Shown: piece by piece, positions 1-64,000 of the stretch
Numbering within the stretch: the first letter of the stretch is position 1
Layout of the letters: every line of letters starts with the position of its first letter
Sequence record: PZ476263.1
From: a phage
Length of the DNA stretch: 64,000 nt
Strand: one strand, 5' to 3'
The notes under the pieces: model-generated
Told to the model about the DNA's origin: nothing
The model's database searches: none
Seen by the model: the letters and a program-made list of their open reading frames with translations, nothing else
Made by a program: the position numbers and the translations under genes

Positions 1-220
1 GTTTATCAATACAACGAACATTTACACGATTAATTCGGTCAATCTGACAAGGCTTATATTCTCCAGTTTCTTCATTAAGAATAGATACTTGGAATCCGAT
101 TAGGTGAAGAACTTTACGAAGCGTTTTATCATCCTTTGGATCAAACTTCATGATTTTTGCACATTCCAGAATGAAATCCAGAGTTACTGCACCGTATTTA
201 ACTTCTTTCTTAAAACCCAT
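1..220 (-). CDS. hypothetical protein (N-terminal part only; gene runs off the window start)
   Basis: ATG at 220 on minus strand preceded by GAGGAG RBS; frame stays open to position 1 (MGFKKEVKYGAVTLDFILECAKIMKFDPKDD...). Confidence 0.4.
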   Translation of the reverse strand, partial: MGFKKEVKYGAVTLDFILECAKIMKFDPKDDKTLRKVLHLIGFQVSILNEETGEYKPCQIDRINRVNVRCIDK

Positions 221-307
221 AATTTTCTCCTCGACAACTCTTTAAAAGAGGGAGCTAATTGCTCCCATTCCTCGTATAATATAAAATTAACTAACCAATG
301 TCAAACA

Positions 308-1345
308 TTATTTTGCAACATTTCCAGGAATTAGTTGTCGATGCTGGACAAAACCTTTCAAGTTACCACTCCAGAAATTACCATCACGATCTACATGGGT
401 AATTCCTTCTTCCCAACTGGCAGGATCCCAAGCCACATTCACCATTGGAACATTAGGGATAAAATCTTCCTCTGTTTCAGCGATCTCTTTAGCTTGGTGT
501 TCAAAAGGAGACGCGTGTACCTTTTTACCACCCACAAGTCGAGAATAAATATCTAAAGCTTTATCTTTTGTACTGTCAAGTCGGCGATAACTTACCTGAC
601 CGCAGCAAGAAGAGGAAATTCGTAAAGCCTCTTCTTCACTAAGCATAACGGGCTTGCCATCCTCATCCTCTACATAATAACCAGAGAATACGAAACAGTC
701 ATCACCACACAATCCAATATTTTCGTAAGCATGTTCAACATATGGAGTATGCCAAACACCCTTTTCCAATTTTTCTGGATGAGAAGCATCATACGCTTCT
801 TTCATTTTCTTTGCAAGAACTTCGATTGTTGGATCTGCATCTGCATCTACACGCAACCAGAAGAAATTTTCAAACTCTGTTGCTGTAACTACCGTCTTCA
901 TCATTTGAAAAGGTTCGATCAGTCGGTTAGCAATTTGCTTATGATATCCTGCCGTTTCAAATCGTTCAGCCCATTCCGATGCAGACTCTGCCGCTTTAAC
1001 CCAAGCTTCTCGGCCTGTACAGAAAAGATTGTGAGCCAGACCATCTTCACCATCAACCCAATCATACCAAACTTTACCGTCGTGTTCCACACCATGATCT
1101 TGCATACCTGGTTTGTTAGCCCCAAATCGAACAGGCATTGCTGTGTTATTACGAACAAGCTCAATCATCTTCTTGATCGGAACTGCACGAGAAGACATTG
1201 CGTTTCGACTAAACAGTCGATGGGTCATCAACTCAGAATGAATAAAACGAGGATACGTCAATTCAAAAGTTGTGATTCGAGAATTTGTTACCGTACCAAT
1301 AGAGTCTGCAATAATTTTAACTTCAATTTGATTCAGCTTGTCCAC
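308..1345 (-). CDS. thyX: ThyX-like flavin-dependent thymidylate synthase (divergent motif THR-x7-S instead of RHR-x7-S)
   Basis: 345 aa ORF; segment FIHSELMTHRLFSRNAMSSRA matches ThyX signature region; GTG start with AGGAG RBS. Confidence 0.5.
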   Translation of the reverse strand: MDKLNQIEVKIIADSIGTVTNSRITTFELTYPRFIHSELMTHRLFSRNAMSSRAVPIKKMIELVRNNTAMPVRFGANKPGMQDHGVEHDGKVWYDWVDGEDGLAHNLFCTGREAWVKAAESASEWAERFETAGYHKQIANRLIEPFQMMKTVVTATEFENFFWLRVDADADPTIEVLAKKMKEAYDASHPEKLEKGVWHTPYVEHAYENIGLCGDDCFVFSGYYVEDEDGKPVMLSEEEALRISSSCCGQVSYRRLDSTKDKALDIYSRLVGGKKVHASPFEHQAKEIAETEEDFIPNVPMVNVAWDPASWEEGITHVDRDGNFWSGNLKGFVQHRQLIPGNVAK

Positions 1346-1348
1346 TTA

Positions 1349-1576
1349 TTACTCCTTATTCTTTTCTTTAAGTACATTCAAATTATATGGTAGATAGCCT
1401 TCTAATTCTAACCAATCACCTTTTTCATTAATATATTCTAAAGATTCAATCTTGTCACCCTTTTTCTTTAGAACATTTAAAACTTGATCAACATCAAGAG
1501 AGTTATCGGAAAGCTGAAGTTTATCATCAACATACATACCTTCCCAATCATACCCTCGGAATATTACAATTTTCAT
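1349..1576 (-). CDS. hypothetical protein
   Basis: 75 aa ORF tightly packed in minus-strand operon. Confidence 0.4.
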   Translation of the reverse strand: MKIVIFRGYDWEGMYVDDKLQLSDNSLDVDQVLNVLKKKGDKIESLEYINEKGDWLELEGYLPYNLNVLKEKNKE

Positions 1577-1758
1577 TTTAATCTCCGTATCTTATAATCA
1601 ACTGTCACATTATGCATGACTTTAAGGTACATGTCAAACACTTCTTTGCACATATCACTTCTTACCCTGAAGGAAGCAAGAATGCTTCCATTTTCAGATG
1701 ATAAGATCTCTACATACTCTCCGTACTTAACAATCCATCTTCCCTTTCCACACTTCAT
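1573..1758 (-). CDS. hypothetical protein
   Basis: 61 aa ORF, 4-nt overlap with neighbours (translational coupling). Confidence 0.35.
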   Translation of the reverse strand: MKCGKGRWIVKYGEYVEILSSENGSILASFRVRSDMCKEVFDMYLKVMHNVTVDYKIRRLK

Positions 1759-2372
1759 TGCCCCTTCCCTAAAATAAAGTCACGAATACGAAGCCAACAC
1801 ATGGTTTCCAAGTCATATTGGCAACGAGGCTCTTCTTTCTGTGTAAAAGGAGTATCGTATTTAATCTTAACAACATGATCACCAAATTGATTCAAGAATT
1901 CATTACGGTCATCGATAATGTAAGAACCTGCAACACCCGCCTTATATTTAGTAGCATAAAAACCACAACCGTCTGTTCCGCCATCAAGGTCCAACAACGG
2001 GAAATGACGTTTTAAGAAACGTACCTTACTGGAGAAGTGACCCTTCTTGCAATAAGAGACGAATCGAATCGGATGACCAGCATTATACAGATCCGTAATC
2101 GCTTGTACAGCATTTTCTATAGGCAGCATCTTATCATATAAGAAAGGATCTTCCCAATAATCATACGGCTGAATCATCTTCTTACATCGGTCAGGGAAAT
2201 AAACAGAAAGGTTATAATCAAAGTACCCCTTCTCTTCAAGATCCTTGTTCATCATCTCAGCATTTGGTTCGGTTCCATAAACCTCCGTCATCCACTTCAT
2301 CCAAGGCCAGCCAGACTCTACGATAGTAAGATCAACATCAATGATGATCGCTGGTTTATTCATAATCGGCAT
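1755..2372 (-). CDS. HAD-family 5'(3')-deoxyribonucleotidase-like phosphatase
   Basis: N-terminal IIIDVDLT (DxDxT HAD motif I); 205 aa; nucleotide-metabolism context. Confidence 0.5.
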   Translation of the reverse strand: MPIMNKPAIIIDVDLTIVESGWPWMKWMTEVYGTEPNAEMMNKDLEEKGYFDYNLSVYFPDRCKKMIQPYDYWEDPFLYDKMLPIENAVQAITDLYNAGHPIRFVSYCKKGHFSSKVRFLKRHFPLLDLDGGTDGCGFYATKYKAGVAGSYIIDDRNEFLNQFGDHVVKIKYDTPFTQKEEPRCQYDLETMCWLRIRDFILGKGQ

Positions 2373-2373
2373 A

Positions 2374-3003
2374 TTATTCCCCTTTGCTGGTCAGTTTAAT
2401 AATTTTACGTGCAGTTCCGCTAAGATCACCATTCACATTTTCAACTTCGAAGTAATTAAACTTCAGAGATGGGTCAAAATCTTCAGGAGAAAGATATCGA
2501 CGGGAATCCCCATCAAAATTCAGATACTCACCAGTCTCTTGATTTTTACGCGTTAGTTTGATCAAGTTAAAATTCCCTTTTGCAGCATTAATAACAGGAA
2601 CCGCTTCATCGGGGAAACCACCATCCGAAATAACAAAAGTAACATTGTAATCCGGCAAAGATTGTTCGATATCTACTAATTTTTTAGATAATGCGTCACC
2701 AAAAACAGATTCACCGAAGACTGGTTTTACTACATCTTCCGAAATGTGGATCAACCAGTTTCGTGCGGAAACTTGTTTACCTGCAACAATAAAATACGGC
2801 TGTGGAACTTCTTTATAATCACGATGATAAAGAGCATTCCAAAGTTCACGATTAATACCTGCTGTACGAATTGCGATATCGAACAACATCTCTTTAAATT
2901 CTACATGAATTCCAATTTCCTTCCCATGGAGATTCAAACAGATTTCTTCTGCTAATGCATCTTTACCAGACATTGCAGGACCGTTCAGATTGATAACTTT
3001 CAT
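2374..3003 (-). CDS. deoxynucleoside monophosphate kinase-like P-loop kinase
   Basis: N-terminal NLNGPAMSGKD Walker A-like loop as in T4-type dNMP kinases; 209 aa. Confidence 0.55.
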   Translation of the reverse strand: MKVINLNGPAMSGKDALAEEICLNLHGKEIGIHVEFKEMLFDIAIRTAGINRELWNALYHRDYKEVPQPYFIVAGKQVSARNWLIHISEDVVKPVFGESVFGDALSKKLVDIEQSLPDYNVTFVISDGGFPDEAVPVINAAKGNFNLIKLTRKNQETGEYLNFDGDSRRYLSPEDFDPSLKFNYFEVENVNGDLSGTARKIIKLTSKGE

Positions 3004-3091
3004 TTCTTCTCTCCTCTCTGTTGTTTAGATAAGACGTATACTACTCACTTTTAATCTTTAAGTCAATATACTTTATTAAATATTTTCACTT

Positions 3092-3118
3092 AAAGAAAAA
3101 CCGCCCCGAAGGGCGGTT
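3092..3118 (-). terminator. intrinsic terminator (UUCG tetraloop hairpin + U-run on minus strand)
   Basis: plus-strand aaagaaaaaCCGCCCcgaaGGGCGG; reverse complement gives CCGCCC-UUCG-GGGCGG followed by UUUUUCUUU; just downstream of the gene ending at 3128. Confidence 0.6.
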
Positions 3119-3127
3119 AAATCATTT

Positions 3128-4174
3128 TTAGCTTACGATATTTGCAAGCAGTTGTGCACGTTTTTCTTTCGGCAACAAGTTGACACGTCCACGGCGCTGC
3201 TGGCCTGTTTTCTTGTTACGATAACGAACGTATTTACCGAGGTTTGTATAATGGAAGCCATCTTCAACCCATTCAGACATGTCCACCAGATCGTCAGTGT
3301 ACAGATCGAAGTTCGGAAGTCGATTGTCCCAAGCCATAAGGATTTCATAAAGCTCCTGGTTAGAAAGAACATCGTACATGTTGTAGTCTTTCATTTCATC
3401 CCAAGCTTCCATATTACCTTTTAAGCATTCTGCCCAAAGCTTATGACCTGCAAACTTACCATGCTTTGATTTCTTATATTTACTACACAGCTTATCTGTC
3501 AGATATTCCAGTTTGTTGGAAGTAAATGCAAATGTTGCTTTTGCAATTTGTAGAGTGTCGATCATTCGATAATTCGAAGGCTTATCATAACCATTCAAAA
3601 TAAATCGTGCATTGATCTTCTTCATATCAAATTTCTTAATGTTGTGACCAACAACCACATCAGCATCGTCTAGCAGCGACCAAAGATCAGGCATTAATGT
3701 TGCATCGCTCTCTGATTCATAATTTTCACGAATATCACGATAGATGATCTCTTCTGAATCTGCCCATTTCGCAACGAAGGACATGATATACCAATCCGAC
3801 TGCAACTGATTAAGGCCAATGTTGTTATTCCAAAGGCTCCAGCAATGACCCAGTAGAGGCGCTGTCTCGATATCAATAAACAAGATTCGGGCACGATTAT
3901 AAGAGAATTTACGATTATGGTCTTGCAGTTTAAAGTCCACAGTGTTCTTAGCTGTGGCTGCAAACGCTTCTTGATCCGCCATGAATCGATCATATTCAGA
4001 AAGAAGATCTTGAACTGAACTTACACCCTGTTTTTCAACTTCTCGACGCAACATATTTCGAACTGTAGATTCTTGAGATTCTTTACCCAACTGTCGGGCA
4101 ACTTCACGTTGAGACATACCGTGCTTCATCAGATCCAGAACTTGCTCAACAGTAAAAGTTACTTTATTAGACAT
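3128..4174 (-). CDS. DEDDy-type 3'-5' exonuclease with N-terminal helix-turn-helix domain
   Basis: Exo motifs FIDIETAP, VVGHNIKKFDMKKI, YNMYDV; N-terminal MSQREVARQLG HTH-like segment. Confidence 0.55.
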   Translation of the reverse strand: MSNKVTFTVEQVLDLMKHGMSQREVARQLGKESQESTVRNMLRREVEKQGVSSVQDLLSEYDRFMADQEAFAATAKNTVDFKLQDHNRKFSYNRARILFIDIETAPLLGHCWSLWNNNIGLNQLQSDWYIMSFVAKWADSEEIIYRDIRENYESESDATLMPDLWSLLDDADVVVGHNIKKFDMKKINARFILNGYDKPSNYRMIDTLQIAKATFAFTSNKLEYLTDKLCSKYKKSKHGKFAGHKLWAECLKGNMEAWDEMKDYNMYDVLSNQELYEILMAWDNRLPNFDLYTDDLVDMSEWVEDGFHYTNLGKYVRYRNKKTGQQRRGRVNLLPKEKRAQLLANIVS

Positions 4175-4184
4175 TTATTACTCC

Positions 4185-4409
4185 TTATTTTGAAAATTCG
4201 ATAATATCTACAACAGCGAAGTCGCGGATTTCTTGTTTGTCTGCATCATATGCACGTAGGAACCACTGAGGACCTTTATGGTAAGGACTTTCCCCGTACC
4301 ACATGGTTGGCGCACCTAAAACTGTGCGATAACCACACTCTCCTTTCCAATTCTTATAAAAGAATCGAATAGCCGGACAATCAATTCCCGACAAAAGTTT
4401 TTCGCTCAT
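4185..4409 (-). CDS. hypothetical protein
   Basis: 74 aa ORF. Confidence 0.35.
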   Translation of the reverse strand: MSEKLLSGIDCPAIRFFYKNWKGECGYRTVLGAPTMWYGESPYHKGPQWFLRAYDADKQEIRDFAVVDIIEFSK

Positions 4410-4971
4410 ACAAATAACTCTCCTCCAGCTCTTTTATGAATGCCTTCACATAAATCTCAATCATTGTGCTCTTATCGAGATTTTCATCAATAACTACGCC
4501 GTATCTTTCTAAACCGTTTCGAGCTATTGTTTCCTTTTTTATCCGCTTAAGATATTTTTTCAAATCTGCGACAATCTCTCCGTGAAATTTATTCAATGAA
4601 TAATCTCTTTCAAGATAATCAGCCATTCTACGCAAGACTTCACTCATTGTCAAGGATGTTTTATCTTCCATGTGCTTAGACCAAAGCTTTTGCACACCAC
4701 CTTCAAAAAGGTTTATTGTGCTCCCGATAACACCCCTGACTTTACCATCAAAGTGGTCATGGTCAAGACAAGGTTTTTCCATAACCTCCCCCAGTATAGC
4801 ACAAACTCCCTGTTGGTCAAGTAAAATTTCATCACGATATTTGGAAATTTCTTTAGAACCACTTACCCAAATTTCCTTATTCAGTTTTACACGTATCGGT
4901 TTAGTTGCCTTATCCTTTGCTACGAATAATGGCTTCTTGGACCGCCTCTTCCTCGATCTGCGTGCTTGCAT
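4381..4971 (-). CDS. endonuclease VII-like Holliday junction resolvase
   Basis: CAILGEVMEKPCLDHDHFDGKVRGVIG matches T4 endo VII zinc/HxDH core (C..C...LDHDH...KVRG). Confidence 0.65.
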   Translation of the reverse strand: MQARRSRKRRSKKPLFVAKDKATKPIRVKLNKEIWVSGSKEISKYRDEILLDQQGVCAILGEVMEKPCLDHDHFDGKVRGVIGSTINLFEGGVQKLWSKHMEDKTSLTMSEVLRRMADYLERDYSLNKFHGEIVADLKKYLKRIKKETIARNGLERYGVVIDENLDKSTMIEIYVKAFIKELEESYLYERKTFVGN

Positions 4972-5572
4972 TAATTCCCTCCAAAGCCAGAGCCATTAAA
5001 AACTCCCCGTGTGTAGGAGCTTCAGGATCATCAAAGTATTGATCCATACCTTTTCGATAAAGACTTACAGGGAAATTTATATTTTCAAACAAACTATGGC
5101 CTGTGTGATCCTTATACTTGCTTGAAACACCCTCTTCAATATCTTCCAAAATGCCTCTTCCAAATTTTGAAGAGTTCAGGGCTATACGGATAAGGAAAGA
5201 ATCCTTACCTTCCTTTTTAACATTGTTCTTTATAATGCCTTCCAATGCGTGCTTATCATTTATTGCTTTTAATCCAAGCCGAGTTACGATCATTTCATCA
5301 AAATATTTTCCTTTGAGATGATTCCAGAATGACCATTGAGAGGTACAGATACTTGAGATAGTAATCTCCTTCCCACCTTGATAATCAAAAACTTTTAAAT
5401 CATACCCACCATAAGCCCTTTCGGCTTCATAACCAATATCTTCAAGAGACTTCTTTAAACGTGGGATGATATGCCCACGCTCAATAGTATTCCAGCAAAT
5501 TATTACTTTATTTACCTTTTTAAGTTTAATATCCGTTTCGCTCAAGATAACACCTCCCGATAAGAAAAGCAT
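4910..5572 (-). CDS. hypothetical protein
   Basis: 220 aa ORF; start may be downstream of the annotated one because of overlap with the next gene. Confidence 0.35.
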   Translation of the reverse strand: MLFLSGGVILSETDIKLKKVNKVIICWNTIERGHIIPRLKKSLEDIGYEAERAYGGYDLKVFDYQGGKEITISSICTSQWSFWNHLKGKYFDEMIVTRLGLKAINDKHALEGIIKNNVKKEGKDSFLIRIALNSSKFGRGILEDIEEGVSSKYKDHTGHSLFENINFPVSLYRKGMDQYFDDPEAPTHGEFLMALALEGINASTQIEEEAVQEAIIRSKG

Positions 5573-6149
5573 CTGCTAAATCTGTCGCACCACCATTCTT
5601 TCCACTTTTGGTATACCCTTTTAGGAAATCTGGTTGAAGACTTTCACAGACCTTCATCATTTCATCTTTGCCCATTTTGATCTTGACCATCTTCGTCCCT
5701 TTATCATTCATGACCTCCTGCTCTTCACCTGGCAACTTATCACGCGCCCAAGATTTAACCGAAGTTGGTGCAACAGTATGTATGTTTTGCATAGTATACC
5801 CAGAACGGAGCAGTGTCAACTGAATACAGAAAAATAATCCTGCGAGATCTCTCGTTGCATTGCCTGCGGATCCGAAACTAAGAGATTCAAGTACAATATG
5901 CTCAACTTCAAATGATACACAAAGTTCAAGGATACGTCCAGAGATATATTCCATCTGCTCAGCTGGATTTTCAAAATACATTTGCCAATCTTTCGCATTG
6001 GACGACCCTGTAGTCTTCATAACTTCCTTAAAGATCGGTTCACCATTATCAAAAATTACACAAGCGCAGGATGCCATACTCTGATCAATCGATAATAGTT
6101 TCATCTTCTTCTCCTTTTGTCTCTTCGTCAAGGTAATGGTATTGATCAA
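5526..6149 (-). CDS. RuvC-like (RNase H fold) nuclease, putative
   Basis: LLSIDQSMAS (N-terminal catalytic Asp), HIVLESLSFG, GGATDLADAFLIG resembling RuvC carboxylate motifs. Confidence 0.4.
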   Translation of the reverse strand: MINTITLTKRQKEKKMKLLSIDQSMASCACVIFDNGEPIFKEVMKTTGSSNAKDWQMYFENPAEQMEYISGRILELCVSFEVEHIVLESLSFGSAGNATRDLAGLFFCIQLTLLRSGYTMQNIHTVAPTSVKSWARDKLPGEEQEVMNDKGTKMVKIKMGKDEMMKVCESLQPDFLKGYTKSGKNGGATDLADAFLIGRCYLERNGY

Positions 6150-6411
6150 TCAGAAAAACATAGTTTTTAATTTCACCATCCATATAGACCATGAAGGTAA
6201 CGTATTTCTCGTCGTAGAATGGATCTCCTACAACATAGACCTGACATACCTTATCGATACGATTATCGTACCATTGCACTCGCCAAGGCTCTTCGATCAT
6301 AGTCCAAGGACCTTCTACCTTGTAAATCTGGCGACCAGCGCCAGTTACGATAGAGGAGCGGATCTTATCCGCTTCCATTACATCATCAAAGCTTTTAGAA
6401 AAATCTGACAT
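6085..6411 (-). CDS. hypothetical protein
   Basis: 108 aa ORF. Confidence 0.35.
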   Translation of the reverse strand: MSDFSKSFDDVMEADKIRSSIVTGAGRQIYKVEGPWTMIEEPWRVQWYDNRIDKVCQVYVVGDPFYDEKYVTFMVYMDGEIKNYVFLIDQYHYLDEETKGEEDETIID

Positions 6412-7520
6412 TAAATCCCCACACGTTTCAGAGTAGATGCTAAAGTTGTCTTATCATTTTCTGTACGCTTCATATACACGCATTGGAAAATAATAGATGC
6501 CCATTGTCCCGCTGAATATTTACGTGGAATACCCATATGATCAACGTATTCAACACCGTCAGGGAACCAAGTTTTATACTGATCAATGATCGCCATCCAC
6601 ATCGATTTTTCATCAACACAAGGAGAAATAACCTGGAAAGCAGAAGTCTCACCAAATCGAATACCCTCAAATGTCTGATAAGGCTTAACGTTATCCGCAG
6701 AATCCCCAAACAACATTTGGTAACCGAAGAATTTTTTACCCCAACCTTTCACTTTTCCTGATTCCATCCAAATATCCCCCATAGAATCATCAATAAGCCA
6801 AAGCTCAGGATGCTTCCAACTACGTTCAGTAGGATCACGCATTGTATTAAAAAGCAGTGACGGAACCTGTACCTGATCCTTATCAAAGGATGCCACAATA
6901 TGACTGAACTTACCAGTCTTTTTGTAATTTAAATATCCCTTGTATCCAAGCATAGAAAGGTAATCATCTGCCTCGATACCATCGATAACGATAGCCCCAT
7001 ACTTTTTCTGCACATATCGTCGAGTTTCTCCAAGCAGCAAAGGACGAAGAGAATCTTCACGGTTACCTTTATAGATCTCCGGTGTAGGCAATGCCAATCG
7101 GAAGTTACCGCTCCCGCCGAGAACACCAAGGCCGTTTGACGATCCAACGTGCTCAAGTAATGCGTTGATCTTTACTTTCAAGAGATGCAGACAGTTCTCT
7201 ACTGGCTCTGGAGTTTGCTTCTCTATAATTTCAAAGTCATCACGGGTCCAAGGTTTAAATTCCTTACCTTTTGCCACGGCTTTCGCTTCCATGTTGATAT
7301 TCTGATCTTTAAGCCAACCACCAACGACATTTTTCTGTCGGCCCCAAAACTCTGTTTTGTTCTTAAATTCCTTTTCTCGTCCCGTACCTTTATGCCGTGC
7401 AATGATCGTTCGTTTTTCTGCACCTGCGGCAGCTACGAAACACGTTTGATCGAGGTCTAAAGCAACAACAACGTTGTCTTCAACAATGCCTGACCAATCT
7501 TCAACTAATGGATAACCCAT
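6411..7520 (-). CDS. 5'-3' exonuclease / flap endonuclease-like protein
   Basis: VIDGIEADDYL and FGDSADNVKP resemble FEN/5'-exonuclease metal-binding motifs. Confidence 0.45.
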   Translation of the reverse strand: MGYPLVEDWSGIVEDNVVVALDLDQTCFVAAAGAEKRTIIARHKGTGREKEFKNKTEFWGRQKNVVGGWLKDQNINMEAKAVAKGKEFKPWTRDDFEIIEKQTPEPVENCLHLLKVKINALLEHVGSSNGLGVLGGSGNFRLALPTPEIYKGNREDSLRPLLLGETRRYVQKKYGAIVIDGIEADDYLSMLGYKGYLNYKKTGKFSHIVASFDKDQVQVPSLLFNTMRDPTERSWKHPELWLIDDSMGDIWMESGKVKGWGKKFFGYQMLFGDSADNVKPYQTFEGIRFGETSAFQVISPCVDEKSMWMAIIDQYKTWFPDGVEYVDHMGIPRKYSAGQWASIIFQCVYMKRTENDKTTLASTLKRVGI

Positions 7521-7699
7521 TTAATCCTCCTTAAGAAATTTTTGCAATACCTTGATAATTTTTTCGCAGCAATCTTTTTCACTAACAATGATCACGTCTG
7601 TTGAATCACCATCATTTTGTAGGATGCTGACATACTTATGACCATTCGGACTTTTTCTTATTTCAATTCGAGTATCACCATAATCTTCATATTCAAACA

Positions 7700-8209
7700 T
7701 TAAAACGCCTCCCCATAATCTTCATCATCTTGTTTAGCCTCTGGACGCTTAAATTTAAAATCCGTCCCCATGTATTCGGCAAGATAATCAATATTTAAAG
7801 ACCACTCTTTTTGACTACGCTCTCGCCATACATCAAATTCAGACTTCAAATATTCAATTGCTTCTTCACGAGTGATCCCATTAACTTTCATAAACTGACG
7901 GATCGCTCGTTCAAGTTTACCGTTCTTTTCAGCAAGACCTGGATGATGGAATTCATGACAAGGTGGACAAAGACACATCAAACCAACAAGCTTAACTTCA
8001 TCATTCTCGAATATCCAATCCTCATGACATTCTACCGGATGTTTACGTCCATTGCCACCCTGACCACCACAAATTTGACAGTGATGGTTGTGCTCTGCAT
8101 AACATTTTCGACGAACCTTGTCCCAACCTGCTTGCGTAAGATAAGAACGAAGGTTAGTATTCCAAGCTGTCTTTGGAATTACACAAATCTTGTGCTTAAT
8201 ATTTTTCAT
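7700..8209 (-). CDS. zinc-binding (HNH-like) protein, putative
   Basis: Cys/His cluster HNHHCQICGG...CHEDW...CLCPPCHEFHH. Confidence 0.3.
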   Translation of the reverse strand: MKNIKHKICVIPKTAWNTNLRSYLTQAGWDKVRRKCYAEHNHHCQICGGQGGNGRKHPVECHEDWIFENDEVKLVGLMCLCPPCHEFHHPGLAEKNGKLERAIRQFMKVNGITREEAIEYLKSEFDVWRERSQKEWSLNIDYLAEYMGTDFKFKRPEAKQDDEDYGEAF

Positions 8210-8421
8210 CAGACTTTACCCTCTTGTTTCTTGAATACGATAATGAATAACCCAAAAAGATAGAACAAAGAAACCACTAAAGACGTTACCATCGTGAATC
8301 CAATAGCATCCCGAGCATCATACCCGATACTTAATAAACTGTCAACCAAAACTGAAGGGAAGTAGTAAAGTGATGTTGTTACTATGAAAATGTAAGCTGT
8401 CATGATTGATAAGAATTTCAT
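8209..8421 (-). CDS. small membrane protein
   Basis: 70 aa, two hydrophobic helices. Confidence 0.4.
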   Translation of the reverse strand: MKFLSIMTAYIFIVTTSLYYFPSVLVDSLLSIGYDARDAIGFTMVTSLVVSLFYLFGLFIIVFKKQEGKV

Positions 8422-8430
8422 TTTATGTCC

Positions 8431-8772
8431 TCACTTGTTAACTATTGCAAGCATGTTACGCGGCATCTTGATAATGCATGAATCTTCCATATTGAACTGA
8501 TCAAGATAGTCAGATAAAACACAGTAGTGATGCCAATCATAATCACCAAAGAAGATTTCAATCTTTGTGATACGATCAATAACAGGATTATCGCCAACAA
8601 CCTTTTCTAAAAGCAACCCTTCAAAAATATATTCCTTATCTTTGTAAAATGTACAAAGCTTTGATGGGATGTTCATTGCCCAGCGATCACGATTTTCTGA
8701 GTTTTCAAATCTGAACAATCCAACATCTTCAACCATATCAACTGCACGAATTTCAAGAATGATTTCTTTCAT
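8431..8772 (-). CDS. hypothetical protein
   Basis: 113 aa ORF. Confidence 0.35.
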   Translation of the reverse strand: MKEIILEIRAVDMVEDVGLFRFENSENRDRWAMNIPSKLCTFYKDKEYIFEGLLLEKVVGDNPVIDRITKIEIFFGDYDWHHYCVLSDYLDQFNMEDSCIIKMPRNMLAIVNK

Positions 8773-9245
8773 TAGTAAAGGTCCTCAGAGTAAAGTTCTT
8801 TCCTGTCCTTAACGACTTCAGGATCGACTTGATTAGCATATGTTGCAATAATCATTGCTTCTTCACGAGTCCAATAATTTGAGTATTGGTCGATAAATCC
8901 TTGGTCGTCACCACAAACATGGCGCGACACAAGTTTACCACTAACTTGATCAATAACTTCAGCCATATCTTTAGAATAATGACGAGCACCAGGAATAACT
9001 AGTGCACCACCATCTTTTAATTTAAAACGATTAGCTGCACAAACAATTATTCGTTGAAACTTCCGATCTTCGTACCAATGAGCGATCTGCCAACAGATTT
9101 CAGGAACATTGTTCAACACATCCTCTTCAGTATATTTAGTAAAATCACCATAAGAATTCAATTTTGCAGCCAAACTTTCTGGAGTCTCGCGTTGCAATGC
9201 TTTATCCAGCAAGGCCAAACGTTCTTCAAATGTTAACTTGGTCAT
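8772..9245 (-). CDS. hypothetical protein
   Basis: 157 aa ORF. Confidence 0.35.
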
Positions 9246-9443
9246 TTAGTTTCTCCAATAGATATTTTTGAATTTTTGCATTTTCCAAAGAACTTCAAAA
9301 TACGGCATTGCATAATAAGATATACCATCTTTTGTATACTCTCCGCAGGTACTAAAGCCTTCGGGATATTTTTTAAAGATGTTACCCTTTCTGATCTCTT
9401 CTTCAAGCCACTCAGGATCCGCCCTCAAAAGTTTAAAGTACAT
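9246..9443 (-). CDS. hypothetical protein
   Basis: 65 aa ORF. Confidence 0.3.
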   Translation of the reverse strand: MYFKLLRADPEWLEEEIRKGNIFKKYPEGFSTCGEYTKDGISYYAMPYFEVLWKMQKFKNIYWRN

Positions 9444-9454
9444 AGTTCGTCTCC

Positions 9455-9658
9455 TTATCGTTTAATATACTTGGAAGGACATGATCCTGCAAGTGATTTT
9501 CTGACTTCTGCGGAATTTCTTCCATCCGAATAAACACATACCTTTTTATTACCGTCACGATACTCATCTTCTAGGCTCAAGGTTTGAGATCCCTTGCAAT
9601 TGCCAACAAAAAACAATGTCATTGTTGAAACCACTAAAGCAGCTGCTATGTTTTTCAT
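9455..9658 (-). CDS. small lipoprotein (signal peptide + lipobox)
   Basis: MKNIAAALVVSTMTLFFVGNCKGS: hydrophobic signal followed by lipobox Cys; 67 aa. Confidence 0.5.
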   Translation of the reverse strand: MKNIAAALVVSTMTLFFVGNCKGSQTLSLEDEYRDGNKKVCVYSDGRNSAEVRKSLAGSCPSKYIKR

Positions 9659-9721
9659 TTACCCTCTCCTCTTTGATTTGATGGATACATCATATTATAA
9701 AACAAACCTCGTGTCAACACA

Positions 9722-9751
9722 TAAAAACAAAAAACCACCCCAAAGGGTGGT
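9722..9751 (-). terminator. intrinsic terminator
   Basis: ACCACCC-caaa-GGGTGGT hairpin; minus strand has a U-rich run after it; lies downstream of the gene ending at 9764. Confidence 0.55.
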
Positions 9752-9763
9752 CTATTTTAAAAA

Positions 9764-10030
9764 TCATTCAGTGTAATTTACGTTCTCTTCGTTATCCTGA
9801 ATGTTATCTTTTCGTGGGTTTGGTGTCAGATCCAAATGTGCCAACTTAGTGCCTTCAGGTAAATCATTTAAGCTGTATTCCACATTAACCAGTTGACCCG
9901 TCAGTTCATCCATTTTGTTAGAGATGTAAGCTGCAATTGAACGGCCTTCAAGAGTCGCCAGGTATTTCAGTTTCTGATAAGTAGTGTCGTTGAAATCAAT
10001 ATGCATTTTTATCCCCTTTATTATTTTCAT
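9764..10030 (-). CDS. hypothetical protein
   Basis: 88 aa ORF. Confidence 0.35.
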   Translation of the reverse strand: MKIIKGIKMHIDFNDTTYQKLKYLATLEGRSIAAYISNKMDELTGQLVNVEYSLNDLPEGTKLAHLDLTPNPRKDNIQDNEENVNYTE

Positions 10031-10064
10031 TATGCCCCTATCTAAAGGGGCTTGTTAACAATTC

Positions 10065-10295
10065 TTAAGCTAAACGAACATCTTCTGGCGTTGTGTAGAA
10101 ACCATCAACAACTTCCGAGGTTTGAGTTGTAAAGTCAACGATCACATCTTCTTGACCATATTCATTTTCCAAACCAACCACGATACCTTTGTCACCGATG
10201 TTAACACCTGCCAAAAAATATTCATTGTAAATATTTTCTACGTCAGTAGGATCGAAAATTACTTCATCACCCAGTTTCAATTCGCTAAATTGCAT
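10065..10295 (-). CDS. small acidic protein
   Basis: 76 aa, strongly acidic. Confidence 0.35.
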   Translation of the reverse strand: MQFSELKLGDEVIFDPTDVENIYNEYFLAGVNIGDKGIVVGLENEYGQEDVIVDFTTQTSEVVDGFYTTPEDVRLA

Positions 10296-10657
10296 TATTC
10301 GTTGTCCTCTTCAACATCATCTTCTTCAAGATTTGCAGGATTGCTACGTCCCATCAGCAGATCAAGTTCATTGAGTTGTTCAATCTTATCTTCCAGTTCA
10401 GCACGTTTCTTCTCGGCTGCATCCTGCTTGTCGTATTCACCATTAATCAGAGTACGCAGATACTTAGGATCAATGTTCAAGTCTTCTTTAGTGATTGCAA
10501 GAATATCTTTCAGGTCTTGAGCTGCATCTTTTTGACGACGAATTGCTTCGACACCTTCTTGAATGATATTAGCCAGGCGTTTACGAGCTTCTACGTCAGA
10601 CGGCAGGGTTTTCAGCAGTTCGATTTTAGATTTAGCCATTTTTAATTTCTCCTTCAT
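10295..10657 (-). CDS. coiled-coil protein with acidic C-terminus
   Basis: 120 aa, heptad-like charged repeats, C-terminal EEDDVEEDNE. Confidence 0.35.
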   Translation of the reverse strand: MKEKLKMAKSKIELLKTLPSDVEARKRLANIIQEGVEAIRRQKDAAQDLKDILAITKEDLNIDPKYLRTLINGEYDKQDAAEKKRAELEDKIEQLNELDLLMGRSNPANLEEDDVEEDNE

Positions 10658-10702
10658 TGATTAATATAAGTTAATTATACAGATTATTTAAAACAAGTCA
10701 AC

Positions 10703-11062
10703 TTAATTTTTAAAAGTTTTTTCGATCAGGGCGATAGCTTCTTTCCAGTTAGTTTCATCAACACGAAGACTCATATAATGCTGTTCCGTGTTGTCAACCA
10801 CTTCTTCAGTAACTTCTTCAAAGAATTTAAATTCTTCAGGAAGGATCTCAAAATAATCACCGCCTCCTGAATATGCCCTTTTTATGCTGCCGTTTGGAAA
10901 AACAACTGAACAAACACTACCGTAATCATCTACTAATTCCAAAACTTCGAATTGACCACCATTGTATGCAATCTTTTGAATAAGATCCTCGTTGTGAACT
11001 GAAGCATTTTTAAAATCACGAATAGTGTCGACCTTAAGTTTATATTTCTTTCCGATTTTCAT
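10703..11062 (-). CDS. hypothetical protein
   Basis: 119 aa ORF. Confidence 0.35.
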   Translation of the reverse strand: MKIGKKYKLKVDTIRDFKNASVHNEDLIQKIAYNGGQFEVLELVDDYGSVCSVVFPNGSIKRAYSGGGDYFEILPEEFKFFEEVTEEVVDNTEQHYMSLRVDETNWKEAIALIEKTFKN

Positions 11063-11130
11063 CTTCGTTTCCTCTCTTGGTTAAGTGAGGCCATTATGCC
11101 TCACTATTGATACCTTGTCAAATCTTTATT

Positions 11131-11463
11131 TTAAAATTCTTTAAACAAGATCTGCAAGATTGGAACTTCCAATCCTAGCTCGTCAAAGTTAATATCTGAC
11201 ATAAATACCGGAATTGTTCGAGTAATGAAAGAATCCCCGCCTGTATGGACTTTGAGTACCAACATCCCTTTGTACCCCGCCTTAAATTCTTGAACAAATG
11301 GACTTAAAGCACTTACGTAGATAACATGTTTCCCATCTGCAAATTTCTTGTAACGAGTACCTTTTGCCAGACCAGAGATCGGAATACCATCAAAAGTGAT
11401 TGTCGTCATTGTTGGATCGTATGCAATAATCGGACTTGGTTTACTTTGTGATTCTGTGCTCAT
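11131..11463 (-). CDS. hypothetical protein
   Basis: 110 aa ORF. Confidence 0.35.
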   Translation of the reverse strand: MSTESQSKPSPIIAYDPTMTTITFDGIPISGLAKGTRYKKFADGKHVIYVSALSPFVQEFKAGYKGMLVLKVHTGGDSFITRTIPVFMSDINFDELGLEVPILQILFKEF

Positions 11464-11476
11464 ATATTATCTCCTC

Positions 11477-11653
11477 TTATCGAACAAACATCTTGCCTTG
11501 GTCACAATAACCATTCTTGATCCCACGCGGCGCACTCAATTCTTTAAGTGCAACACCACCACACTTACAAACTGTACTTTCACGTTCAGATATTTTACGA
11601 TTCTGATCGAACTCTTCACCACACTTAGTGCATTTATAATTATACAGCGGCAT
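11477..11653 (-). CDS. zinc-ribbon protein (CxxC...CxC), FmdB-like
   Basis: 58 aa ORF not in the track: MPLYNYKCTKCGEEFDQ...CKCGG; fills the gap between flanking genes. Confidence 0.4.
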   Translation of the reverse strand: MPLYNYKCTKCGEEFDQNRKISERESTVCKCGGVALKELSAPRGIKNGYCDQGKMFVR

Positions 11654-11656
11654 TAC

Positions 11657-12457
11657 TTAAAAACCTCCCAGCTTTGCTTCAAAATATGTCAGCGGCTTCA
11701 TGATCTTGCCATTGCAATCTTTCCAGACTACACGATTAACACCGTTGACTTTCACAACATTACCTTTAACACCAGTATATCGACCCTTGTTACGTTTTTC
11801 AATAAGATCAGATTCCAGTTGAATCATCTCTTCAAGAGCTACATCATTCTCACTGAAATAGAAGTGCTGCTTGTAAAATTCCTTGTTGAATTCTTCAACT
11901 GTAGGAATCTTAGAATCATTAGAGTCAAGGACTTCTTCAAGTGCATCAATATAATCGAAATTAAATTTACGCATGATCTCAATTGTGTTTCGAACAACGC
12001 CGTTCGCCAGTTGTTGTCCAACATAATAAGTAAGAATGCTTAAGTTGTCAAAGATGTCTGAATTTTTCTCTGTGACGTAAGGAAAAATATCATATGGTCC
12101 ATCTTTATAAGTTTCATGCAAGCTTCGAGTTTGAAAATCTGCATAAACAGAAACAACGAAAAGATCACACAGTGCATCAATGACTTCTTTACGATTATTT
12201 TTACTAATGCCGAGTTCGTAAAGCTCATTATATTCTTCTTCTACAAGCTCCCACTGAAAGAGAAGCTCGGATGTGGATAGGGCGTGTTTACCACGCGCTG
12301 CAAAATTCCAATCAATAACACGCTGTGCACATTGAGAAACTTTTTCATTTTCGTCAATCTTTAACAGACTGCTAACAAATTCTTTCTCTTTAGTGTTCAT
12401 TTCTAGGAAATCAAACATCATACTCTCCTCTTTCTTAAGTGCAGGGCCATTATACAT
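11657..12457 (-). CDS. possible MazG-like all-alpha NTP pyrophosphohydrolase
   Basis: acidic helical motifs WELVEEEYNELYELG and EVIDALCDLFVV; weak. Confidence 0.25.
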   Translation of the reverse strand: MYNGPALKKEESMMFDFLEMNTKEKEFVSSLLKIDENEKVSQCAQRVIDWNFAARGKHALSTSELLFQWELVEEEYNELYELGISKNNRKEVIDALCDLFVVSVYADFQTRSLHETYKDGPYDIFPYVTEKNSDIFDNLSILTYYVGQQLANGVVRNTIEIMRKFNFDYIDALEEVLDSNDSKIPTVEEFNKEFYKQHFYFSENDVALEEMIQLESDLIEKRNKGRYTGVKGNVVKVNGVNRVVWKDCNGKIMKPLTYFEAKLGGF

Positions 12458-12472
12458 GACCCTTTCAATAAA

Positions 12473-12952
12473 TCAATAGTTATTGTAAATATCTTTCGCT
12501 TCTTCTCGTCGAGAATCCATAAGGATCTTTTCTTTAGCCAAAGAATCTTTTTTCAACTTGGCTTTCTTGTCAGATACCTTTTTCTTGATTGCATAGTACA
12601 ATACATCTCTTTCAACGTGGTTCATCCATTCGAGATCACCATTTACAAACAAAGTATCTCTCAAAACACCAGGCCACCTCTCAAAATATGTAACCCTGCT
12701 AGGATTCATAGAATCCACCAAAGTAAATTCCACTTCCCATGTATCAGGTGCATCATCATCTGAGTCTGGATTATCCGTGTAATAACCTGTGTGGATCGTG
12801 AACCAGCCAAGGTCATTGCGAATAGATCCGATTATCTTATCAGCAGGTGCTTTAACCATAATGTACTCGTAAACTTTGCAAATCACAATGTAAATCAGTA
12901 CAAATCCGATAGTAATGAAGATCCCTACAAAATCTGACAAAAACTCAATCAT
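12473..12952 (-). CDS. membrane-anchored protein
   Basis: N-terminal TM helix FVGIFITIGFVLIYIVI; 159 aa. Confidence 0.35.
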   Translation of the reverse strand: MIEFLSDFVGIFITIGFVLIYIVICKVYEYIMVKAPADKIIGSIRNDLGWFTIHTGYYTDNPDSDDDAPDTWEVEFTLVDSMNPSRVTYFERWPGVLRDTLFVNGDLEWMNHVERDVLYYAIKKKVSDKKAKLKKDSLAKEKILMDSRREEAKDIYNNY

Positions 12953-14322
12953 TTCTTAGTCCTCTTAACCAGCGCTCGTAATGTCTCAAGAAGAGAATCG
13001 GCATGTTCAATAACTTCACCAAGGGTATTCGCTTTAGTCTTATCATGACGGATCTCAACGAACTTATAATTTAGTCGTGGTAAAAACAGAGACTTAAGAT
13101 CCTTATTCTCAGCATCTGTAATATCATTTGCCTTGATCGTGATAATCTGACCAATAAAATATTCCGGTGCTTTCTTACGTAAAGCGTCTGTCAGTCCTGA
13201 ACCTACACCAACTTCCAAAAGACCATCTCGTGTACGGCAAACAAGAGAACCGACAAGCGAAGGATCTTTTTTGTGAGGTAAGGTAGCAACAACCTCAAGA
13301 TCCACGTCGAATTCGTTCTTCAGCTTAATACCTTTCTTAGTCTTATTGTCACCCCAAGGCATGTTTGCCTCTTTCAAGACCGTACCTTCCTTCTTCTGTT
13401 GACGCATCTCGATGAAGTGGTCAATAGCCTCTTCAAGACTATCGATCTGACGACCACGGATCATCTTTAAATGAGAAGACTCATCCACATAGTTGACAAT
13501 ATTTTCAACCTGCTTACGGCGGTCTTTATATTTTTTCTTAGACTTACGTGCAATATACTCGTCCATAGAAACAACATCCCAAACAACCAAGCGTACCAAA
13601 TTAGGATCAATATTTTCAGGATCCTGGTTCAGATAGCCGTTACCGATCTCTCGTGGCTGAACTCCGTGTGGATAAGACAGATCAATAACTAAACCTTCCC
13701 CGTGCATAACAAAAGGACCATCAGAATTGGCTTTTTCTTTCAGGTTTTGCTCAAGTGAAGGAATACACCGGAAATTAAGCTCTTTCCCTGATCGTGAACG
13801 ATAAATGATCTGTTCAGGCCAAACCATAATGTCTGCATAAAGTCCGTCCATCTTCTCGTCGGAGAAAGCGCCCTCATAATCAAACTTGATCAACAGATCC
13901 TCTTTAAAAAGCGTATAACTTTGGTAAGGTGGCTCTGTGATCAGACCTTTCCACACCTTGTTTGTAAGAGTGGTCTGTACACCACAGTCGAGATCACGAT
14001 TTATAACTTTTAACAGAGTTTCCGGCTCAGAGCAAAGCTGAACAGTGTTGATCATTTCTTCACGGGCTGCATAGCCTGTAATTTTTCGACCGCAAACAAA
14101 TTTAACCAGATATCGGATCGAGTCAACAAGACTGTTATTGCCTTGGTGGAATGTTGATTCCATGACTTTCAAGCCACGGACATAAAAATTCAACTCTTTG
14201 GAATAGGTGACTTGGAATACATATTCCAGATCTTTATTATCTCGATTTGCGACCAAGATTGCTTCTTTCTCTTTTGTGGATCGGGTTGCTGCCAGTTGAT
14301 TGATAATATCTGTTACTTTCAT
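12949..14322 (-). CDS. ATP-dependent DNA ligase
   Basis: KMDG (KxDG adenylation motif I) plus EGLVIK-like segment; likely true start is ATG at 14322 with AAGGAG RBS (track ORF extends to 14430). Confidence 0.6.
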   Translation of the reverse strand: MKVTDIINQLAATRSTKEKEAILVANRDNKDLEYVFQVTYSKELNFYVRGLKVMESTFHQGNNSLVDSIRYLVKFVCGRKITGYAAREEMINTVQLCSEPETLLKVINRDLDCGVQTTLTNKVWKGLITEPPYQSYTLFKEDLLIKFDYEGAFSDEKMDGLYADIMVWPEQIIYRSRSGKELNFRCIPSLEQNLKEKANSDGPFVMHGEGLVIDLSYPHGVQPREIGNGYLNQDPENIDPNLVRLVVWDVVSMDEYIARKSKKKYKDRRKQVENIVNYVDESSHLKMIRGRQIDSLEEAIDHFIEMRQQKKEGTVLKEANMPWGDNKTKKGIKLKNEFDVDLEVVATLPHKKDPSLVGSLVCRTRDGLLEVGVGSGLTDALRKKAPEYFIGQIITIKANDITDAENKDLKSLFLPRLNYKFVEIRHDKTKANTLGEVIEHADSLLETLRALVKRTKK

Positions 14323-14332
14323 TTTGTCTCCT

Positions 14333-14656
14333 TTATTTTTTAATAACTCGAAGTCTTTTCGCCAACACCCAAGTCCCGCCTTGACTTTCAGGACGATTGA
14401 ACATTTCGATACCTTCCACTTCAACTTCATACCATTTGCGTATTTCTCCCGACTTGAGATTCATACTCAAATGTGGTGCATGAGGTTTCAATGTGCAATG
14501 CCAACCTGGTCTTATTGCAAACCCCCGTGTCGGGTGGTTCTCCGCCTCCATCCAAACATCTGGCTCAATCACCAATTTACGATTGATAAATAATGGTCCT
14601 ATTGTACCATCCTTTCTTACTCGAAACAACTTATATGCTTTGATCTTTTTAATCAT
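14333..14656 (-). CDS. hypothetical protein
   Basis: 107 aa ORF. Confidence 0.35.
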   Translation of the reverse strand: MIKKIKAYKLFRVRKDGTIGPLFINRKLVIEPDVWMEAENHPTRGFAIRPGWHCTLKPHAPHLSMNLKSGEIRKWYEVEVEGIEMFNRPESQGGTWVLAKRLRVIKK

Positions 14657-14881
14657 TTAGTTTTTCCTTTTGAGTTTTCCACACAAAGGGCCTTCTTTAT
14701 AATCAGGATTCTCTTCGAAGAATTCCTCATTCTTTAATAGCATAGCGATCATACTTTTACGCAATGTTGAAGATGCCTTCATACCACGATACCAAGCGTC
14801 AAACCAACTCTTTTTAAGTGGGCTTTTATACATCTTAGTAAAGTATTGAGGATGACTTTCATGACTGATCTTGATTCTCAT
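14657..14881 (-). CDS. hypothetical protein
   Basis: 74 aa ORF. Confidence 0.3.
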   Translation of the reverse strand: MRIKISHESHPQYFTKMYKSPLKKSWFDAWYRGMKASSTLRKSMIAMLLKNEEFFEENPDYKEGPLCGKLKRKN

Positions 14882-15330
14882 TATACATCACCTGTTGACC
14901 AAAGCAAGTAAAATTTTTCAGGGATAAAATAAAAATCTTCCACAGTACCATCCTCTCTGTTTATGTCTTCATGATAACGACACTTAACCGAATAAACACC
15001 AGGTTTCATTGCCTTAAGATCGTGCTTAGTCATACTCTCAAGAAAGTTATTTTCAAGCAAGGAAGGTGCGATATTTGGTTGTTTAATGATGCACGACTCT
15101 CCGCCGATACCTATTGCAACAATAAACTCGGCATTGTAAGGTGAATCATATACAGGTTTATCACTTTTATTTTTAAGGCAATTGATCATTCCTGCATTAA
15201 GCCATGTTTCAGACAGACTTTTTCTTTTTGACGACACGTTTCTTCTCCTTAACCTGTTCAACAGGTTTTCTCTTAGGCTTAGGTTTTGGTTTGTACGGTT
15301 CCTCAGGCTTCTGGTAAAGCCCAAGAACAA
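14881..15330 (-). CDS. hypothetical protein (start probably internal)
   Basis: 149 aa ORF overlapping the upstream gene; likely begins at a downstream Met. Confidence 0.3.
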   Translation of the reverse strand: MFLGFTRSLRNRTNQNLSLRENLLNRLRRRNVSSKRKSLSETWLNAGMINCLKNKSDKPVYDSPYNAEFIVAIGIGGESCIIKQPNIAPSLLENNFLESMTKHDLKAMKPGVYSVKCRYHEDINREDGTVEDFYFIPEKFYLLWSTGDV

Positions 15331-15637
15331 CTCTTTCTATTGCACTCATAGGAACGGTAGTCATCTTACGTCTCTCTGCGTCAGGGAGCTGTAATTCCCA
15401 CACACCCAACCAATAAGTTAAATCATCTATACGTTCCTGAACCCAAGGGTCTGGTTTCGGAATAGTTAAGAGTCTAACCAACTCTTCTTCGCATGTCAAT
15501 AGACATTCTTTAAGTTTTTCAATAGGTGTATTGAAAACAAAAGCAGTCTTATCAAAAGGCTTCTTCTCTTCTACCATTACTCCCCCTTTTCTTCTTCCCA
15601 ACCATATTTTCTCATACGCTCTTTGTATTGAGGCCAC
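15209..15637 (-). CDS. hypothetical protein with Lys/Pro-rich C-terminal tail
   Basis: C-terminal PKPKPKRKPVEQVKEKKRVVKKKK. Confidence 0.35.
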   Translation of the reverse strand: MASIQRAYEKIWLGRRKGGVMVEEKKPFDKTAFVFNTPIEKLKECLLTCEEELVRLLTIPKPDPWVQERIDDLTYWLGVWELQLPDAERRKMTTVPMSAIERVVLGLYQKPEEPYKPKPKPKRKPVEQVKEKKRVVKKKKSV

Positions 15638-15807
15638 TTCTTCTCAATCACAGCCTGTGTAATCTCCGCATCCATAGAGACATGAACGTATTCACTATAA
15701 AGCTCGTCAATGTGCTCTACAAGGTCATCGCGTCCCTCTGAACGCAAGAATGCACGGACAGTTGCAATCTTTCGCCCAAGGAGGCACTCTTTGCACTCAC
15801 AAGTCAT
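15577..15807 (-). CDS. hypothetical protein
   Basis: 76 aa ORF. Confidence 0.3.
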   Translation of the reverse strand: MTCECKECLLGRKIATVRAFLRSEGRDDLVEHIDELYSEYVHVSMDAEITQAVIEKKWPQYKERMRKYGWEEEKGE

Positions 15808-16106
15808 TCCCCCTCCTTATTTAAAATTAACATATGTTTAAATTTATTTTTTCTTGCATAGATCAAGAGACTCATATCCACACAAGCGATCCTGTCCTTA
15901 TCCCCTGCACAAACCAGAATGAAGTTATCACCGTCTTGTTCCACATTCACAACTTCGAGGTCTGTGTCATGCTTCTCAAGGAGCTTTTCAAGCCAATCAA
16001 ACTGATAGTTTAAATCCACAAGCCATTTATAGTACCGAGGCTTGCTCTGTGCCTTATAGATCTCCTCCATCTTCTCAATAACGTTATCACACATAGTCAA
16101 AGACAT
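15804..16106 (-). CDS. hypothetical protein
   Basis: 100 aa ORF. Confidence 0.35.
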   Translation of the reverse strand: MSLTMCDNVIEKMEEIYKAQSKPRYYKWLVDLNYQFDWLEKLLEKHDTDLEVVNVEQDGDNFILVCAGDKDRIACVDMSLLIYARKNKFKHMLILNKEGE

Positions 16107-16280
16107 TTCTTATCTCCCTTTGTTATTTATTGTTCTTACGGTCTTTACCAATATCTTGATTGAGGTATCTCACAAGAGAGCAACCCAACCAAATAACGGA
16201 TACCACAAATCCAATCACACATACAGTGTGAAACTCTACAGAGTTCATCCCAAAAGCCACAATGTCGTTAGTACACTCCA

Positions 16281-16589
16281 TCAGATCATCTCCAAAGTTA
16301 TTAATACATTATCCAAATCATCAGCCACAAGCTGAAGCTCAGGTTTCATAGTATCTTCCACACGATGATAAATCAAACCTTTTTCCACATATTGATTCAT
16401 CACTCCGTGATAGTTCCCCAAAATGGTGTACCAGTCACATTCGTAAACAGTCACTACACATACCTTGAGGCCAGCTTTCGCAGAGTGCCAAGCTTCACGC
16501 ATAGCTTGAAGATGACTTAATTCATTTTCTGATAACTTTTTAGATTTATTATTCAATAACATTATAAGTAATTCTCTCTTTCGTTTCAA
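16281..16589 (-). CDS. hypothetical protein (first gene of leftward early operon)
   Basis: 102 aa ORF immediately downstream of minus-strand promoter. Confidence 0.4.
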   Translation of the reverse strand: MKRKRELLIMLLNNKSKKLSENELSHLQAMREAWHSAKAGLKVCVVTVYECDWYTILGNYHGVMNQYVEKGLIYHRVEDTMKPELQLVADDLDNVLITLEMI

Positions 16590-16597
16590 TGATGTGC

Positions 16598-16626
16598 ACT
16601 ATATCTATGTAAAAATCTCATGTCAA
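16598..16626 (-). promoter_or_regulatory. sigma70-type promoter for leftward genes (-35 TTGACA, 17-bp spacer, -10 TATAGT)
   Basis: plus strand shows ACTATA (16598-16603) and TGTCAA (16621-16626), i.e. consensus hexamers on the minus strand. Confidence 0.55.
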
Positions 16627-16775
16627 TACTTTTAATTAATAAATTTTAAGATAAAATATAAAAGATCTCTAAAGATCTGTTGACTTGATCTATAGATCTA
16701 TGTTAAATATGTTAAATGTTTATAAAGATCTTGTTTTTTTTTAATGTTTTTATTATTTATTGTTTTAATAATAAT

Positions 16776-16826
16776 TATGAATGAAATGAATAATTATTAT
16801 ATAATTTATGAATGAAATGAATAAAT
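16776..16826. repeat. direct repeat pair (TTATGAATGAAATGAATAA x2) in AT-rich control region
   Basis: two near-identical ~20-nt copies separated by ~10 nt. Confidence 0.6.
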
Positions 16827-16908
16827 TATAATGTAAAGGGGTTTGGTGAGCGGCGGCGAGCCAGGGAATTCTAATATAGTATTGTATGCCTAAACGGGCA
16901 TAAAGGGT

Positions 16909-16936
16909 TTGACTTGTTAAGAAGCTCGTGTATGAT
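16909..16936 (+). promoter_or_regulatory. sigma70-type promoter for rightward early genes (-35 TTGACT, 16-bp spacer, -10 TATGAT)
   Basis: TTGACT at 16909-16914, TATGAT at 16931-16936, followed by GAAGGAGG RBS and ATG at 16967. Confidence 0.55.
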
Positions 16937-16966
16937 GGGTAACGAAGACCAGAAGGAGGTGAAGTT

Positions 16967-17353
16967 ATGTTTGATGTAAACACCTCTGTTGGGAAGAAAT
17001 CATTTGAAGATGATACATTCACCATGTTGCCTCTCCGGTGGGTTGTTGAACTCTCTGGGGAGGATTTGAAAAGGATGATACTTTTGAGGTGGAGGTTTTC
17101 ATTCTTTGCAGAGTTTGCTTCCCGACAGGGTGAACCTGTGGCTATGTGTTTTTATGAATCTCAGGTTGCGTTGTGTGAGTTGTTCCAGATGTCCAGTACA
17201 AGTCAAGCTAAGGTAAGCGCATTCCTTAAGAAGATGGAAGCTGGGGGTTACATAAGTATACAAAGAGAGAAGGTTATCATTAACGGAAAGTCGAAACCTC
17301 GGCACTATATCGTTATCAATGACCCAATCCTTAAAGAAAAGTATAACTACTGA
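16967..17353 (+). CDS. hypothetical early protein
   Basis: 128 aa ORF with strong RBS directly after promoter. Confidence 0.45.
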   Translation: MFDVNTSVGKKSFEDDTFTMLPLRWVVELSGEDLKRMILLRWRFSFFAEFASRQGEPVAMCFYESQVALCELFQMSSTSQAKVSAFLKKMEAGGYISIQREKVIINGKSKPRHYIVINDPILKEKYNY

Positions 17354-17363
17354 GGAGAAAACT

Positions 17364-17585
17364 ATGATGTTCGAAAACAATATCGATAAACCAAATTTAA
17401 AGCCTCTAGAAAGCTCTCTAGCTAAAAGAACTGAAGAGGTCGGGTGTTTGCTTACCTTTATGGCTTTTAACGCTCAGAACGTTTCTAAGGAAGTTTATAA
17501 AATTGTTGATGAATCACTGCTCCCAAAGGCAAAGGTTAATCACATGATTGAGCTAAACGAGATGCTTGATTCGTTTGTTCGTTAA
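17364..17585 (+). CDS. hypothetical early protein
   Basis: GAGGAG RBS before ATG at 17364 (track ORF starts at 17319). Confidence 0.4.
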   Translation: MMFENNIDKPNLKPLESSLAKRTEEVGCLLTFMAFNAQNVSKEVYKIVDESLLPKAKVNHMIELNEMLDSFVR

Positions 17586-17641
17586 TTGACTATCGTCCAT
17601 TATCCCAGTAAAATGAAGATATACTCTTACTTAACTGATTA

Positions 17642-17893
17642 ATGGATATGAAAAAATTTAAACTTTACTTAGACTACTGTTCTTCGGACTATACGACTGA
17701 AGAATACGCAAGCCTGACCGACAGCTACGATGAGGCATTTGAAGAAGGTAATGATGTAGCTTTCGATACAACAGGTTTTTCACTTGAGTGTTGGAAAAAG
17801 GTTGACTTTGGTAGAGGAAACAGCATATACTTCTTCTACCCCAACGAGAACGACTACTCAACTCGTTACAAAATGACTTTTATGGAGGATTAA
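17642..17893 (+). CDS. small acidic early protein
   Basis: 83 aa, acidic. Confidence 0.4.
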   Translation: MDMKKFKLYLDYCSSDYTTEEYASLTDSYDEAFEEGNDVAFDTTGFSLECWKKVDFGRGNSIYFFYPNENDYSTRYKMTFMED

Positions 17894-18109
17894 ATGAAAT
17901 TCAGTATCATTATTGATTTTGAAGTAGATGAAACCAATGAGCAGCTTTTAGAAGCACTTAACGACGAGATTCAACGTACTGGTCAAACTATCCAGGAAAA
18001 ATTTGCAACGTTCCCTCAGGCATTTTATGAAACTCTTGTTGACGATATGCAAGGTCAAGATGAAGAGTTCCCTGGTTTGGAAATTAAAGTTCGTATGATG
18101 GAGGAATAA
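17894..18109 (+). CDS. small acidic early protein (paralog of next gene)
   Basis: 71 aa; shares D.D.TN.QL...TG.T...F pattern with 18109..18327. Confidence 0.4.
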   Translation: MKFSIIIDFEVDETNEQLLEALNDEIQRTGQTIQEKFATFPQAFYETLVDDMQGQDEEFPGLEIKVRMMEE

Positions 18110-18327
18110 TGACAACTCAATCTTTAAAGTACACTTTGACACTGGACATCGACTACACAAACCCTCAGCTTGCTGAAATGGTTAAAGAGAAGATGGAAAA
18201 AACAGGTATGACTGTTGAACAGATCAAGACGAATGTTGAAAAGGAAATTTTTACAGGTTTTAACGAGCTGATCGAAAGTGACCTTAAAAACATGCCAGGT
18301 TTTTCTTTCAATGTCGAACGAGGATGA
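18109..18327 (+). CDS. small acidic early protein (paralog of previous gene)
   Basis: 72 aa; ATGA overlap with upstream gene. Confidence 0.4.
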   Translation: MTTQSLKYTLTLDIDYTNPQLAEMVKEKMEKTGMTVEQIKTNVEKEIFTGFNELIESDLKNMPGFSFNVERG

Positions 18328-18440
18328 TTAGAGATGGAAGGCCAGATCTTTTACGAATATGAAGGTTGTGACGAATACGACGGCTTCATTACATGGGGGG
18401 CGGGTTAATGGGAGAAGAAAATTGGGACGTTTAGAAAAAA

Positions 18441-18653
18441 TTGAAGATTGGTTTTACGGCGGGATCTCTGGATGCTTTGAAGATGAACACCCAGACTTCT
18501 AATTATTTTCCTCTGGAAGATAATCCTCGTAATCATGAGTGTAAAGATTACGATTGCCTATGTTATTGCTGCGGTCATCGATTTGCAGGGCCAAAGAGAA
18601 GCATAATGTGTAATCTTTGTCTTAACAAGAAGAAACCTGTTGACAATAGCTGA
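18441..18653 (+). CDS. Cys-rich small protein
   Basis: ECKDYDCLCYCCGH...CNLC. Confidence 0.35.
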   Translation: MKIGFTAGSLDALKMNTQTSNYFPLEDNPRNHECKDYDCLCYCCGHRFAGPKRSIMCNLCLNKKKPVDNS

Positions 18654-18964
18654 TTAAATATGTAAGATTATTTTGTTGCCTGAGAGATTAGTCATCTTGA
18701 AGGCTGGGTGGGCAAATATAAGTTGGAACCATTATACCACCGACGCGATTTACGCTTTTGGTTGACTGTGACTAAATGGGATGCCCAGTCCATCCTTCTT
18801 TAAAACGGGGAGCCGTCGAAGATTGTCTGATTAGTGATTTACGGATCACTATAGTTTTACTACCACGACAATCTTTTACGGTGTACCCCTTGTCATGATG
18901 ACGAGGTTTAAGGTTATCCTGTCGTTAAATATCCAAAACCTGTTACCACCCACAAGAGAATTTA

Positions 18965-19047
18965 GCGCGGGTGTATCTCAACGGTCTTCTAAACCGTCGT
19001 TAATCGAGTAATTGGAGTATGAAGGTTCGAGTCCTTCCTCCCGCGCT
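18965..19047 (+). tRNA. tRNA-like element, atypical (canonical anticodon arm with UCU and T-arm, but no canonical D-arm or encoded CCA)
   Basis: acceptor GCGCGGG/CCCGCGC; ACGGU-CUUCUAA-ACCGU anticodon hairpin; GAAGG-TTCGAGT-CCTTC T-arm. Confidence 0.35.
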
Positions 19048-19064
19048 AAGTTCTTTTAAATGCA

Positions 19065-19140
19065 GGCCCTTTAGCTCAGTGGTTAGAGCAGGCGACTCAT
19101 AATCGCTTGGTCGCTGGTTCAAGTCCGGCAAGGGCCACCA
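19065..19140 (+). tRNA. tRNA with CAT anticodon; anticodon stem and acceptor resemble enterobacterial tRNA-Ile2 (lysidine) rather than elongator Met
   Basis: GGCCCTT acceptor, GCTC/GAGC D-stem, GGCGA-CTCATAA-TCGCT anticodon arm, TTCAAGT T-loop, encoded CCA. Confidence 0.8.
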
Positions 19141-19157
19141 CTCAATAGTTTATTTAC

Positions 19158-19249
19158 AAGATCATTCAGTAATTAAGCGAATGCCGGAAGCAGAACCGGA
19201 TCAACAAATGCGTACGGGTGTCATCGCCACCTAGCAACTGAATGATCTT
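19158..19249 (+). other. long stem-loop RNA element (13-bp perfect inverted repeat flanking 66 nt), followed by U-run; possible terminator or small RNA
   Basis: AAGATCATTCAGT (19158-19170) and ACTGAATGATCTT (19237-19249); internal CCGG-aagcagaa-CCGG hairpin. Confidence 0.45.
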
Positions 19250-19332
19250 TTAAATTCTCTTAACCTCATAAAATCCTTGACATAATAAGAAATTCCTGAT
19301 AACATCTCTATATCGACTTAATTGAGGTGCTT

Positions 19333-19707
19333 ATGCCTAAAGCTGAAATCGTTACTAGAAAACGGGGTCGGCCTACTACAGAGGAAAGTATCGCTATCAA
19401 CACCGAGAAGGCGATTCTTCATGCTCGTTCAGAGTTTGCAAGACTTACTCCTCAGGCGATTAAGACTCTGGAAGGTCTACTCACTTCCGGTACAGAGAAA
19501 GTTAAAGAAACTACTGCGAAGTATATTCTTGAACAGGCTGAAAAAGCTAACAATCTGTACACGATGGAAGATAATGAGGAAGATTTAGCGGGAGGTTCAA
19601 CTTCTGCGGATTCTGATACTCATAAAGGCCCTTCTGATGTATTTAAGGATGCAATTCCTCTTACTACTCAAATCAGAGAGTATAAAATTGCAGAAGGTGA
19701 AAACTAA
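19333..19707 (+). CDS. hypothetical protein with N-terminal basic KRGRPT segment
   Basis: 124 aa from ATG at 19333. Confidence 0.4.
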   Translation: MPKAEIVTRKRGRPTTEESIAINTEKAILHARSEFARLTPQAIKTLEGLLTSGTEKVKETTAKYILEQAEKANNLYTMEDNEEDLAGGSTSADSDTHKGPSDVFKDAIPLTTQIREYKIAEGEN

Positions 19708-19728
19708 AGGCTCTTAGGGGCCTTTTAT
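19707..19728 (+). terminator. putative intrinsic terminator
   Basis: AGGCTC-ttag-GGGCCT hairpin followed by TTTTATT. Confidence 0.4.
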
Positions 19729-19946
19729 TAATAGTTCTTTTTAATGTAGTTGCTTGGTGTAATTTTTCGGCAGATGGCTGCAACCATCCTATCGATAACT
19801 CATAGTTAGTGCTGCAAACACTGGCTACCTTAAAGAGAATTTAACTCGTCGAATAAGGAAGATGCTGATCTCAAAGTGAGGTCACTTACCGCAAGGGGTG
19901 TGCATAGACTCCCGCTTCCGAATAGACTATGTGGCGAGATGTATTT

Positions 19947-20028
19947 GGGGACGTGGCAGAGCGGTCGAATGCGCCTGACTGTAAATCAGGTATCCCACAC
20001 GGTGGTTCGAATCCATCCGGCCCCACCA
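19947..20028 (+). tRNA. tRNA-Tyr (GTA)
   Basis: CCTGA-CTGTAAA-TCAGG anticodon arm, GGTGG-TTCGAAT-CCATC T-arm, acceptor CGGCCCC-A-CCA; overall like enterobacterial tRNA-Tyr. Confidence 0.75.
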
Positions 20029-20282
20029 AATTAAGAAGCAGGGTCGCTACCTGCAAGTCGTCGGACTGAGATTCCCTGAATAAGACCCGACTTTAAGGCG
20101 TACAAATGTTCGGTTTAAAGTCCCTTATCTCACAGTCGAAACGGCGCATCCTATTCAGCCGTGATGTGATGTAATCACTGACCTCTTTGAAGGATCATGG
20201 CATCCTATACAAAAAAAAAACCTGAATAATTTAGGTTTTAATGCCTGGGGGTTCGTAGCCCTATTACTAAGAGGACTTAACT

Positions 20283-20492
20283 ATGTTTACTATTAAAATT
20301 ATTGATATCGATGGAAATGAGACGGGTGTTTCAACAAGGCACTACAGATGGTACTCAAAAATGAATATTTTTGATGTGGAGGGTGGAGAATCTGTTTCTG
20401 TACCACCAAAAAGTCGTGCTTATGTAATGAATGACAAAGGAATAACCATCGGTAGATACACAAATACAGCGGATCAACGCGTTCTTAATTAA
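20283..20492 (+). CDS. hypothetical protein
   Basis: 69 aa ORF between tRNAs. Confidence 0.35.
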   Translation: MFTIKIIDIDGNETGVSTRHYRWYSKMNIFDVEGGESVSVPPKSRAYVMNDKGITIGRYTNTADQRVLN

Positions 20493-20493
20493 A

Positions 20494-20568
<75 letters not shown>

Positions 20569-20667
20569 AACACATATCCATCTGACGCGTTTATGGGGTT
20601 GACCTGATCAATCTTCTCCTAATTTCGTGTGAAGACATCATGATTGTTGGGATGGATAAACTTATTT

Positions 20668-20742
20668 TGGGGATTAGCCAAGCGGTAAGGCATCGGATTT
20701 TGATTCCGACATTCACTGGTTCGAGTCCAGTATCCCCAGCCA
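20668..20742 (+). tRNA. tRNA-Gln (TTG)
   Basis: TGGGGAT...AAGCGGTAAGG...CGGATTTTGATTCCG...GGTTCGAGTCC...CCCCAGCCA; very close to E. coli tRNA-Gln. Confidence 0.85.
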
Positions 20743-20747
20743 ATTAA

Positions 20748-20824
20748 CGGTGTGTAGCGCAGCTTGGTAGCGCATCTGGTTTGGGGCCAGAGGGCCGTTG
20801 GTTCGAATCCAACTACACCGACCA
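20748..20824 (+). tRNA. tRNA-Pro (TGG)
   Basis: CGGTGTG TAGCGCAGCTTGGTAGCGCA TCTGG-TTTGGGG-CCAGA ... GGTTCGAATCC ... CACCGACCA; very close to E. coli tRNA-Pro. Confidence 0.85.
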
Positions 20825-20871
20825 ATTTACCCTCATATAACAATAATAAATATTCTCCTCTCCTTCGCCTC

Positions 20872-20900
20872 GGCTCTCCTTTTTTGGAGGGCCTTTTTTA
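20872..20900 (+). terminator. intrinsic terminator ending the tRNA/early rightward unit
   Basis: GGCTCTCC-tttttt-GGAGGGCC followed by TTTTTTATTT. Confidence 0.6.
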
Positions 20901-20914
20901 TTTGGTCTTTCGGT

Positions 20915-20923
20915 GATAAAATA
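20915..20923 (+). promoter_or_regulatory. late-type promoter element GATAAAATA (extended -10-like TGnTAAAAT)
   Basis: gTGATAAAATAc 17 nt upstream of spanin start; same motif recurs upstream of other late operons. Confidence 0.45.
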
Positions 20924-20939
20924 CTCAAAGGAGGTAATC

Positions 20940-21302
20940 ATGCCAGATTTTAAAAAATATTTATTCATTGCTATATTCATAGTGTTCTTAATTTCATCTG
21001 CTAAGCTTTATCTTAATCATGTTGAATCAGTAGGTTACGAAAAAGGTTTCAATGTTGCTAACTCTGCTTGGGTAAAAAAGGCAGGGGAGTACAAAAAGAA
21101 AATTGACGATACATATGAAGAAAACAAGCGTCTTAACGAGGAGCTTTCCCGATCCAATCAGGAAAAGATAAAGGATGAAAAGGCAAAAGAAGAAAAAATT
21201 ACCGATATGCAGATCGAATACTACAAGTCTGAAAAAGGTAAGGATGTCTTTGACAATAATGAAATAATTGACATATACAACGAATCCTTGGGGGTAAAAT
21301 GA
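20940..21302 (+). CDS. i-spanin-like protein (N-terminal TM helix + periplasmic coiled coil)
   Basis: MPDFKKYLFIAIFIVFLISSAKLYL TM followed by charged coiled-coil; ATG at 20940 after AGGAGG RBS. Confidence 0.5.
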   Translation: MPDFKKYLFIAIFIVFLISSAKLYLNHVESVGYEKGFNVANSAWVKKAGEYKKKIDDTYEENKRLNEELSRSNQEKIKDEKAKEEKITDMQIEYYKSEKGKDVFDNNEIIDIYNESLGVK

Positions 21303-21598
21303 GAAAAATATTTATAGCTTTCTTCTTTTGCTTTTTACTTTCCGGTTGTCAATCAGCAGAAATCTGTGGCCCTACGGAAGAAGTAACTATTGAGAAGATT
21401 CTTCCTAAACCTGATCTTGAACTCCTTGTCAAAGAAAAGGAAAAGAAGCTCATCCAGAAGGGATCTACTAATGCAGACGTTGGAAAGGTCATGAGTGATA
21501 ACAATCTTCGTTCCAATCGTATAGAGCGCCGTTGGGAAGGCTTAAGGACTTACGTTTGCAACAGTTTCAAAAATATCCCTAAAGAATACTGCGATTAA
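21299..21598 (+). CDS. o-spanin-like outer-membrane lipoprotein
   Basis: signal peptide with lipobox FLLSGC; ATGA overlap with upstream i-spanin-like gene. Confidence 0.5.
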   Translation: MRKIFIAFFFCFLLSGCQSAEICGPTEEVTIEKILPKPDLELLVKEKEKKLIQKGSTNADVGKVMSDNNLRSNRIERRWEGLRTYVCNSFKNIPKEYCD

Positions 21599-21606
21599 CA
21601 TTGACA

Positions 21607-21638
21607 GGCCCTTGCTTTTATGCAAGGGCTTTATTTTT
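21607..21638 (+). terminator. intrinsic terminator
   Basis: GGCCCTTGC-ttttat-GCAAGGGCT followed by TTATTTTT. Confidence 0.6.
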
Positions 21639-21650
21639 AGTGCTTTTTGT

Positions 21651-21659
21651 GGTAATATA
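21651..21659 (+). promoter_or_regulatory. late-type promoter element GGTAATATA (variant of GATAAAATA)
   Basis: tgTGGTAATATAcc 37 nt upstream of terminase start. Confidence 0.35.
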
Positions 21660-21695
21660 CCTTTTATCGACAGAAGTCAATAGTTAAGGAGAATT

Positions 21696-22050
21696 ATGTC
21701 TGCTACATTCGCACCTGCGAGTCGCAAGCAACAAATGGTTCTCGAATCTACAGCACAGATTATGGTAATAGGTGGTGCAGCAGGATCAGGTAAATCATAC
21801 CTTTTACAGTTGATGCCTTTGCTTATTGTAAACGACCCTAAAACAGCCTGCATCATGTTTCGTCGTACTGTACCGCAGATTCGTGGACAAGGTGGCTTGT
21901 TTGACAAAGCTAAAGATATTTATAACCAGCTGCCTCCGGTAGTTAAGCCGAAGTTTAAAGAGAACGAGATGACTGCTACATTCCCTAACGGAGCAACCGT
22001 TAAGTGGCAGTCTATGCAACACGTAAGTGATAAATACGACATCCAGGGGT
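21696..22050 (+). CDS. terL: terminase large subunit, exon 1 (Walker A ATPase segment)
   Basis: IGGAAGSGKSY Walker A; frame terminates at TAA 22050-22052 inside predicted intron 1; predicted 5' splice site after U22050. Confidence 0.6.
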
Positions 22051-22960
22051 AAAAATTTCCTGCCCATCGTATCTTAATCGGTGAAACTCTGTTATAATAA
22101 GTACAGACAATACCGAGATCCATTACCTGAAATGACAGTAGGGAGATATGATGAAAAAATTTGAAATTGTTCCAAGCAAACCTGAATTTTCCGTAAGTGA
22201 AGACGGGCTGATTATGTTTACCTCTACAGGTACTATTCTTAAGCCGTATGTTGATAAGGATGGTTACCACAGGGTTAGAAATTTCTCTGCTGGAGGTAAA
22301 TCTCATTACATCGCCGTTCATCGCGCCGTTGCTGAGGTTTTTGTTAAAAACCCTAACCCAAAAGTGTTTAAGATTGTTAATCACTTGGATAATGTTAAGA
22401 GCAACAATCATAAAACCAATTTGGAATGGACAACCGAATCATTAAACCGAGTTCATGCAGTTCATGCCAACGGTACAGCATCTGTTAGAAACAATGTTAA
22501 ATTTACAGAAGGTCAAGTCAGAAAGGTGTGTGAACTTTTGAGCTTGGGCTATCGGATAGTTGATATTGTGAAACTTACAGGCGTTGATAGATTCAATGTG
22601 ATGGCAATTAGAAGCGGAAAATCTTGGGTTCAGATCTCTTGTGAGTTTGAAACTTTAAAAGTAGAAAGAAAAGATACACTGTCTGAAAAGACGATTCTTT
22701 GGATTAAAGACCAAATTAATCGCCAAAGGTCAGATGATGAAATACTTTTAATGTCGGTAAGACTTACAAAAGAAGAGCTTGAAAGAGCAAAGAAGATTAT
22801 TTCATTGATGGATTGTAACGACTAATGCTGATGAGTGTAAGCATGTAGGGCCAAGCGGTCCGAAACGATACGCCAAGGATGGAAGATATAGTCTGAACTA
22901 TATGGTGACATATAGCTGCTTAAGCAGGGTTAAGATTAGCGATCTTAATCGAACACAATG
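22051..22960 (+). mobile_element. group I intron 1 (about 910 nt) with internal HNH homing endonuclease ORF
   Basis: S element AAGATATAGTC at 22883-22893, R-like AACGACTAA at 22818-22825, P9 hairpin CTATATG-GTGA-CATATAG (GNRA loop), candidate IGS GCCC near 5' end, 3' end ...GAACACAATG. Confidence 0.6.
22148..22825 (+). CDS. intron-encoded HNH homing endonuclease
   Basis: DGYHRV...HRAVAEVF...NHLDNVKSNNHKTNLEW HNH core; lies wholly between terminase exons. Confidence 0.65.
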   Translation: MMKKFEIVPSKPEFSVSEDGLIMFTSTGTILKPYVDKDGYHRVRNFSAGGKSHYIAVHRAVAEVFVKNPNPKVFKIVNHLDNVKSNNHKTNLEWTTESLNRVHAVHANGTASVRNNVKFTEGQVRKVCELLSLGYRIVDIVKLTGVDRFNVMAIRSGKSWVQISCEFETLKVERKDTLSEKTILWIKDQINRQRSDDEILLMSVRLTKEELERAKKIISLMDCND

Positions 22961-23014
22961 TGGAATTTACATTTATAGGTGTGGACGAAGGCACTCAGTT
23001 TGAGTGGGAGCAGT
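22961..23014 (+). CDS. terL: terminase large subunit, exon 2 (54-nt micro-exon encoding Walker B-like FTFIGVDEGTQFEWEQ)
   Basis: in-frame segment between two intron cores; hydrophobic stretch + DE typical of terminase Walker B. Confidence 0.5.
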
Positions 23015-23341
23015 TAATCTAGCTGCCTCGTACAGTAATGTACGATGAGAAATTCTTGTGAATTGCTGGAAAATCCTTAGAGCTTGTAAAACTACAACAT
23101 GACCTGCAAAGGTGAGTGTGAATGTTAAAAATTTACAAGATTGGACGATCAGCCTCCAAGCCTCTTTACGAGAGGAAGGTTCAACGACTAGCCGAAAGGC
23201 GTAGATCATAAGCAAATGATGATCGAAGTGCAAGACCCCTACCTTATTGGTAGGGTGAAGATATAGTCTGATCTGCATGGTAACATGCAGCAGTGCTTGA
23301 GTGCACGGCAACGAACTTGCGATCCGTTGCGAACATAACAG
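23015..23341 (+). mobile_element. group I intron 2 (about 327 nt, ORF-less)
   Basis: IGS-like GCTGC pairing with exon GCAGU; R-like GTTCAACGACTAG 23179-23191; S AAGATATAGTC 23258-23268; P9 CTGCATG-GTAA-CATGCAG; 3' end ...GAACATAACAG. Confidence 0.55.
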
Positions 23342-24420
23342 TAGAATACATGATGTCTCGTCTTCGTTCCAGTTCTTCTTACCCTTCACGAATGGTAATT
23401 AGTTGTAACCCTGATCCTGATCATTATCTTCGTAAGATGGTTGATTGGTATCTCGATAAGGATGGTTATCCTGATCCTACAAAGGATGGAGTCATTCGAT
23501 ATTTCGTTCGAGTTGATGACCAATACATGTGGGGCGAATCAGTAGAAGAGCTTAAGAAGCGGTACGGTAAGAAATGTAAGCCTGTTTCTTTTACATTTAT
23601 ATCTTCTACTATTTACGATAACCCACCAATGCTTATTAACAACCCAGACTATCTAGCACAGCTGGAAGGTCTTAATGAGGTTGACAGAGCAAGACTGTTA
23701 CACGGCAACTGGGATGCACGTCCTCAGGGTGCTAACTATTTTAAACGTTCTTTTCTTAAAGAGGTTGATGTTCTTCCTTTAGGTGTAGATAAGGTTAGAT
23801 CATACGATAAAGCAGGAACTGAACGTTCTACAGGTAATAAAACACCTGACTTTACAGCCGGAATCGGTGTGGCGAGAGATCAGGACGGAATTTATTATCT
23901 TTTTGGCGATTATTGTGAAGAGTTTGTTGATGAAGGTGATTGGTCTACTGGCAACCTTGGTAGGTTCTGTAAGAAAGCTGGTGAACGAGATACGATCATT
24001 ATGAAACAAGCAATTCATGACGGTGATGATGTTAGAATAATATTCCCTGTTGACCCTGGTCAAGCGGGTATTGCTGAATTCACTACATCTTCCCGAGAAT
24101 TATTAAATCAAGGATTCATTGTTGAGAAAGACCCAACTCCTGGTAACAAGAAGAAGCTTGTACGCTTCTCTCCGTTTGCTAACCTTGCTCAGAACGGATT
24201 TGTTAGGATTGTTAAAAAGTCTTTCCCTTTGGATACCTATGAAGCATTAATGAAAGAGCTTGAATCTTTCAATGGTGAAAGGTCAACAGGGACACGTAAA
24301 GATGACTGGGTGGATGCTATCTCAACCGGAATAAATTTCCTTGAGAAAACAGAAATAGTCAGGGCTGTTACAATACCACGACCTTCTGCCCCAACACTTT
24401 ATTCGAAGTATCGACGATAA
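23342..24420 (+). CDS. terL: terminase large subunit, exon 3 (nuclease domain)
   Basis: continues ...EYMMSRLRSSSSYPSRMVISCNPDP...; acidic nuclease motifs DQDGIYYLFGDY, DPGQAGIA, DDWVDAISTG. Confidence 0.6.
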
Positions 24421-24429
24421 CCGAGGGGA

Positions 24430-25962
24430 ATGATTTTGAAAAATAAGAAAAGTCGTAAAACTAATGTTCGCAAAGCAACTAGCGAAGAATTAAATGTTTC
24501 TCGTCTTCGTATGAGTGAACAAGGTACTTTTGCACTGGCTAAGGTTCAGATCGAAACTGAACGAATGAAAGCCGAAGAAATTAAATGGCCTCAGCTTATC
24601 GGTACTGTTGAAGCTATGAAGCAAGATGCTACGGTAGCGACTGGCCTTGATATGCTGTATACTTTCGTAGAAAAAGCATTTAAGGATTTTAAAGTTATTC
24701 CTGGTAAATCAAAAGAATCACAGGATGCTGCCGACTTTATCACTTATTGTTTGAAGAATATGGAAGGACAAACTCTTCGCCAGTTTGCTCGTGATGCTGC
24801 AACATTTAATGAATACGGAATCTCCGTAGTAGAAAAAGTTTATACGCAGATCCTTACTGGTGAATATGCTGGCAAGTTTAAAATTAAAAATCTTGCTTTC
24901 CGACCACAAGCGTCTTTAAGTCGTAAAAATCCTCTCGTATATAGCGATGACGGTTCTAGAGTAATTGGCGTTAAACAGACCCTTACTTCTTTCAAGAATT
25001 ACACAAATAGCGTATTGGGCAATAGTTCTGGATTTATTGGTTCTCGCAACGGTGATGATGTTATCATTCCTGCAAACAAGGTTATGATCATGACCACTGG
25101 CGGATCTTCGTCTCAGGCACTAGGCGTTTCACCTCTGGTTGCTTGCTATCGACCTTGGCGTGAAAAGGTTCTGATTGAAAACTTAGAAGTTGTTGGTGCT
25201 ACAAAAGATATGGGCGGTGTTATCGAATTAAAGATACCTTCTTCCATACTTAACAAAGCTGCAATTGACCCATCAAGCTACGAAGCTGAAATGGTTCAGG
25301 GTCTAATGGCTGACGCAGCCAACGCCCACTCTGGTGAGCAATCTTTCTTTATGCTGCCTTCTGACACTAAAGATAACGCTCCTTTATACTCAATGTCTCT
25401 GAAAGGCATTGACGGTATGGGTAAACAGTACAGCACTCGTGACCTTATCAGTGATCGTAAGAAATCAATCCTTGATCGTTTGGGAGCAGGATTCCTTAAC
25501 GTGGGTAATGATGATGCTGGTTCTTATAATCTGTCTGAGTCTAAGCAAACAATCCACACTCAATTTGTACAACGTGTAAATGAAATTATTGCTGAAGCAT
25601 TAAATGAGAATTTACTCCCTCAGCTTCTGGCATTAAATGGTATTCGCCTTGAACAAAAAGAAATGCCTTTCATTAAATTCGGTCAGATTGTTGACACAGA
25701 TATGGAAGGATTCTCCAAAGCTGTACAGCGTATGGGTGCTGTAGGTTATCTGCCTAAGACTCCAGAAGTAATCAATAAGATCCTTGACGTACTTGGAATT
25801 GATTATCAGTTGGCAGAAGATATTTCTCAAGAAGACCTTATGTTGCTTCTTGGAGATAATACCAGTCGTTCAGGTGATGGCTTTGCGCCAGGTTCGACAG
25901 GAAACGGGACTGGAAAGATTAGTGCTTCAAGAGACAATTCAATTTCTAACTTAGAAAATTGA
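24430..25962 (+). CDS. portal protein (putative)
   Basis: 510 aa ORF immediately downstream of terminase; size and position typical of portal. Confidence 0.5.
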   Translation: MILKNKKSRKTNVRKATSEELNVSRLRMSEQGTFALAKVQIETERMKAEEIKWPQLIGTVEAMKQDATVATGLDMLYTFVEKAFKDFKVIPGKSKESQDAADFITYCLKNMEGQTLRQFARDAATFNEYGISVVEKVYTQILTGEYAGKFKIKNLAFRPQASLSRKNPLVYSDDGSRVIGVKQTLTSFKNYTNSVLGNSSGFIGSRNGDDVIIPANKVMIMTTGGSSSQALGVSPLVACYRPWREKVLIENLEVVGATKDMGGVIELKIPSSILNKAAIDPSSYEAEMVQGLMADAANAHSGEQSFFMLPSDTKDNAPLYSMSLKGIDGMGKQYSTRDLISDRKKSILDRLGAGFLNVGNDDAGSYNLSESKQTIHTQFVQRVNEIIAEALNENLLPQLLALNGIRLEQKEMPFIKFGQIVDTDMEGFSKAVQRMGAVGYLPKTPEVINKILDVLGIDYQLAEDISQEDLMLLLGDNTSRSGDGFAPGSTGNGTGKISASRDNSISNLEN

Positions 25963-25983
25963 TCTTTGCTTTAAATCAATCTC

Positions 25984-26601
25984 TTGCAAAACGTATCGTT
26001 CAGTGTTAAAATAAATATCACGGGAGCAATGATGGAAAACATTACTATCTCCGACCTTCCTTCACATACCTATCTGTCTCGAATTCAAAAGAGTCGGGCT
26101 GTGAAAAAGGCCAATGAGCTACTTGAAAAGGGCTTCAATAAGGAAGCCTCTATATCAGGAGCCATTGGCTCCGTTCTTATTCAAAAATCCAATCAGCAAG
26201 AAGAAATGATTTCTTATGAAATTATTTACGAACCTGATACTCCTGACCTGCATGGTCAGTGGATGAGTAAAGAAACATTAGTTAAGGCGCAACAGGATTT
26301 CAAAAAGGCTCAAGAAATAGGGGCCGTAACTGAAAACCTTTATCACTTGGTTGATACCGAAGCATTCAAGATCGTAGATCATTGGATTCAGCCAGAATTT
26401 GATGTAACTGTCGCTGCGACAGGTGAAGTCATTAAAGCAGGATCTTGGGTAGCAAAAGTTCAATATACACCTGAAGCATGGGAATTGAAAAAGGCTGGCA
26501 TCGTCGGCGGATTATCTCTTCAATGTGGCGGGATGTTGAATGAAGAAACAAATGAGCTATCCGATCTTGATTTCAGTATCGCATTGGAAGAGGAAGAATA
26601 A
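25984..26601 (+). CDS. head maturation protein (possible prohead protease); start probably at 26029
   Basis: position between portal and scaffold; GGGAG RBS before ATGATG at 26029. Confidence 0.3.
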   Translation: MQNVSFSVKINITGAMMENITISDLPSHTYLSRIQKSRAVKKANELLEKGFNKEASISGAIGSVLIQKSNQQEEMISYEIIYEPDTPDLHGQWMSKETLVKAQQDFKKAQEIGAVTENLYHLVDTEAFKIVDHWIQPEFDVTVAATGEVIKAGSWVAKVQYTPEAWELKKAGIVGGLSLQCGGMLNEETNELSDLDFSIALEEEE

Positions 26602-27686
26602 TGATTAAGACGTTGATAGAGAAAGGACGCAAGATTAAATCTCGCGGAATTGCTCTAACTCACAAAGACCAAGGTTACAGTGCTAATAATCGTCCTGTAA
26701 GCCTTCTCACCAAATCTGATATTGACCCGAATAAATTGACGGTTGATATTATCAAAACTTTAGAGCAAGTTCAGGTAACCCTGAGCATGGAAGAATTTCT
26801 TCGTAGATTCTTCGGTCTGTGGTCAGACGATGCTGAATTACTCGCAAAGATTCTGGGTTTTAAAACTGAATTTGAAGAGTATGTAGAAAATACAGACGAT
26901 CCTGATACATACGAAGAAGCTTATATTAAGCGTCATCAAGAATATATTGAAGAAAAGCTTACCACACTTTCAATTATCAACAAAGCAAAAGAAGGTGCTG
27001 ACCTTTCACTGTTGGAACGCTACGAACTAATTAAGACTCGTAAGCAATTCGAAGAAGGTTGTGCTGAACTGAATCTTGATTTTGGTGATACATCAACCTT
27101 ACGCAAGCCAGAAATTGATAAGGTAGAGAAATCTGCTGAATCTAAACCTGCAAGCTCCGCTGGAGCTACCACAACCATTAAGGAGACTCCTGTGGAAAAA
27201 GAAGTAGACGTGACTAAGTCTAAGCAATTCATTGACCTTATGAAAGCCAATGAAGCGCTGATGGCACAAGTACAGGGTATGCAAGAGACTTTCCTTGCTG
27301 CTCAAGATATCGTTAAAGCTCAAGCTGTTGCTAAACGTGAAATTGCAATCAACAAAGCTGCAAGCTTTGCATTTGTTGCTGAAGAACAGCGTGAAGCAGT
27401 TGCTGATCTGATTGAAGACCCAGCTAAAGCTACTGTTGTTGCTGTACTGGAAAAAGCCGCCGCCTCCCTGAAAGAAAAAGATGAAGCACTGGCAGCTAAA
27501 GACGCAGAAATCGAAGAGATCAAAAAATCCTTCGCTAATGGTGAAGAAACTGGTGCTGATGGTCAACTGACTGAAGTTGCTAAAGGTGCTGAAGATGCTC
27601 AAGCTCGCTTGAATCGTATTATCGCAGACCGCGCTGCTGAAATTGCTAAAGCTGCAAGTGGCACTTCTGAATTTATTAACGTCTAA
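26601..27686 (+). CDS. scaffolding protein
   Basis: 361 aa, acidic, Ala/Glu/Lys-rich predicted helical protein (AKAQAVAKREIAINKAASFAFVAEEQREAVADLIEDPAKA). Confidence 0.55.
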   Translation: MIKTLIEKGRKIKSRGIALTHKDQGYSANNRPVSLLTKSDIDPNKLTVDIIKTLEQVQVTLSMEEFLRRFFGLWSDDAELLAKILGFKTEFEEYVENTDDPDTYEEAYIKRHQEYIEEKLTTLSIINKAKEGADLSLLERYELIKTRKQFEEGCAELNLDFGDTSTLRKPEIDKVEKSAESKPASSAGATTTIKETPVEKEVDVTKSKQFIDLMKANEALMAQVQGMQETFLAAQDIVKAQAVAKREIAINKAASFAFVAEEQREAVADLIEDPAKATVVAVLEKAAASLKEKDEALAAKDAEIEEIKKSFANGEETGADGQLTEVAKGAEDAQARLNRIIADRAAEIAKAASGTSEFINV

Positions 27687-27706
27687 TTATCGAGGAAACA
27701 AATAGA

Positions 27707-28132
27707 ATGGCTAAAGCACACGTTGTAACTCTTGAAGGGAACTATTCCGATATCGTACTGGGCCGTGTTGTTGCATTTGGTGACACGGGTTGGAACTTTG
27801 AAGAAGTAGATATGGCATACACCGCTGACCTAGTGGCTGGCCTGCTGGTAGCTGCCGATGGTACTCCGGCTGCGGCTGCTGCTGATGTATACGGTGTTCT
27901 GGTTGACCGTAAAGTCCTGCCTGGTGTTACTAAGCATGATGGTGCAACCCCTATGGCTGGTGAAACCCTGCCTATGACTATCGCTGTTCGTGGTCTGACC
28001 CTGAACGCAACTAAACTGGTTTACGCTGATGGTAGCCCAATTGACGACGCTGGTAAGCTGGCTCTGTCTAAAGCTGGTAACCAAGTAACTGATCGTGTAG
28101 TAGCTACCGAATTCCTCGGCGCTATCCTGTAA
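27707..28132 (+). CDS. head decoration protein (lambda gpD-like position)
   Basis: 141 aa gene directly upstream of major capsid gene; shares its strong codon bias. Confidence 0.45.
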   Translation: MAKAHVVTLEGNYSDIVLGRVVAFGDTGWNFEEVDMAYTADLVAGLLVAADGTPAAAAADVYGVLVDRKVLPGVTKHDGATPMAGETLPMTIAVRGLTLNATKLVYADGSPIDDAGKLALSKAGNQVTDRVVATEFLGAIL

Positions 28133-28155
28133 TTATTTCGAAGGAGACATTTTAA

Positions 28156-29151
28156 ATGCAAAACGGTGATTTTCAAATTCTGGATTATACTGGCCTGATT
28201 CAAACCCTGCCGCGTGTTGATACCCTGCTGCAAAGCATGAATCTGTTCACTGAGAACTTTGGTCGTACTACTATCGCTAAAATCGAACGTCGTGATGACG
28301 GTGCTGGTCAGATCAATGCTGTTCAGCGTGGTAGCGTTCGTCAGCACCTGGGTAATGATCGTAAAAAGATCGCAAACCTGAACATCCCGTTCTTCCCTCT
28401 GGACCGTTCTATTGACCGTGCTGATATCCAGAACTTCCGTGAATTCGGTACGGATAATGCTCCGGCAACCGTAGAAGCTGAAGTTGCTCGTCACCTGGCT
28501 CGTATTCGTCGTAGCCATGCGGCACTGAAATCCAAAGCAATGTATGCTGCACTGAAGGGTACTTCTTGGTCCCCGAACGATCCGGTTTGTGATTACGACT
28601 ACTACGATGTTTGGGGTGTTACCCAGCAGACCGCCGATATCGACTTCACCGCTCTGGCGGTTGACCCGATTGAAGTTATCGAAGCTGAAGCTCGTGCTCA
28701 CATCATCGATTACGCTGGCGACAGTGGTGACAACTACGAAATCGTAGTTATGGCATCCCGTCAGTGGTTCTCTGCACTGATCGCTCACCCGCAGGTAACT
28801 GGTGCTTACTCTCAGTATCCGTCTACTCAGGAAGTTCTGCGTCGTCGTCTGGGTGGCAATGCTAACAACCGTATCTTCGAACACAAGAACGTGCTGTTCA
28901 TCGAAGATATTTCCGGTAACATCCCAGCTGGTGAAGCTTATATCTTCCCTCGTGGCATCGACCGTATGTTTGAAATCTACTACGCGCCGAGCGACACTCT
29001 GGAAGGTGCTAACCAAGTTGCACAGGAACTGTATGTATTCTTCAAAGAATCTCAGTACCTGCGTGAAGCTAAGATCGAATCTGAAACTTCCTTCCTGACA
29101 GTTAACAACCGCCCTGAGCTGGTAGTTAAGTCAACTGGTAAGTTTGAATAA
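28156..29151 (+). CDS. major capsid protein (lambda gpE-like)
   Basis: 331 aa; highly biased codon usage (CTG, CGT, GGT) typical of abundant virion protein; strong RBS; followed by terminator. Confidence 0.6.
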   Translation: MQNGDFQILDYTGLIQTLPRVDTLLQSMNLFTENFGRTTIAKIERRDDGAGQINAVQRGSVRQHLGNDRKKIANLNIPFFPLDRSIDRADIQNFREFGTDNAPATVEAEVARHLARIRRSHAALKSKAMYAALKGTSWSPNDPVCDYDYYDVWGVTQQTADIDFTALAVDPIEVIEAEARAHIIDYAGDSGDNYEIVVMASRQWFSALIAHPQVTGAYSQYPSTQEVLRRRLGGNANNRIFEHKNVLFIEDISGNIPAGEAYIFPRGIDRMFEIYYAPSDTLEGANQVAQELYVFFKESQYLREAKIESETSFLTVNNRPELVVKSTGKFE

Positions 29152-29168
29152 TTTTAATAACTATCTTA

Positions 29169-29196
29169 AAGGTCACCTTCGGGTGGCCTTTTTTAT
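29169..29196 (+). terminator. intrinsic terminator (UUCG tetraloop)
   Basis: AGGTCACC-ttcg-GGTGGCCT followed by TTTTTTATT. Confidence 0.65.
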
Positions 29197-29213
29197 TATG
29201 CCTGTACATTTTG

Positions 29214-29222
29214 GATAAAATA
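29214..29222 (+). promoter_or_regulatory. late-type promoter element GATAAAATA
   Basis: ttTGGATAAAATAgtg directly after capsid terminator. Confidence 0.4.
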
Positions 29223-29275
29223 GTGTACTATTATAAGATAGGCCCTTAATATAATCAATGACGAAGGAGTTATTA

Positions 29276-29887
29276 ATGTCTAAATCAACTCACTTAGAAA
29301 TCTTTCGAAGTGAATATCACATGCTCAAATTCTTTGGGGAATATCTTGAAAAGTTAGATGTTAATACATCTGCTCGATTGGGAGCTTTCCTTTATAGTTA
29401 TGACGGAAACTTAGTTCTGGCCCGTGGCCTTTATGATTTTCTTTCTCAAATGGAAAAAATGACTGCCTTGGGTATTGATGTTAAATCATCTACTCAGAAA
29501 GGTACTAGCTTCTTGGTATTTTTTAAAGAAAAACCAAAAGCCCCTGAAAAATTCCGTCAAGATGTTAAAAAGATTGAAGCTTTGAAAGAAGCAATTGTAG
29601 TAGCTACTCCAGCTAAAACTATGGAGGAGACTATCCTTGTTTCTACGAAAGTAGAAGAAGAGGGTAAATCTGAAGAGACTGTGGAAGTAGAAGAAAAAGT
29701 TGTTAAGTCTTCTCGTAGTCAAGAAGAAAAAGCAGAGATCTTAGCAAAAGCGGAAGAACTTCGTGATGACAGTAAGAAAGCTGCTGCAAAAGCTGCACTC
29801 GAAGCTTTCGGTATGGAACACGGTGTTTCTCTGAGCAAAGGTAAAACCTTTGATGCGATGTTGGAAGATTTAGCTGCTGCACTTTAA
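29276..29887 (+). CDS. hypothetical structural-region protein
   Basis: AAGGAG RBS before ATG at 29276; charged Lys/Glu/Ala-rich C-terminal half. Confidence 0.4.
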   Translation: MSKSTHLEIFRSEYHMLKFFGEYLEKLDVNTSARLGAFLYSYDGNLVLARGLYDFLSQMEKMTALGIDVKSSTQKGTSFLVFFKEKPKAPEKFRQDVKKIEALKEAIVVATPAKTMEETILVSTKVEEEGKSEETVEVEEKVVKSSRSQEEKAEILAKAEELRDDSKKAAAKAALEAFGMEHGVSLSKGKTFDAMLEDLAAAL

Positions 29888-29940
29888 TCCCGCCTCAAGC
29901 CCCTACTCTGGGGCTTAAATTCCTAGGAGAAATTTAATAA

Positions 29941-32900
29941 ATGTCTGAATACAATGATAAGGTCGTAGAGGCTTTTGTTACTGCCCCAGATCCTGTCGTT
30001 ACTACCAGTGGTGGTGGAGTTATTTTTAACGGTATTGAAACTCGTGATACCGTTTCTACCACTTTGGTTGGTGATGGTACTGTAACTGCGCCTCTTCAAG
30101 CACAAATTCGTGTTTCTCGTCGAGCAGGTAACGCCCTTCAGGTAGTTCAAACTGAAAGTGAACAAGGTCTGTTTGCATCGGCAGGCGAAGCTAAAGTTTC
30201 CGTATCTGCTGTCAACGTTGCAAAATATGTTACAGCTGAAGAAGCTGCAAGTCAAGGTGATGCTGCACTGGAAGGTGTTTTAGTAGAACCTGTTCACTTA
30301 ACCACCACAGCAGCAACATCTGGATTACAGATCAGTGCAGATCCTCTGACTGGTAAAAAATCTCGAATCGGTCTTGTTGTTTCACCTGCTGCCACTAACG
30401 CACTGTCTTTAGAAGAAGATGGTTTGTCTGTTAAAGTGTCTCCAGCTATTGATAACAACATTCAAGTTCGTGAAGGTGCTCTGTATGTTCCTCCGAGCAA
30501 TGCAGAAGTATCTCCTGATTCCGACAACAAGCTTGAATTACGTTCCAATGGTCTTTATGTTGCCACTGTAAAAGGTGACAAAGGCGACCAGGGTGAACAA
30601 GGCCCAGCGGGTCCTCAAGGTGAAGTAGGTCCAGAAGGTCCGCAAGGTCCGGCTGGAGAGAAGGGTGACCAAGGTGAACAAGGACCTCAAGGTGACAAAG
30701 GGGATCAGGGCGTAGCTGGTCCAGCAGGTCCACAAGGTGCTCGTGGTCCAGAAGGTCCTCGTGGTGAAACTGGCTTGGGCATTAATGTTCTGAGTTCTTT
30801 AGACTCGGAAGATCAGTTGCCTTCTGTTGTTGATTTACAGAATGGTGATACCTATGTAATCGGACAAAACTTCTTTACTGTCATCACTGAAGGTGGTGTA
30901 AAACAGTGGAGAAATATTGGTAACTTCGCAGGCCCAGAAGGTCAATCTGCATTTGAAGTTGCTGAGACTGCTGGATTTGTTGGTACTGTAGATGATTGGT
31001 TAGCAAGTCTTCGCGGTGCTGATGGTATCGGTCTTCAGCTTCTTGGCGCTCTGCGTCGTGTGGAAGACTTACCGGAAGAAGGCAACCGACAAGGCGATGC
31101 TTATATCATTCAGGAACAAATGTATGTTTGGACTGGTGATGTAGATCGTTGGCAGATTGTAGGTCAGATTGGCCCAGAAGGTCGTTCTGCTTATCAGGTT
31201 TGGTTGGCGAATGGCAATACTGGATCACAAGTTGACTTCCTTAACTCACTCAAGGGTGAAAAGGGAGATACGGGTGAGCAAGGTCCTCAGGGGGAAAGGG
31301 GCGAAGACGGTAAAAACGCAAACGCAATCAACATCCTTGGTAGTGTAGCTGATGAAGCTTCTCTTCCAGAAGGCGCTGATGCAGGTGATGCCTACCTTAT
31401 TGGGACTAACGTCTTTGTATCAGACGGCGCTGGTAACTGGGAAAATTTGGGATCTTTCCAAGGCCCACAAGGTGATCAGGGTGTTAAAGGTGACAAAGGC
31501 GATAAGGGAGACAAGGGCGATAAAGGTGATAAAGGTGATGACAACTACACCATTGCTGTTGCTAACGGTTTCGTCGGATCTGTAACTGAATACCTTGCGT
31601 CCATTAAGGGTGAGAAAGGTGATGTAGGTGCAACTGGTCCCCGTGGTCTTACTGGTCCACAGGGTGAACAGGGTCCCGTCGGTGCTGGTCTGAATATTCT
31701 CGGATCTTTCGAGGATGAGTCTGAACTGCCAACTTCTGGAATTACCGAAGGTGATGCCTACCTGATCCAAGGATTCCTTTATATCTTTACTGGAGGTTCT
31801 TTTAAGAACGTTGGTGAAGTTAAGGGTCCTAAAGGAGATCAGGGCGATGTAGGACCTGCGGGTCCACAGGGTGAGCAGGGTATTGCGGGACCACAAGGCC
31901 AGCAAGGTTTAGTTGGACCTGCGGGTCCTCAAGGCGAGACTGGTCCACAAGGCCCAGAAGGTCCAGAAGGTCCTCAAGGTCCTCAAGGAGCGCAGGGTGA
32001 AAAAGGCGATATTGGTAGTGGCCTTATTGCTCGTGGAACTGTTGAAACATCTGTGCAATTGCCTAGTGACGCTGCAATCGGTGATTTTTACGTTGTAACT
32101 TCCGAAGGTATTGGCTATGCTTGGGACGGTTCTGATTGGGTAGCCACAGGATTAGCACAAGGACCTATAGGTCCTGCTGGAGCTGATGGTGCCAAGGGTG
32201 AAAAAGGCGACAAAGGAGATCAAGGAGAAAAAGGCGACGCTGGTACAGGTCTGACTCCGAAAGGTCTTGTTGACACATCTTCTGACTTACCTTCTTCTGC
32301 TGAAGTTGGTGATTTCTACGTAGCTGCTGACACTGGTATTGGTTATGCTTGGGACGGCACTTCTTTTGTAGAGTCCGGCACTGTACGTGGACCACAAGGT
32401 GAAGCGGGTCCTCAGGGCGAAGCAGGTCCAGAAGGTCCGCAAGGCCCTCAGGGTGGAATAGGTCCCGTTGGACCAGAAGGTCCGCAAGGTATCGCTGGCC
32501 CTAAAGGGGATAAAGGTGACGTTGGTAGTGGTTTAATCCCTCGTGGAACAATCCCGACTATGGCAGACCTTCCTTTGACTGGTGAAGTTGGTGACTTTTA
32601 CGTAGCCAATGATACGGGAATCGGCTATGCCTTTAACGGGACTGCTTTTATAGAGTCTGGGGTTGCTCGCGGCCCTCAGGGCGAGAAGGGTGAAACTGGT
32701 GCAGTTGGACCGCAGGGTCCGGTTGGTGCTACTGGTGCAATTGGACCGCAGGGTCCTCAGGGTGCTCAAGGTGAACAGGGCATTCAAGGTGAACGAGGAG
32801 AAATCGGTCCTCAGGGTGAGAAAGGTGACACTGGAGAGCAGGGTCCTCAAGGGGATATCGGTCCAGGGGTTGAGATCATCGGTAAATTCGATAACTCTTC

Positions 32901-33729
32901 CGAACTTCCTTCTACTGGTCAATTAGGTCAAGGTTATCTGATCCAAGGTGATTTCTGGGGATGGACAGGTACTGCTTATGAAAACTTAGGTCGTATTCAA
33001 GGTCCTGTAGGCCCTGTAGGTCCGACTGGTAACCAAGGTCCACAAGGTCCTGTCGGTGTTAAAGGGGATAAAGGTGACCAAGGTACTTTGTGGATTGTAT
33101 TCGCAAGGGATCCTTTGGTAAGTGATGGTCGTGTCAACGACTTCTTCCTGAACTCTTCTACTTTGGAATACTTCCGTAAAACGTCTGCAACTAACTGGGC
33201 TTCCCTCGGATACTTGGGTGGTGGTAACGTTTATGATGCACCTGGGGATGGTAAAGCTTACGTCCGTCAAGATCAGGGCTGGTCTGAATTAACTTACCCT
33301 GTCAATGAAGCACCTACCGATGGCGGTGATTATGTTCGTAAGAATGGTACTTGGAGCACTCTGGTTATTCCGGTAACGGAAGCTCCGCTGGAAGGTGGAT
33401 TCTACGTCCGTGAAAACGGTGAGTGGGTGAAACTCGACAAATACGACTTGCGTGTAATTGCTTCTACTGGTGTGGTTGATGCATCTCAGGCCAACAGCTG
33501 GACTTTGGACGGAACAACCAGTAAGTCCTTGGTGATTAATAACCTTCCCGAAGGCCGAGCAATGACTCTTGTACTGAGATTCACTGGTAACGGTGGAAAC
33601 ATTACTTGGGACTCTAAGATCGCATGGTCTAATGGTACAGCACCTGTGCTGGGAGTTACCCGTACTATCCTGACTCTGTTCTGGGATGGTGAGTTCCTTA
33701 CTGGTACTCAAGCAATGACTGTTGGTTAA
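29941..33729 (+). CDS. collagen-like repeat fiber protein (1262 aa)
   Basis: multiple G-X-Y runs ([25 protein letters not shown]...) alternating with eight ~35-aa modules (LP..G..GD.Y.....G..W); C-terminal triple YVR.NG.W repeats. Confidence 0.7.
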   Translation: MSEYNDKVVEAFVTAPDPVVTTSGGGVIFNGIETRDTVSTTLVGDGTVTAPLQAQIRVSRRAGNALQVVQTESEQGLFASAGEAKVSVSAVNVAKYVTAEEAASQGDAALEGVLVEPVHLTTTAATSGLQISADPLTGKKSRIGLVVSPAATNALSLEEDGLSVKVSPAIDNNIQVREGALYVPPSNAEVSPDSDNKLELRSNGLYVATVKGDKGDQGEQGPAGPQGEVGPEGPQGPAGEKGDQGEQGPQGDKGDQGVAGPAGPQGARGPEGPRGETGLGINVLSSLDSEDQLPSVVDLQNGDTYVIGQNFFTVITEGGVKQWRNIGNFAGPEGQSAFEVAETAGFVGTVDDWLASLRGADGIGLQLLGALRRVEDLPEEGNRQGDAYIIQEQMYVWTGDVDRWQIVGQIGPEGRSAYQVWLANGNTGSQVDFLNSLKGEKGDTGEQGPQGERGEDGKNANAINILGSVADEASLPEGADAGDAYLIGTNVFVSDGAGNWENLGSFQGPQGDQGVKGDKGDKGDKGDKGDKGDDNYTIAVANGFVGSVTEYLASIKGEKGDVGATGPRGLTGPQGEQGPVGAGLNILGSFEDESELPTSGITEGDAYLIQGFLYIFTGGSFKNVGEVKGPKGDQGDVGPAGPQGEQGIAGPQGQQGLVGPAGPQGETGPQGPEGPEGPQGPQGAQGEKGDIGSGLIARGTVETSVQLPSDAAIGDFYVVTSEGIGYAWDGSDWVATGLAQGPIGPAGADGAKGEKGDKGDQGEKGDAGTGLTPKGLVDTSSDLPSSAEVGDFYVAADTGIGYAWDGTSFVESGTVRGPQGEAGPQGEAGPEGPQGPQGGIGPVGPEGPQGIAGPKGDKGDVGSGLIPRGTIPTMADLPLTGEVGDFYVANDTGIGYAFNGTAFIESGVARGPQGEKGETGAVGPQGPVGATGAIGPQGPQGAQGEQGIQGERGEIGPQGEKGDTGEQGPQGDIGPGVEIIGKFDNSSELPSTGQLGQGYLIQGDFWGWTGTAYENLGRIQGPVGPVGPTGNQGPQGPVGVKGDKGDQGTLWIVFARDPLVSDGRVNDFFLNSSTLEYFRKTSATNWASLGYLGGGNVYDAPGDGKAYVRQDQGWSELTYPVNEAPTDGGDYVRKNGTWSTLVIPVTEAPLEGGFYVRENGEWVKLDKYDLRVIASTGVVDASQANSWTLDGTTSKSLVINNLPEGRAMTLVLRFTGNGGNITWDSKIAWSNGTAPVLGVTRTILTLFWDGEFLTGTQAMTVG

Positions 33730-33739
33730 TTTTCAATAA

Positions 33740-33760
33740 GGGGGCTTCGGCCCCCATTTT
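33740..33760 (+). terminator. UUCG-tetraloop hairpin, possible terminator/attenuator
   Basis: GGGGGC-ttcg-GCCCCC followed by ATTTT then AAGGAG RBS. Confidence 0.4.
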
Positions 33761-33771
33761 AAGGAGAAGTA

Positions 33772-34407
33772 ATGAGTATTAAAATTTATGGCTGGGTTCC
33801 AATGATTCGTATGTCCGACATGCGTTATCCTGTTTACCTTTCCGACTTTAAAGCTGAATATACCAACGTATCTACCGGAAGCTTCGTCTATGAAGAGGGT
33901 ATGGCTGAATTTGGTTATTACCCTGTTCTTGATGTTGATATTCCGCAAGGTGATGTAGTTACCGAAGGAGCACCAGTTCAAGGTGAGGATGGCAAATGGT
34001 ATAAATCTTGGAACTCTCGTGACTACACCGAAGAAGAGATCGCTGATAACCTTCGTCGTCAAAAAGAACAATTAATCTACTCTGCCAAATCTAATTTCGA
34101 AAATGAAAACATGGGGGGTGTAGAAGTTGATGGTAGTTTCTATTCTGTAGATTCAAATTCACTCTCTCTTTATCATTCTATTCTCTCTGTTGCAGAAATG
34201 TCTGAAGACGACAAATTGTTCAGTCTGTTAACTTACGACAATAAGGTTATCGAACATCTCCGTTTAGATGCAATCGAACTTATTGAAGAAATAATTTCCG
34301 TGTATGTAGAAAGCTACAATAATATGACGGCTTTCATTAAAGAAGTGAATGTTGCAAAAAATATGGAAGAATTACCTTCCGTACCTGAGTCTTTCCGCAT
34401 TGCTTAA
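33772..34407 (+). CDS. hypothetical protein between fiber genes (possible fiber assembly factor)
   Basis: 211 aa ORF, acidic C-terminal half. Confidence 0.35.
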   Translation: MSIKIYGWVPMIRMSDMRYPVYLSDFKAEYTNVSTGSFVYEEGMAEFGYYPVLDVDIPQGDVVTEGAPVQGEDGKWYKSWNSRDYTEEEIADNLRRQKEQLIYSAKSNFENENMGGVEVDGSFYSVDSNSLSLYHSILSVAEMSEDDKLFSLLTYDNKVIEHLRLDAIELIEEIISVYVESYNNMTAFIKEVNVAKNMEELPSVPESFRIA

Positions 34408-34419
34408 TCGAGGTAATAT

Positions 34420-36036
<1,617 letters not shown>

Positions 36037-36074
36037 TTTAATTATAATTCACAGGGACGTGATTAGGAGATAAT

Positions 36075-37658
36075 ATGACGAATTCTGTAGTAGGTATGGC
36101 AGGTCACAATAATGGTGTATTTTATGGATACTCTCTTTATGACTTGGAGCAAAAAAGAAAGATAGCCTTTAAAGATTTAACTAAGGGTGACTCAGGGGCG
36201 AAGGGCGATAAGGGTGATCCTGGTCCAGAAGGTCCACAAGGTGATAAAGGAGATACCGGAGAGCAAGGCCCTGTAGGACCTCAAGGTCCTGCTGGTGCAC
36301 CAGGGCAACAAGGTGTGCCTGGTGAAAGAGGACCTCAAGGTCCCGAAGGCCCACAAGGCCCTCAAGGCCCAATTGGTCCCGAAGGACCAGTAGGACCAAT
36401 CGGCTCCCAAGGTCCCGAAGGTCCTAAAGGAGAGCAAGGTGAACAAGGCCCTTCTGGATCTCAAGGTCCTCAAGGATTAAAAGGGGATACAGGGGCACAA
36501 GGACCTCAAGGTCCCGTTGGACCCAGAGGAGAGACAGGTGCAACAGGACCTGTTGGACCTAAAGGGGACACAGGCCCAACAGGTCCAAAAGGAGAAACGG
36601 GTGAACAGGGACCCATTGGTCCGCAAGGACCTAAGGGTGATACAGGTCCCGTGGGTCCTGCAAGCTTAACCTTCAGAGGTTTCTATGAACCTCTTGAAGA
36701 ATACAACGAAAAGGATACAGTAGCTTATAATGGTTCTACTTATTTTGCGTTAAGAACCAGTACAGGAGCAACACCGGATATTTCTCCCGATGACTGGGCA
36801 TTACTTGCAGCTGAAGGTGCAGTTGGACCACAAGGACCTATGGGACCAGAGGGTCCGCAAGGTATCGCTGGTGCTCAAGGTCAGGAAGGCCCTATAGGAC
36901 CGCAAGGTGAACAGGGTCCGGTTGGACCTGTTGGCCCACAAGGCCCACAAGGTCCTGCGGGTCAGGAAGGAATAGAAGGCCCTCAGGGACCTCAAGGAGA
37001 AGAAGGCCCTATGGGACCTCAGGGACCACAAGGGATTGTAGGACCAACAGGTCCACAAGGCCCTCAAGGCCCCAAAGGGGACACTGGTGCAGTTGGACCA
37101 CAAGGTCCTCAAGGCCAACAAGGTCTTGATGGTCCACAAGGCCCTGCTGGTCCGCAAGGCGAAAGAGGTGTTACTGGACTAACCGGACCCCAAGGTCCCA
37201 AGGGTGATATCGGCCCTGTGGGTCCGGCTGGCCCTCAAGGTAAGGATGGTAATTCTTACACTATCTACAACTGGGGCAACATATCAACGGGCTATGGTGA
37301 GATGGTAATACCTGGTGTTACTAACACAGTATTCAGAGTGAGACGAGTAGGAACCACATTAGAATACAGTGTACTTAGTAAAGGTGGTGCGAATAGATAC
37401 CTTGACTTCCATACCATAATTCCAGCCCCCTCTACAGGGGGCGCTGTAATTATCCAATCAGGAAATACAACATTGACATCCTCCAGCTCTTTAAATGTTG
37501 TTACATCTGCACCTCCTGGTCTTGGTTTTCGACCAATATTCATCTCTTTAAAAGAGTGGGGAGATAGGGCAATAGTAACCATAGAGGTTTTCCACACAGG
37601 TAGAAGTGGAGATTCCAGTTACCCAATACATGTTCGTATGCTAACGACGAAGTATTGA
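36075..37658 (+). CDS. collagen-like fiber protein, paralog B (527 aa)
   Basis: N-terminal [25 protein letters not shown] runs, central [12 protein letters not shown] module, different C-terminal domain. Confidence 0.65.
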
Positions 37659-37662
37659 CATG

Positions 37663-37690
37663 AAAGCCACCTTCGGGTGGCTTTATTTTT
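37663..37690 (+). terminator. intrinsic terminator (UUCG tetraloop)
   Basis: AAAGCCACC-ttcg-GGTGGCTTT followed by ATTTTTAT. Confidence 0.65.
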
Positions 37691-37748
37691 ATACAAATGA
37701 CTTTCTTTTAATTTTGTGATAACATGTTTTAATACACTGGAGGATAAT

Positions 37749-38273
37749 ATGACTGATGCAGAAGTAGTACAGCTTGTTCGTAACTTTTTAGGCGGACTTA
37801 CTGAAGATGAAATGCCTGATAGCATGATTCTGTTTTTCTATAATAAATGGAAGGTTTGTTACGACTTAGAAAACAGGCCAGATCAATTTTCAATTATTCT
37901 GTACAATACCGTGCTTGATTGCGTACGTTGGCTTATTGTTCAGGAAGTTTCAAGTGGAGCTTCTGCAATTCGTGAACGATTCGAAAAAGTCGGTGATGAA
38001 ACCATATCCGTTAAATACGGGTCTAACTCTGGAAACTGGCAAGACTTCCTCGACTGGTTGACCGAACATCCTGAATATATTGATCCCTGCCTTAAGGATA
38101 ATGCCGTAGGTTCTGGGCTTGGTCTAATTATTATCGGTGGAACAAGAAAGGGGGAATTTGCAAGAGTTAAAAGAAATCGTGATTCTTTCAATGGCTTTAT
38201 GGAACCAGGTATTTTCCCTGCTGCGGGTACAAGAACTGGTGTCAAAAAGCGTAATCCTTGGATGGTCAACTAA
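37749..38273 (+). CDS. head-tail joining / neck protein (putative)
   Basis: ATG at 37749 after GGAGG RBS; position between fiber and tail genes. Confidence 0.3.
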   Translation: MTDAEVVQLVRNFLGGLTEDEMPDSMILFFYNKWKVCYDLENRPDQFSIILYNTVLDCVRWLIVQEVSSGASAIRERFEKVGDETISVKYGSNSGNWQDFLDWLTEHPEYIDPCLKDNAVGSGLGLIIIGGTRKGEFARVKRNRDSFNGFMEPGIFPAAGTRTGVKKRNPWMVN

Positions 38274-38335
38274 AGCTTTGACTTTGTTGCTTTTGCTCAT
38301 CTATTGTGGTAAAATAACTTTCATGGAGAATAACC

Positions 38336-38797
38336 GTGAAGAAAGTATCAACAATTGATTTTTCCGTCATGGACCACTATTACGACCAAATAACTGAATT
38401 GGAAGGCAAAGAAATAGAAGTAGGATTCTTTGACGAGCCTCACTATTCAGGTCTTAATATGGCAACTCTCGCCGCTATTCATGAAAACGGCTGGCACAAT
38501 CTCCCTGAACGTAATTTCATGCTTTCTACCGCTGTTCATTACAGGGGTGGACTCTATAAGAATCTTGCAAAACTTCATTCGGATATTCTCAAGCGTAAAC
38601 CTTATACTGTCGCTCTTAATAAGATCGGCAAGGATTATGCAGATAGTATCCGATTCACTATCGACCAAGGGACATTTACCAATAACCGAGTATCCTCGGA
38701 ATGGGCCAGTGTTAAGGGTTTCAGTGATGCAATGATTCACTACGGAGATCTTTACAGTTCAGCGAAGTTTAAGATTGTTGCACTAACGAAAGACTAA
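38336..38797 (+). CDS. head-tail joining / neck protein (putative)
   Basis: 153 aa, synteny. Confidence 0.3.
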   Translation: MKKVSTIDFSVMDHYYDQITELEGKEIEVGFFDEPHYSGLNMATLAAIHENGWHNLPERNFMLSTAVHYRGGLYKNLAKLHSDILKRKPYTVALNKIGKDYADSIRFTIDQGTFTNNRVSSEWASVKGFSDAMIHYGDLYSSAKFKIVALTKD

Positions 38798-38806
38798 GGG
38801 GGCTGA

Positions 38807-39247
38807 ATGTCTCGCGGATATGCATTGCTGAGGGGACGTAACCAGCTTATTCCTCGTATAGAGGTTGAAGGTCGTCGCCGTACATATAAAAAAGTAGATT
38901 TAGATGACCCGTTCGACAATGGTGGTGTGGAAATTGAATACACACCAATAACCGCTGTAGAATGTGTCATCCAACCAATCAGGGGTAAGGCTTTACGTGA
39001 TCAAAACAACCAGCTAACTGCTGCGGGTGAAGAAGATTACGATTCTTACACTGTTTATTCAGAAACTGTGCTTTATCGAGCACAGGAAGGTACGGATAAA
39101 TTATCTGATCAGTTATGGCTTCCTAACTCTGTTGGGGAGCATAGTTGGTTTACCGTTATGAAAGCTGACCCTTATCCGAGTTCAGGTACGATGCGTTATC
39201 GCTACTATCTGATTGCTGTTCCTGTAGGAACGGAGGGTGGATTATAA
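38807..39247 (+). CDS. head-tail joining / neck protein (putative)
   Basis: 146 aa, synteny. Confidence 0.3.
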   Translation: MSRGYALLRGRNQLIPRIEVEGRRRTYKKVDLDDPFDNGGVEIEYTPITAVECVIQPIRGKALRDQNNQLTAAGEEDYDSYTVYSETVLYRAQEGTDKLSDQLWLPNSVGEHSWFTVMKADPYPSSGTMRYRYYLIAVPVGTEGGL

Positions 39248-39897
39248 TGGATCAACTTCCTAATGAGTTTACCAACTCCGACGAGATTATGGGTAATCTT
39301 ACAAAGACCATCGGTCGTCTATTGAAAGACGTAACCACCTATCGTGTGGTTGAAGCTAATGAAACAATCCCTAAAGTTGAGGGACCTTTCATTCTCGTAG
39401 ATCTTACAGATTTGACCCCTCTCGATTGGGAAACAAATAGTATTGTTGAAGATGGTGTTACCCACACTGTTCACAACTACACCGCAACATATAACCTTAC
39501 GGCATATCGTGGAAAACCTCACTGGGCGTTAACTCGATTCCATCAAGCGTTAAGTTTGGCTTGGATAAGAGATAAATACTTTCCAGTTGGTTCTCCTTTT
39601 GCCTATTCGTCATCTTCATCTATTGCAAGATTAAGAATACCTCTTAATGAACAATATTATGAAAACAGGGCGAGACTGCTTGTTACATTTAACGTTACGT
39701 TCGTTGAAAGTGACTTCGGTCAGTTTGAGGACATTGAAACTATCATCATTAGCACAACGACTGACCCTGAGGGGATCGAGAACGATGCGGTTGTTGATAT
39801 CAATTTTCCACCTGGAGGTGATGTCCCTATGTTGCCACCACAACCTGAACACGAATTAACTTACATCGACACTATCGTCACTGTCAATGAAAAGTAA
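39247..39897 (+). CDS. tail completion / sheath terminator protein (putative)
   Basis: 216 aa, ATGA-type overlap with upstream gene; synteny. Confidence 0.3.
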   Translation: MDQLPNEFTNSDEIMGNLTKTIGRLLKDVTTYRVVEANETIPKVEGPFILVDLTDLTPLDWETNSIVEDGVTHTVHNYTATYNLTAYRGKPHWALTRFHQALSLAWIRDKYFPVGSPFAYSSSSSIARLRIPLNEQYYENRARLLVTFNVTFVESDFGQFEDIETIIISTTTDPEGIENDAVVDINFPPGGDVPMLPPQPEHELTYIDTIVTVNEK

Positions 39898-40007
39898 ATC
39901 CGGTTATTGATAGGCACTTGCTTATCAGTGACAAATGAGGGGCTTCGGCCCCTAATCAATTGGCACTTCCGTGCTAGTCAATAATCGTCTAGAAGCAGAG
40001 GATAAAC

Positions 40008-41423
40008 ATGGCTTATGAAGATAAGGTAGTTGACGTCGAGGTAACTCTTGGTACTCAGCCTATTGATACCGTAGGGTTCGAAACCCCGATGTTCTTAGCA
40101 GTTCATAATAACTTCCCAGAACGTGTACGTTTTTATGGATCATTGGAAAGTCTGGTAGGTGATGGTTTTGCAGTTGGTTCAGCTGCTTATCAGTTTGCCT
40201 CGAACGTATTTGCAGGTTCTTTTGCTGCAAGTCTGGTAGGTATCGGACGTATGTCTCTGGCAAGTTCTCGTGTAGATTTTACCGGAACAGTCAATGAAGA
40301 ACGCGTCGTTGTAAATATTACCATCAATGGTACTATTAAAGCAGTAACTATTTCGCTGCAAGTTGGAAACACCCCAGGTCAAGTTGCTACCGCTCTTGCA
40401 ACTGGTATTAATGATGATGTAGACCTCGCAGGTCGAGTTGTTGCTACTGTAGAAAACAGCACTGTTGTAGTGATCCAGTCTGCTGAGAAAGTTAGCATCG
40501 GGAAAGGTGAGGGCACTTATAAGATCGTAAACACCTCTGCTGAAACTGTTGCTACTGTATTGCCTCAGGTTCTGGCTGAAAACCACAACTGGTACTTCCT
40601 GTCCCATGAACAGCGTTCTGATGCAGATATCGTTGCTGCTGCCGAATTTGCTCAGGCAAACTACAAACTGCACGTTTATAACTCCAGCGATTCTGATGCA
40701 CTGGCGGCTGCTAACCAAAGCACCTCTGTCTTTGACACGCTGAAATCTTTGGGTTATAACTCCCTCGGGACCTACGACAAAGATGCAGATGTGGAATATA
40801 CCGAAGGTTCTGTAATCGGTGCAATGGCTGCAAACGATCCTTCTTACGGTGACTCTATCCACCTGAAGACAATGCCTGGTATGGCTCCTTCTACCATCTC
40901 TGAAACTCAGCGTATGAACGCATGGGGACGTAACGCAAACATTTATCGTGCAATGTACGGTACTAACAGCTATATCGAAGGTCGTACTTCCAGCGGTCAG
41001 TATGTTGACGTTATTCGCTTCTCCCACTGGCTGAAGTTCCGTATGGAAGAATCTGTATTTGGTTACATGAAGCGTCGTTCTGATCAAGGTCAGTCCATGA
41101 AGATGAGTGATGAAGATCTTCCGGTTCTGCGTTCTATCCTGTTTAACAACCCAATCAACATCGGTATTCGTAACGGTGGTATCTTGACGGGTTATGACAG
41201 TGTGAACCGTGTAAGCTACGATCCGATTATCACCATCCCACGTCGTGCTGAAATCCCGACTAACGATTTAGCTAACCGTATCCTGCGTGATGTTAAAGTT
41301 GAAGTAGTTTACAACAACTCTCTGCATTACGTCAAAATCCGCGCTGCTGTGGTTCTTGATCGTCCGGCAAATACGACTCAGAGCACCCAAGCTCCTTTCT
41401 CTAACTCTTCTGTAGGGGTGTAA
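40008..41423 (+). CDS. tail sheath protein (putative, P2 FI-like position)
   Basis: 471 aa gene followed by 160-aa tube-size gene, frameshifted chaperone pair and tape measure. Confidence 0.5.
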   Translation: MAYEDKVVDVEVTLGTQPIDTVGFETPMFLAVHNNFPERVRFYGSLESLVGDGFAVGSAAYQFASNVFAGSFAASLVGIGRMSLASSRVDFTGTVNEERVVVNITINGTIKAVTISLQVGNTPGQVATALATGINDDVDLAGRVVATVENSTVVVIQSAEKVSIGKGEGTYKIVNTSAETVATVLPQVLAENHNWYFLSHEQRSDADIVAAAEFAQANYKLHVYNSSDSDALAAANQSTSVFDTLKSLGYNSLGTYDKDADVEYTEGSVIGAMAANDPSYGDSIHLKTMPGMAPSTISETQRMNAWGRNANIYRAMYGTNSYIEGRTSSGQYVDVIRFSHWLKFRMEESVFGYMKRRSDQGQSMKMSDEDLPVLRSILFNNPINIGIRNGGILTGYDSVNRVSYDPIITIPRRAEIPTNDLANRILRDVKVEVVYNNSLHYVKIRAAVVLDRPANTTQSTQAPFSNSSVGV

Positions 41424-41426
41424 TAA

Positions 41427-41909
41427 ATGGCTTCGAATCCTAAGTTAATTAGTCTCCAGGCGTATGACCCAGCGAAAGTTCTGATCTTTATTGGTGGACA
41501 ACGTGTTTCTGGATTTGCTGCCGATACCAAGGTCGTAATTTCTCGTAACAACGACAACATCACTCCGCTGTCTGGTGTGGATGGGGAGATCAGTTCTGCA
41601 ATTGTTCGTGATAACTCTGGTGTCGTAACTATTTCTCTCCAGAACACTTCCGTTTGGAATGGTTATCTGGCACAATGGCAGTTGCAAGCTCGTGTCACCG
41701 GACTCGTGTACTTCCCAATCCAGATTGAAGGTTCTCAGGGTCTGTCTCTGAACACCTTTGGATGGGTACAACGTCAACCGGACTTGACATATGGCTCAGA
41801 AGTTGGTCAAATGGACTGGGAAATCGGTGTTGTCGATGCTCAACTGTCCGCTGATCAGATTCAGGGAGTTGCAGCTGGCATTACTGGTATTCTTGGTTTA
41901 GATCAGTAA
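41427..41909 (+). CDS. tail tube protein (putative, P2 FII-like position)
   Basis: 160 aa, immediately after sheath-size gene. Confidence 0.5.
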   Translation: MASNPKLISLQAYDPAKVLIFIGGQRVSGFAADTKVVISRNNDNITPLSGVDGEISSAIVRDNSGVVTISLQNTSVWNGYLAQWQLQARVTGLVYFPIQIEGSQGLSLNTFGWVQRQPDLTYGSEVGQMDWEIGVVDAQLSADQIQGVAAGITGILGLDQ

Positions 41910-41984
41910 TTACGTGAGCCTCAGGGATGAGGCCCTTATTCACGGTATGGAAAATATTAACTAAGTGGACACAGGAGTGTAAAC

Positions 41985-42458
41985 GTGCAAGGTTTTAAAA
42001 TTAAAAAGAGTACAGATATTATCCTTTGCGGTGGTAAACGATTCACTATTTATCATTGGTCACCTACTCAAGTGATCCGTAACATGCCTAAGATTGGTAA
42101 ACTTGTTGCTGTTCCTCTGGGAACTATGGCAGGCTCTGCAATCTCTGGTGGGCAAGATTTTCAAGACGCTGTACCAACAGCAATCCTTTACATTCTGGAT
42201 CGTATCGATGAAGGCGGTCTGGATATAATCAACCTTCTTTTAGATGGTGTTGAAGTAGATAGTATGGGTGGCCCAATCGATATCGATGAAGTGTTCGATG
42301 GTCACGTTGAAGATTTGTTTAAATTACTGGCTGAAATTATTCAAGTGAACTACGGCTGTTTTTTCGGGAAGAGCGGTTTCGGGACAATCGAAAATCTCCT
42401 TCAGAAATTTGGTCTGGTTCGGAAGGTGAACGAGCTGGATCAGACGGAAGAAGCCTGA
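41985..42458 (+). CDS. tail assembly chaperone (short form)
   Basis: 157 aa upstream of tape measure; contains slippery T_TTT_TTC near its 3' end. Confidence 0.5.
   Translation: MQGFKIKKSTDIILCGGKRFTIYHWSPTQVIRNMPKIGKLVAVPLGTMAGSAISGGQDFQDAVPTAILYILDRIDEGGLDIINLLLDGVEVDSMGGPIDIDEVFDGHVEDLFKLLAEIIQVNYGCFFGKSGFGTIENLLQKFGLVRKVNELDQTEEA
42359..42365 (+). other. candidate -1 programmed ribosomal frameshift site (T_TTT_TTC)
   Basis: heptamer in zero frame X_XXY_YYZ; -1 frame is open from here through 42727. Confidence 0.45.
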
Positions 42459-42484
42459 GGCCGCTTAGTACCGTAGAGAGGGCT

Positions 42485-42727
42485 TTGGACTACGCCAGAA
42501 GAAATTCCAGCTTGAAATGGTATGACTATCTTTATTTCCGTGTCATGGAACGCTTTAAGGGCGTTAATGAGTTATCTATCGAAAGTGGTGACATGGAGGA
42601 TCTTCTTAAAAAGAATGAATATCTTGATATTCAGGATTATCTGGAAGGTGCACAAGAGAAAGAGAAGGAATACGAGCGGCAACGTCAAGAACAAGAAGCC
42701 CTGTTAAAACGGAGAAGAGGTAAATAA
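42485..42727 (+). CDS. tail assembly chaperone frameshift extension (E+E'/GT-like) or independent small ORF
   Basis: -1 frame relative to upstream chaperone; no ATG start (TTG); continuous with the -1 frame back to the slippery site. Confidence 0.4.
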   Translation: MDYARRNSSLKWYDYLYFRVMERFKGVNELSIESGDMEDLLKKNEYLDIQDYLEGAQEKEKEYERQRQEQEALLKRRRGK

Positions 42728-42780
42728 AAAGGGCTGGGGTCGAGAGACTCCGGCCTTTATTTTTATTATGAGGAGTTAAA

Positions 42781-45213
42781 ATGGCTGTAGAAGTAATTGC
42801 TACAACAAAGAACCGTGTCATATTTGAAACTGACAAAGGGTCTTATAAAAAGGCTCGTGATGAGATAAAGAAACTCTCTAACGAGTGGAAGAAGGCATCT
42901 ACGGAAGCCACCACCACATCTAGAAACTCTCCATCTGAGGTTTACAAGAAGTCTGCAAGAGAGATGCGACTTGTAAGTAAAAGATTGGCGGAGACTAGAA
43001 AACGGGAAGAGAAGCGAGAATCGGATTACAGGATCGCACTTGCCAAAAAGGAAGCGAAAGCAAAAGAGGCGGTAGCCAAAATATCTGCTTCGAGAATAAA
43101 ACAGCAGGTAAAAAGCTTAACTGCTGCAAGCCCTGGTTCAGCAGAGATGAGAAGATTCTACCAGCAGCAAGAAAAGGCTGCAAGAGCTGCATCGCGTTCT
43201 GCAAATAGGGCTGCTACGCCATTGCCACCTTTTAATGTTCAACGTGTGGAAGCTGCAAACCAGTTACTTTCCCGTGGACAACAACAGGCAGGTTCTGGTA
43301 TTGTTGGAGATCCAAATAGTCGTTTCCGCCCTGAACTGATTGCTGCACAGAACCGAGCTATGCAACAAAGTTCTCGTAATCAGGAAAAGTTACGTAAACA
43401 GCAAACAAGGGAAGAAGAAAGGCAGAAGATCAATGCTGCAAGGGCTGCTGCAAGGGTAGATGATGTTTCTGCACAACAGCGTATTCGATTAAGTTCTAAA
43501 TATGGAAGAGGCTACGCAGGTGCTTTGGGTAAAGATTCCGAAGGAAGGGGGATTGAGGATCTTAACAGACAATTCCGCGCTGGGACATTAACATCGGGTC
43601 AATACAGACAGAGCATCCAAGCATTAGAAAGACAGTTTAGAAGTGCCCAAGCAAGTGCAGGATCGTTTTCCTCTACTTTGGGGGATATTCGTTCTGGTCT
43701 TGTAAGTGCAACAGCAGCATATAGCGTATTCGCCGCAGGTGCTTCTGTTACTAGACAAGGACAATTCTTTGAAGGTATAAACGCCACCAGTTTACTTATT
43801 TCTGACTCTGCGGAAGAAGCAGGTCAAAGGGTTAAATTTGTAAGAGAAGAAGCTTATCGTTTAGGTCTTAACTTAAAAGAGGCATCTCAAGGCTTCACTC
43901 AGTTAGCGATTTCTGCCGAAGGTCAGATTTCAAAATCTGAAACCAATGAATTGTTCAGTGCATTCTCCGAATACTCAACGGCCTTGCAGGTTGATCCTGT
44001 TAGATATCAACGTGGTATTACAGCTATCCAACAGATCCTTGGTAAAGGCCAGGTAATGGCTGAAGAACTTAAAGGTCAGTTGTCGGAAGCGATACCTGGT
44101 TCTCTTCAGGTATTCTTAAAAGCAACTCAAGAGGCTTTTAATGATTCCTCTATAGATGTTGCTAAATTCCTGAAGTTAATGGAAGATGGTGAATTAAAAG
44201 CTTCTAAAATTATACCTCTTGTTGGTAAATATTATGCTGAGGCTGCTAGAAGGGGCGGTGCTCTTGATAAAGCTCTTGAAAGCAACCGAGTAGCTTATCA
44301 ACGTCTAAACCAGACTTTTGCAGAGTTCCAGAACAGAATATTCCAGGGTGGATTTGGAGAACAATTAACCCGAGTTTTCAACAATTTAGCCACTATTTTG
44401 TCAAGTAACGGTAATGTTGCAACAACTATCGGAAGATTCTTTGGTAATGTAATCGAAGGTTTTACCGACATGGTTCTCGAAGTCCATGACAACCTGGTTC
44501 TTCTTGATCGTGTCGTTACTTACTACTTCAAGAAGATTGGTGTAGAAGGTGATACCTTGAGACAGGTTTTCGACTGGGGTTCTTATCTACTCGGTATCGG
44601 CCTGTTTATCGGGGGTCTGACTAAGGTGTTTAACATCTTAGCGAAGATCGCAGGATTGAAAGGGGCCTTAAAAGAAATCCGTGGAACTCTCGGTGGTGAC
44701 CTTGCTACTGGTGGGAAAACCGGAACAGGTGCTAACACAACGGCTTCCGGCGGCGCAGGTACTGGTGGTACTACAGGAAAAACCAGTGTCGCAGGTAGAT
44801 TCAGCCAGTTGGGCAAACTCGGTAAGTTATTTGGCCTTGGTACGCTTTATTCCGCAGGATCAGAGATTAATGACCGCTTTATTCAGAGTGGTGAAAATCG
44901 TCTTGCAAATGCTGGGGTTGATACAGAAGCTTTCAAAAACACCTATGGCGTGACTCCGCAACCTGTAGGGCTTACGGATGTATTCAGAGAACTATTTGGC
45001 GGTTCTAAGAATATCACTGTAGATACTAATGCGATAAGCACCCCATCGGGAATAAGACCTTCTGGATTCCCTCTGACCGCTCCGCAAGAGCCACCTGAAG
45101 GTAAGATCACTGTTGAGATTAAGGCTGGCGAAATTCGTCAGTACATCAAAGCAGTTGTTGATGAAGAAAATAGATTCAATATCAACTTACTTACTCAGGG
45201 CGGTAACCAATAA
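42781..45213 (+). CDS. tail tape measure protein
   Basis: 810 aa, Ala/Gln/Arg-rich helical N-terminal half, Gly-rich hydrophobic segment, position after chaperones. Confidence 0.6.
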   Translation: MAVEVIATTKNRVIFETDKGSYKKARDEIKKLSNEWKKASTEATTTSRNSPSEVYKKSAREMRLVSKRLAETRKREEKRESDYRIALAKKEAKAKEAVAKISASRIKQQVKSLTAASPGSAEMRRFYQQQEKAARAASRSANRAATPLPPFNVQRVEAANQLLSRGQQQAGSGIVGDPNSRFRPELIAAQNRAMQQSSRNQEKLRKQQTREEERQKINAARAAARVDDVSAQQRIRLSSKYGRGYAGALGKDSEGRGIEDLNRQFRAGTLTSGQYRQSIQALERQFRSAQASAGSFSSTLGDIRSGLVSATAAYSVFAAGASVTRQGQFFEGINATSLLISDSAEEAGQRVKFVREEAYRLGLNLKEASQGFTQLAISAEGQISKSETNELFSAFSEYSTALQVDPVRYQRGITAIQQILGKGQVMAEELKGQLSEAIPGSLQVFLKATQEAFNDSSIDVAKFLKLMEDGELKASKIIPLVGKYYAEAARRGGALDKALESNRVAYQRLNQTFAEFQNRIFQGGFGEQLTRVFNNLATILSSNGNVATTIGRFFGNVIEGFTDMVLEVHDNLVLLDRVVTYYFKKIGVEGDTLRQVFDWGSYLLGIGLFIGGLTKVFNILAKIAGLKGALKEIRGTLGGDLATGGKTGTGANTTASGGAGTGGTTGKTSVAGRFSQLGKLGKLFGLGTLYSAGSEINDRFIQSGENRLANAGVDTEAFKNTYGVTPQPVGLTDVFRELFGGSKNITVDTNAISTPSGIRPSGFPLTAPQEPPEGKITVEIKAGEIRQYIKAVVDEENRFNINLLTQGGNQ

Positions 45214-45217
45214 TTCA

Positions 45218-45241
45218 AGAGGGCTTCGGCCCTCTTTTTTA
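45218..45241 (+). terminator. intrinsic terminator (UUCG tetraloop)
   Basis: AGAGGGC-ttcg-GCCCTCT followed by TTTTTTA. Confidence 0.65.
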
Positions 45242-45255
45242 TTGCTCGTATTCGT

Positions 45256-45264
45256 GTTAAAATA
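45256..45264 (+). promoter_or_regulatory. late-type promoter element GTTAAAATA
   Basis: cgTGTTAAAATActg 18 nt upstream of ATG at 45282. Confidence 0.4.
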
Positions 45265-45281
45265 CTGAAAGGAGGAAACTT

Positions 45282-46157
45282 ATGGCTACTGATTTAAAAC
45301 CTGGTACGTATCAAATGGGGACATTCTCCCCTCAGCAAATTGAAGCGATAGATAAAGCTTATCGCGAAACTCAGGCCGAAGAGGCAAGACAGAAGCAAAC
45401 TGTTGATAATGCCAAACTAAGGGGTGATGTACAGTATACTCTTTTCGCTTCGGGATTGAATACCGGAAGAGCTTCTTTGCTCGAAGGTAAAAATCAGACA
45501 AACGACATTGCAGTTTTGTTTGACGTTGTGACGAGACACACCTATACAAAGGATTATAACAAAACCAGTTATGCAGTTGAGTCAAAGGCGAAAGCTTCTG
45601 ATCATGTTGTAACTCAAGACGGTAAGTTTAGCTTCTCTGCAATCATAACTGATTCTCCTCTTGTCATCAATGAGAGAAACTATATTGATGCGGATACGGA
45701 CAAAGATGCTCCTCTCCAATCCAAGCGTCCAGCAAAGGCTGTTGAAATTCTCCGTCAGATGGCAGACAATCATCAATTGGTAACTCTGGTAACGGAAGAA
45801 GACATTCTCACAAACTATGTGATAACAAACTTTACTGTTGTTCGTGAGACTGGTCAAGGGGGCAGTGTTGCAATAGATATGAGCTTAGAAGAATTCCGCT
45901 TCAAGAATATATCTAAAACAGTCCTCGGAAGAACAACCGCAGATCCTAAGAAAGCGAAGAACGTTAACTCTGGTACGAAGCAGACTGCTGAAAACGGTGC
46001 TGTATCTGATAACGCACAAGGAAAGAGACAAACACCTTACCTCGGTAAGAATGCCGCTGCAAAGGAACGTATAGAGAATGCCTTGACGGGAACTACAGAT
46101 TTCTCTGGAGAAGCAGGCAAGAAATATGAATTCGATCCTTCATCTCTGAAGAGGTAA
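45282..46157 (+). CDS. tail protein (P2 gpU-like position), putative
   Basis: 291 aa after tape measure. Confidence 0.3.
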   Translation: MATDLKPGTYQMGTFSPQQIEAIDKAYRETQAEEARQKQTVDNAKLRGDVQYTLFASGLNTGRASLLEGKNQTNDIAVLFDVVTRHTYTKDYNKTSYAVESKAKASDHVVTQDGKFSFSAIITDSPLVINERNYIDADTDKDAPLQSKRPAKAVEILRQMADNHQLVTLVTEEDILTNYVITNFTVVRETGQGGSVAIDMSLEEFRFKNISKTVLGRTTADPKKAKNVNSGTKQTAENGAVSDNAQGKRQTPYLGKNAAAKERIENALTGTTDFSGEAGKKYEFDPSSLKR

Positions 46158-46159
46158 AA

Positions 46160-46528
46160 ATGATTGACTTAGATAAGAAATACGTTAGAACTTTCGATTT
46201 TGAATTGAGTGGTTACCCTGACGAAACATTCCGTGTGGTATTGGACTCTGTAACATATGAAGTGAGATTTACTTGGAATGAAAGGGATGAATCTTGGTTC
46301 TTCTCTCTTGGAGATATCGGTGTCCCACCGACAATAACAACTAAACTCACATGTTATTCCGATATCATAGGCCCTTATCGTTATTTAGATAATGTGCCTG
46401 ATGGTAACCTTTACCTCTTTCCACTGAGAAACATTGAAACTCGTGTGGGAAGGTATAATGTTGGCCCACTTGCGGGTGTTCAAATGATCTATGCCTCGCA
46501 AGAAGAAGATGTGGAGACTATATTCTAA
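46160..46528 (+). CDS. tail/baseplate protein, putative
   Basis: 122 aa, synteny. Confidence 0.3.
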   Translation: MIDLDKKYVRTFDFELSGYPDETFRVVLDSVTYEVRFTWNERDESWFFSLGDIGVPPTITTKLTCYSDIIGPYRYLDNVPDGNLYLFPLRNIETRVGRYNVGPLAGVQMIYASQEEDVETIF

Positions 46529-47484
46529 TGAGAGCATTGGAAAGGACATATACTTTAGTTATCGGAAGACCTGTTTACATTGGTGAAAAGCCCGTCAATA
46601 TCGAGAGATATGCGAGTAACACTAACCAAGGTGAGGCATACAAGATTACAGATCTTCATATGACCTTTGAGTTGAAAAAAGATAACTCGAAGGAACCGAA
46701 TAAGGGATTTGTTAGTGTATTCAACCTTTCCGATGAAGTAGTTAACTACCTGTCTATCAACCAAAGAGAATCCTTGGCGGTTCTCTTATACGCAGGCTAC
46801 AATGGGGATGAGAAATTAATATTCTCGGGAACTATTGAATGGGTTCAAGATACCTTCAAAGACGAGACACGAGAAACAAAATTCATATTTGGAGATGGAA
46901 CTTTAAATTTAACTACTGCAACAACTGCCCGTTCTTATCGTAAAGGTACACCGACAAATCAGGTATTAAATGATCTTATTTCAGACCTGAAATTACCAAA
47001 AGGTAGAGTGGTAGATTTCGGTAATCAAACTATTCAAAACTCTATGGCTTTTACAGGATCTGCGTCTCAAAATCTTGATAACCTGGCAAAGAATACCGGA
47101 TCTACTTTCTCTGTTCAAGATGGGGCTGTGTACTGGACGAAAGAAGGCTCTCGATTCGCTAATGTAATGTTTGAAATATCTGAAGACGGTGGAATGGTTG
47201 GTGTCCCAACATTAAAACAGCCTGCGGTTTCTAAAAAGAAGAAGAAAAAGGATACTAAAGAGTCCGCGAAGACAAAAGAGAAGAATGTTAAAGAGGATGT
47301 TGGTCTTACGGTAACCACATTACTTAACGGTGCAATTCTTCCTGAGTCAACTGTGTACTTAAATACAAAGTACATAAAAGGATTTTATAAGGTGATTGAG
47401 TTAACCCATCGCGGAGGTTATGAGGGCGGCGACTGGACAACTGAATTAGGATTGGCAGAAACACGAGGGGAGTTGATAAGATAA
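46528..47484 (+). CDS. baseplate hub protein (P2 gpD-like position), putative
   Basis: 318 aa; contains internal poly-Lys tract KKKKKKDTKESAKTKEK. Confidence 0.3.
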   Translation: MRALERTYTLVIGRPVYIGEKPVNIERYASNTNQGEAYKITDLHMTFELKKDNSKEPNKGFVSVFNLSDEVVNYLSINQRESLAVLLYAGYNGDEKLIFSGTIEWVQDTFKDETRETKFIFGDGTLNLTTATTARSYRKGTPTNQVLNDLISDLKLPKGRVVDFGNQTIQNSMAFTGSASQNLDNLAKNTGSTFSVQDGAVYWTKEGSRFANVMFEISEDGGMVGVPTLKQPAVSKKKKKKDTKESAKTKEKNVKEDVGLTVTTLLNGAILPESTVYLNTKYIKGFYKVIELTHRGGYEGGDWTTELGLAETRGELIR

Positions 47485-47487
47485 ATT

Positions 47488-48228
47488 ATGGCTTATGTAG
47501 ATCGCTACGATGCTGCACTTTCTGTATTCTTTTCCAGACATATGAGAAACGTGCATACAAATATCCGAGGGAGAGTTGTAGGCGTTAACTATGCAGTACC
47601 TTCCGTAGATGTTCAACCTATGGCACAAACTCAATTTGAGAATGGTACTGTGGATAAATTCCCTGTTCTTTATGATGTGCCTATAAACTTTCCTTCAGGT
47701 GCGGGTGGAAAGGCAAGATTGACTATGCCGATCAAAGTGGGGGATATGGTCGGCGTATCTTTTTCAGAAAGAAATGAATCAGATTTTAATGATGTTACCA
47801 CCCATCAATTATTCCCAGGGTGGGCAGTCACCCAAATATTTACAGACGGAAACTCTAAGGCTTCTCACCCAGACAACGTTGTGCTTGAAAATGATAAAGG
47901 ATCATTAACTTTCACGCCCGAGGGTAAAACAACATTGAAAAACGATGTTGCTACTTTTGACGTTTCTGAAACAGGTAAGCTTAACTATACAAATGGTCCC
48001 GCCAATCTTGAAATAGACGAATCGGGAAAAATGACATTCAGCAATGGGTCTGCGAACATAATAGCAAACCCTGGTGGATTGGTAACTGTAAACGGTTGTC
48101 AAATAACCCCTTCGGGGAACGTGATAACTGCATCCGGTATTGACTTAGAGCAATTCTACAGCGAATACAGAATCCATAAACACGGTGGTGTCGAAAGAGG
48201 TGGTGATATTAGTGGAGAACCAGTATAA
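47488..48228 (+). CDS. baseplate spike protein (gpV-like), putative
   Basis: 246 aa; C-terminal repetitive Asn/Gly/Thr-rich segment (ANLEIDESGKMTFSNGSANIIANPGG); first in V-W-J-I-H-G-like series. Confidence 0.35.
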   Translation: MAYVDRYDAALSVFFSRHMRNVHTNIRGRVVGVNYAVPSVDVQPMAQTQFENGTVDKFPVLYDVPINFPSGAGGKARLTMPIKVGDMVGVSFSERNESDFNDVTTHQLFPGWAVTQIFTDGNSKASHPDNVVLENDKGSLTFTPEGKTTLKNDVATFDVSETGKLNYTNGPANLEIDESGKMTFSNGSANIIANPGGLVTVNGCQITPSGNVITASGIDLEQFYSEYRIHKHGGVERGGDISGEPV

Positions 48229-48752
48229 TGGCAACAGTATTTAAAGATTTTCTTTTAAATCCGACAACTGGGGATCTTGATTTTAGTTCTCGAACCCTTG
48301 AGGTTGTCACATCTAACCAGATGAGCTTAAGACAAAGGCTTTATATCCGTTTTGGTATCTGGCAAGGAACTTGGTATTTCGATGAAGGTATTGGATTTCC
48401 TTACGGAATGTTTATCGCTAAGAAAACCTCTAAAACAGTTCTGGACAACAGGATAAAACAAGAAGTAAGACAAGAGCCAGATGTTATCGCAATAGAAGGC
48501 TTTACTTCTTCAATTGACGTGACTAGCAGAAGTTACAAATGCTTTTTTACGGTTGTTACTTCAGAAGGGGAAGAAATAAACTTTGCATTCTTAGGGGAGG
48601 ATGCTTTCGAATACCCTACCCCGCCAGAAGGTAACGTTGAATTGTGTGGTGATGTTGGTTCATTAATCGAATTTAAGAACAAGCTTTACTATCTTATCAA
48701 CTTCAGATTACCTAAATATGGTGATTCCACTTGGGTAAATAACTGGAAATAA
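48228..48752 (+). CDS. baseplate wedge protein (gpW/gp25-like position), putative
   Basis: 174 aa; ATGG overlap with spike gene. Confidence 0.3.
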   Translation: MATVFKDFLLNPTTGDLDFSSRTLEVVTSNQMSLRQRLYIRFGIWQGTWYFDEGIGFPYGMFIAKKTSKTVLDNRIKQEVRQEPDVIAIEGFTSSIDVTSRSYKCFFTVVTSEGEEINFAFLGEDAFEYPTPPEGNVELCGDVGSLIEFKNKLYYLINFRLPKYGDSTWVNNWK

Positions 48753-48757
48753 CACAA

Positions 48758-48787
48758 GGGAGCCTAGCGCTCCCTTTTCTTTTAATT
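48758..48787 (+). terminator. intrinsic terminator
   Basis: GGGAGC-ctagc-GCTCCC followed by TTTTCTTTTAATT. Confidence 0.6.
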
Positions 48788-48800
48788 CTCGGAATATTAT

Positions 48801-48809
48801 GATAAAATA
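48801..48809 (+). promoter_or_regulatory. late-type promoter element GATAAAATA
   Basis: ttATGATAAAATAcgc 33 nt upstream of ATG at 48843. Confidence 0.4.
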
Positions 48810-48842
48810 CGCTTATCGTCTAATTTTGGAGCAGGAGGAACA

Positions 48843-50327
48843 ATGGCGTCCAATTACGGTCTAACGGGTAGTGGATTTAACCTCCCGCCGATGGAAGACT
48901 TAGTTCAGGAAACGAAGAAAACCTTTAAGAATGAATTTGGTGAGGACTTCAATACTGAAAGCAACTCCGTCGCAGACAAACTAATTTCTATTTTCAACGA
49001 ACGTGAATACCAACTTTGGCTTTTGATGGGTTCTGTATATTACGCTCAGACAATGCAAGGTGCGGAAGGTATTTACCTTGATGATCTTCTATCTAAACGC
49101 GGTATCTATCGTAACGGCAAGACTCGAAGCACAGGTCAGGTACAAATGACCATTGGGTCAACTGTTCCTTACAATATGATCTATTCCGCGACGGCTTATA
49201 CCATTGACAATGATTATCGTCTTTCTAACGATGTACAGGTAGCAGGGAACATCTTTGCTCAAGTCATTAAAGGAACTGATCTTTCTGTTGGTAGTTATCG
49301 TCTACAGATCCAGAATATTAATGATCAATCCATAAAGGTCATGACTTATCAACTAACAGCCACTTCCGGTGCGCCTGTTATCGCATTCTTCTCAGCAATC
49401 AAAGAATTTATCGTCGAAAACACGATCCTTTCCAATACGGATAAGATCATCATCGACTCTGTGGAAAATGCAATCTACATTGGTTATGATACTAACAAGA
49501 ATCTTACAGGGTTGTCAAGTCGTATCGACTTCAGAACTCAACCCATTGCAGGTAACCGAACGATAACTTTAGATGTTCGTGCAACAGAGCCTGGTCCAAT
49601 ATCTCGTGATGCTTACAGTGTACGAGGTATAAGTCCTGTCCCTGCCGACTTCCTCGATCTTACAAACCTTGTGGCGTTCACGCCTGGTTCAGATGTAGAA
49701 TCTGATAACGAATATCGACTTCGTGCAATCGATGCAGTTAATACCGGAAAGGCAACAAGAACCGCGATCTTGGCTGCATTGCTGAACAAGGTTGAAGGTA
49801 TTGAAAAGGTAAGGATCTTCGCAAACAACACTGACAAGACTAATGCACTTGGTGTCCCTCCTTACTCGTTTATGCCAGTTGTTTATGGTGGTAACACCGC
49901 AGAGATTAGTCAAGTCCTTTACGACACAATCGCAGGTTCCAATAACACTTCGGGAACTACCTTCTACAACATCACGACTGAAGATGACCAGGTGGAAACT
50001 ATTTGGCATACAAAAGCTCAGGCAAGAAGATTGAGCTTACGTATCAGCTATCGTGGAAGACCTCTTTCTGTTGTTGAAGAAACAACGATATCAAATAGCT
50101 TGATTACTGCGATAAATGGAACTATGATAGCCGGAACACTGTATAACGTACAGCTCGTGGGTACTGTTATCAGTTCTACCGCATCCTCCCGCTTTACTCA
50201 AGTTTTTGTAGAGATAAAGAACGTAGAAGAACCTGAATCTTCCTACGTGGGAACGGATGTGTCTGCGGCAGTGACAGAAGTTTTTGCATTGTCGGCAGAA
50301 AATATTGAATTCCGTCAAATAGTTTAA
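48843..50327 (+). CDS. baseplate J-like protein, putative
   Basis: 494 aa, position after gpW-like gene. Confidence 0.35.
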   Translation: MASNYGLTGSGFNLPPMEDLVQETKKTFKNEFGEDFNTESNSVADKLISIFNEREYQLWLLMGSVYYAQTMQGAEGIYLDDLLSKRGIYRNGKTRSTGQVQMTIGSTVPYNMIYSATAYTIDNDYRLSNDVQVAGNIFAQVIKGTDLSVGSYRLQIQNINDQSIKVMTYQLTATSGAPVIAFFSAIKEFIVENTILSNTDKIIIDSVENAIYIGYDTNKNLTGLSSRIDFRTQPIAGNRTITLDVRATEPGPISRDAYSVRGISPVPADFLDLTNLVAFTPGSDVESDNEYRLRAIDAVNTGKATRTAILAALLNKVEGIEKVRIFANNTDKTNALGVPPYSFMPVVYGGNTAEISQVLYDTIAGSNNTSGTTFYNITTEDDQVETIWHTKAQARRLSLRISYRGRPLSVVEETTISNSLITAINGTMIAGTLYNVQLVGTVISSTASSRFTQVFVEIKNVEEPESSYVGTDVSAAVTEVFALSAENIEFRQIV

Positions 50328-50337
50328 GGAGTTAATT

Positions 50338-50979
50338 GTGGCAGAGAACGTAGAGAAAAAAGATGTTAACCACATCCATCCTCTGCCCGATTTCGTAAAA
50401 GGCGGTATAGATTACTTACCGCCCGAGATCTTTGAAAACAAAGATAACTTGCAGAAGGTCCTTGAGATCTTTCTGAAACGTCTTGAACTCATTGATCAAA
50501 AAGCTGTTGAACTTGCAGAGATGAGAACAATAATCAATGCGGAAGGTGAGACGCTTGACGAGATCGGAAGACAAAATGGGATATTCCGTAATGGACTCAA
50601 TGACCCTGAATATCGCGCGGTAATCATCATCCTAACGGGTGTTGGTTCTAAGAGCGGCACAAGGTCAGAAATAATATCCACACTGAAGCAGCTTTTCGGT
50701 GACGAAGGTGTTACTACCTATAAGGGTAAGAACTACCGAATGGATATTAACATATTTAACACATGTGTTGAAGTTGAACTTATTCTTGACCAGATCCTCG
50801 ATATGCTTCCTTTGGTTACTCACTTGAGACTTGTGGAGCATCAAGGGTATCCCTTTGGATTTGAGGGTGACCAACAAGCTTTCGGGTGGGCATCTGTCTA
50901 TGACAGTGAAAGAACTGGTGCAGGTGGATTATCAACTTTAGTTTATGTATCTGACGAAGAAGACCCTTGGAGCTTCTAA
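50338..50979 (+). CDS. baseplate/tail protein (gpI-like position), putative
   Basis: 213 aa, synteny. Confidence 0.3.
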   Translation: MAENVEKKDVNHIHPLPDFVKGGIDYLPPEIFENKDNLQKVLEIFLKRLELIDQKAVELAEMRTIINAEGETLDEIGRQNGIFRNGLNDPEYRAVIIILTGVGSKSGTRSEIISTLKQLFGDEGVTTYKGKNYRMDINIFNTCVEVELILDQILDMLPLVTHLRLVEHQGYPFGFEGDQQAFGWASVYDSERTGAGGLSTLVYVSDEEDPWSF

Positions 50980-50991
50980 TAGGAGAATTTA

Positions 50992-52626
50992 ATGGCTATA
51001 CCAACTACGCCGATTGTTGTTTTTGCGGCACAAGATGTTAACCTTCCTGGTACTGGAAGACCAAACAAATCAAAACCTATTGATGATCTGTTGGCGAAAG
51101 GTTATGACAAGGGCCAGAAACCTGCGGCGGAAGAATTTAACTATATCCTCCACCAATCTGGAGCTTGGCTTTCTTATATCATCAATGAGAAGTTCCCCGA
51201 GGTAGAAGAGGAATATCGCAGACTAATCAACGAGCTTGAAAATCGTATTAACGAACAGATCACTATTATTCGTCAAGACGTTGCTGCGGTAAGGCAAAAC
51301 GTAATTGAATTACGTCAATACTTGGATCAACAGGTGGCGAATCTTCGTCGTGAGATTACTGCGGTTGACCAACGGGTTACTCGTTTATCTCAAGACTTGG
51401 ATGCGGCTGTTGCTAACCTTACTTCACGTATAGATGCATTGGAGCCTCGTTTAGTTCCAATTGGTGCAATCCTTACATGGGCAGGACAAACCCCGCCTGC
51501 GGGTTATTTAGAGTGTAATGGTCAGGTATACAATACGAACCAAAACCCGAAACTCTATCAAGTTTTAGGAAGAAACGTAGTTCCTGATTATCGTGGTTTG
51601 TTCCTTCGTGGATGGGCGCATGGGTCTAACGCATACGATCCTGATTCTGGTCGTGCATTGGGATCTATTCAGGGCGATGCAATCCGAAACATTACGGGCG
51701 CAATGGGATATGAAAGTATCCGTACTGACCACGGTTATCGTGAAACTGGTGCACTTTATACTCAGTACAATTCCAACAGTGGTCCAGACCATGACCGTAA
51801 AAACCCTGCGGGTGATGTACGGTTTGATGCGAGCCGTGTAGTTCCTACCGCTCCTGAGAACAGACCAAAAAACGCCGCAGTTATGTATATCATAAAAACT
51901 GATCAGGCTCAGGGTACGGGAAGTCTTTCTCCTACGTCCTTGATTACTACACCTGATACGATAACTAACCGTGTTGGATTTACTCAAGGGATTAGTGCTC
52001 AAGTTCTTCCTGCAAACTTAGCTAGTCAGTATCCGGTAACTTGGACATCACAAAACGGTAATGTTGCAACCGTGGATAGTGCAGGTAACGTAAGATTGAC
52101 CGGACCTGGTGAGACGAATATTATTGCCTCTATATCTACGGGATTGTCGGCGCAGGTTAGAATTGTATCCTATACCGCACTAACAAGTATTAGTATTGGC
52201 ACTATTCCAACCATAGAAGTTAACGGGTCTGAAGTTGTACCTATTAACAGAGTACCTGCAAACTCCAATGAACCTCTGGTTTATTCAACCAGTAATGCAA
52301 ACGTGGCAGTAGTTACCCAAGGTGGTTATGTTTCAGGTGTTGCTCCAGGGACAGCTGTTATTACTGTGCGTGGCTCTATTTCTGGCGCTCAAGCTACAAG
52401 ACAGGTAACTGTAATTCCTGCGACTGTTGTTCAAACTATCGAAGATGTTCGTTTAGGTATTGAACAGCAAACCACTATGAACGGTGACAACTACACGAGT
52501 CCAGTTCGTGCTCCGGCAGGTTGTGTTATCACAGGTGTTGTTTCTGCGGGTCTTGGTCTTAACCAAGGTTATTATAAACCAATCCAGAAGCTTATGTCCG
52601 GCGTTTGGGTGACAGTTCAAGGATAA
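50992..52626 (+). CDS. tail fiber protein with coiled-coil stalk, tail-collar-like domain and Ig-like repeats
   Basis: heptad region (RINEQITIIRQDVAAVRQNV...), PIGAILTWAG...YLECNGQ...LYQVLG...PDYRGLFLRG collar-like motif, two Big_2-like segments. Confidence 0.55.
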   Translation: MAIPTTPIVVFAAQDVNLPGTGRPNKSKPIDDLLAKGYDKGQKPAAEEFNYILHQSGAWLSYIINEKFPEVEEEYRRLINELENRINEQITIIRQDVAAVRQNVIELRQYLDQQVANLRREITAVDQRVTRLSQDLDAAVANLTSRIDALEPRLVPIGAILTWAGQTPPAGYLECNGQVYNTNQNPKLYQVLGRNVVPDYRGLFLRGWAHGSNAYDPDSGRALGSIQGDAIRNITGAMGYESIRTDHGYRETGALYTQYNSNSGPDHDRKNPAGDVRFDASRVVPTAPENRPKNAAVMYIIKTDQAQGTGSLSPTSLITTPDTITNRVGFTQGISAQVLPANLASQYPVTWTSQNGNVATVDSAGNVRLTGPGETNIIASISTGLSAQVRIVSYTALTSISIGTIPTIEVNGSEVVPINRVPANSNEPLVYSTSNANVAVVTQGGYVSGVAPGTAVITVRGSISGAQATRQVTVIPATVVQTIEDVRLGIEQQTTMNGDNYTSPVRAPAGCVITGVVSAGLGLNQGYYKPIQKLMSGVWVTVQG

Positions 52627-52631
52627 TAATC

Positions 52632-53144
52632 ATGAGAATGAATAATTTTAAAGTATACTCGCCAGAGGTTAAAGCTTTTGGTGAAGGAGTTCAATATTTT
52701 CAAGATGAAAAGGGAAGGGACTTCTATGAATCTCGTGGACTATTCAAAAAGAAATATGTAGTTTTCTTTGATGAGCACAATATAGTTCGTGGATGGGCAA
52801 AAAGTGAAGAAGTTACCCGTCTTCACCCAGGTGGTTTATCCGTTGTCGACCTGAATACCTTGCCGAAAGAATTTTCTTTACAGGATGGTGTGTGGTCATT
52901 CAATGGGAAACAGGTCGTTAAAGCCGACTATGATCCGGTATTTACCACGGAAGTAAGAAAGGCAGGTATTTTGCAAGTAATTGGGTCTGTTATCGCCCCA
53001 CTTCAAGATGCTGTTGAATTAGGAGAGGCTACGGAAGAAGAGACTGAAAAATACAATCATCTCCGCAGGATGAGAGTTAAAGTCATGCGTATTCCAGATA
53101 GCACTTGCCCCGCCGATATAGACTGGTCAGAGTTTACTGTCTAA
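52632..53144 (+). CDS. tail fiber assembly protein (gpG/Tfa-like), putative
   Basis: immediately after fiber gene; ~170 aa; C-terminal DIDWSEF. Confidence 0.4.
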   Translation: MRMNNFKVYSPEVKAFGEGVQYFQDEKGRDFYESRGLFKKKYVVFFDEHNIVRGWAKSEEVTRLHPGGLSVVDLNTLPKEFSLQDGVWSFNGKQVVKADYDPVFTTEVRKAGILQVIGSVIAPLQDAVELGEATEEETEKYNHLRRMRVKVMRIPDSTCPADIDWSEFTV

Positions 53145-53186
53145 TCTTACATTTATGTCGGGCTTCGGCCCGACTGTGGAGAATCT

Positions 53187-53519
53187 ATGATTGTTGATTT
53201 AATGGCAGTATTAAAAGCACTATGGGGCCTATTAACATTCATTCTTTTAGGTGCACTTAAGATATTTTATTCCGACTTCAAAAAATTGGAGTCCCGTCAA
53301 AGTGAACTTGAAAAGGATGTTCTGCGACTTAAAGAATCTGCGGTCACTAAGGATAGTATTGATGCGATCCTTGACCGAAAAATAAAACATATTACTGATA
53401 CCATTCAAGATATCCGCGAAGATATCACCGACATGAGAAGGGAGGCTAAGGAAGAGAACCATGCTCTTCAGCGTGATATTCGCGAATTGTTGAATAAGAT
53501 CATAGAGGGTCGTAAATGA
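53187..53519 (+). CDS. membrane-anchored coiled-coil protein
   Basis: N-terminal TM (LMAVLKALWGLLTFILLGAL) then charged coiled coil; 110 aa. Confidence 0.4.
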   Translation: MIVDLMAVLKALWGLLTFILLGALKIFYSDFKKLESRQSELEKDVLRLKESAVTKDSIDAILDRKIKHITDTIQDIREDITDMRREAKEENHALQRDIRELLNKIIEGRK

Positions 53520-53974
53520 TTACAGCCATAATATATGGCCTTTGTTTTGTAATCCTTGCAACCCGAAAAGAGAGTGGCACGAAGATGGTGGCGGGGATTT
53601 GCCTCGCCTACCTGATTATCGAAAATATAATTTTGTATTATTTCAGCGGTATGATCGTCTTTGACATTTCTCTTTATTTTAATGTCCTCTGGGCATTGGA
53701 TTCGATACTGCTTTTCACTTTAGGTTGCACAGTGAAAGGATTAAGACAAAAGCTAATAGTCGGACTCAGTATACCTTTTATGCTTGTCCAAGTGTTTGCA
53801 ATCCAATACCCAGAACTTTTCCCTCTTTGGGTGTATGAATTCGCTTTCAAGGATGCCCACAAATATTTCATAGAGGTATTTGTGTTTGTATTTTCTTGGA
53901 AGGATAATACAGTCCCTGAGTGGATCAGAACAGCCATAGTAATATTTCTGGTCTTGATTGCTCATTTGGTCTGA
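53516..53974 (+). CDS. polytopic small membrane protein
   Basis: 152 aa, 4-5 hydrophobic helices; ATGA overlap with upstream gene. Confidence 0.4.
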   Translation: MITAIIYGLCFVILATRKESGTKMVAGICLAYLIIENIILYYFSGMIVFDISLYFNVLWALDSILLFTLGCTVKGLRQKLIVGLSIPFMLVQVFAIQYPELFPLWVYEFAFKDAHKYFIEVFVFVFSWKDNTVPEWIRTAIVIFLVLIAHLV

Positions 53975-53996
53975 ACATTGATAATGAAGGTGATCC

Positions 53997-54257
53997 ATGT
54001 TAAAATTTCTGAAAGACCTAGTAACCTCCGCAATAGAACCAGATAAGGCTTCACATACGAAGTTTTGGTCCAATGTGGGTATGGCAGCTATGACTGCTGT
54101 CTTTTTATGGTATGGGTTTAATAATACATTACCAGAGTGGTACGTTTGGTTGTATGCCCCAACCGTGGTTGCTCCGCACCTGTTGAGTGACCTAATTAAC
54201 CTTCGCTGGGGATTATCTCTTAAAAAGGATAAAGACCCTTCAGACGAAAACAAGTAA
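53997..54257 (+). CDS. holin-like small membrane protein
   Basis: 86 aa, two hydrophobic segments, charged C-terminus KKDKDPSDENK. Confidence 0.35.
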   Translation: MLKFLKDLVTSAIEPDKASHTKFWSNVGMAAMTAVFLWYGFNNTLPEWYVWLYAPTVVAPHLLSDLINLRWGLSLKKDKDPSDENK

Positions 54258-54269
54258 GAGGAGACAACT

Positions 54270-57200
54270 GTGTCGTCTAATACCGATATTTTAGCTTTGC
54301 TTAATACGGAAGCGGATCAAGCTGTGGACCAAATCATTGAAGACTCTAGAAGACTTCACTTGGTGGTCAATGGTACAGGAACAGAACAAGTAGTTACTGA
54401 AGATGGTAGCCTGATTCCTACAATCCGTAAAGCAATTATTGATAATTTTTATTTCAAAACTCCACCTTTACCTTGGAGAAATGGAGGATCGGTTGTTGAG
54501 TTTAACCAACTGTATGCTTTCACCGATCTGAATGGGAATGTATCTTGGTGGTATGCTCCTGGTGCGACGAGTGCTTCTCCTGTTGTGATGAGAGATAGCC
54601 CAATCAATGATGGTAAGTTTAGACCATTCTTTGATAAAGGTAATATTCAAGACACTTACGCTCCGCTTCTTTCTCCGGCTTTCCGTGGAAACCCTACAGT
54701 ACCACTCCCTCCTGAGGGAGATTCTTCCTTTACCATTGCACCAACTGCATGGGTATCTCGCGAAATTGAAAAGGTCCGTGGTGAAATAGTTGAAGAATCT
54801 CGCGGTGAATTTCAAAACATTATTGTAAGGGACGATGCATCTCTTAAAGACCTCTACGTAAGTGGGGAAGCGATCTTTACAAGTGAGAGAATTGCTGCAT
54901 TGGATTCCGAGCTGTCGCTTAAGCGCTTAAGAATGGCAGGTCCACAAGCGGAGATGGCTTTTGAGCAAAATGGATCCTCCCCTGCTGCGGGACTTACCAA
55001 AAAGACAAATATAAAGCCTTATGAAATAACCACTGGCAGGTTCATTTCCAATACTGTGCAGGCTGACGAGATTAAAGTTGGTGATACCTCTCGTTCAGTA
55101 AACAGTTTGGATGTTGAAGGTTACATGCAGGCTGATTATTTACATCTGGAAGGTAATGCCAATAACGATGCGGAAAGACCTCAGTTAATTGTTGACGGCA
55201 TCGCAGAGATTAAAACTCTTCGCGTTATAGATACAATTGAAGGGTTGAAAGCTGACGTTGAAGGTCTAGATATTAACCCCAATAGTGTCGTAGTTGAAAG
55301 AACTTCAAGGGTAAAAGGTGCAGCAACTTTTGATTCTACCGTAAATGTATCCGGCACAACGACTTTAAATAATGTGGTTATTGAAGGTACGCTAACGGGC
55401 GCAGGGATCGGTGTTGACGGAAAAGATATTGCTCCTCGTTCAGTAAATGCGACTTCTGTAACTGTTGCACAAAATCTTAACGTAACTGGTGAGACTTTTG
55501 CAGCTGGGGATATGACTGTAAATAACCTTAGGGTTAACGGTGCACTCATCGCAGATATCGATATTGAGGGAAGTGATCTTAACTTCACCAACATTAACGT
55601 CTCAGAAAAAGCCACAATAAAAGACCTTGAAGTGACAGGAACTGTAACCGGATTTACTGTAAGTGTTGACGGAGAGGATATTTCTCCTGCAACGGTAACA
55701 ACCTCCGGCAATGTAACTGTTGGAAATAACCTTCGTGTCTCTGGCGATCTTACTGTAGATGGTGAACTGGCAATACCTGCCTTAGATACAGGAGAGATCA
55801 CTGCGGGAGATATTTCAGGTAATTCTTTAACCCTCGACGGCGATCTTACCACAGGTCCAGAGTCTACCACTCGTCTTCATAATCTCGTTGTCACAGGAAC
55901 GACCACAGGCCTCACTGTAACAGCGAATGTAGATGGACAAGACATTCTCCCATCCAGTGTCGCTACAGGCAATCTGGATGCATCTGGAGAGGTTTCAGCG
56001 GCATCTCTGTCGGTTACTGGGGCAACGCAAGTAAAAGACCTGAATATTACAGGGACTGTTACCGGATTACAGATCGATCTTTCTGACGAGGCGGTATCTG
56101 TTGATTCAATAACGGCAAGAAGAACTTCCAACTTCGCAGATATTAGTACGACAAATATCACAAATGCTGAAAAGATTACAACTCAGGATTTACAAATCCT
56201 CGGTGATCTTACAGATGCTGACGGTAACCCATTCTATGCCAATGTGACTGGTCAAGACATCTTACCTAACAGTGTTCAATCTGCAACATCTGTCCGAACT
56301 AAAACTTTACGTGTTGAAGAAACATCTCTTCTTGAAGGAACAGTTACTTTAAATAACGGATTGATTGTTACTGACGGGGACATAACTTCAACGCAAGGTA
56401 TTGCAAAGTTTAACGATGTTCAGATATTTGGTTCTTTAACAGATGCGAATGGTAATGGTATTGGCACTGTTGAAAGTATCCAAGGAAGAGATATTGCCCC
56501 TCGAAGTGTTGTGGCTCAAGTTGATGTTCAGGCCGCAGCCTTAGAAATAACAGGGCAGGCACATGTAGGTTCTTTGATTGTTGATGGAGAAACTACAACG
56601 AGCAGCATAAACATTTCAGGTATTGCAACTGCTAATGAAGTTATTGTTGACACGGTAAGGTCTGGTCAGATAACTTCAGGAAACGTAGTAATAACAAGAA
56701 CTGTAGGCTCTTCTGATCCGGCACTTGAAGTACGTGGCCCAGGGCAGATTCAAGGCGATCTCAGTGTTACTGGAACAATCTCTGGAAACATTGACCTGTC
56801 TGCCAAAGATATCAGTGTAAACTCTTTAACCTCAGCAGGAGCTATAACCGGAATATCTGTTTCTTCCAGCACTTCTGTAACTGGATTGTCTGCTACTTTT
56901 GGTGAAGATTACCCTGAAGCACCTGCCTACGGGATTACATCTTTATCTGGTGCAAACATTAATAAAAACCTTCGTGTTGGTGGTAATTTAACTGTTGTTG
57001 GGAACATCTCTGGAAACATTGATCTTAGTGGGAAGACTATCTCTCCGCAAGAGGTTGATGCAACCACGATTGGAGCTACAAATGCCAATCTGACCAACCT
57101 TACAGTTACCGGAAACCTGACTTTACCTTCAGTACCTTTGACTTCTCAAAGTCTTACGGCGGAGGGTCTTGTTAGTGCAGCTAAGTTTAGCACAACTCCA

Positions 57201-57503
57201 AAAGAAAATACAACCAGTTCTTCTACCTACATCCCTGACGGAACTACAAGCGTTTATAACGTTAACGTAGTAAACGATGTGGAAGTAAGAGCACCGTTGA
57301 ATTTGCTTACAAGTGCTAAAGGAGAATCAATTTTCCTGTTCTTCGAACAAGACTCCATCGGAGGTCATGCTGTAACCTTCGGTTCTGATTTTGTTATTCA
57401 TGGAAGTGAAACCATCAACACGGATCCTAGTTCAATAACTGTGGTAAACATGGTTTATCGTGGTAAAGGTCCTTTGATTGACGTTTTCATCACCCGTCGC
57501 TAA
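54270..57503 (+). CDS. long repetitive tail fiber protein (1077 aa)
   Basis: more than 12 tandem ~40-50 aa modules of the form G.DI.P.SV......L.V.G; Thr/Gly/Val-rich. Confidence 0.55.
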   Translation: MSSNTDILALLNTEADQAVDQIIEDSRRLHLVVNGTGTEQVVTEDGSLIPTIRKAIIDNFYFKTPPLPWRNGGSVVEFNQLYAFTDLNGNVSWWYAPGATSASPVVMRDSPINDGKFRPFFDKGNIQDTYAPLLSPAFRGNPTVPLPPEGDSSFTIAPTAWVSREIEKVRGEIVEESRGEFQNIIVRDDASLKDLYVSGEAIFTSERIAALDSELSLKRLRMAGPQAEMAFEQNGSSPAAGLTKKTNIKPYEITTGRFISNTVQADEIKVGDTSRSVNSLDVEGYMQADYLHLEGNANNDAERPQLIVDGIAEIKTLRVIDTIEGLKADVEGLDINPNSVVVERTSRVKGAATFDSTVNVSGTTTLNNVVIEGTLTGAGIGVDGKDIAPRSVNATSVTVAQNLNVTGETFAAGDMTVNNLRVNGALIADIDIEGSDLNFTNINVSEKATIKDLEVTGTVTGFTVSVDGEDISPATVTTSGNVTVGNNLRVSGDLTVDGELAIPALDTGEITAGDISGNSLTLDGDLTTGPESTTRLHNLVVTGTTTGLTVTANVDGQDILPSSVATGNLDASGEVSAASLSVTGATQVKDLNITGTVTGLQIDLSDEAVSVDSITARRTSNFADISTTNITNAEKITTQDLQILGDLTDADGNPFYANVTGQDILPNSVQSATSVRTKTLRVEETSLLEGTVTLNNGLIVTDGDITSTQGIAKFNDVQIFGSLTDANGNGIGTVESIQGRDIAPRSVVAQVDVQAAALEITGQAHVGSLIVDGETTTSSINISGIATANEVIVDTVRSGQITSGNVVITRTVGSSDPALEVRGPGQIQGDLSVTGTISGNIDLSAKDISVNSLTSAGAITGISVSSSTSVTGLSATFGEDYPEAPAYGITSLSGANINKNLRVGGNLTVVGNISGNIDLSGKTISPQEVDATTIGATNANLTNLTVTGNLTLPSVPLTSQSLTAEGLVSAAKFSTTPKENTTSSSTYIPDGTTSVYNVNVVNDVEVRAPLNLLTSAKGESIFLFFEQDSIGGHAVTFGSDFVIHGSETINTDPSSITVVNMVYRGKGPLIDVFITRR

Positions 57504-57505
57504 TA

Positions 57506-57530
57506 AAGGCCCTTCGGGGCCTTTTCTTTT
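57506..57530 (+). terminator. intrinsic terminator (UUCG tetraloop)
   Basis: AAGGCCC-ttcg-GGGCCTT followed by TTCTTTT. Confidence 0.55.
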
Positions 57531-57541
57531 AAGGAGATAAC

Positions 57542-58774
57542 ATGATCCCTTTTCCAATTATAAACTTCGGTGCAGGACCTGTAATTCCGGCTGGGGTGAA
57601 AATTAAAAATATTCTTAATAATGTTTCTGGCGGAATCTATCTTTTGCTAACAAATGGTGATCTCTATGTTGTTGGTAATCAGGGCGGAAACGGTCTAGGA
57701 AAGAACGGAACAGCAAATATATTACCTTCTGGGTGGACCCTTACAAACACAGGTGTTGAGGAAGTCTATCCTGCAAGTATTACATATGGTTCTGGTGTGT
57801 GGGTTAAGAAGAATAATAATCTTTATGAGTATACGTCATCTTCAGTATTCCCTGCCGTAGCTACTGAACTAAATAACTCCTGGAACGTATTGCCTGCATC
57901 TTATTACACAATAGGAGGGGTTAATATACTGTCCTCCGCTGTCCAGATAACTAAAAACTACGCTATTCAACCTGACGGCACAGTTTACCAATTCAAAGCC
58001 ACAGGTCCTGAAGTGGCATGGCCCGAGAAGACTAAATACATTTTCGAAAATACCTTTAACCAAGTAAGGGTTGATGTTGACGGAAGTTTAAGATACAACG
58101 GTCCCAACGGGTACGACAGGATAGATGGCACTGTTTCTGGGGCAACTACCACATTGACTTGGAAAACAATAGGCGATTCCACAGTAAGATACGTGAAGGC
58201 AAAATGTTCGAGAGGTCAAATAAGAGATCCTTCCGGCGGGACTGGTGCGGTCCCTATAGTTGCTGTCTTTGCTCAAAGAGAAGATGGAGTTTGGGAAGGA
58301 TGCGGATCTACAGGTAGAGCAGGTTCCTCGCTTGGCAATTTACAAGGACCTACCTTGGGTGTAATGACCGACGTACCTGTGGGTAGTGACCTCTATACAG
58401 GTCAGGTATCCAGTTACAGAGAGGCGAGCTTAGGTGTGAGGACTGCCCTTCAAACATATATTGTAGATAGGGTTACCAATACGTACCTTTCCTCTGGCGG
58501 ACAAGGTGGTGAAACATACTCCCTGTACAGAAACTTACCTATCGCCACAAACTCTACCACTTATGCATCTATGGATCAACAGATAATTGATGATGGTGGT
58601 GTTCTGACGATTGCGGAAGGATTTGGAGATACCTTTGGACTACTTGCTACAAATAATGGGAGTCTTTATTGGGTTGGTAAGGGTTACAGTGGTACTAACT
58701 GGCCTTCTGACTTTAATAACACCTCTACTTATTTAAGTAAGTTCAATCTTGAAGGGATAGTGATTCCTGAATAA
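57542..58774 (+). CDS. putative receptor-binding / tail protein with beta-propeller-like repeats
   Basis: 410 aa, Gly/Thr/Asn-rich, repeated G.LY.VG motifs; last gene of late unit. Confidence 0.35.
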   Translation: MIPFPIINFGAGPVIPAGVKIKNILNNVSGGIYLLLTNGDLYVVGNQGGNGLGKNGTANILPSGWTLTNTGVEEVYPASITYGSGVWVKKNNNLYEYTSSSVFPAVATELNNSWNVLPASYYTIGGVNILSSAVQITKNYAIQPDGTVYQFKATGPEVAWPEKTKYIFENTFNQVRVDVDGSLRYNGPNGYDRIDGTVSGATTTLTWKTIGDSTVRYVKAKCSRGQIRDPSGGTGAVPIVAVFAQREDGVWEGCGSTGRAGSSLGNLQGPTLGVMTDVPVGSDLYTGQVSSYREASLGVRTALQTYIVDRVTNTYLSSGGQGGETYSLYRNLPIATNSTTYASMDQQIIDDGGVLTIAEGFGDTFGLLATNNGSLYWVGKGYSGTNWPSDFNNTSTYLSKFNLEGIVIPE

Positions 58775-58778
58775 TAAA

Positions 58779-58809
58779 AAAGGCTCCCAAAAGGGAGCCT
58801 TTATTTTTA
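58779..58809. terminator. bidirectional intrinsic terminator between convergent transcription units
   Basis: AGGCTCCC-aaaa-GGGAGCCT flanked by A-run upstream and T-run downstream. Confidence 0.65.
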
Positions 58810-58819
58810 TCCTTGAATA

Positions 58820-59977
58820 TTAGAATGGAATTTCATCATCGAAATCCATCATTCCGTCTGCAACCGACATATCGATGTGACCATCTGAAATCGTAGATTG
58901 AGGAGCATCTTCTTCACTAGGCTTCAGATCCTGCTGTTTTACAGGATCCTCTACCTTGCCACCATTTCGAATCTTATCTTCCAGAGAATTAATGAATCGG
59001 AATGTTTCTTCTGTTTTCTGAATAAATGCATCAATACTTTCATTTCCCCAACGAGCAGAAAGAATACCGGACTGACCTAAACGTGCACCAAATGCATAAT
59101 CATCTAAAGATTTAAATTCATCACGTAGCTTGGCTTTAACAGAATCCATAGCTTGAAGGATCTGTTCTACGATAACACCTTTTTCCAAAACTGATTGTTC
59201 AGGGAACATAGCTTCAGAAATTGAAAGGGCATTTCCGAGGCGAATAGGTAGATCATCTTTCTTACTGCCGCCGGACTTATTGCCTGTTGAGCCGCCTGAA
59301 TTTTTAGGACCATACGCTTTAAAGTTAGTTACTTTACCTTCACCATCCCGCAGACCTGCAATTCGACCATCTTTAGCAATTTGAGCCAACTGATCATTAG
59401 AAAGAACGACAAAAACTTCTTCACCACTTTCCACTTTCACAACCACACGATTCCCATCTACCGATGTAATATCACCATAGATTTTAGTTGCCGTTGCAGA
59501 AGACGTTTGCTGGCCTTGCTGTGCTGACTGTTGGCGAGCCTCTCGTGCACCGGAAGCGTCCGTAACCTTAATCTTAGATTTCTTACCTTCAATTGATTCA
59601 CCTTGCTCACCATTAGCACGAGTAAAGACTTTCTTTGAAACAGGTAGACGAATCTTCATACCCTCTTTCAGATCAACGTAGCCACCTTCAGGATTCTTAA
59701 TCTGGAACTGATTTTCATACTTCAGATTCTTAACTTCACCTTCACCAAAAGAAATCCAAGCCTGATCTTCACCTTCTTTCAACAGAACAGAATATCGATG
59801 AGTATTGTTAATGCTCTTTTGTTGGCCTGTGCTCTTATCCTTGAATGTCGTAACTCGTGGACTGCCGTCTTCATTAATACGTTTGATAACGATTCGCTCA
59901 ATAGTACCCGCAGCGATAGAAACAGTAACATCGTTAACAGCATCGTATACAGAATTAATAACTTTAACTTCAGACAT
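58820..59977 (-). CDS. SSB-like ssDNA-binding protein (long form) with acidic C-terminal tail
   Basis: C-terminus DGMMDFDDEIPF mirrors bacterial SSB tail DFDDDIPF; Gly/Ser/Gln-rich linker. Confidence 0.45.
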   Translation of the reverse strand: MSEVKVINSVYDAVNDVTVSIAAGTIERIVIKRINEDGSPRVTTFKDKSTGQQKSINNTHRYSVLLKEGEDQAWISFGEGEVKNLKYENQFQIKNPEGGYVDLKEGMKIRLPVSKKVFTRANGEQGESIEGKKSKIKVTDASGAREARQQSAQQGQQTSSATATKIYGDITSVDGNRVVVKVESGEEVFVVLSNDQLAQIAKDGRIAGLRDGEGKVTNFKAYGPKNSGGSTGNKSGGSKKDDLPIRLGNALSISEAMFPEQSVLEKGVIVEQILQAMDSVKAKLRDEFKSLDDYAFGARLGQSGILSARWGNESIDAFIQKTEETFRFINSLEDKIRNGGKVEDPVKQQDLKPSEEDAPQSTISDGHIDMSVADGMMDFDDEIPF

Positions 59978-60055
59978 TCAAACTCTCCTTTATTGATTAC
60001 CCTTTCGGGAACAGAAACTATATTACTACTTCAAAACTTCAATTGCAACTACTTT

Positions 60056-60442
60056 TTACAAATAAACACGTTTAGTTTTAGAATCCACACCCTCAAAAAG
60101 TTCATTGATAATGTTTAAATCTTTGATAAAGCGAACAGTAAAGTCCTCATCTTTCAATGCTCGTAAACGGTCACGTTTTACAATCTTAGGTTCACCGTCA
60201 TCATAATTCAAAACATCAGTTAGATCAAAGAGAGTGATCGTAATTTTTGCGTAAGTTTCCTTATCTATTTTTTGGTTCTTGTCAATCCCATAGACTGACG
60301 CAATTTCAAGTTCGTCTGTATCTTTACTGTATACAATGTTGGTATTCATTGCATACTCTACATCAGTCCATTTTGTGATATTACGAGTTGCAGATTTAAT
60401 TTTCCAACTATCGTCTAATTCGTATTTATCAAAAACGCTCAT
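60056..60442 (-). CDS. hypothetical protein
   Basis: 128 aa ORF. Confidence 0.35.
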   Translation of the reverse strand: MSVFDKYELDDSWKIKSATRNITKWTDVEYAMNTNIVYSKDTDELEIASVYGIDKNQKIDKETYAKITITLFDLTDVLNYDDGEPKIVKRDRLRALKDEDFTVRFIKDLNIINELFEGVDSKTKRVYL

Positions 60443-60498
60443 CTTTATCTCCTTCGTTTAGGTTGAGGTAATCATCTTACCCCAACCTTTATTACCTG

Positions 60499-60942
60499 TC
60501 AATACTCTGCGCGAGGTTTAACTACACCAGCTTTAGAAATTGGAAGCTCATCTGCATCTTTACCACGAAGACTATTGATCCATTCCCGTTCTGTCATGAC
60601 ATATTCGTGGTTGTCCTCTTTTGCTAGGCGAACATAAATTTCATAAGCTGACTCTCCGACGGGTCCCATATTACCTCGATCACCTTGTGGACCAGATAAA
60701 ATCTTTTCTACCTGTGCTTTTTCAACGACAGGTTTTGATTTGTATAGCGACCAAATCAGCAGGCCAGTCCAAATAGCCAGACCCGCAAAAGGGTAAATCG
60801 ACAATACAAGTCCCAACAAAGAAAGGATTAAAATAATGTGTTTGTTAAGATGGTCCCGCTTATAAGCGATAACTACAGGAACAAACCAGATCGCCAATAC
60901 AATTAAAGACAGAAAAAGAAAAATTACTATTGCAACATCCAT
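60499..60942 (-). CDS. membrane-anchored protein carrying a short collagen-like/fiber motif
   Basis: two N-terminal TM helices then GPQGDRGNMGPVGESAYEIYV...WINSLRG, the same motif found in the 1262-aa fiber. Confidence 0.45.
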   Translation of the reverse strand: MDVAIVIFLFLSLIVLAIWFVPVVIAYKRDHLNKHIILILSLLGLVLSIYPFAGLAIWTGLLIWSLYKSKPVVEKAQVEKILSGPQGDRGNMGPVGESAYEIYVRLAKEDNHEYVMTEREWINSLRGKDADELPISKAGVVKPRAEY

Positions 60943-60957
60943 AATGACCTCCTCAGA

Positions 60958-61161
60958 TTAATCGCTTAAAGTAACAGTATCGAAAAACACATCCCGCATC
61001 CACTCTTCAGCGGGACGAATGTAATAACCAGTTTTACCTAGAGATTGGTAATATTTTAAAATCTCTTTGGCAATATCTTTAGTCAAACCTGCCGCTACAA
61101 TACAGCCACCAGGTCCAGAGACTACATGTGTTTTGTATTTATCATTTTTGTTTTTGCTCAT
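60958..61161 (-). CDS. hypothetical protein
   Basis: 67 aa ORF. Confidence 0.3.
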   Translation of the reverse strand: MSKNKNDKYKTHVVSGPGGCIVAAGLTKDIAKEILKYYQSLGKTGYYIRPAEEWMRDVFFDTVTLSD

Positions 61162-61450
61162 TATTCTCTCCCTCTAATTTTTGTTTAAGTTTTTCTGCAT
61201 CCCAACTGTATGAGCTTGGAAGCCCCATTTTAACGTCACTATCTGTAAATGTACATAAAACACCTTTTGCGTCCTGACCCCGTTTAATTATAGAACTATT
61301 ATTATAGTTCGGTTGACTTTTACAAAATTTGTGCAGACTAATAATTTCACTTGGGGTTAAGGATGGTAATTTAGAATAAGAATCTGGTTTTTCATCTTTT
61401 AAATCACAACCTGCAAGAAGAAAAATAAAAGCAACGATTAATTTTTTCAA
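61142..61450 (-). CDS. lipoprotein
   Basis: signal peptide with lipobox LLAGC; 102 aa. Confidence 0.5.
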   Translation of the reverse strand: MKKLIVAFIFLLAGCDLKDEKPDSYSKLPSLTPSEIISLHKFCKSQPNYNNSSIIKRGQDAKGVLCTFTDSDVKMGLPSSYSWDAEKLKQKLEGENNEQKQK

Positions 61451-61597
61451 TTCACGATCCTCCCCAATACTTAAACAATTCTACACATGCGATTGTTGAC
61501 AGTATGAACCATATGGCACTTACAACATTTACATACAGGAATCTACAACCTGCCATAGAAACCATTATAAAGAGGCAGACAAAAGTTTTATAATCAA

Positions 61598-62002
61598 TCA
61601 TTTCTTACTCTCCTTTTTTGATTTTTCGTCTGCATCTACCTGATCTTCCGCCAGACTAATTATCTGATAAACTGTTTCAGGGTTTTGAAGAAACTCTGTA
61701 TATTTCTTGATCCGAACTACGAGTTTTGAACGAACTTTTCTTTCTCTTTCTACTTGCTTGAAGTAATGACCCTTCTGAGTATAAGTCCACGCATAGTAAA
61801 CTGTTTTTGCACGATGGCGGGTTGATTTTAATTTCTCCGCCAGCTCCGTATACGGGTCATTATCTGTGGGACCAAAAAGAAAAATTTGTGCAAAATTCTC
61901 TTTCATAATTTGAGATTCTTCAGGTGTCAGTCGTGGACACTCTTCGGAACCGTACTTAGGACCTTTTACCATTGGTTTTTTAGGATAAACTTTACTATTC
62001 AT
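61598..62002 (-). CDS. hypothetical protein
   Basis: 134 aa ORF. Confidence 0.35.
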   Translation of the reverse strand: MNSKVYPKKPMVKGPKYGSEECPRLTPEESQIMKENFAQIFLFGPTDNDPYTELAEKLKSTRHRAKTVYYAWTYTQKGHYFKQVERERKVRSKLVVRIKKYTEFLQNPETVYQIISLAEDQVDADEKSKKESKK

Positions 62003-62077
62003 ATTAATACCTCACTCCCGTTATGTTACTTTTACTCCGATGTAAGAGGGGTATTATAACCCCTCTCGATTTATTTA

Positions 62078-62707
62078 TCAATCACAACTTGAAGAACTTG
62101 AACCGCTATCATAAGAGCTACTGTCATAAGAGCTGGATGAACTCTCATAAGATGATGAAGAAGAACTTGAAGAACAAGATCGACTAGGTTCATCGCTCGC
62201 CATAACAGCGGCATACGTTCCAATACCTCCTAAAACACCTGCTGTTAATGGTACGTCATTGTTGCTGTTGACTTGAGTTGTTCCAGATCGAGATGTCGAA
62301 TTATGGGCCTCTTTAATAAATTTACGTTTAGCCTTTGGCGGCAGTTTCTTACCTTGTGCATAAACAGGAAGGTCAACTTCTTTCAATTTCTCATCTAAAG
62401 GTTTAGCCTTTTTAGGTGGAACTTTTTCAAGCTTAGAAACTTTAACAGTTTTCTTGTCGATGTTAACTCCAACGACGACTTCATTTTCTTCCAGATCGGT
62501 TTCAAATTTTTGAATCTTCGGCTTAGTGAAACGAACACTTTCAGACTTAACATTTAAACCAACAGCTTCAACATATTCTTTTACCTTTTGGGGAGCCTGA
62601 ACATTGTTCACATACTTCCGAGAATTAATATACTCATCAACTTTTGAAGTTTCGATCTTGACAGGTACAAAAATAGATTTCACCCAAGAAAATAATTTTT
62701 TAAACAT
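62078..62707 (-). CDS. hypothetical protein with Ser-rich C-terminal tail
   Basis: C-terminal SSSSSSSSYESSSSSYDSSSYDSGSSSSS. Confidence 0.4.
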   Translation of the reverse strand: MFKKLFSWVKSIFVPVKIETSKVDEYINSRKYVNNVQAPQKVKEYVEAVGLNVKSESVRFTKPKIQKFETDLEENEVVVGVNIDKKTVKVSKLEKVPPKKAKPLDEKLKEVDLPVYAQGKKLPPKAKRKFIKEAHNSTSRSGTTQVNSNNDVPLTAGVLGGIGTYAAVMASDEPSRSCSSSSSSSSYESSSSSYDSSSYDSGSSSSSCD

Positions 62708-62739
62708 AACTTCCTCCTTTCAATTTTTAATTCGAGGCT

Positions 62740-62768
62740 ATTGTAATTCAATAGCCTTTGCTTGTCAA
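62740..62768 (-). promoter_or_regulatory. sigma70-type promoter on minus strand (-35 TTGACA, 17 bp, -10 TACAAT)
   Basis: plus strand ATTGTA (62740-62745) and TGTCAA (62763-62768); upstream of gene starting at 62707. Confidence 0.4.
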
Positions 62769-62774
62769 TAAAAT

Positions 62775-63077
62775 TTAAATACCTTCTTCATCTTTTGGTC
62801 GACATTTCTTTTCCATAGCTTTTAGATTCTTATCAGTTTCTTCTGCGAGATCACGAAGTTTTTTAGCAAGAGGTTCACCAACAACGAACCATTTCTTTAC
62901 CGCAATCTTTGTCAACTTCGATAACCAATCGGCGAAATCTTCCATACGCCAAGCTACCCAACTGATAATCGCTGCAAAAATGTTTACAAACATCAACATA
63001 AATCGATGTGGGTTAATAATGCAAAGAATAACGATAAGGGAAAACATTTTTACAAAGTTAAATACAATTTTACTCAT
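62775..63077 (-). CDS. small membrane protein
   Basis: 100 aa, two hydrophobic helices. Confidence 0.35.
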   Translation of the reverse strand: MSKIVFNFVKMFSLIVILCIINPHRFMLMFVNIFAAIISWVAWRMEDFADWLSKLTKIAVKKWFVVGEPLAKKLRDLAEETDKNLKAMEKKCRPKDEEGI

Positions 63078-63481
63078 TTATTAATAGTCTCCTTAACAGT
63101 GTTTTGAATATTCTCATCCCATATTTCAAGGTCAAAGAATTCTAAAGGGCAATCGCCAATATCGTATGAGTTTGCAGTGCAAGGTGAAACCCAATAGCCT
63201 TCAGCAACTATTGATTGTACGCCTTCTGAACTAACAACATACTCAGTTATATAGGGAACCAAGATCGGTTCTACATCACCACAACCACATCCACAACAAA
63301 AATATTGACCATTTTTCAACTCATAGAGTTTATGTGGTGGTTTGATTATCACCTCTGCTAAAGGATATTCAGAGATGATTGCATCATTATACTGTTGGCC
63401 TCGGAACTTTGCAATAAATTTTAAAAAGTTTTGCGTATGTTTTTCTTGAGCTTCGTATTTACGTAAATTATCAATATTCAT
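63074..63481 (-). CDS. Cys-rich hypothetical protein
   Basis: contains CCGCGCGD and additional Cys. Confidence 0.35.
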   Translation of the reverse strand: MNIDNLRKYEAQEKHTQNFLKFIAKFRGQQYNDAIISEYPLAEVIIKPPHKLYELKNGQYFCCGCGCGDVEPILVPYITEYVVSSEGVQSIVAEGYWVSPCTANSYDIGDCPLEFFDLEIWDENIQNTVKETINK

Positions 63482-63783
63482 TTTTCTTCCTCTTTCCCTC
63501 CAAAGATACTAAAAGCTTTACTGTAGTCAATATGACCATCCACATAATGCTGTTCTTTCAACAGGCATTTCTTGCAAATACGGGATACTCTTGTCATATT
63601 GTCGGGATCATCTATGTACCGTCCTCTTATCGTGGTGTGCATATTTTCTGTTATGACCCACTCATGATTGCAAATAGTTTGAGGGTGTTCTTTTTTCTTT
63701 TTAAAAGGCCACATGTTATTTTCCTTTCTTTGTAATGATGAGTTTAAATTTACCATACACTGAATCAGAAAACAAGACATCAA
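63478..63783 (-). CDS. Cys/His-containing hypothetical protein
   Basis: 101 aa; CNHEW...CKKC. Confidence 0.3.
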   Translation of the reverse strand: MMSCFLIQCMVNLNSSLQRKENNMWPFKKKKEHPQTICNHEWVITENMHTTIRGRYIDDPDNMTRVSRICKKCLLKEQHYVDGHIDYSKAFSIFGGKEEEK

Positions 63784-63913
63784 CTAAAGAATTATCGTCC
63801 GCTTTAACTTTAAGAAAGTTGCGATTGCCACATTGATTAATGACTTCATACTCCTTACCTTCACTAAAAAGACCCCAACCCTTAAAATTACTTTTCTCAC
63901 AGAGTAGCTTCAT
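63716..63913 (-). CDS. hypothetical protein
   Basis: 65 aa ORF. Confidence 0.3.
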   Translation of the reverse strand: MKLLCEKSNFKGWGLFSEGKEYEVINQCGNRNFLKVKADDNSLVDVLFSDSVYGKFKLIITKKGK

Positions 63914-64000
63914 ATTTTATCCCCTTCTCGTCATTTGATGTAGAGATTATAGTTCATAAAGTATGGACCTGTCAACATATTTATATAAATAAAAAGGCCA

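Follow-up and report, generated by a model that had tools for sequence, protein, structure and literature searches.

Organization of the Locus

The window analyzed here, a stretch of 64,000 nucleotides of phage DNA (PZ476263.1), contains between positions 53187 and 54257, on the plus strand, three ORFs that the first-pass annotation described as genes for small membrane proteins, and all three are confirmed. ORF1 (53187..53519; 110 aa, phrog_5345) encodes a protein in which a transmembrane segment at the N-terminus precedes a charged coiled-coil domain, ORF2 (53516..53974; 152 aa, phrog_7451) a polytopic membrane protein, and ORF3 (53997..54257; 86 aa, phrog_1322) a two-helix hairpin protein. 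The flanking genes are also as originally described: upstream, on the same strand and in the same late operon, lies a tail-fiber assembly gene (Caudo_TAP, Pfam E 3.7e-12; 52605..53144), and downstream the gene for a long, 1077-aa tail fiber (phrog_4549; 54270..57503, plus strand), the alignment of which, outside its closest relatives, is limited to the N-terminal part. The match of the tail-fiber assembly protein begins at residue 8 in its two closest relatives, so that the real start of this gene may be slightly downstream of 52605.

The trio is tightly packed, with an ATGA start/stop overlap shared by ORF1 and ORF2, and a Shine-Dalgarno-like motif is present 5–8 nt upstream of each ORF. The 42-nt spacer between the tail-fiber assembly gene and ORF1 contains, on the plus strand, the stem-loop GTCGGGC-TTCG-GCCCGAC (53157..53174), with a folding energy of −16.4 kcal/mol at the RNA level (z −3.45). 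An identical stem is found in UPEC06, and at the corresponding place CB7 has one that differs in sequence; given that no U-tract follows, the structure is possibly a leaky terminator or a transcript-stabilizing hairpin.

The DNA of the trio is 78–85% identical to that of phage W70, and the codon differences between the two phages are mostly synonymous (synonymous:non-synonymous 33:1 in ORF3, 47:6 in ORF1 and 52:24 in ORF2), which implies that ORF1–3 are real genes rather than chance ORFs and points to clear purifying selection acting on the trio. Homologues are present in 374 phage records for ORF3, 229 for ORF1 and 107 for ORF2, and each of the three proteins matches its PHROG over nearly the whole profile (E 2.2e-35, 2.9e-57 and 1.3e-29 for ORF1, ORF2 and ORF3, respectively). 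Scans of the three proteins and their relatives against Pfam, NCBIfam and PADLOC returned nothing significant; matches of some ORF3-family members to DUF2644 are described below.

Conservation and Synteny Among Virulent Phages

The phage is of the rV5 type, and the equivalents of the trio are gp31 (ORF1) and gp29 (ORF3) in rV5, gp44, gp43 and gp42 (ORF1, ORF2 and ORF3) in PVP-SE1, and CB7_33, CB7_34 and CB7_35, in the same order, in CB7; earlier annotation calls these genes merely “membrane protein.” ORF2 is absent from rV5 sensu stricto and hence appears to be dispensable. The synteny of the trio with fiber and baseplate genes extends to the more distant Aeromonas and phAPEC8-type phages. Judging from this gene order, the trio is a conserved and syntenic component of the Vequintavirinae late structural operon, and an ancestral one. 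The initial view that the three genes had been inserted between the fiber genes is wrong: their GC content is continuous with that of the neighbors and they are syntenic across whole subfamilies, which rules out a recent horizontal insertion.

ORF3 equals the baseplate wedge protein in conservation (identities of 98.8 vs. 93.3% in W70, 81.4 vs. 74.9% in CB7, and 58.8 vs. 51.4% in PVP-SE1), while the neighboring fibers diverge, and hence ORF3 does not track receptor specificity. In T4-like phages of the Mendera/Busan type, the ORF3 family gene is found alone, beside the DNA polymerase gene. In the record of Acinetobacter phage ABPW7, the ORF3 homologue is labeled “structural protein.”

Features of the Three Proteins

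ORF3 consists of two helices (approximately residues 23–41 and 48–69), both weakly hydrophobic (mean Kyte-Doolittle hydropathy of about 1.0–1.1), and a charged tail, which agrees with its previous description as a two-helix protein with a charged C-terminus; the tail is net-neutral rather than basic. In the window protein, the tail has a net charge of +1 (5 K/R, 4 D/E), and across the family the mean net charge is −0.16, with positive values in 41% of the members. The loop of 6–7 residues contains no K/R in 51 of the 85 family members, compared with about 2.3–2.4 K/R in both flanks; these charges fit the positive-inside rule, and the predicted topology is N-in/C-in, similar to that of class II holins. 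The annotators of PVP-SE1 assigned one transmembrane domain (TMD) to the equivalent protein, and rV5 gp29 was not called a membrane protein by TMHMM or Phobius according to the rV5 authors. AlphaFold2 models built with the family alignments are of low confidence for ORF3 (pLDDT 58) as well as for ORF2 (pLDDT 62), too low in both cases for a meaningful fold search.

The window ORF3 matches none of the Pfam holin families (Phage_holin_*), and the single match to these families among sets of 23 and 85 relatives, that of one member to Phage_holin_9, is non-significant (E 0.17). A PDB sequence search with ORF3 detected no relatives. All 85 representatives of the ORF3 family match phrog_1322, which is placed in the PHROGs category “moron, auxiliary metabolic gene and host takeover.”

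ORF1 possesses a single N-terminal hydrophobic segment (residues 2–27) followed by a highly charged helical region which, in a PDB sequence search, matches generic coiled coils only, so that its earlier description as a transmembrane plus coiled-coil protein stands. There is also a weak match to a PHROG annotated as “bacteriocin production or immunity” (E 8.6e-4), and in PADLOC ORF1 yields only coiled-coil noise below significance, with no matches at all for ORF2 and ORF3. Two possible identities of ORF1 were considered and rejected. It is not an i-spanin, given that no lipobox-containing ORF is embedded in it or adjacent to it, that a separate spanin pair is encoded at 20913–21598, and that hhalign gives only 0.1% against the i-spanin of the window; and, at the level of sequence, it is not a member of DUF2730, given the lack of a Pfam match and an hhalign value of 0.5% against Mu gp25. 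For the neighbors with a TMD and a coiled coil, in L018 as well as in the T4-like contig L012, the resemblance to ORF1 is likewise one of architecture only.

ORF2 is polytopic, as first noted, with 4–6 hydrophobic helices, and its relatives are confined to Vequintavirinae-type phages. No relatives were detected in Pfam, NCBIfam, PADLOC or PDB, and no family of Pfam or NCBIfam, GtrA and Acyl_transf_3-type models included, is matched at E ≤ 0.1. The homologues of ORF2 carry the precomputed tag PF26221.

The ORF3 Family in Lysis Cassettes of Mu-Like Phages and Prophages

The Vequintavirinae profile of ORF3 aligns with the profile of a Mu-like group over 78 columns (hhalign 99.5%, E 1.9e-22), the signature G-x-x-SHTKxWxN before helix 1 is common to both, and reciprocal tblastn searches agree with the homology. 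On these sequence grounds, ORF3 shares common ancestry with a family of small proteins found in Mu-like phages and prophages, a relationship new to this analysis.

In the prophage loci, which were collected with the narrower Mu-like alignment rather than with the diverse 85-sequence alignment of the ORF3 family, an endolysin gene is located upstream of the family gene on the same strand in 52 of 61 cases, 42 of these within 250 nt. The endolysins belong to seven unrelated types (Amidase_2, M15/VanY, GH108, CHAP, Amidase_3, GH24 and the RS138 type), and none of the partner endolysins in the prophage loci has an N-terminal TMD, which implies that a hole-former is needed; an i-spanin-like gene with an N-terminal TMD is usually found downstream of the family gene. 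Such a combination, with the endolysins soluble and interchangeable and the small membrane gene beside them constant, is a classic hallmark of holins. In Ralstonia phage RS138, the order is late activator, endolysin, the family member ORF27, and Rz with an embedded Rz1; in Pseudomonas phage Bise, it is Mor, M15 peptidase, family member, i-/o-spanin, a TMD plus coiled-coil protein, and TerS; and a metagenomic contig encodes a GH108 endolysin, the family member, and an i-spanin-like protein with an N-terminal TMD. In both RS138 and Bise, the endolysin gene directly follows the late activator gene, and no other small multi-TMD protein is encoded between the late activator and the terminase genes. 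Because an endolysin gene adjoins the family in the majority of these prophage loci, ORF3 is probably a holin, a functional assignment based on gene context alone. The displaced holin/antiholin set suggested in the first-pass annotation is thereby partly supported, namely for ORF3 as the putative holin.

ORF1 aligns with TMD plus coiled-coil proteins from lysis cassettes of Mu-like prophages of Neisseriaceae (hhalign 92.9%, E 3.7e-7), whereas four control proteins of the same architecture all remain below 10%. ORF1-like HMM matches in the prophage cassettes lie on the same strand as the family gene in 9 of 9 cases, roughly 0.7–1.3 kb downstream of it, and these probable homologues follow the spanins and a Zn-finger gene and precede TerS, i.e., they occupy the position of Mu gp25. 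Thus, ORF1 probably has homologues in the same prophage cassettes as the ORF3 family, with the homology spanning a TMD and a coiled coil, both of which are error-prone regions for profile matching. We propose that ORF1 takes part in lysis as an accessory protein or a regulator, with Mu gp25 as its counterpart by position. Homologues of ORF2 were not found in the prophage cassettes.

Phage Mu itself encodes a SAR endolysin and, according to PMC9239132, lacks a holin. No member of the ORF3 family is encoded between lys and gp23 of Mu, and Mu gp19 and gp20, which have been shown experimentally not to be holins, were tested as potential family members and rejected. The holin of KS10/BcepMu is a different protein, unrelated to the ORF3 family.

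DUF2644 (PF10841) is matched by 5 of the 85 ORF3-family representatives (best E 6.3e-5), but not by the window ORF3, so that the relation is at the level of the wider family; precomputed DUF2644 tags are also present on several distant ORF3 relatives. DUF2644 is a family of small proteins without an assigned function and is not mentioned in the literature searched.

Spanins and Other Holin Candidates

The first-pass annotation noted that no endolysin gene is adjacent to the trio and that the spanins are some 30 kb away, and this is indeed the case: the neighbors of the trio are fiber genes, and the genes for the i-spanin (20913..21302, plus strand; N-terminal TMD and coiled coil) and the o-spanin (21299..21598, plus strand; lipobox LLSGC) are at a distance of about 30–32 kb. 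The spanin pair precedes the terminase gene and opens the late gene block that also contains the trio, and, according to the CB7 paper, the same spanin arrangement is present in CB7, rV5 and PVP-SE1. No endolysin was detected among the window ORFs in a partial Pfam scan.

In the genome papers of this group of phages, either no holin could be identified or poorly conserved candidates were nominated; the rV5 and CB7 papers favor other two-TMD proteins, typified by rV5 gp129 and CB7_82, respectively. CB7_82 is found in 11 phage records, compared with 374 for ORF3, and is encoded among replication genes, and rV5 gp129 lies in a 92–121 kb block of small ORFs, outside the late block. According to PMC9239132, every holin confirmed by experiment is a late gene, and ORF3 is positioned inside the late structural gene block. 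A missing holin has likewise been reported for the Stenotrophomonas phages of the Mendera type.

A Putative Displaced Holin Module

We consider it somewhat more probable than otherwise that the trio is a lysis-related inner-membrane module expressed together with the late structural genes, with ORF3 as the most likely holin. The best reading of the locus, in our view, is a displaced holin with accessory membrane proteins, as part of a dispersed lysis system of the T4 kind. Late co-transcription of the trio, membrane topology, hole formation, and any role of ORF1 and ORF2 in timing are inferred, and we envisage the following course of events. ORF3 would adopt an N-in/C-in helical hairpin in the inner membrane, build up while the late genes are expressed, and form lesions at a set time; through these lesions, a soluble endolysin encoded elsewhere in the genome would reach the cell wall, after which the spanin pair encoded at 20.9–21.6 kb would break the outer membrane. 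ORF1 would probably be an accessory protein of the same process, and ORF2, to hazard a guess, a further, dispensable modulator of lysis timing.

Several features of ORF3 speak against its being a holin. It adjoins neither an endolysin nor the spanins in this phage; its helices are weakly hydrophobic, its tail is non-basic, and it has no Pfam holin match; its AlphaFold model is of low confidence, and TMHMM and Phobius made no membrane call for rV5 gp29; the family gene is solitary in the Mendera/Busan-type phages; and the family could consist of antiholins or other lysis accessories. Accordingly, ORF3 and its partners might be regulators of lysis (an antiholin, a lysis-inhibition sensor, or a releasin-type helper), with the true holin being a small membrane protein encoded elsewhere, an alternative that we regard as unlikely even though it heads the list of alternatives. 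The preference of the rV5 and CB7 papers for other candidates would fit such an arrangement, as would the properties of the helices and the tail, the location of the probable homologues of ORF1 at the position of the Mu gp25 releasin, and the presence of rIIA/rIIB in rV5. In P2-type cassettes, moreover, the accessory LysA is located between the endolysin and the spanin. However, the stretch between late activator and terminase in RS138 and Bise offers no other small multi-TMD protein, the partner endolysins, which have no N-terminal TMD, call for a hole-former, and, of the rival candidates, CB7_82 is confined to 11 records and lies among replication genes, and rV5 gp129 is outside the late block. 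Doubtful as well is an extended version of the holin reading, under which the trio would be an unrecognized three-component holin system, with a core of ORF3 and ORF1 common to Mu-like prophages and large virulent myophages. In such a system, a hairpin holin of weak hydrophobicity would act together with a coiled-coil partner tethered to the membrane and with a polytopic modulator, and the wiring of the system into the tail-fiber operon of rV5-type phages would couple the timing of lysis to the completion of the adsorption apparatus.

The deep synteny with fiber and baseplate genes could instead indicate a morphogenetic role, the trio being membrane-anchored factors (chaperones or an inner-membrane assembly platform) for fiber or baseplate assembly that are not part of the virion. 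The place between fiber genes is invariant from E. coli phages to Aeromonas phages, in the phAPEC8-type phages the wedge J gene comes immediately after the ORF3 homologue and tfa is followed by an ORF1-like gene, and the conservation of ORF3 tracks that of the baseplate wedge. The trio, like the Tfa chaperone, is undetected in virions, although small membrane proteins can escape MS detection. In the MS/MS analysis of CB7 virions, which listed proteins on as little as one peptide, CB7_32–35 were not detected whereas the flanking CB7_31, CB7_36 and CB7_37, with both flanking fiber proteins among them, were, and Table S3 of the rV5 paper contains no MS support for gp29 and gp31. In the searchable text of the phiTE cryo-EM paper, the trio proteins go unmentioned, which weighs against a morphogenetic role and against a place in the virion alike. 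Still, homologues exist in Mu-like phages and prophages and in T4-like phages away from tail genes, the Mu-like ones within lysis cassettes, and we consider a morphogenetic function improbable. We know of no precedent for an integral-membrane fiber chaperone. That the trio proteins are low-copy virion components which enter the host membrane at infection, as a channel or for ejection, is highly improbable: their genes are in a structural operon and the ABPW7 label would agree, but the proteomics of CB7, with its single-peptide sensitivity, and of rV5, as well as the homologues in lysis cassettes, argue against it.

The first-pass annotation further entertained superinfection exclusion or receptor modification, for which we find no support. 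Under this explanation, which we hold to be less probable still than a morphogenetic role though well ahead of a virion one, the trio would block superinfection or injection like T4 Imm/Sp or HK97 gp15, or else modify or mask the receptor like T5 Llp. ORF3 does resemble T4 Imm and HK97 gp15 in being a small, predicted two-TMD protein of the inner membrane, and HK97 gp15 is encoded among tail genes. The trio lies in the host-range region, the PHROGs category of the ORF3 family is a host-takeover class, and ORF1 has the weak “bacteriocin production or immunity” match; the family gene of the T4-like relatives is beside gene 43, and imm lies near gene 43 on the T4 map. Nevertheless, ORF3 is under strong purifying selection and, with its wedge-like conservation, varies independently of the receptor-binding portions of the fibers; it is universal in strictly virulent phages; and neither Imm_superinfect, GtrA nor acyltransferase models of Pfam nor any defense model of PADLOC is matched. 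Late operons of Mu are not expected to be expressed in the lysogen, and the prophage homologues, which lie in late lysis operons, are presumably silent there. Glycans or flagella have been reported as the receptors of these phages, which also counts against this explanation.

Implications and Comparison With Known Lysis Systems

The Vequintavirinae and their relatives (rV5, PVP-SE1, the phi92/phAPEC8 types and Certrevirus) are among the most often isolated myophages and those most used in therapy and biocontrol. ORF3 is one specific, universally conserved holin candidate for them, backed by a large prophage family in textbook lysis-cassette positions. If the displaced-holin reading is correct, ORF3 would define a new holin family of unusually weak hydrophobicity, possibly with a dedicated partner. 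Automatic annotation would improve for hundreds of genomes of phages and prophages in which this gene is now “hypothetical,” assigned to the wrong strand or missed, and there would be a bearing on the engineering of lysis timing in therapeutic phages. No new principle would follow, given that T4 is already known to have its lysis genes dispersed and its holin gene beside fiber genes.

Class II holins, such as S68 of phage 21 and T7 gp17.5, have two TMDs in an N-in/C-in arrangement. ORF3 resembles them in size (~80 aa), in the predicted hairpin with a short periplasmic loop and both ends cytoplasmic, in its inferred late expression, and in having homologues inside an endolysin/spanin cassette. 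It differs in having neither a Pfam holin match nor a dual-start motif, in its non-basic tail, and in the unusually weak hydrophobicity of its helices.

LysA of P2 is a polytopic, non-essential lysis-timing protein. ORF2 is comparable to LysA in being polytopic, in its length of ~150 aa, in being dispensable in some lineages, and in its location beside a holin candidate, but its relatives are restricted to Vequintavirinae-type phages, and the likeness is one of description alone.

For ORF1, the closest parallel is the Mu gp25 releasin (DUF2730; PMC9239132), which is of similar size and likewise combines an N-terminal TMD with a charged helical domain of ~80 residues. ORF1 shows no homology to the Mu protein in the hhalign comparison above and no DUF2730 match, and no endolysin is encoded nearby in this genome; furthermore, the target of the Mu releasin is an endolysin of the SAR kind, but the partner endolysins of the ORF3 family appear to be soluble.

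At the level of genome organization, the comparison is with T4. There, the holin gene t immediately follows the tail-fiber genes 37/38, and the endolysin gene e and the spanins are elsewhere; the T protein has 218 aa, a single TMD and a large periplasmic domain. ORF3 shows no homology to T, and there are three membrane genes here versus one in T4. Like T4, however, the phage described here has its holin candidate in the late tail-fiber cluster and its spanin and, presumably, endolysin genes tens of kilobases away, and rIIA/rIIB are present in the rV5 group.

Three conserved genes between tail fiber genes

The window belongs to a Vequintavirinae-type myophage, with the nearest records being Escherichia phages UPEC06, W70, A73 and LTH01 (nucleotide identity about 80%) and the same gene order in the Certrevirus phages CB7 and phiTE. 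Three plus-strand genes, each preceded by a Shine-Dalgarno-like motif, ORF1 (53187-53519, 110 aa), ORF2 (53516-53974, 152 aa, with its own ATG overlapping the ORF1 stop as ATGA) and ORF3 (53997-54257, 86 aa), are located downstream of a short fiber gene (544 aa, Collar and Big_2 domains) and a Caudo_TAP tail fiber assembly gene (tfa), and upstream of a long fiber gene (1077 aa) and a structural gene (410 aa); a bidirectional terminator (58779-58802) follows the downstream structural genes. For ORF1, a single N-terminal hydrophobic segment is predicted, followed by a charged helical domain that matches generic coiled coils only; for ORF2, 4-6 hydrophobic helices; and for ORF3, two weakly hydrophobic helices, preceded by a short helix at the N-terminus and followed by a disordered tail, charged yet net-neutral. 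GC content is continuous with that of the neighboring genes. Because most of the codon differences from W70 are synonymous (33 synonymous/1 non-synonymous in ORF3, 47/6 in ORF1 and 52/24 in ORF2), the substitution pattern marks all three as expressed genes maintained by purifying selection and not as chance reading frames.

A stem-loop without a U-tract (53157-53174) separates tfa from ORF1. The stem is identical in UPEC06, in the same place, and the equivalent place in CB7 holds a stem of other sequence; this persistence of position with a different sequence suggests a conserved RNA element, an attenuator or a stabilizer. The counterparts lie at about 12528-12547 and about 5223-5242 of the UPEC06 and CB7 comparison loci (L001 and L008).

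The first-pass annotation had described the ORFs, their architecture and their neighbors correctly but considered the genes inserted; this is wrong, given that homologs are widespread (374 phage records for ORF3, 229 for ORF1 and 107 for ORF2) and the arrangement is syntenic across Vequintavirinae-type, Aeromonas and phAPEC8-type phages. The genes are already known to annotators: the counterparts in PVP-SE1 (gp44/43/42) have been annotated as membrane proteins since 2011, with 1, 4 and 1 transmembrane domains (TMDs), respectively, and those in CB7 are CB7_33/34/35, with equivalents in phiTE (the CB7 record cites the phiTE series YP_007392700-702). In rV5, a fiber gene lies between gp31 (ORF1-like) and gp29 (ORF3-like), and an ORF2 counterpart is absent. 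All three positions are occupied in Aeromonas Plateaulakevirus phages (27-38% identity); in Aeromonas phage 2L372X (NC_048770), the space between the ORF1-like gene and the ORF3-like gene holds a polytopic ORF of 146 aa without annotation (L005:6514-6954), and therefore the three-gene module is complete in a distant phage. The ORF3 homolog of tuntematon, a phAPEC8-type phage, is immediately upstream of the wedge J gene, and gp131 (L003:12969-13304), next after tfa, has the position and architecture of ORF1. The latter is annotated as a lipoprotein, but its sequence contains no lipobox and is that of a protein with an N-terminal TMD and a coiled coil.

The ORF3 family in lysis cassettes

An exhaustive profile search yielded 91 representative clusters of ORF3-family proteins of about 80 aa, whose shared signatures are G-x-x-S-H-T-K-x-W-x-N, ahead of helix 1, and S-K-(F/W)-L-x-x-K-Y-G, following helix 2. 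In the alignment of 85 representatives, five match Pfam DUF2644 weakly and none matches a Pfam holin family. An extra N-terminal TMD is present in nine (e.g., L015:7929-8261 and, in a T4-like metagenomic contig, L012:8001-8348). In the L015 locus, an in-frame upstream ATG would add a TMD, and the possible long and short forms recall holin/antiholin dual starts. Comparison of the Vequintavirinae and Mu-like profiles (hhalign probability 99.5%, E 1.9e-22, 78 columns) makes the homology of these groups secure.

Holin genes typically appear as a constant small membrane protein gene beside interchangeable soluble endolysins. In the Mu-like Ralstonia phage RS138, the family member (ORF27) follows the late activator and endolysin genes and precedes Rz with embedded Rz1 and the terminase; in Pseudomonas phage Bise, the order is Mor, M15 peptidase, family member, i-spanin with embedded o-spanin, TMD/coiled-coil protein and TerS; and in a metagenomic contig, GH108 endolysin, family member and an i-spanin-like gene with an N-terminal TMD. 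Scanning of one genome per bacterial species revealed 61 prophage loci, mainly in Neisseriaceae, Cupriavidus, Moraxella and nitrifiers, in 52 of which an endolysin gene precedes the family member in the same orientation. The distance to the start of the family match is no more than 250 nt in 42 loci, and because the three-TMD forms, being longer, begin about 100 nt before the match, most are directly adjacent. These endolysins belong to seven unrelated types, six confirmed by Pfam (Amidase_2, VanY/M15, GH108+PG_binding_3, CHAP, Amidase_3 and Phage_lysozyme) and the seventh of the RS138 type, and none in the surveyed loci has an N-terminal hydrophobic segment. The next gene usually encodes an i-spanin-like protein with an N-terminal TMD, followed in several loci by a lipobox ORF.

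The endolysin of phage Mu is of the SAR type, and experiments have shown this phage to be holin-less (PMC9239132). No family member is present between Mu lys and gp23 (L087, Mu 8500-13500), and neither gp19 nor gp20 is related to the family, whereas the Mu-like phages and prophages sampled through the family (L021, L022, L026-L086) encode endolysins without an N-terminal TMD and carry the family gene at the site that is empty in Mu. The Zn-finger gene (gp24) and the TMD/coiled-coil gene (gp25 position) are positionally conserved between Mu and these loci. Thus, the presence of the family gene appears to track soluble endolysins and its absence the one SAR case examined, a suggestive pattern.

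A solitary family gene, with a terminator after it, separates the DNA polymerase gene from dUTPase/regA in Stenotrophomonas, Acidovorax and Xanthomonas T4-like phages and metagenomic relatives; it is oriented against the early genes. This context neither supports nor refutes a holin function; the Marzo genome paper reports no identifiable holin or endolysin in its phage group. In Stenotrophomonas phage Moby (NC_048802), the ORF (L023 about 5001-5180, + strand) is unannotated; the record places a "hypothetical protein" on the complementary strand of this DNA and annotates a terminator downstream of the ORF. Several related Stenotrophomonas records have no annotated feature beneath the match.

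ORF1 and ORF2

The ORF1-family HMM matches nine ORFs in the ORF3-family prophage loci; all nine share the strand of the cassette and follow the family gene at roughly 0.7-1.3 kb. These distances are comparable to that of the small TMD/coiled-coil gene which, in the cassettes inspected in detail, is flanked by the Zn-finger gene upstream and the gene for the small terminase subunit downstream, a position shared with the Mu gp25 "releasin". Aligned to the ORF1 profile, that of the Neisseriaceae type (MDFEFAFKTLWG...YATKAEA...) reached 92.9% (E 3.7e-7), with the match spanning the TMD and the coiled coil up to its midpoint; four controls with other TMD/coiled-coil proteins, among them the i-spanin encoded in the window and a cassette protein of a second type, gave 0.1-9%. 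With moderate confidence, ORF1 can be considered homologous to the Neisseriaceae cassette proteins only. Given that the position of the cassette hits and the architecture of ORF1 match those of gp25 but no sequence homology to gp25 or Pfam DUF2730 is detectable, we regard ORF1 as a positional and architectural analog. The T4-like metagenomic contig also encodes a 142-aa TMD/coiled-coil protein (L012:8377-8805) after the family gene and before a terminator, with an ORF1-like architecture and no detectable homology to ORF1 (hhalign 9%).

ORF2 has no relatives beyond Vequintavirinae-type phages and none in the prophage cassettes, and a role in lysis is a guess. All ORF2 homologs P0045-P0066 carry the precomputed Pfam tag PF26221, and hence a recent Pfam family seems to exist.

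A candidate holin module and its alternatives

We lean toward the interpretation that the three genes form a holin module, and the ORF3 family with its partner would probably be a new holin family. In the mechanism we propose, ORF3 would insert in the inner membrane as an N-in/C-in hairpin, given the K/R-poor loop (no K/R in 51 of the 85 members) and K/R-rich flanks, accumulate in late expression alongside structural proteins and then permeabilize the membrane for a soluble endolysin, with the spanins at 20.9-21.6 kb completing lysis. ORF1 and ORF2 might tune or assist permeabilization, and the 53157-53174 hairpin may reduce membrane gene expression relative to the fiber genes. In T4, holin gene t follows fiber genes 37/38, and e and the spanin genes are elsewhere; the window likewise combines a candidate holin near fiber genes with dispersed lysis genes.

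Weak points of the candidate holin are the low hydrophobicity of the ORF3 helices and a tail that lacks basic character. The family might be an accessory lysis protein or an antiholin and not the hole-former, which we consider unlikely. The deep synteny with fiber and baseplate genes would fit morphogenesis factors, a role that seems still less probable. As for the virion itself, MS/MS of CB7 identified 26 proteins, some on one peptide, among them products of genes on both sides of the module (CB7_31, 36 and 37) and none of CB7_32-35; Table S3 for rV5 holds no MS evidence for gp29 or gp31; and the phiTE cryo-EM study models 19 distinct chains, with no mention of gp237-241, the pTE23x/24x names or "membrane protein" in the accessible part of the paper. 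As far as published data reach, the proteins are not in the virion, and a structural role is highly improbable.

The first-pass annotation had offered a displaced holin/antiholin set or superinfection exclusion/receptor modification. The lysis cassette context of the homologs strengthens the former, and conservation speaks against the latter. A protein that masks or modifies receptors or excludes phages would be expected to co-vary with receptor-binding parts, but ORF3 does not: its conservation is equal to or above that of the baseplate wedge protein, with identities for ORF3, wedge and long fiber, respectively, of 98.8, 93.3 and 71.5% in W70 (full-length fiber alignment) and, with only the N-terminal half of the fiber aligned, 81.4, 74.9 and 52.7% in CB7, 58.8, 51.4 and 33.8% in PVP-SE1 and 48.8, 50.2 and 30.8% in rV5. 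For tuntematon and the Aeromonas phages, the alignable part of the fiber shrinks to about 110 residues at the N-terminus. We accordingly rate exclusion or receptor masking as quite improbable, slightly below morphogenesis.

Holin candidates in relatives and the spanin pair

The holin gap is acknowledged in several genome papers: no holin homolog was found in rV5, where gp129 was nominated solely because two programs predicted two TMDs, nor in KPP-1, and in CB7 the nominee was CB7_82 (65 aa), which overlaps a SleB-like gene in the replication gene region. Homologs of CB7_82 are present in only 11 phage records, none from E. coli relatives. ORF3 provides a concrete, easily testable answer to this gap, albeit not a new principle.

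In agreement with the CB7 paper, in which the spanins adjoin the terminase gene, we confirmed a spanin pair beside this gene in the window: an i-spanin (20913-21302, N-terminal TMD and coiled coil) and an o-spanin (21299-21598, lipobox LLSGC) whose start overlaps the i-spanin stop. The late gene block opens with this pair, which is remote from any endolysin gene, and five tRNA genes (Met, Tyr, Gly, Gln and Pro; 19065-20824) lie directly upstream. The large terminase gene is apparently split (21696-22052, 22148-22825 and 23293-24420) into an N-terminal piece with a Walker A motif and a C-terminal piece, with an HNH-endonuclease-like ORF between them; similar intron/homing endonuclease arrangements have been reported in rV5 and CB7.

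Follow-up and report, generated by a model that had tools for sequence, protein, structure and literature searches.

The minus-strand gene at positions 58820–59977 of the window (the whole stretch of 64,000 nucleotides of phage DNA analysed, record PZ476263.1) encodes a 385-aa protein that is best explained as a putative phage replicative SSB, divergent and multi-domain, with a bacterial-type docking tip. The probability of this reading was put at about two in three. The layout of the protein is SSB-like: its OB domain is basic (net charge +4), its tail is disordered and acidic (-10), and its tip matches that of E. coli SSB. The first-pass annotation had read the protein either as a phage SSB carrying extra domains or as one that hijacks SSB-interacting host factors; a predicted OB fold and the conserved tail support this proposal, and the evidence fits both of its halves. 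The idea at its centre is already in the literature, since a preprint reached it by structure prediction for the homolog Bas52_0087 (bioRxiv 10.64898/2026.04.29.721553). Judged by sequence, the 385-aa protein is a new member of the recently recognised phrog_4477/Bas52_0087 family.

Re-translation of the open reading frame reproduced exactly the span and the 385 aa of the first-pass annotation, in which the strand was unstated. The CDS is complete (385 aa plus stop) and lies on the minus strand, with the ATG at 59977–59975, the stop codon at 58822–58820 and a C-terminal end reading ...MMDFDDEIPF. The product is indeed more than twice as long as a normal SSB, the ratio to E. coli SSB (178 aa) being 2.2. 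A Shine-Dalgarno sequence (AAGGAGAG, read from the sequence) was located at 59983–59990 on the minus strand, 7 nt 5' of the ATG. At the other end, the 45-bp gap to the convergent ORF at 57542–58774 holds a bidirectional intrinsic terminator hairpin (58779–58802; 10-bp stem with 6 G-C pairs, T-runs on both strands). With its strong Shine-Dalgarno sequence and 3' terminator hairpin, the gene looks functional. It closes a block of small early-type genes on the minus strand, none of known function, and converges on plus-strand tail-fibre genes. The phage of the window is a new relative of the Septuagintavirus group (W70, A73, UPEC06, LTH01), with a nucleotide identity to this group of ~77% across roughly one third of 52–64 kb. 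Proteins 94–97% identical to the 385-aa protein are encoded on metagenomic contigs of 138–141 kb.

The domain architecture was modelled with AlphaFold2 from a 48-sequence alignment. The model had a mean pLDDT of 78.9, was confident inside the domains, and reached a pTM of 0.40, a low value that is expected because the domains are connected by flexible linkers. Domain 1 (aa 1–145; 59543–59977, minus strand, as for all parts of the protein given below) is predicted to adopt an OB fold of the nucleic-acid-binding type with extra beta-hairpins. In fold comparisons, Z never exceeded 7.5 and no single OB subfamily was prominent, which argues for a genuine yet divergent OB fold. Foldseek against predicted viral structures returned the protein's own family at the top (Erwinia phage Hena1, E 4e-25); past this family, named matches were almost all phage SSBs (probability 0.97–1.0). 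The OB fold, on which the first-pass annotation had made its SSB proposal depend, was thus recovered as a prediction by both the model and the fold searches. Domain 1 is the best-conserved globular part of the family and strongly constrained; its invariant residues are A22, G24, H60, G78, Q92, K94, G106 and P112.

A single Gly/Ser/Gln-rich linker of low complexity had been described earlier. The low complexity was borne out, but two linkers are present, of different composition. Linker 1 (aa 146–162, EARQQSAQQGQQTSSAT; 59492–59542) is Gln/Ser-rich, with G/S/Q/N/T making up 71% of its residues, is predicted to be disordered (pLDDT <50 at 150–160) and differs in length and sequence from homolog to homolog. 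Linker 2 (aa 225–240, KNSGGSTGNKSGGSKK; 59258–59305) is Gly/Ser/Lys-rich and likewise predicted to be disordered (pLDDT <50 at 228–238). Between them, Domain 2 (aa 163–224; 59306–59491) is predicted to form a small five-stranded beta-barrel (OB/SH3-like) in the order strand-strand-strand-helix-strand-strand (pLDDT ~88–91; DSSP strands at 164–174, 177–182, 187–191, 205–210 and 215–222, helix at 194–197), and carries the conserved motifs KxYGEI, GGRxAG and FKAYGP. Pfam searches with the 385-aa protein and 48 members yielded sub-threshold SH3-like and proteasomal-OB matches, all on Domain 2; the SH3-like matches were weak and occurred in 12 of the 48 members (best E 4.6e-5). Domain 3 (aa 241–338; 58964–59257) starts at the invariant D241 and is modelled as a four-helix bundle of type A ('DLPIRLGNAL'), with helices at 243–257, 263–284, 293–307 and 315–337 (pLDDT ~79–93). 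Following a proposal made for Bas52_0087, it is a candidate oligomerisation module (bioRxiv 10.64898/2026.04.29.721553).

Domain 3 is followed by a disordered acidic spacer (aa 339–377; 58847–58963; pLDDT 43–55) and by the tip DFDDEIPF (aa 378–385; 58823–58846), which equals the bacterial SSB-Ct docking peptide. Spacer and tip together (residues 339–385) have a net charge of -10, so that, as in bacterial SSB, a disordered linker leads to an acidic tip. The first-pass annotation had singled out DFDDEIPF as a bacterial SSB tail motif, and tblastn agreed: the final nine residues are identical to E. coli SSB (MDFDDDIPF) at 8 of 9 positions. Some family members match E. coli SSB across 12 residues (EPPMDFDDDIPF in P0090). 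When the family profile was compared with the PDB, the best sequence match was E. coli SSB (1eqq), through the tail ...PPMDFDDDIPF alone.

Conservation of the tail, the point by which the SSB comparison was to stand or fall, was followed in 90 homologs of similar length obtained from a search of 5.8 billion proteins, none of which (0/90) bears a functional name. The motif [DE][FWY][DE]x[DE][IV]PF was kept in 88 of the 90, at the extreme C-terminus in 76, and in 12 of the 90 a conserved extension of ~15 aa comes after it. Among tip-anchored homologs, column entropy was 0–0.5 bits at most tip positions and 1.3 bits at -5, as against ~3 bits in the spacer, 20–45 residues upstream of the tip. Within the spacer, NGH[IV]DM[ST]PP is partly conserved at -19 to -11, corresponding to a semi-conserved GH(I/V)DM at aa 365–369. 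Judged from these alignments, conservation of the tip is far above chance, and within the C-terminal region the pattern suggests strong purifying selection on the tip only.

The extension after the tip is recurrent (APxGLQY..HAIxxL) and occurs on canonical phage SSBs and primase/helicases as well. Known SSB-Ct pockets bind the terminal carboxylate of the SSB tip. Fifteen further residues would bury this carboxylate, and the tip may therefore not always serve as a C-terminal ligand. That the extension travels with a homing endonuclease was considered and rejected as a general rule: SSBI34 and the HK75 SSB have the extension and no endonuclease nearby. GAP31 has an HNH gene that overlaps the 3' terminus of its primase/helicase gene. 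A literature search on the extension with the string DDIPFAP found nothing.

Comparison with known SSB classes placed the protein apart from each of them. PF00436, the Pfam SSB family, gave no match at E <=10 for the 385-aa protein and none at E <=1 in 48 members. Unlike bacterial SSB (E. coli SSB, PF00436) and its copies on phages or plasmids, such as the SSB of phage HK75, the protein has an OB domain without sequence similarity to theirs and with ~60 extra residues, and two additional folded domains; where the bacterial tetramer forms via OB-OB contacts, the model suggests that self-assembly here probably proceeds via the helical bundle. A marginal tblastn match between E. coli SSB residues 40–92 and the OB domain (E 1.7), which recurs at this place in W70, was rejected as not significant, and phmmer against the PDB gave noise only (nitrogenase Fe protein, E ~0.3). 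The protein contains no cysteine and hence, unlike T4 gp32, no candidate for a zinc-binding subdomain, and tblastn with gp32 (prototype query) was not significant. Neither in sequence (tblastn, prototype query) nor in fold was similarity to T7 gp2.5 detected; gp2.5 is a dimer with one OB domain and no extra domains, and its tail ends D-G-D-F where that of the 385-aa protein ends I-P-F.

The protein matches phrog_4477, annotated as function unknown, over its full length (E 8.8e-76; residues 4–385 against profile positions 1–393 of 393). By tblastn, the family was found in 136 phage records, nearly all of them Vequintavirinae-like myoviruses of 120–155 kb, with all sampled Vequintavirinae genera represented. 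The label in these records is 'hypothetical protein' except for one GenBank homolog, called 'ssDNA-binding domain-containing protein'. A profile search of 1.84 billion representatives returned only 199 clusters, of which ~30 are full-length and >100 are short forms of 220–335 aa. The short forms (e.g. Aeromonas phage vB_AceP_PAc gp28) have a single N-terminal beta domain with a G..V...TH signature, the same helical domain (type A in PAc) and an acidic spacer, and end in xPF in 76 of 105 cases; all 10 that were scanned fall into phrog_4477. They resemble the 385-aa protein in these parts and in the position of the gene directly downstream of primase and polymerase, and differ from it in having neither the second barrel nor much of the Domain 1 elaboration, and in belonging to other phage lineages.

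The one member with genetic data is Bas52_0087 (QXV84166.1) of the Vequintavirus phage Bas52 (Escherichia phage RudolfGeigy/Bas52), located in genome MZ501102. In a preprint of April 2026, it is needed to activate the DRT10/UG17 reverse-transcriptase defence; DRT10 escapers of Bas52 carried missense changes only (D252V and Y351C in Bas52_0087), the protein expressed alone left cells unharmed and did not trigger DRT10, and overexpression of SbcB (ExoI) weakened the defence; in the authors' proposal, Bas52_0087 displaces SbcB or competes with it (bioRxiv 10.64898/2026.04.29.721553). AlphaFold2/Phold predicted two OB folds in Bas52_0087, together with a C-terminal region that is disordered and the tip FDDDIPF; the protein was called "SSB-like" on prediction only, and its helical domain was proposed as an oligomerisation interface (bioRxiv 10.64898/2026.04.29.721553). 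The 385-aa protein is 26% identical to Bas52_0087 (BLASTP, E 7e-21) and aligns with it end to end in hhalign (probability 100, E 1.9e-52, 384 aligned columns). Both belong to phrog_4477 and run from the OB domain through the small barrel and the helical domain to a disordered tail with a (D)FDDxIPF tip, and their genes lie downstream of the polymerase; apart from the low identity, the two proteins differ in the helical domain, which is of type A (IRLGNA) in the 385-aa protein and type B (ETGHS) in Bas52_0087. D252 of Bas52_0087 aligns with the family-invariant D241, present in the 385-aa protein. Y351 aligns with E333; owing to the different type of helical domain, this tyrosine is not conserved. 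Both escape positions lie in Domain 3 or at its edge. That escapers were missense only fits an essential gene.

The genomic context points to the replisome. In Vequintavirinae (W70, Bas52), the gene lies a few kb downstream of the primase/helicase and polymerase genes. In the Aeromonas Plateaulakevirus phage PAc, the primase and polymerase genes are followed by one ORF and then by the short form; an uncultured phage of 83 kb has the genes for DnaB_C helicase and DNA_pol_A, then one ORF, then the short form. Replisome synteny is common to these three unrelated phage groups. Together, this synteny and the missense-only escapers would support an essential replisome SSB. The curated Bas52 genome lists a polymerase, primase/helicase, helicase, ligase, exonucleases, endonuclease VII and RNR, with no annotated SSB among 231 features and no clamp genes. 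For the closest clade, the Septuagintavirus paper names polymerases, helicases/primases, ligase and endonuclease VII and leaves SSB unmentioned (PMC11370258). When E. coli SSB, T4 gp32 and T7 gp2.5 (prototype sequences) were used as tblastn queries against the window and the whole Bas52 genome, only the tail of the SSB-like protein was hit. From annotation and these crude tblastn searches, it may be that these phages have no other recognisable SSB, with a cryptic one possible among the small hypothetical genes. Host SSB could also serve replication of these phages.

The replisome resembles that of T7, which likewise combines a DnaB-type primase/helicase with a family-A polymerase, and as with T7 gp2.5 and gp4, acidic Phe-terminated tails are present on both the SSB-like protein and the primase/helicase. 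The primase/helicase of the window's phage lies outside the window; among 120 homologs from these phages, 112 have a Pro-Phe C-terminus, which follows an acidic run in 110, with the tail consensus D-[LF]-D-[NSD]-D-[ST]-P-F. The Bas52 primase/helicase ends ...FEDDETPF and that of GAP31 reads ...DFDNDTPF, then an extension. The helicase/primase tails of distant phages (L012, ...MEDEVETF; PAc, ...ASSQSF) are Phe-terminal and lack the full motif, so the strong common tail is a feature of the Vequintavirinae-type primase/helicase and not universal. In T7, the acidic Phe-terminated tail of gp2.5 anchors on the front basic patch of the polymerase, and has been placed on the gp4 helicase tail peptide of PDB 6P7E (PMC12339929). 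The final six residues of the phage HK620 SSB recruit a phage partner, Sak4 (PMC5928155).

From these parallels it can be argued that the protein is an SSB whose DFDDEIPF docks on the phage family-A polymerase and/or the primase/helicase and not on host proteins, identity to the host SSB-Ct being ancestral or convergent. The prevalence of Pro-Phe ends among the primase/helicases, the tail contacts in T7 and HK620 and the T7-like replisome with no clamp annotated in Bas52 all speak for such a reading; an exact identity of 8–12 residues to the host tip exceeds what an acidic Phe tail needs, and the SbcB link suggests a host partner (bioRxiv 10.64898/2026.04.29.721553). We regard docking confined to the phage replisome as possible, at odds well below even. 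Docking on host proteins and on the phage replisome are not mutually exclusive.

The helical domain occurs in two types. Among 47 proteins, Domain 3 was of type A (signature IRLGNA) in 16, including the 385-aa protein, W70, SSBI34 and the Aeromonas short form, and of type B (signature ETGHA) in 31, including Bas52, Certrevirus and Seunavirus. The two types are only 13–21% identical to one another, while OB-domain identities to the 385-aa protein overlap (42–78% in type-B proteins, 32–97% in type-A proteins), which indicates that the helical module has been exchanged between lineages. Extended further, phrog_4477 might consist of modular hub SSBs made of an OB module, a swappable four-helix module and a docking peptide that the extension masks or re-targets. 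We consider this extended scheme unlikely. If it held, the four-helix module would set self-assembly and be sensed by DRT10-like defences, swapping it would be a means of immune escape, the peptide common to the primase/helicase and host SSB would plug the phage replisome into the host SSB network, and the APxGLQY..HAIxxL extension would be a switch masking or re-targeting the tip.

A decoy acting on the host interactome would, through its tip, sequester host proteins that interact with SSB (ExoI/SbcB, RecQ, RecJ, PriA, Ung and others) or divert them, protecting phage DNA ends or shutting down host repair, with the OB domains tethering it to DNA or serving some other use. In favour of a decoy, the tip agrees fully with that of the host, in some members across as many as 12 of 12 residues; the weakening of DRT10 restriction by SbcB overexpression and the proposed competition with or displacement of SbcB point the same way (bioRxiv 10.64898/2026.04.29.721553), and oligomerisation through Domain 3 would put several tips on each particle. 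Yet Bas52_0087 alone leaves host viability unaffected (bioRxiv 10.64898/2026.04.29.721553), which, together with its failure to trigger DRT10, argues against strong dominant interference with host SSB partners. Moreover, the OB domain is under the strong constraint described above, the synteny is with polymerase and helicase and not with host-takeover genes, no other SSB was recognised for the phage replisome, and a pure decoy has no need of ~340 structured residues. A decoy as the main role is, in our judgement, quite improbable. A role as a recombination or repair accessory, that is, an ssDNA-binding mediator for recombination or replication restart and a partner of an annealase or nuclease instead of the fork SSB, is very improbable, as the scores for RecO and PriB do not exceed those for SSB/RPA, the gene has no recombinase gene as a neighbour in any context examined and tracks with polymerase and helicase, and no separate fork SSB is recognisable.

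For a replicative SSB, the parts of the protein could act together as follows. The basic OB domain, perhaps aided by the small second barrel, would bind ssDNA exposed by the phage primase/helicase and polymerase. The four-helix bundle would provide self-association, replacing the OB-OB tetramer interface of bacterial SSB, and the long acidic disordered tail would display the terminal DFDDEIPF as a docking site. The tip would then engage host SSB-interacting proteins (ExoI/SbcB, RecQ, PriA, the chi subunit, RecO) or compete with host SSB for them, as the peptide is the same as the host SSB tip; since the primase/helicase tail is near-identical, the phage polymerase may be a further docking site, as it is in T7. 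Contact with host proteins that interact with SSB is favoured by the SbcB link and by the identity of the tip with the host SSB-Ct, and the tip may dock on host SSB partners, the phage polymerase, or both. In this scheme, the binding of ssDNA, self-assembly and the choice of partners by the tip are what we infer from model, alignment and context.

Current ideas are left standing by these results: that a phage SSB should be divergent and end in a bacterial-type tip is expected, and the preprint already contains the main point of the architecture. The present analysis adds that the replisome synteny extends across phage groups, that no second SSB was recognised, that the primase/helicase has the tail in common, that the helical domain comes in two exchangeable types and that short forms are widespread. 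Vequintavirinae and related phages are common candidates for therapy and have their own replisome, for which genome papers and annotations list no SSB; phrog_4477 as a putative SSB would fill this gap in ~140 deposited genomes and many metagenomic phages. The family is also relevant to phage-host conflict, as one member is a genetically defined DRT10 trigger, and the 385-aa protein, which has the other variant of the domain hit by the escape mutations, offers a natural test of DRT10 recognition. Finally, the Pro-Phe tail common to the SSB-like protein, the primase/helicase and host SSB gives a testable picture of a T7-like replisome organisation, and of how such a replisome could draw on the host SSB interactome, for instance ExoI, or upset it.

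The acidic C-terminal tip is not always the end of the protein. In 12 of the 90 family members (P0007, P0008, P0013, P0015, P0020, P0054, P0065, P0070, P0082 and P0086-88), the DDDIPF tip was extended by a conserved stretch of about 15 aa (APIGLQYPNHAIYVL, APVTLPFPRHAIHAI and similar sequences). Lambdoid and Vibrio phages have the same extension on canonical SSBs of the E. coli type, and some primase/helicases carry it too. Genes carrying it were located in SSBI34 (L008:1894-3093), in HK75 (SSB, L013:1084-1590) and in Cronobacter phage GAP31 (primase/helicase, L007:1521-3578). When a 30-aa query consisting of tip and extension was used, at least 80% of it was covered in 133 phage records. The carboxylate of the terminal Phe would be buried by this extension. 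No literature on the post-tip extension was found.

Primase/helicases of the Vequintavirinae type carried an SSB-like acidic C-terminal tail of the form D-[LF]-D-[NSD]-D-[ST]-P-F, and 112 of 120 homologs (P0091-P0210) ended in PF. The tail was also present in the primase/helicase of phage Bas52 (L002:42612-44690), and the tails of T7 gp4 and gp2.5 provide a parallel. In GAP31, an HNH endonuclease gene (L007:3568-4065) lies between the primase/helicase and DNA polymerase genes and overlaps the last primase/helicase codons by 11 nt, exactly at the post-tip extension. Its product may be a homing endonuclease whose gene has inserted where the tip is encoded. The arrangement of an HNH gene at the extension was not seen in SSBI34 or HK75.

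"Short forms" of 220-335 aa from uncultured phages formed more than 100 clusters in the representatives search (P0224-P0351). They paired a single N-terminal beta domain with the helical domain of the family and finished in an acidic xPF; in a few, the end was IPFN, IPFS or IPW, so that Phe is not terminal in every case. Directly upstream of one short-form member (P0237, uncultured phage contig), a 55-aa ORF (L009:709-876) matched Pfam Phage_T7_Gp5_9. T7 gp5.9 is a RecBCD inhibitor.

Elsewhere in the window, a 213-aa ORF of the tail/baseplate region (50338-50979, plus strand) ended in an acidic run with an aromatic residue (...YVSDEEDPWSF), and its counterpart on the minus strand of W70 (L001) in ...DDEDPWGF. 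A relationship of these ends to SSB tips is unlikely. At 58779-58802, T-runs flank both sides of a perfect 10-bp hairpin, a bidirectional terminator shared by the early-type and tail-fibre transcription units that converge here.

About 65% of the homologs had a second motif of partial conservation, NGH[IV]DM[ST]PP, within the acidic spacer (58847-58963), 11-19 residues ahead of the tip's last residue. In the 385-aa protein it is represented by GHIDM (aa 365-369, 58871-58885), and it could serve as a second short linear interaction motif. For the OB domain, tblastn aligned residues 40-92 of E. coli SSB with aa 44-90 (59708-59848) at 27% identity and a non-significant E-value of about 2. The same part of the domain in W70 (L001:9130-9270) was aligned to these E. 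coli SSB residues, likewise at 27% identity and without significance. The alignment might reflect a remnant of shared ancestry.

Follow-up and report, generated by a model that had tools for sequence, protein, structure and literature searches.

A predicted Imm-like phage membrane protein carrying a collagen-like stalk and a tail-fibre-type repeat

Known exclusion proteins and the locus at 60499..60942

The Imm protein of phage T4 has been known for decades. HK97 gp15 and P22 SieA come from temperate phages, and neither is known to carry a collagen or fibre-repeat extension. A mechanism for T4 Imm was proposed only in a 2026 preprint, according to which Imm binds the tape measure protein and blocks channel formation, with residue W50 contacting the tape measure and the R33A substitution weakening Imm (bioRxiv 10.64898/2026.03.06.709160). 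HK97 gp15, as cited in the same preprint (10.64898/2026.03.06.709160), is reported to act on the tape measure protein, and P22 SieA is described as an inner-membrane block to DNA entry (PMC10883804). Phage envelope proteins that prevent superinfection also include Llp of T5 and Cor of phi80 and N15 (PMC9586334, PMC11436027). On the structural side, prophage collagen-like fibre proteins are trimeric, and the collagen region of EPclA together with its flanking domains was shown to be trimeric (PMC3368898).

The window, i.e. the whole 64,000-nucleotide stretch of phage DNA analysed here, covers the structural region of a contractile-tailed phage and the junction with its early genes, with sheath, tape measure and baseplate genes and several fibre genes. 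In this window, the minus-strand ORF 60499..60942 encodes a 147-aa protein, which the original prediction described as an early-region membrane protein sharing a collagen/fibre motif with the 1262-aa virion fibre; its translation agreed exactly with the sequence quoted there. The main features of the locus and of the genes referred to below are as follows.

40008..41423: sheath gene
42781..45213, plus strand: tape measure protein, 810 aa (phrog_5255, E 9e-286)
58779..58802, no strand assigned: bidirectional intrinsic-terminator-like hairpin at the boundary between the late (plus) arm and the early (minus) arm (pattern scan)
60499..60942, minus strand: CDS of the Imm-like stalked membrane protein, 147 aa plus stop (ORF list, translation)
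60948..60954, minus strand: Shine-Dalgarno sequence GAGGAGG, 5 nt before the ATG of 60499..60942 (sequence read)
62053..62081, minus strand: nearest upstream sigma-70-type promoter-like site, TTGATA-17-TATAAT, 11/12 (consensus scan only)

The gene is part of a run of small minus-strand ORFs that the hairpin at 58779-58802 divides from the plus-strand tail genes. Upstream of it on the minus strand lie three sigma-70 consensus promoter-like sites, matched at 11-12 of 12 positions, and the nearest, 62053..62081, is by pattern match the candidate early promoter of the unit holding the gene. From these promoter and terminator pattern matches, the early-arm location put forward in the original prediction can reasonably be inferred. 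Directly upstream of the gene, in the same early-type unit, are two small putative lipoprotein/membrane genes, 61142..61450 (MKKLIVAFIFLLAGC) and 61452..61601. All neighbours of the gene are function-unassigned, and no lysis genes were recognised adjoining it.

The nearest relatives of the window phage are the E. coli phages A5-4, W70, A73 and UPEC06 (Vequintavirinae), with the 1262-aa fibre 75% identical at the protein level. A megablast search with the 2.3-kb region found nothing among 50,697 phage records, indicating that this collection holds no close sequenced relative.

Layout and Imm-like anchor of the 147-aa protein

The protein can be divided into the following parts, from the N terminus to the C terminus.

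60739..60942, minus strand: aa 1-68, Imm_superinfect-like membrane domain (PF14373, phrog_1039, hhalign, Foldseek BFVD, AF2)
60838..60861, minus strand: aa 28-35, KRDHLNKH, basic loop with the R-x-H-x-N motif of the family (family alignment)
60694..60738, minus strand: aa 69-83, variable linker (pN; AF2 pLDDT about 50)
60652..60693, minus strand: aa 84-97, five collagen-like G-X-Y triplets, GPQ GDR GNM GPV GE(S) (sequence)
60562..60651, minus strand: aa 98-127, one long-variant tail-fibre repeat SAYEIYVRLAKEDNHEYVMTEREWINSLRG, predicted helix-loop-helix (module HMM, AF2)
60502..60561, minus strand: aa 128-147, family-specific C-terminal peptide KDADELPISKAGVVKPRAEY (family alignment)

Hydropathy and AF2 agree on the N-terminal membrane helices already proposed in the original prediction. 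The AF2 monomer model contains helices at residues 2-28 and 34-66 separated by a loop at 29-33, with pLDDT of 81-94 over residues 1-70; the first helix (aa 2-28) is kinked at P22 and the second hydrophobic stretch (aa 36-67) at P51. No lipobox or cleavable signal peptide was found in the protein, which has two internal hydrophobic helices and a basic loop instead. Further along the chain, S98 is a shared residue that closes the fifth triplet and opens the fibre-type repeat (hereafter the module), for which AF2 predicts helices at 99-109 and 118-125 with pLDDT of about 78, while the C-terminal peptide is modelled as disordered. Pfam Collagen (PF01391), although matched in 10 of the 22 family members scanned, gave no match to the 147-aa protein because its run of five triplets is too short, and neither NCBIfam nor PADLOC returned a match for this protein.

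The N-terminal domain was compared with the Imm family by several methods. PF14373 matched the 147-aa protein over model positions 1-26 of 42 with 19.4 bits (E 0.001), below the GA of 27.9, while T4 Imm scored 58.2 bits on the same model. When collagen-bearing relatives were tested singly, nine of ten scored 19-26 bits or had no match, all below 27.9, and the CR8 orthologue (P0163) gave no match to PF14373. At E 0.01 or better, the model was found in 15 of 22 family members. The phrog_1039 profile, annotated 'immunity to superinfection', matched 13 of the 22 members and the 147-aa protein with E 2.6e-5, and phrog_15593 matched all 22 members scanned, with E 1.9e-19 for the 147-aa protein. In an hhalign comparison, the family alignment (A2) was aligned to T4 Imm over 55 columns (probability 94.5%, E 7.4e-8), and an anchor profile (A4) searched against 5.8 billion sequences retrieved PF14373-annotated proteins at E 5e-6 to 9e-4. 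Foldseek against the viral models of BFVD listed annotated Imm proteins directly after the orthologue, with TMt of 0.49-0.76, and the orthologues of CR8 and PBES 02 bear the UniRef name 'Superinfection immunity protein'. On these sequence and model comparisons, we take the anchor to be a divergent member of the Imm domain family that lies outside strict Pfam membership.

Like T4 Imm, the protein is small and membrane-bound by prediction and may be made early, with two long hydrophobic regions and a basic loop between them, and it has the P..IA..R motif as well as profile and fold similarity to Imm. In the family alignment (A1), P22 never varies and A26 and R29 vary little or not at all, and the same is true of H31 and N33, which lie with R29 in the basic loop. 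The hhalign comparison pairs P26, R33 and W55 of T4 Imm with P22, R29 and W58 of the 147-aa protein, so that the T4 arginine whose mutation weakens Imm corresponds to R29. T4 Imm itself has 83 aa and ends about 18 residues after its membrane domain, whereas roughly 80 residues are added here, consisting of the linker, the G-X-Y run, the fibre repeat and the conserved peptide; the PF14373 score is sub-threshold; and the tape-measure-contacting N-W-S loop is not conserved, with a gap in the hhalign alignment opposite T4 N49-W50-S51, where the family has a Pro-containing segment instead. The missing counterpart of the W50 loop could reflect a different target sequence.

The orientation of the added part was predicted from charge distribution. 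In every family member, the N-terminal flank contains no K/R and the inter-helix loop contains 3-5, which under the positive-inside rule puts the loop in the cytoplasm by prediction. Net charge is low, 0 to +2, over the 15 residues that follow the second hydrophobic stretch. This stretch is 31-34 aa long with a central Pro, and if it crosses the membrane once, the stalk would be periplasmic. In two distant relatives, a polar turn (PFPDEYK, PFSDQYQ) is present in this stretch, which makes a hairpin with a cytoplasmic stalk conceivable. On balance, the stalk is probably periplasmic, judging from the sequence-based topology, and probably trimeric, by analogy with collagen-like fibre proteins; a run of five triplets may fall short of what a stable triple helix needs.

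The fibre-type repeat, its origin and the modular stalk

The 1262-aa fibre (29941..33729, plus strand) contains both of the strings quoted from it in the original prediction, at aa 416-439 and 534-557, and in addition a third, better-matching copy at aa 336-359 (GPEGQSAFEVAETAGFVGTVDDWLASLRG) that was not listed there. The three copies are located as follows.

30946..31017, plus strand: fibre module copy 1, aa 336-359, SAFEVAETAGFVGTVDDWLASLRG, short 24-aa variant
31186..31257, plus strand: fibre module copy 2, aa 416-439, SAYQVWLANGNTGSQVDFLNSLKG
31540..31611, plus strand: fibre module copy 3, aa 534-557, degenerate, DNYTIAVANGFVGSVTEYLASIKG

When the 147-aa protein was compared with the fibre by BLASTP, the two best HSPs (fibre residues 327-362 and 408-443; E 1e-4 and 3e-4 for a single comparison) extended past the G-X-Y triplets and covered the whole GPxGxSA(Y/F)E…W(L/I)xSL(K/R)G segment. 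A collagen-free module HMM was then built from 525 distinct copies in large fibre-like proteins, gathered via an exhaustive phmmer search and trimmed to S-A-Y…S-L-K/R so as to contain no collagen glycines; the training proteins had been found using the 147-aa protein as query, and most of them carry the 24-aa variant, unlike the query. Among 1048 six-frame ORFs of the window, this HMM matched only the fibre (three times, i-E 6e-10 to 2e-5) and 60499..60942 (E 2e-5), and the module in the 147-aa protein reached 26.7 bits, whereas none of 5000 shuffles exceeded 11.8. Both the HMM and the BLASTP alignment across the flanking segment thus indicate that the likeness is not confined to generic G-X-Y triplets.

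A real module, however, does not amount to a special relationship with this particular fibre, as the original prediction had supposed. The 147-aa protein has the 30-aa long variant, of the form SAYExYV…(M/L)(T/S)E.(E/D)W(I/L)xSL(K/R)G, versus the common 24-aa variant in the 1262-aa fibre. Ranked by similarity to the module of the 147-aa protein, the three fibre copies stand at 451, 522 and 547 of about 550 modules. The local alignment of 60499..60942 with 29941..33729 is positive at the protein level and negative at the DNA level: no DNA similarity was found in the module, and when the gene was compared with the fibre gene and the remainder of the window, its matches to the fibre gene were at most 16 nt long, all in the G-X-Y-coding part, on which ground recent gene conversion with the fibre was rejected. 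Because DNA similarity in the module is absent and the fibre copies are among the least similar modules, the link between the 147-aa protein and this phage's own fibre is generic, not specific.

The closest modules are long variants in unrelated large proteins, and a long variant also occurs in the fibre of Erwinia phage Hena1 (Vequintavirinae). A phmmer search yielded 219 representative proteins at E 1e-3 or better, mostly large and multi-repeat, matching residues 82-131. Judged by these sequence matches, phage fibres widely use the module as a building unit. No Pfam model matches the module in either the fibre or the 147-aa protein; PF03406 (Phage_fiber_2) was considered as its identity and rejected, and the module is left without a Pfam model because Pfam reports only Collagen and Fibritin_C on the fibre. 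Sequence searches of solved structures, using the module plus tail and the fibre module region, returned nothing meaningful, and Foldseek against the PDB found nothing.

Like collagen-like fibres, such as EHEC EPclA-D and the 1262-aa fibre of the window, the 147-aa protein has G-X-Y triplets interrupted or capped by small modules, including the SAYE…WLxSLKG family. Those fibres, however, are large virion proteins whose length runs from hundreds to thousands of residues and which have numerous repeats and ends that bind receptors, whereas the protein studied here has 147 aa, a membrane anchor, one repeat and a C-terminal peptide of non-fibre type. The context of the module differs as well, since G-X-Y triplets are present only on its N-terminal side and SLRG is followed by the family-specific peptide rather than a collagen pattern. 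The idea that this peptide is a degenerate fibre continuation was rejected, because fibres carry on with G-X-Y where the family diverges; no counterpart of the peptide was found in the fibre proteins examined.

Orthologues of the gene were found by tblastn in about 30 phage records, all Vequintavirinae, including the E. coli A5-4 group, Cronobacter phages CR3, CR8, CR9 and PBES 02, Pectobacterium, Enterobacter and Klebsiella phages, Salmonella phage SSBI34 and Acinetobacter phage ABPH49; in the phage records they are annotated 'hypothetical protein'. About a dozen further clusters of relatives are metagenomic. In A5-4 and CR9, the two genomes viewed over a wide flank, the same pair of genes, orthologous to the 128-aa and the 385-aa gene, is found downstream near the gene, which lies by a converging fibre cluster; the remaining tblastn matches map to comparable places in their genomes. 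An extra gene of about 215 aa directly follows the orthologue in CR9 and in some further Certrevirus genomes.

Three elements are conserved in the family, namely the Imm-like anchor, a G-X-Y run of 3-13 triplets and the C-terminal peptide. The last of these, with the consensus (K/R)DA(D/E)E(I/L)P(L/I)SKxGV followed by basic residues, is present in almost all members, with or without modules. Between the G-X-Y run and the peptide, the number of modules is zero in CR9, Certrevirus and SSBI34, one in the window protein and in four relatives (P0002, P0011, P0014 and P0030), and two in A5-4 and UPEC06, giving a stalk length of about 24-114 aa across the family. In the anchor tree, members with modules occur at scattered places beside sisters that have none, suggesting that modules were gained or lost several times.

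Proposed function and alternatives

Since the N-terminal membrane domain is homologous to T4 Imm/PF14373, superinfection exclusion is the best functional guess for the protein, and this part of the original prediction stands. We lean towards the reading that the protein is an early-made inner-membrane relative of Imm, with a trimeric periplasmic stalk, that guards the infected cell against DNA entry by related phages. Expressed from host-type promoters, the small inner-membrane protein would be made early and, on the model of T4 Imm, would keep the genome of the same or a related superinfecting phage from entering at the inner membrane. Its membrane domain would act as proposed for T4 Imm, binding the tape measure protein and preventing channel formation. 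The G-X-Y run and the repeat would trimerise the protein to form a short rod, which would project into the periplasm if the positive-inside rule holds. The conserved tip peptide KDADELPISKAGVV would be the working end that contacts a partner, for which the incoming tail tip, the tape measure protein or an envelope component are candidates. The stalk may thus be a length-variable spacer made of fibre-type parts that has been gained, lost and resized repeatedly. By analogy with T4 Imm and gp29, the tape measure protein at 42781..45213, which contains one hydrophobic 19-mer (aa 603-621), would belong to the class of targets of such an Imm-like protein. A block of genome delivery at the inner membrane would also place the protein beside HK97 gp15 and P22 SieA.

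In the literature searched, no paper on this protein, an Imm-collagen fusion, the modular stalk or the tip peptide was found, nor any functional work on family members. Imm-family proteins and collagen-like fibre repeats are already known, and some orthologues are auto-labelled 'superinfection immunity'; the combination of Imm, collagen stalk, fibre repeat and tip peptide appears to be undescribed. In this family, a non-structural membrane protein makes use of collagen and fibre-repeat parts that are otherwise seen, as a rule, in virion fibres alone, and the arrangement of an Imm core, a length-variable collagen stalk and a conserved tip offers a built-in handle on which part recognises what. 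For cocktails of Vequintavirinae-type phages, the protein is a candidate for what makes related phages exclude one another. More tentatively, the family might be a new sub-class of trimeric Imm-type excluders, in which a rod would reach from the inner membrane into the periplasm and its tip peptide would intercept the incoming tail tip, or the three-fold symmetric tape measure, ahead of the membrane, and the rod length would be tuned in an arms race through exchange with fibre genes.

The alternative that survives best, though we regard it as rather unlikely, is that the Imm-type fold serves another job, such as envelope remodelling, lysis timing (holin/antiholin-like) or tethering at the membrane in a way that changes periplasmic architecture, with the trimeric stalk and tail binding not an incoming phage but a component of the host envelope, e.g. 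peptidoglycan or a protein of the outer membrane or periplasm. PF14373 is a large family of which T4 Imm is the only tested member, and T4 Imm itself is reportedly holin-like and affects lysis inhibition (review, PMC6832632). The position of the gene directly after two small putative lipoprotein/membrane genes in one early-type unit, and a conserved tail unlike any phage structural protein examined, would also fit such a role. However, the only homologue with experimental characterisation is a superinfection-exclusion protein, and the function-unassigned neighbourhood, with no lysis genes recognised next to the gene, speaks against a lysis role.

It is considerably less probable that the protein is directed at fibres, either by co-trimerising with or binding the phage's own fibre as an assembly or nucleation tether, or by acting on the fibre of a co-infecting phage as a poison subunit or decoy. 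The module does belong to the same repeat family as those of the fibre, phrog_19976 ('tail assembly protein') matches residues 81-140 (E 1.6e-5), and a hairpin in the second hydrophobic stretch would put the stalk in the cytoplasm, where fibres fold. These points are outweighed by the makeup of the family: close relatives that have no module, CR9 among them, or just 3-10 generic triplets retain the anchor and the tail, and the tail, which is the most conserved element, is absent from fibres, while the modules of the phage's own fibre are among the least similar. Early-type expression is also mismatched with late fibre assembly. The decoy for the fibre or its receptor suggested in the original prediction is unlikely for two further reasons, namely that the module occurs in fibre shafts and not at receptor-binding ends, and that an inner-membrane protein could not mask a surface receptor. 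As a predicted two-helix inner-membrane protein without a signal peptide or lipobox, the 147-aa protein would not reach such a receptor, unlike Llp and Cor, which are lipoproteins that bind the receptor FhuA.

The last possibility, a functionless recombination remnant in which a piece of a fibre gene was accidentally fused to a membrane ORF, has almost nothing to recommend it, for although G-X-Y-coding DNA offers microhomology for illegitimate recombination and the scatter of modules over the family tree implies that such events happen, the ORF is intact with a strong Shine-Dalgarno sequence, it occupies one syntenic locus in about 30 phage genomes and in metagenomic contigs, its module lacks DNA similarity to the fibre, and the module and tail are under strong purifying selection. 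We compared the gene by region with a 68%-identical gene (P0002, contig L015), for which pS was saturated throughout at about 0.75-0.83. The pN was 0.25 for the anchor, 0.44 for the linker plus G-X-Y run (aa 69-96), the highest of the regions, 0.048 for the module and 0.039 for the tail. In this lineage, constraint is therefore strongest on the module and tail, which excludes a functionless remnant. In the comparison with a 97%-identical gene (P0001, contig L017), the nonsynonymous changes were all in the linker and G-X-Y run and the synonymous changes all in the module and tail; the four aa differences comprise two in the linker (aa 69-83) and two in the G-X-Y run.

Genes flanking the Imm-like gene

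Two small ORFs lie directly upstream of the gene for the Imm-like membrane protein, in the same early-type unit:

61142..61450, minus strand, 102-aa ORF
61452..61601, minus strand, 49-aa ORF

The 102-aa product starts at its N-terminus with a lipobox, MKKLIVAFIFLLAGC, which makes it a putative lipoprotein, and the 49-aa product is hydrophobic and contains …VSMAGC…. Both products, which belong to phrog_15849 and phrog_22594, look like envelope proteins, and neither had a match in PADLOC. Together with the Imm-like gene, these two ORFs may form a small envelope-modifying cluster.

Two further genes of the early region are as follows:

60056..60442, minus strand, 128-aa gene directly downstream of the Imm-like gene, DUF7325 (PF24011)
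62078..62707, minus strand, 209-aa early ORF, phrog_13005

The DUF7325 assignment rests on the precomputed annotation of its counterparts on contigs L015, L016 and L017. This gene is also conserved beside the Imm-like gene in phage A5-4 and in the metagenomic contigs, and in the Cronobacter phage CR9 it lies one gene farther away. The product of the 209-aa ORF ends C-terminally in a long, low-complexity serine-rich tail, SSSSSSSSYESSSSSYDSSSYDSGSSSSSCD.

The fibre module and the fibre genes

The long variant of the SAYE…W(L/I)xSL(K/R)G module (60562..60651, minus strand, and the module regions of P0004) gave weak matches to Pfam PF04328 (Sel_put) and to the NCBIfam KCU-star selenoprotein model. 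Across both models E ranged from 0.002 to 0.1, which is not significant, and the matches probably reflect chance or a convergent helix-loop-helix pattern.

Three collagen-rich fibre genes were considered:

29941..33729, plus strand, 1262-aa large fibre
34420..36036, plus strand, 538-aa fibre-like gene after the large fibre, phrog_5073
36075..37658, plus strand, 527-aa fibre-like gene after the large fibre, phrog_5073

Residues 1081-1119 of the large fibre, about 140 residues ahead of its C-terminus, match Pfam Fibritin_C (E 4.8e-8), a known trimerisation element. The SAYE…WLxSLKG module is absent from both the 538-aa and the 527-aa products.

Relatives of the window

A megablast search of 2.3 kb of the window against the INPHARED phage collection returned no match, and the gene order of the window agrees with that of Vequintavirinae phages of the A5-4 group, within which the window probably represents an unsequenced species or genus. 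Its early-region gene order also occurs on two metagenomic contigs:

L017, Logan SRR19226112, Imm-like protein 97% identical to that of the window
L015, ENA ERZ28615897, Imm-like protein 68% identical to that of the window
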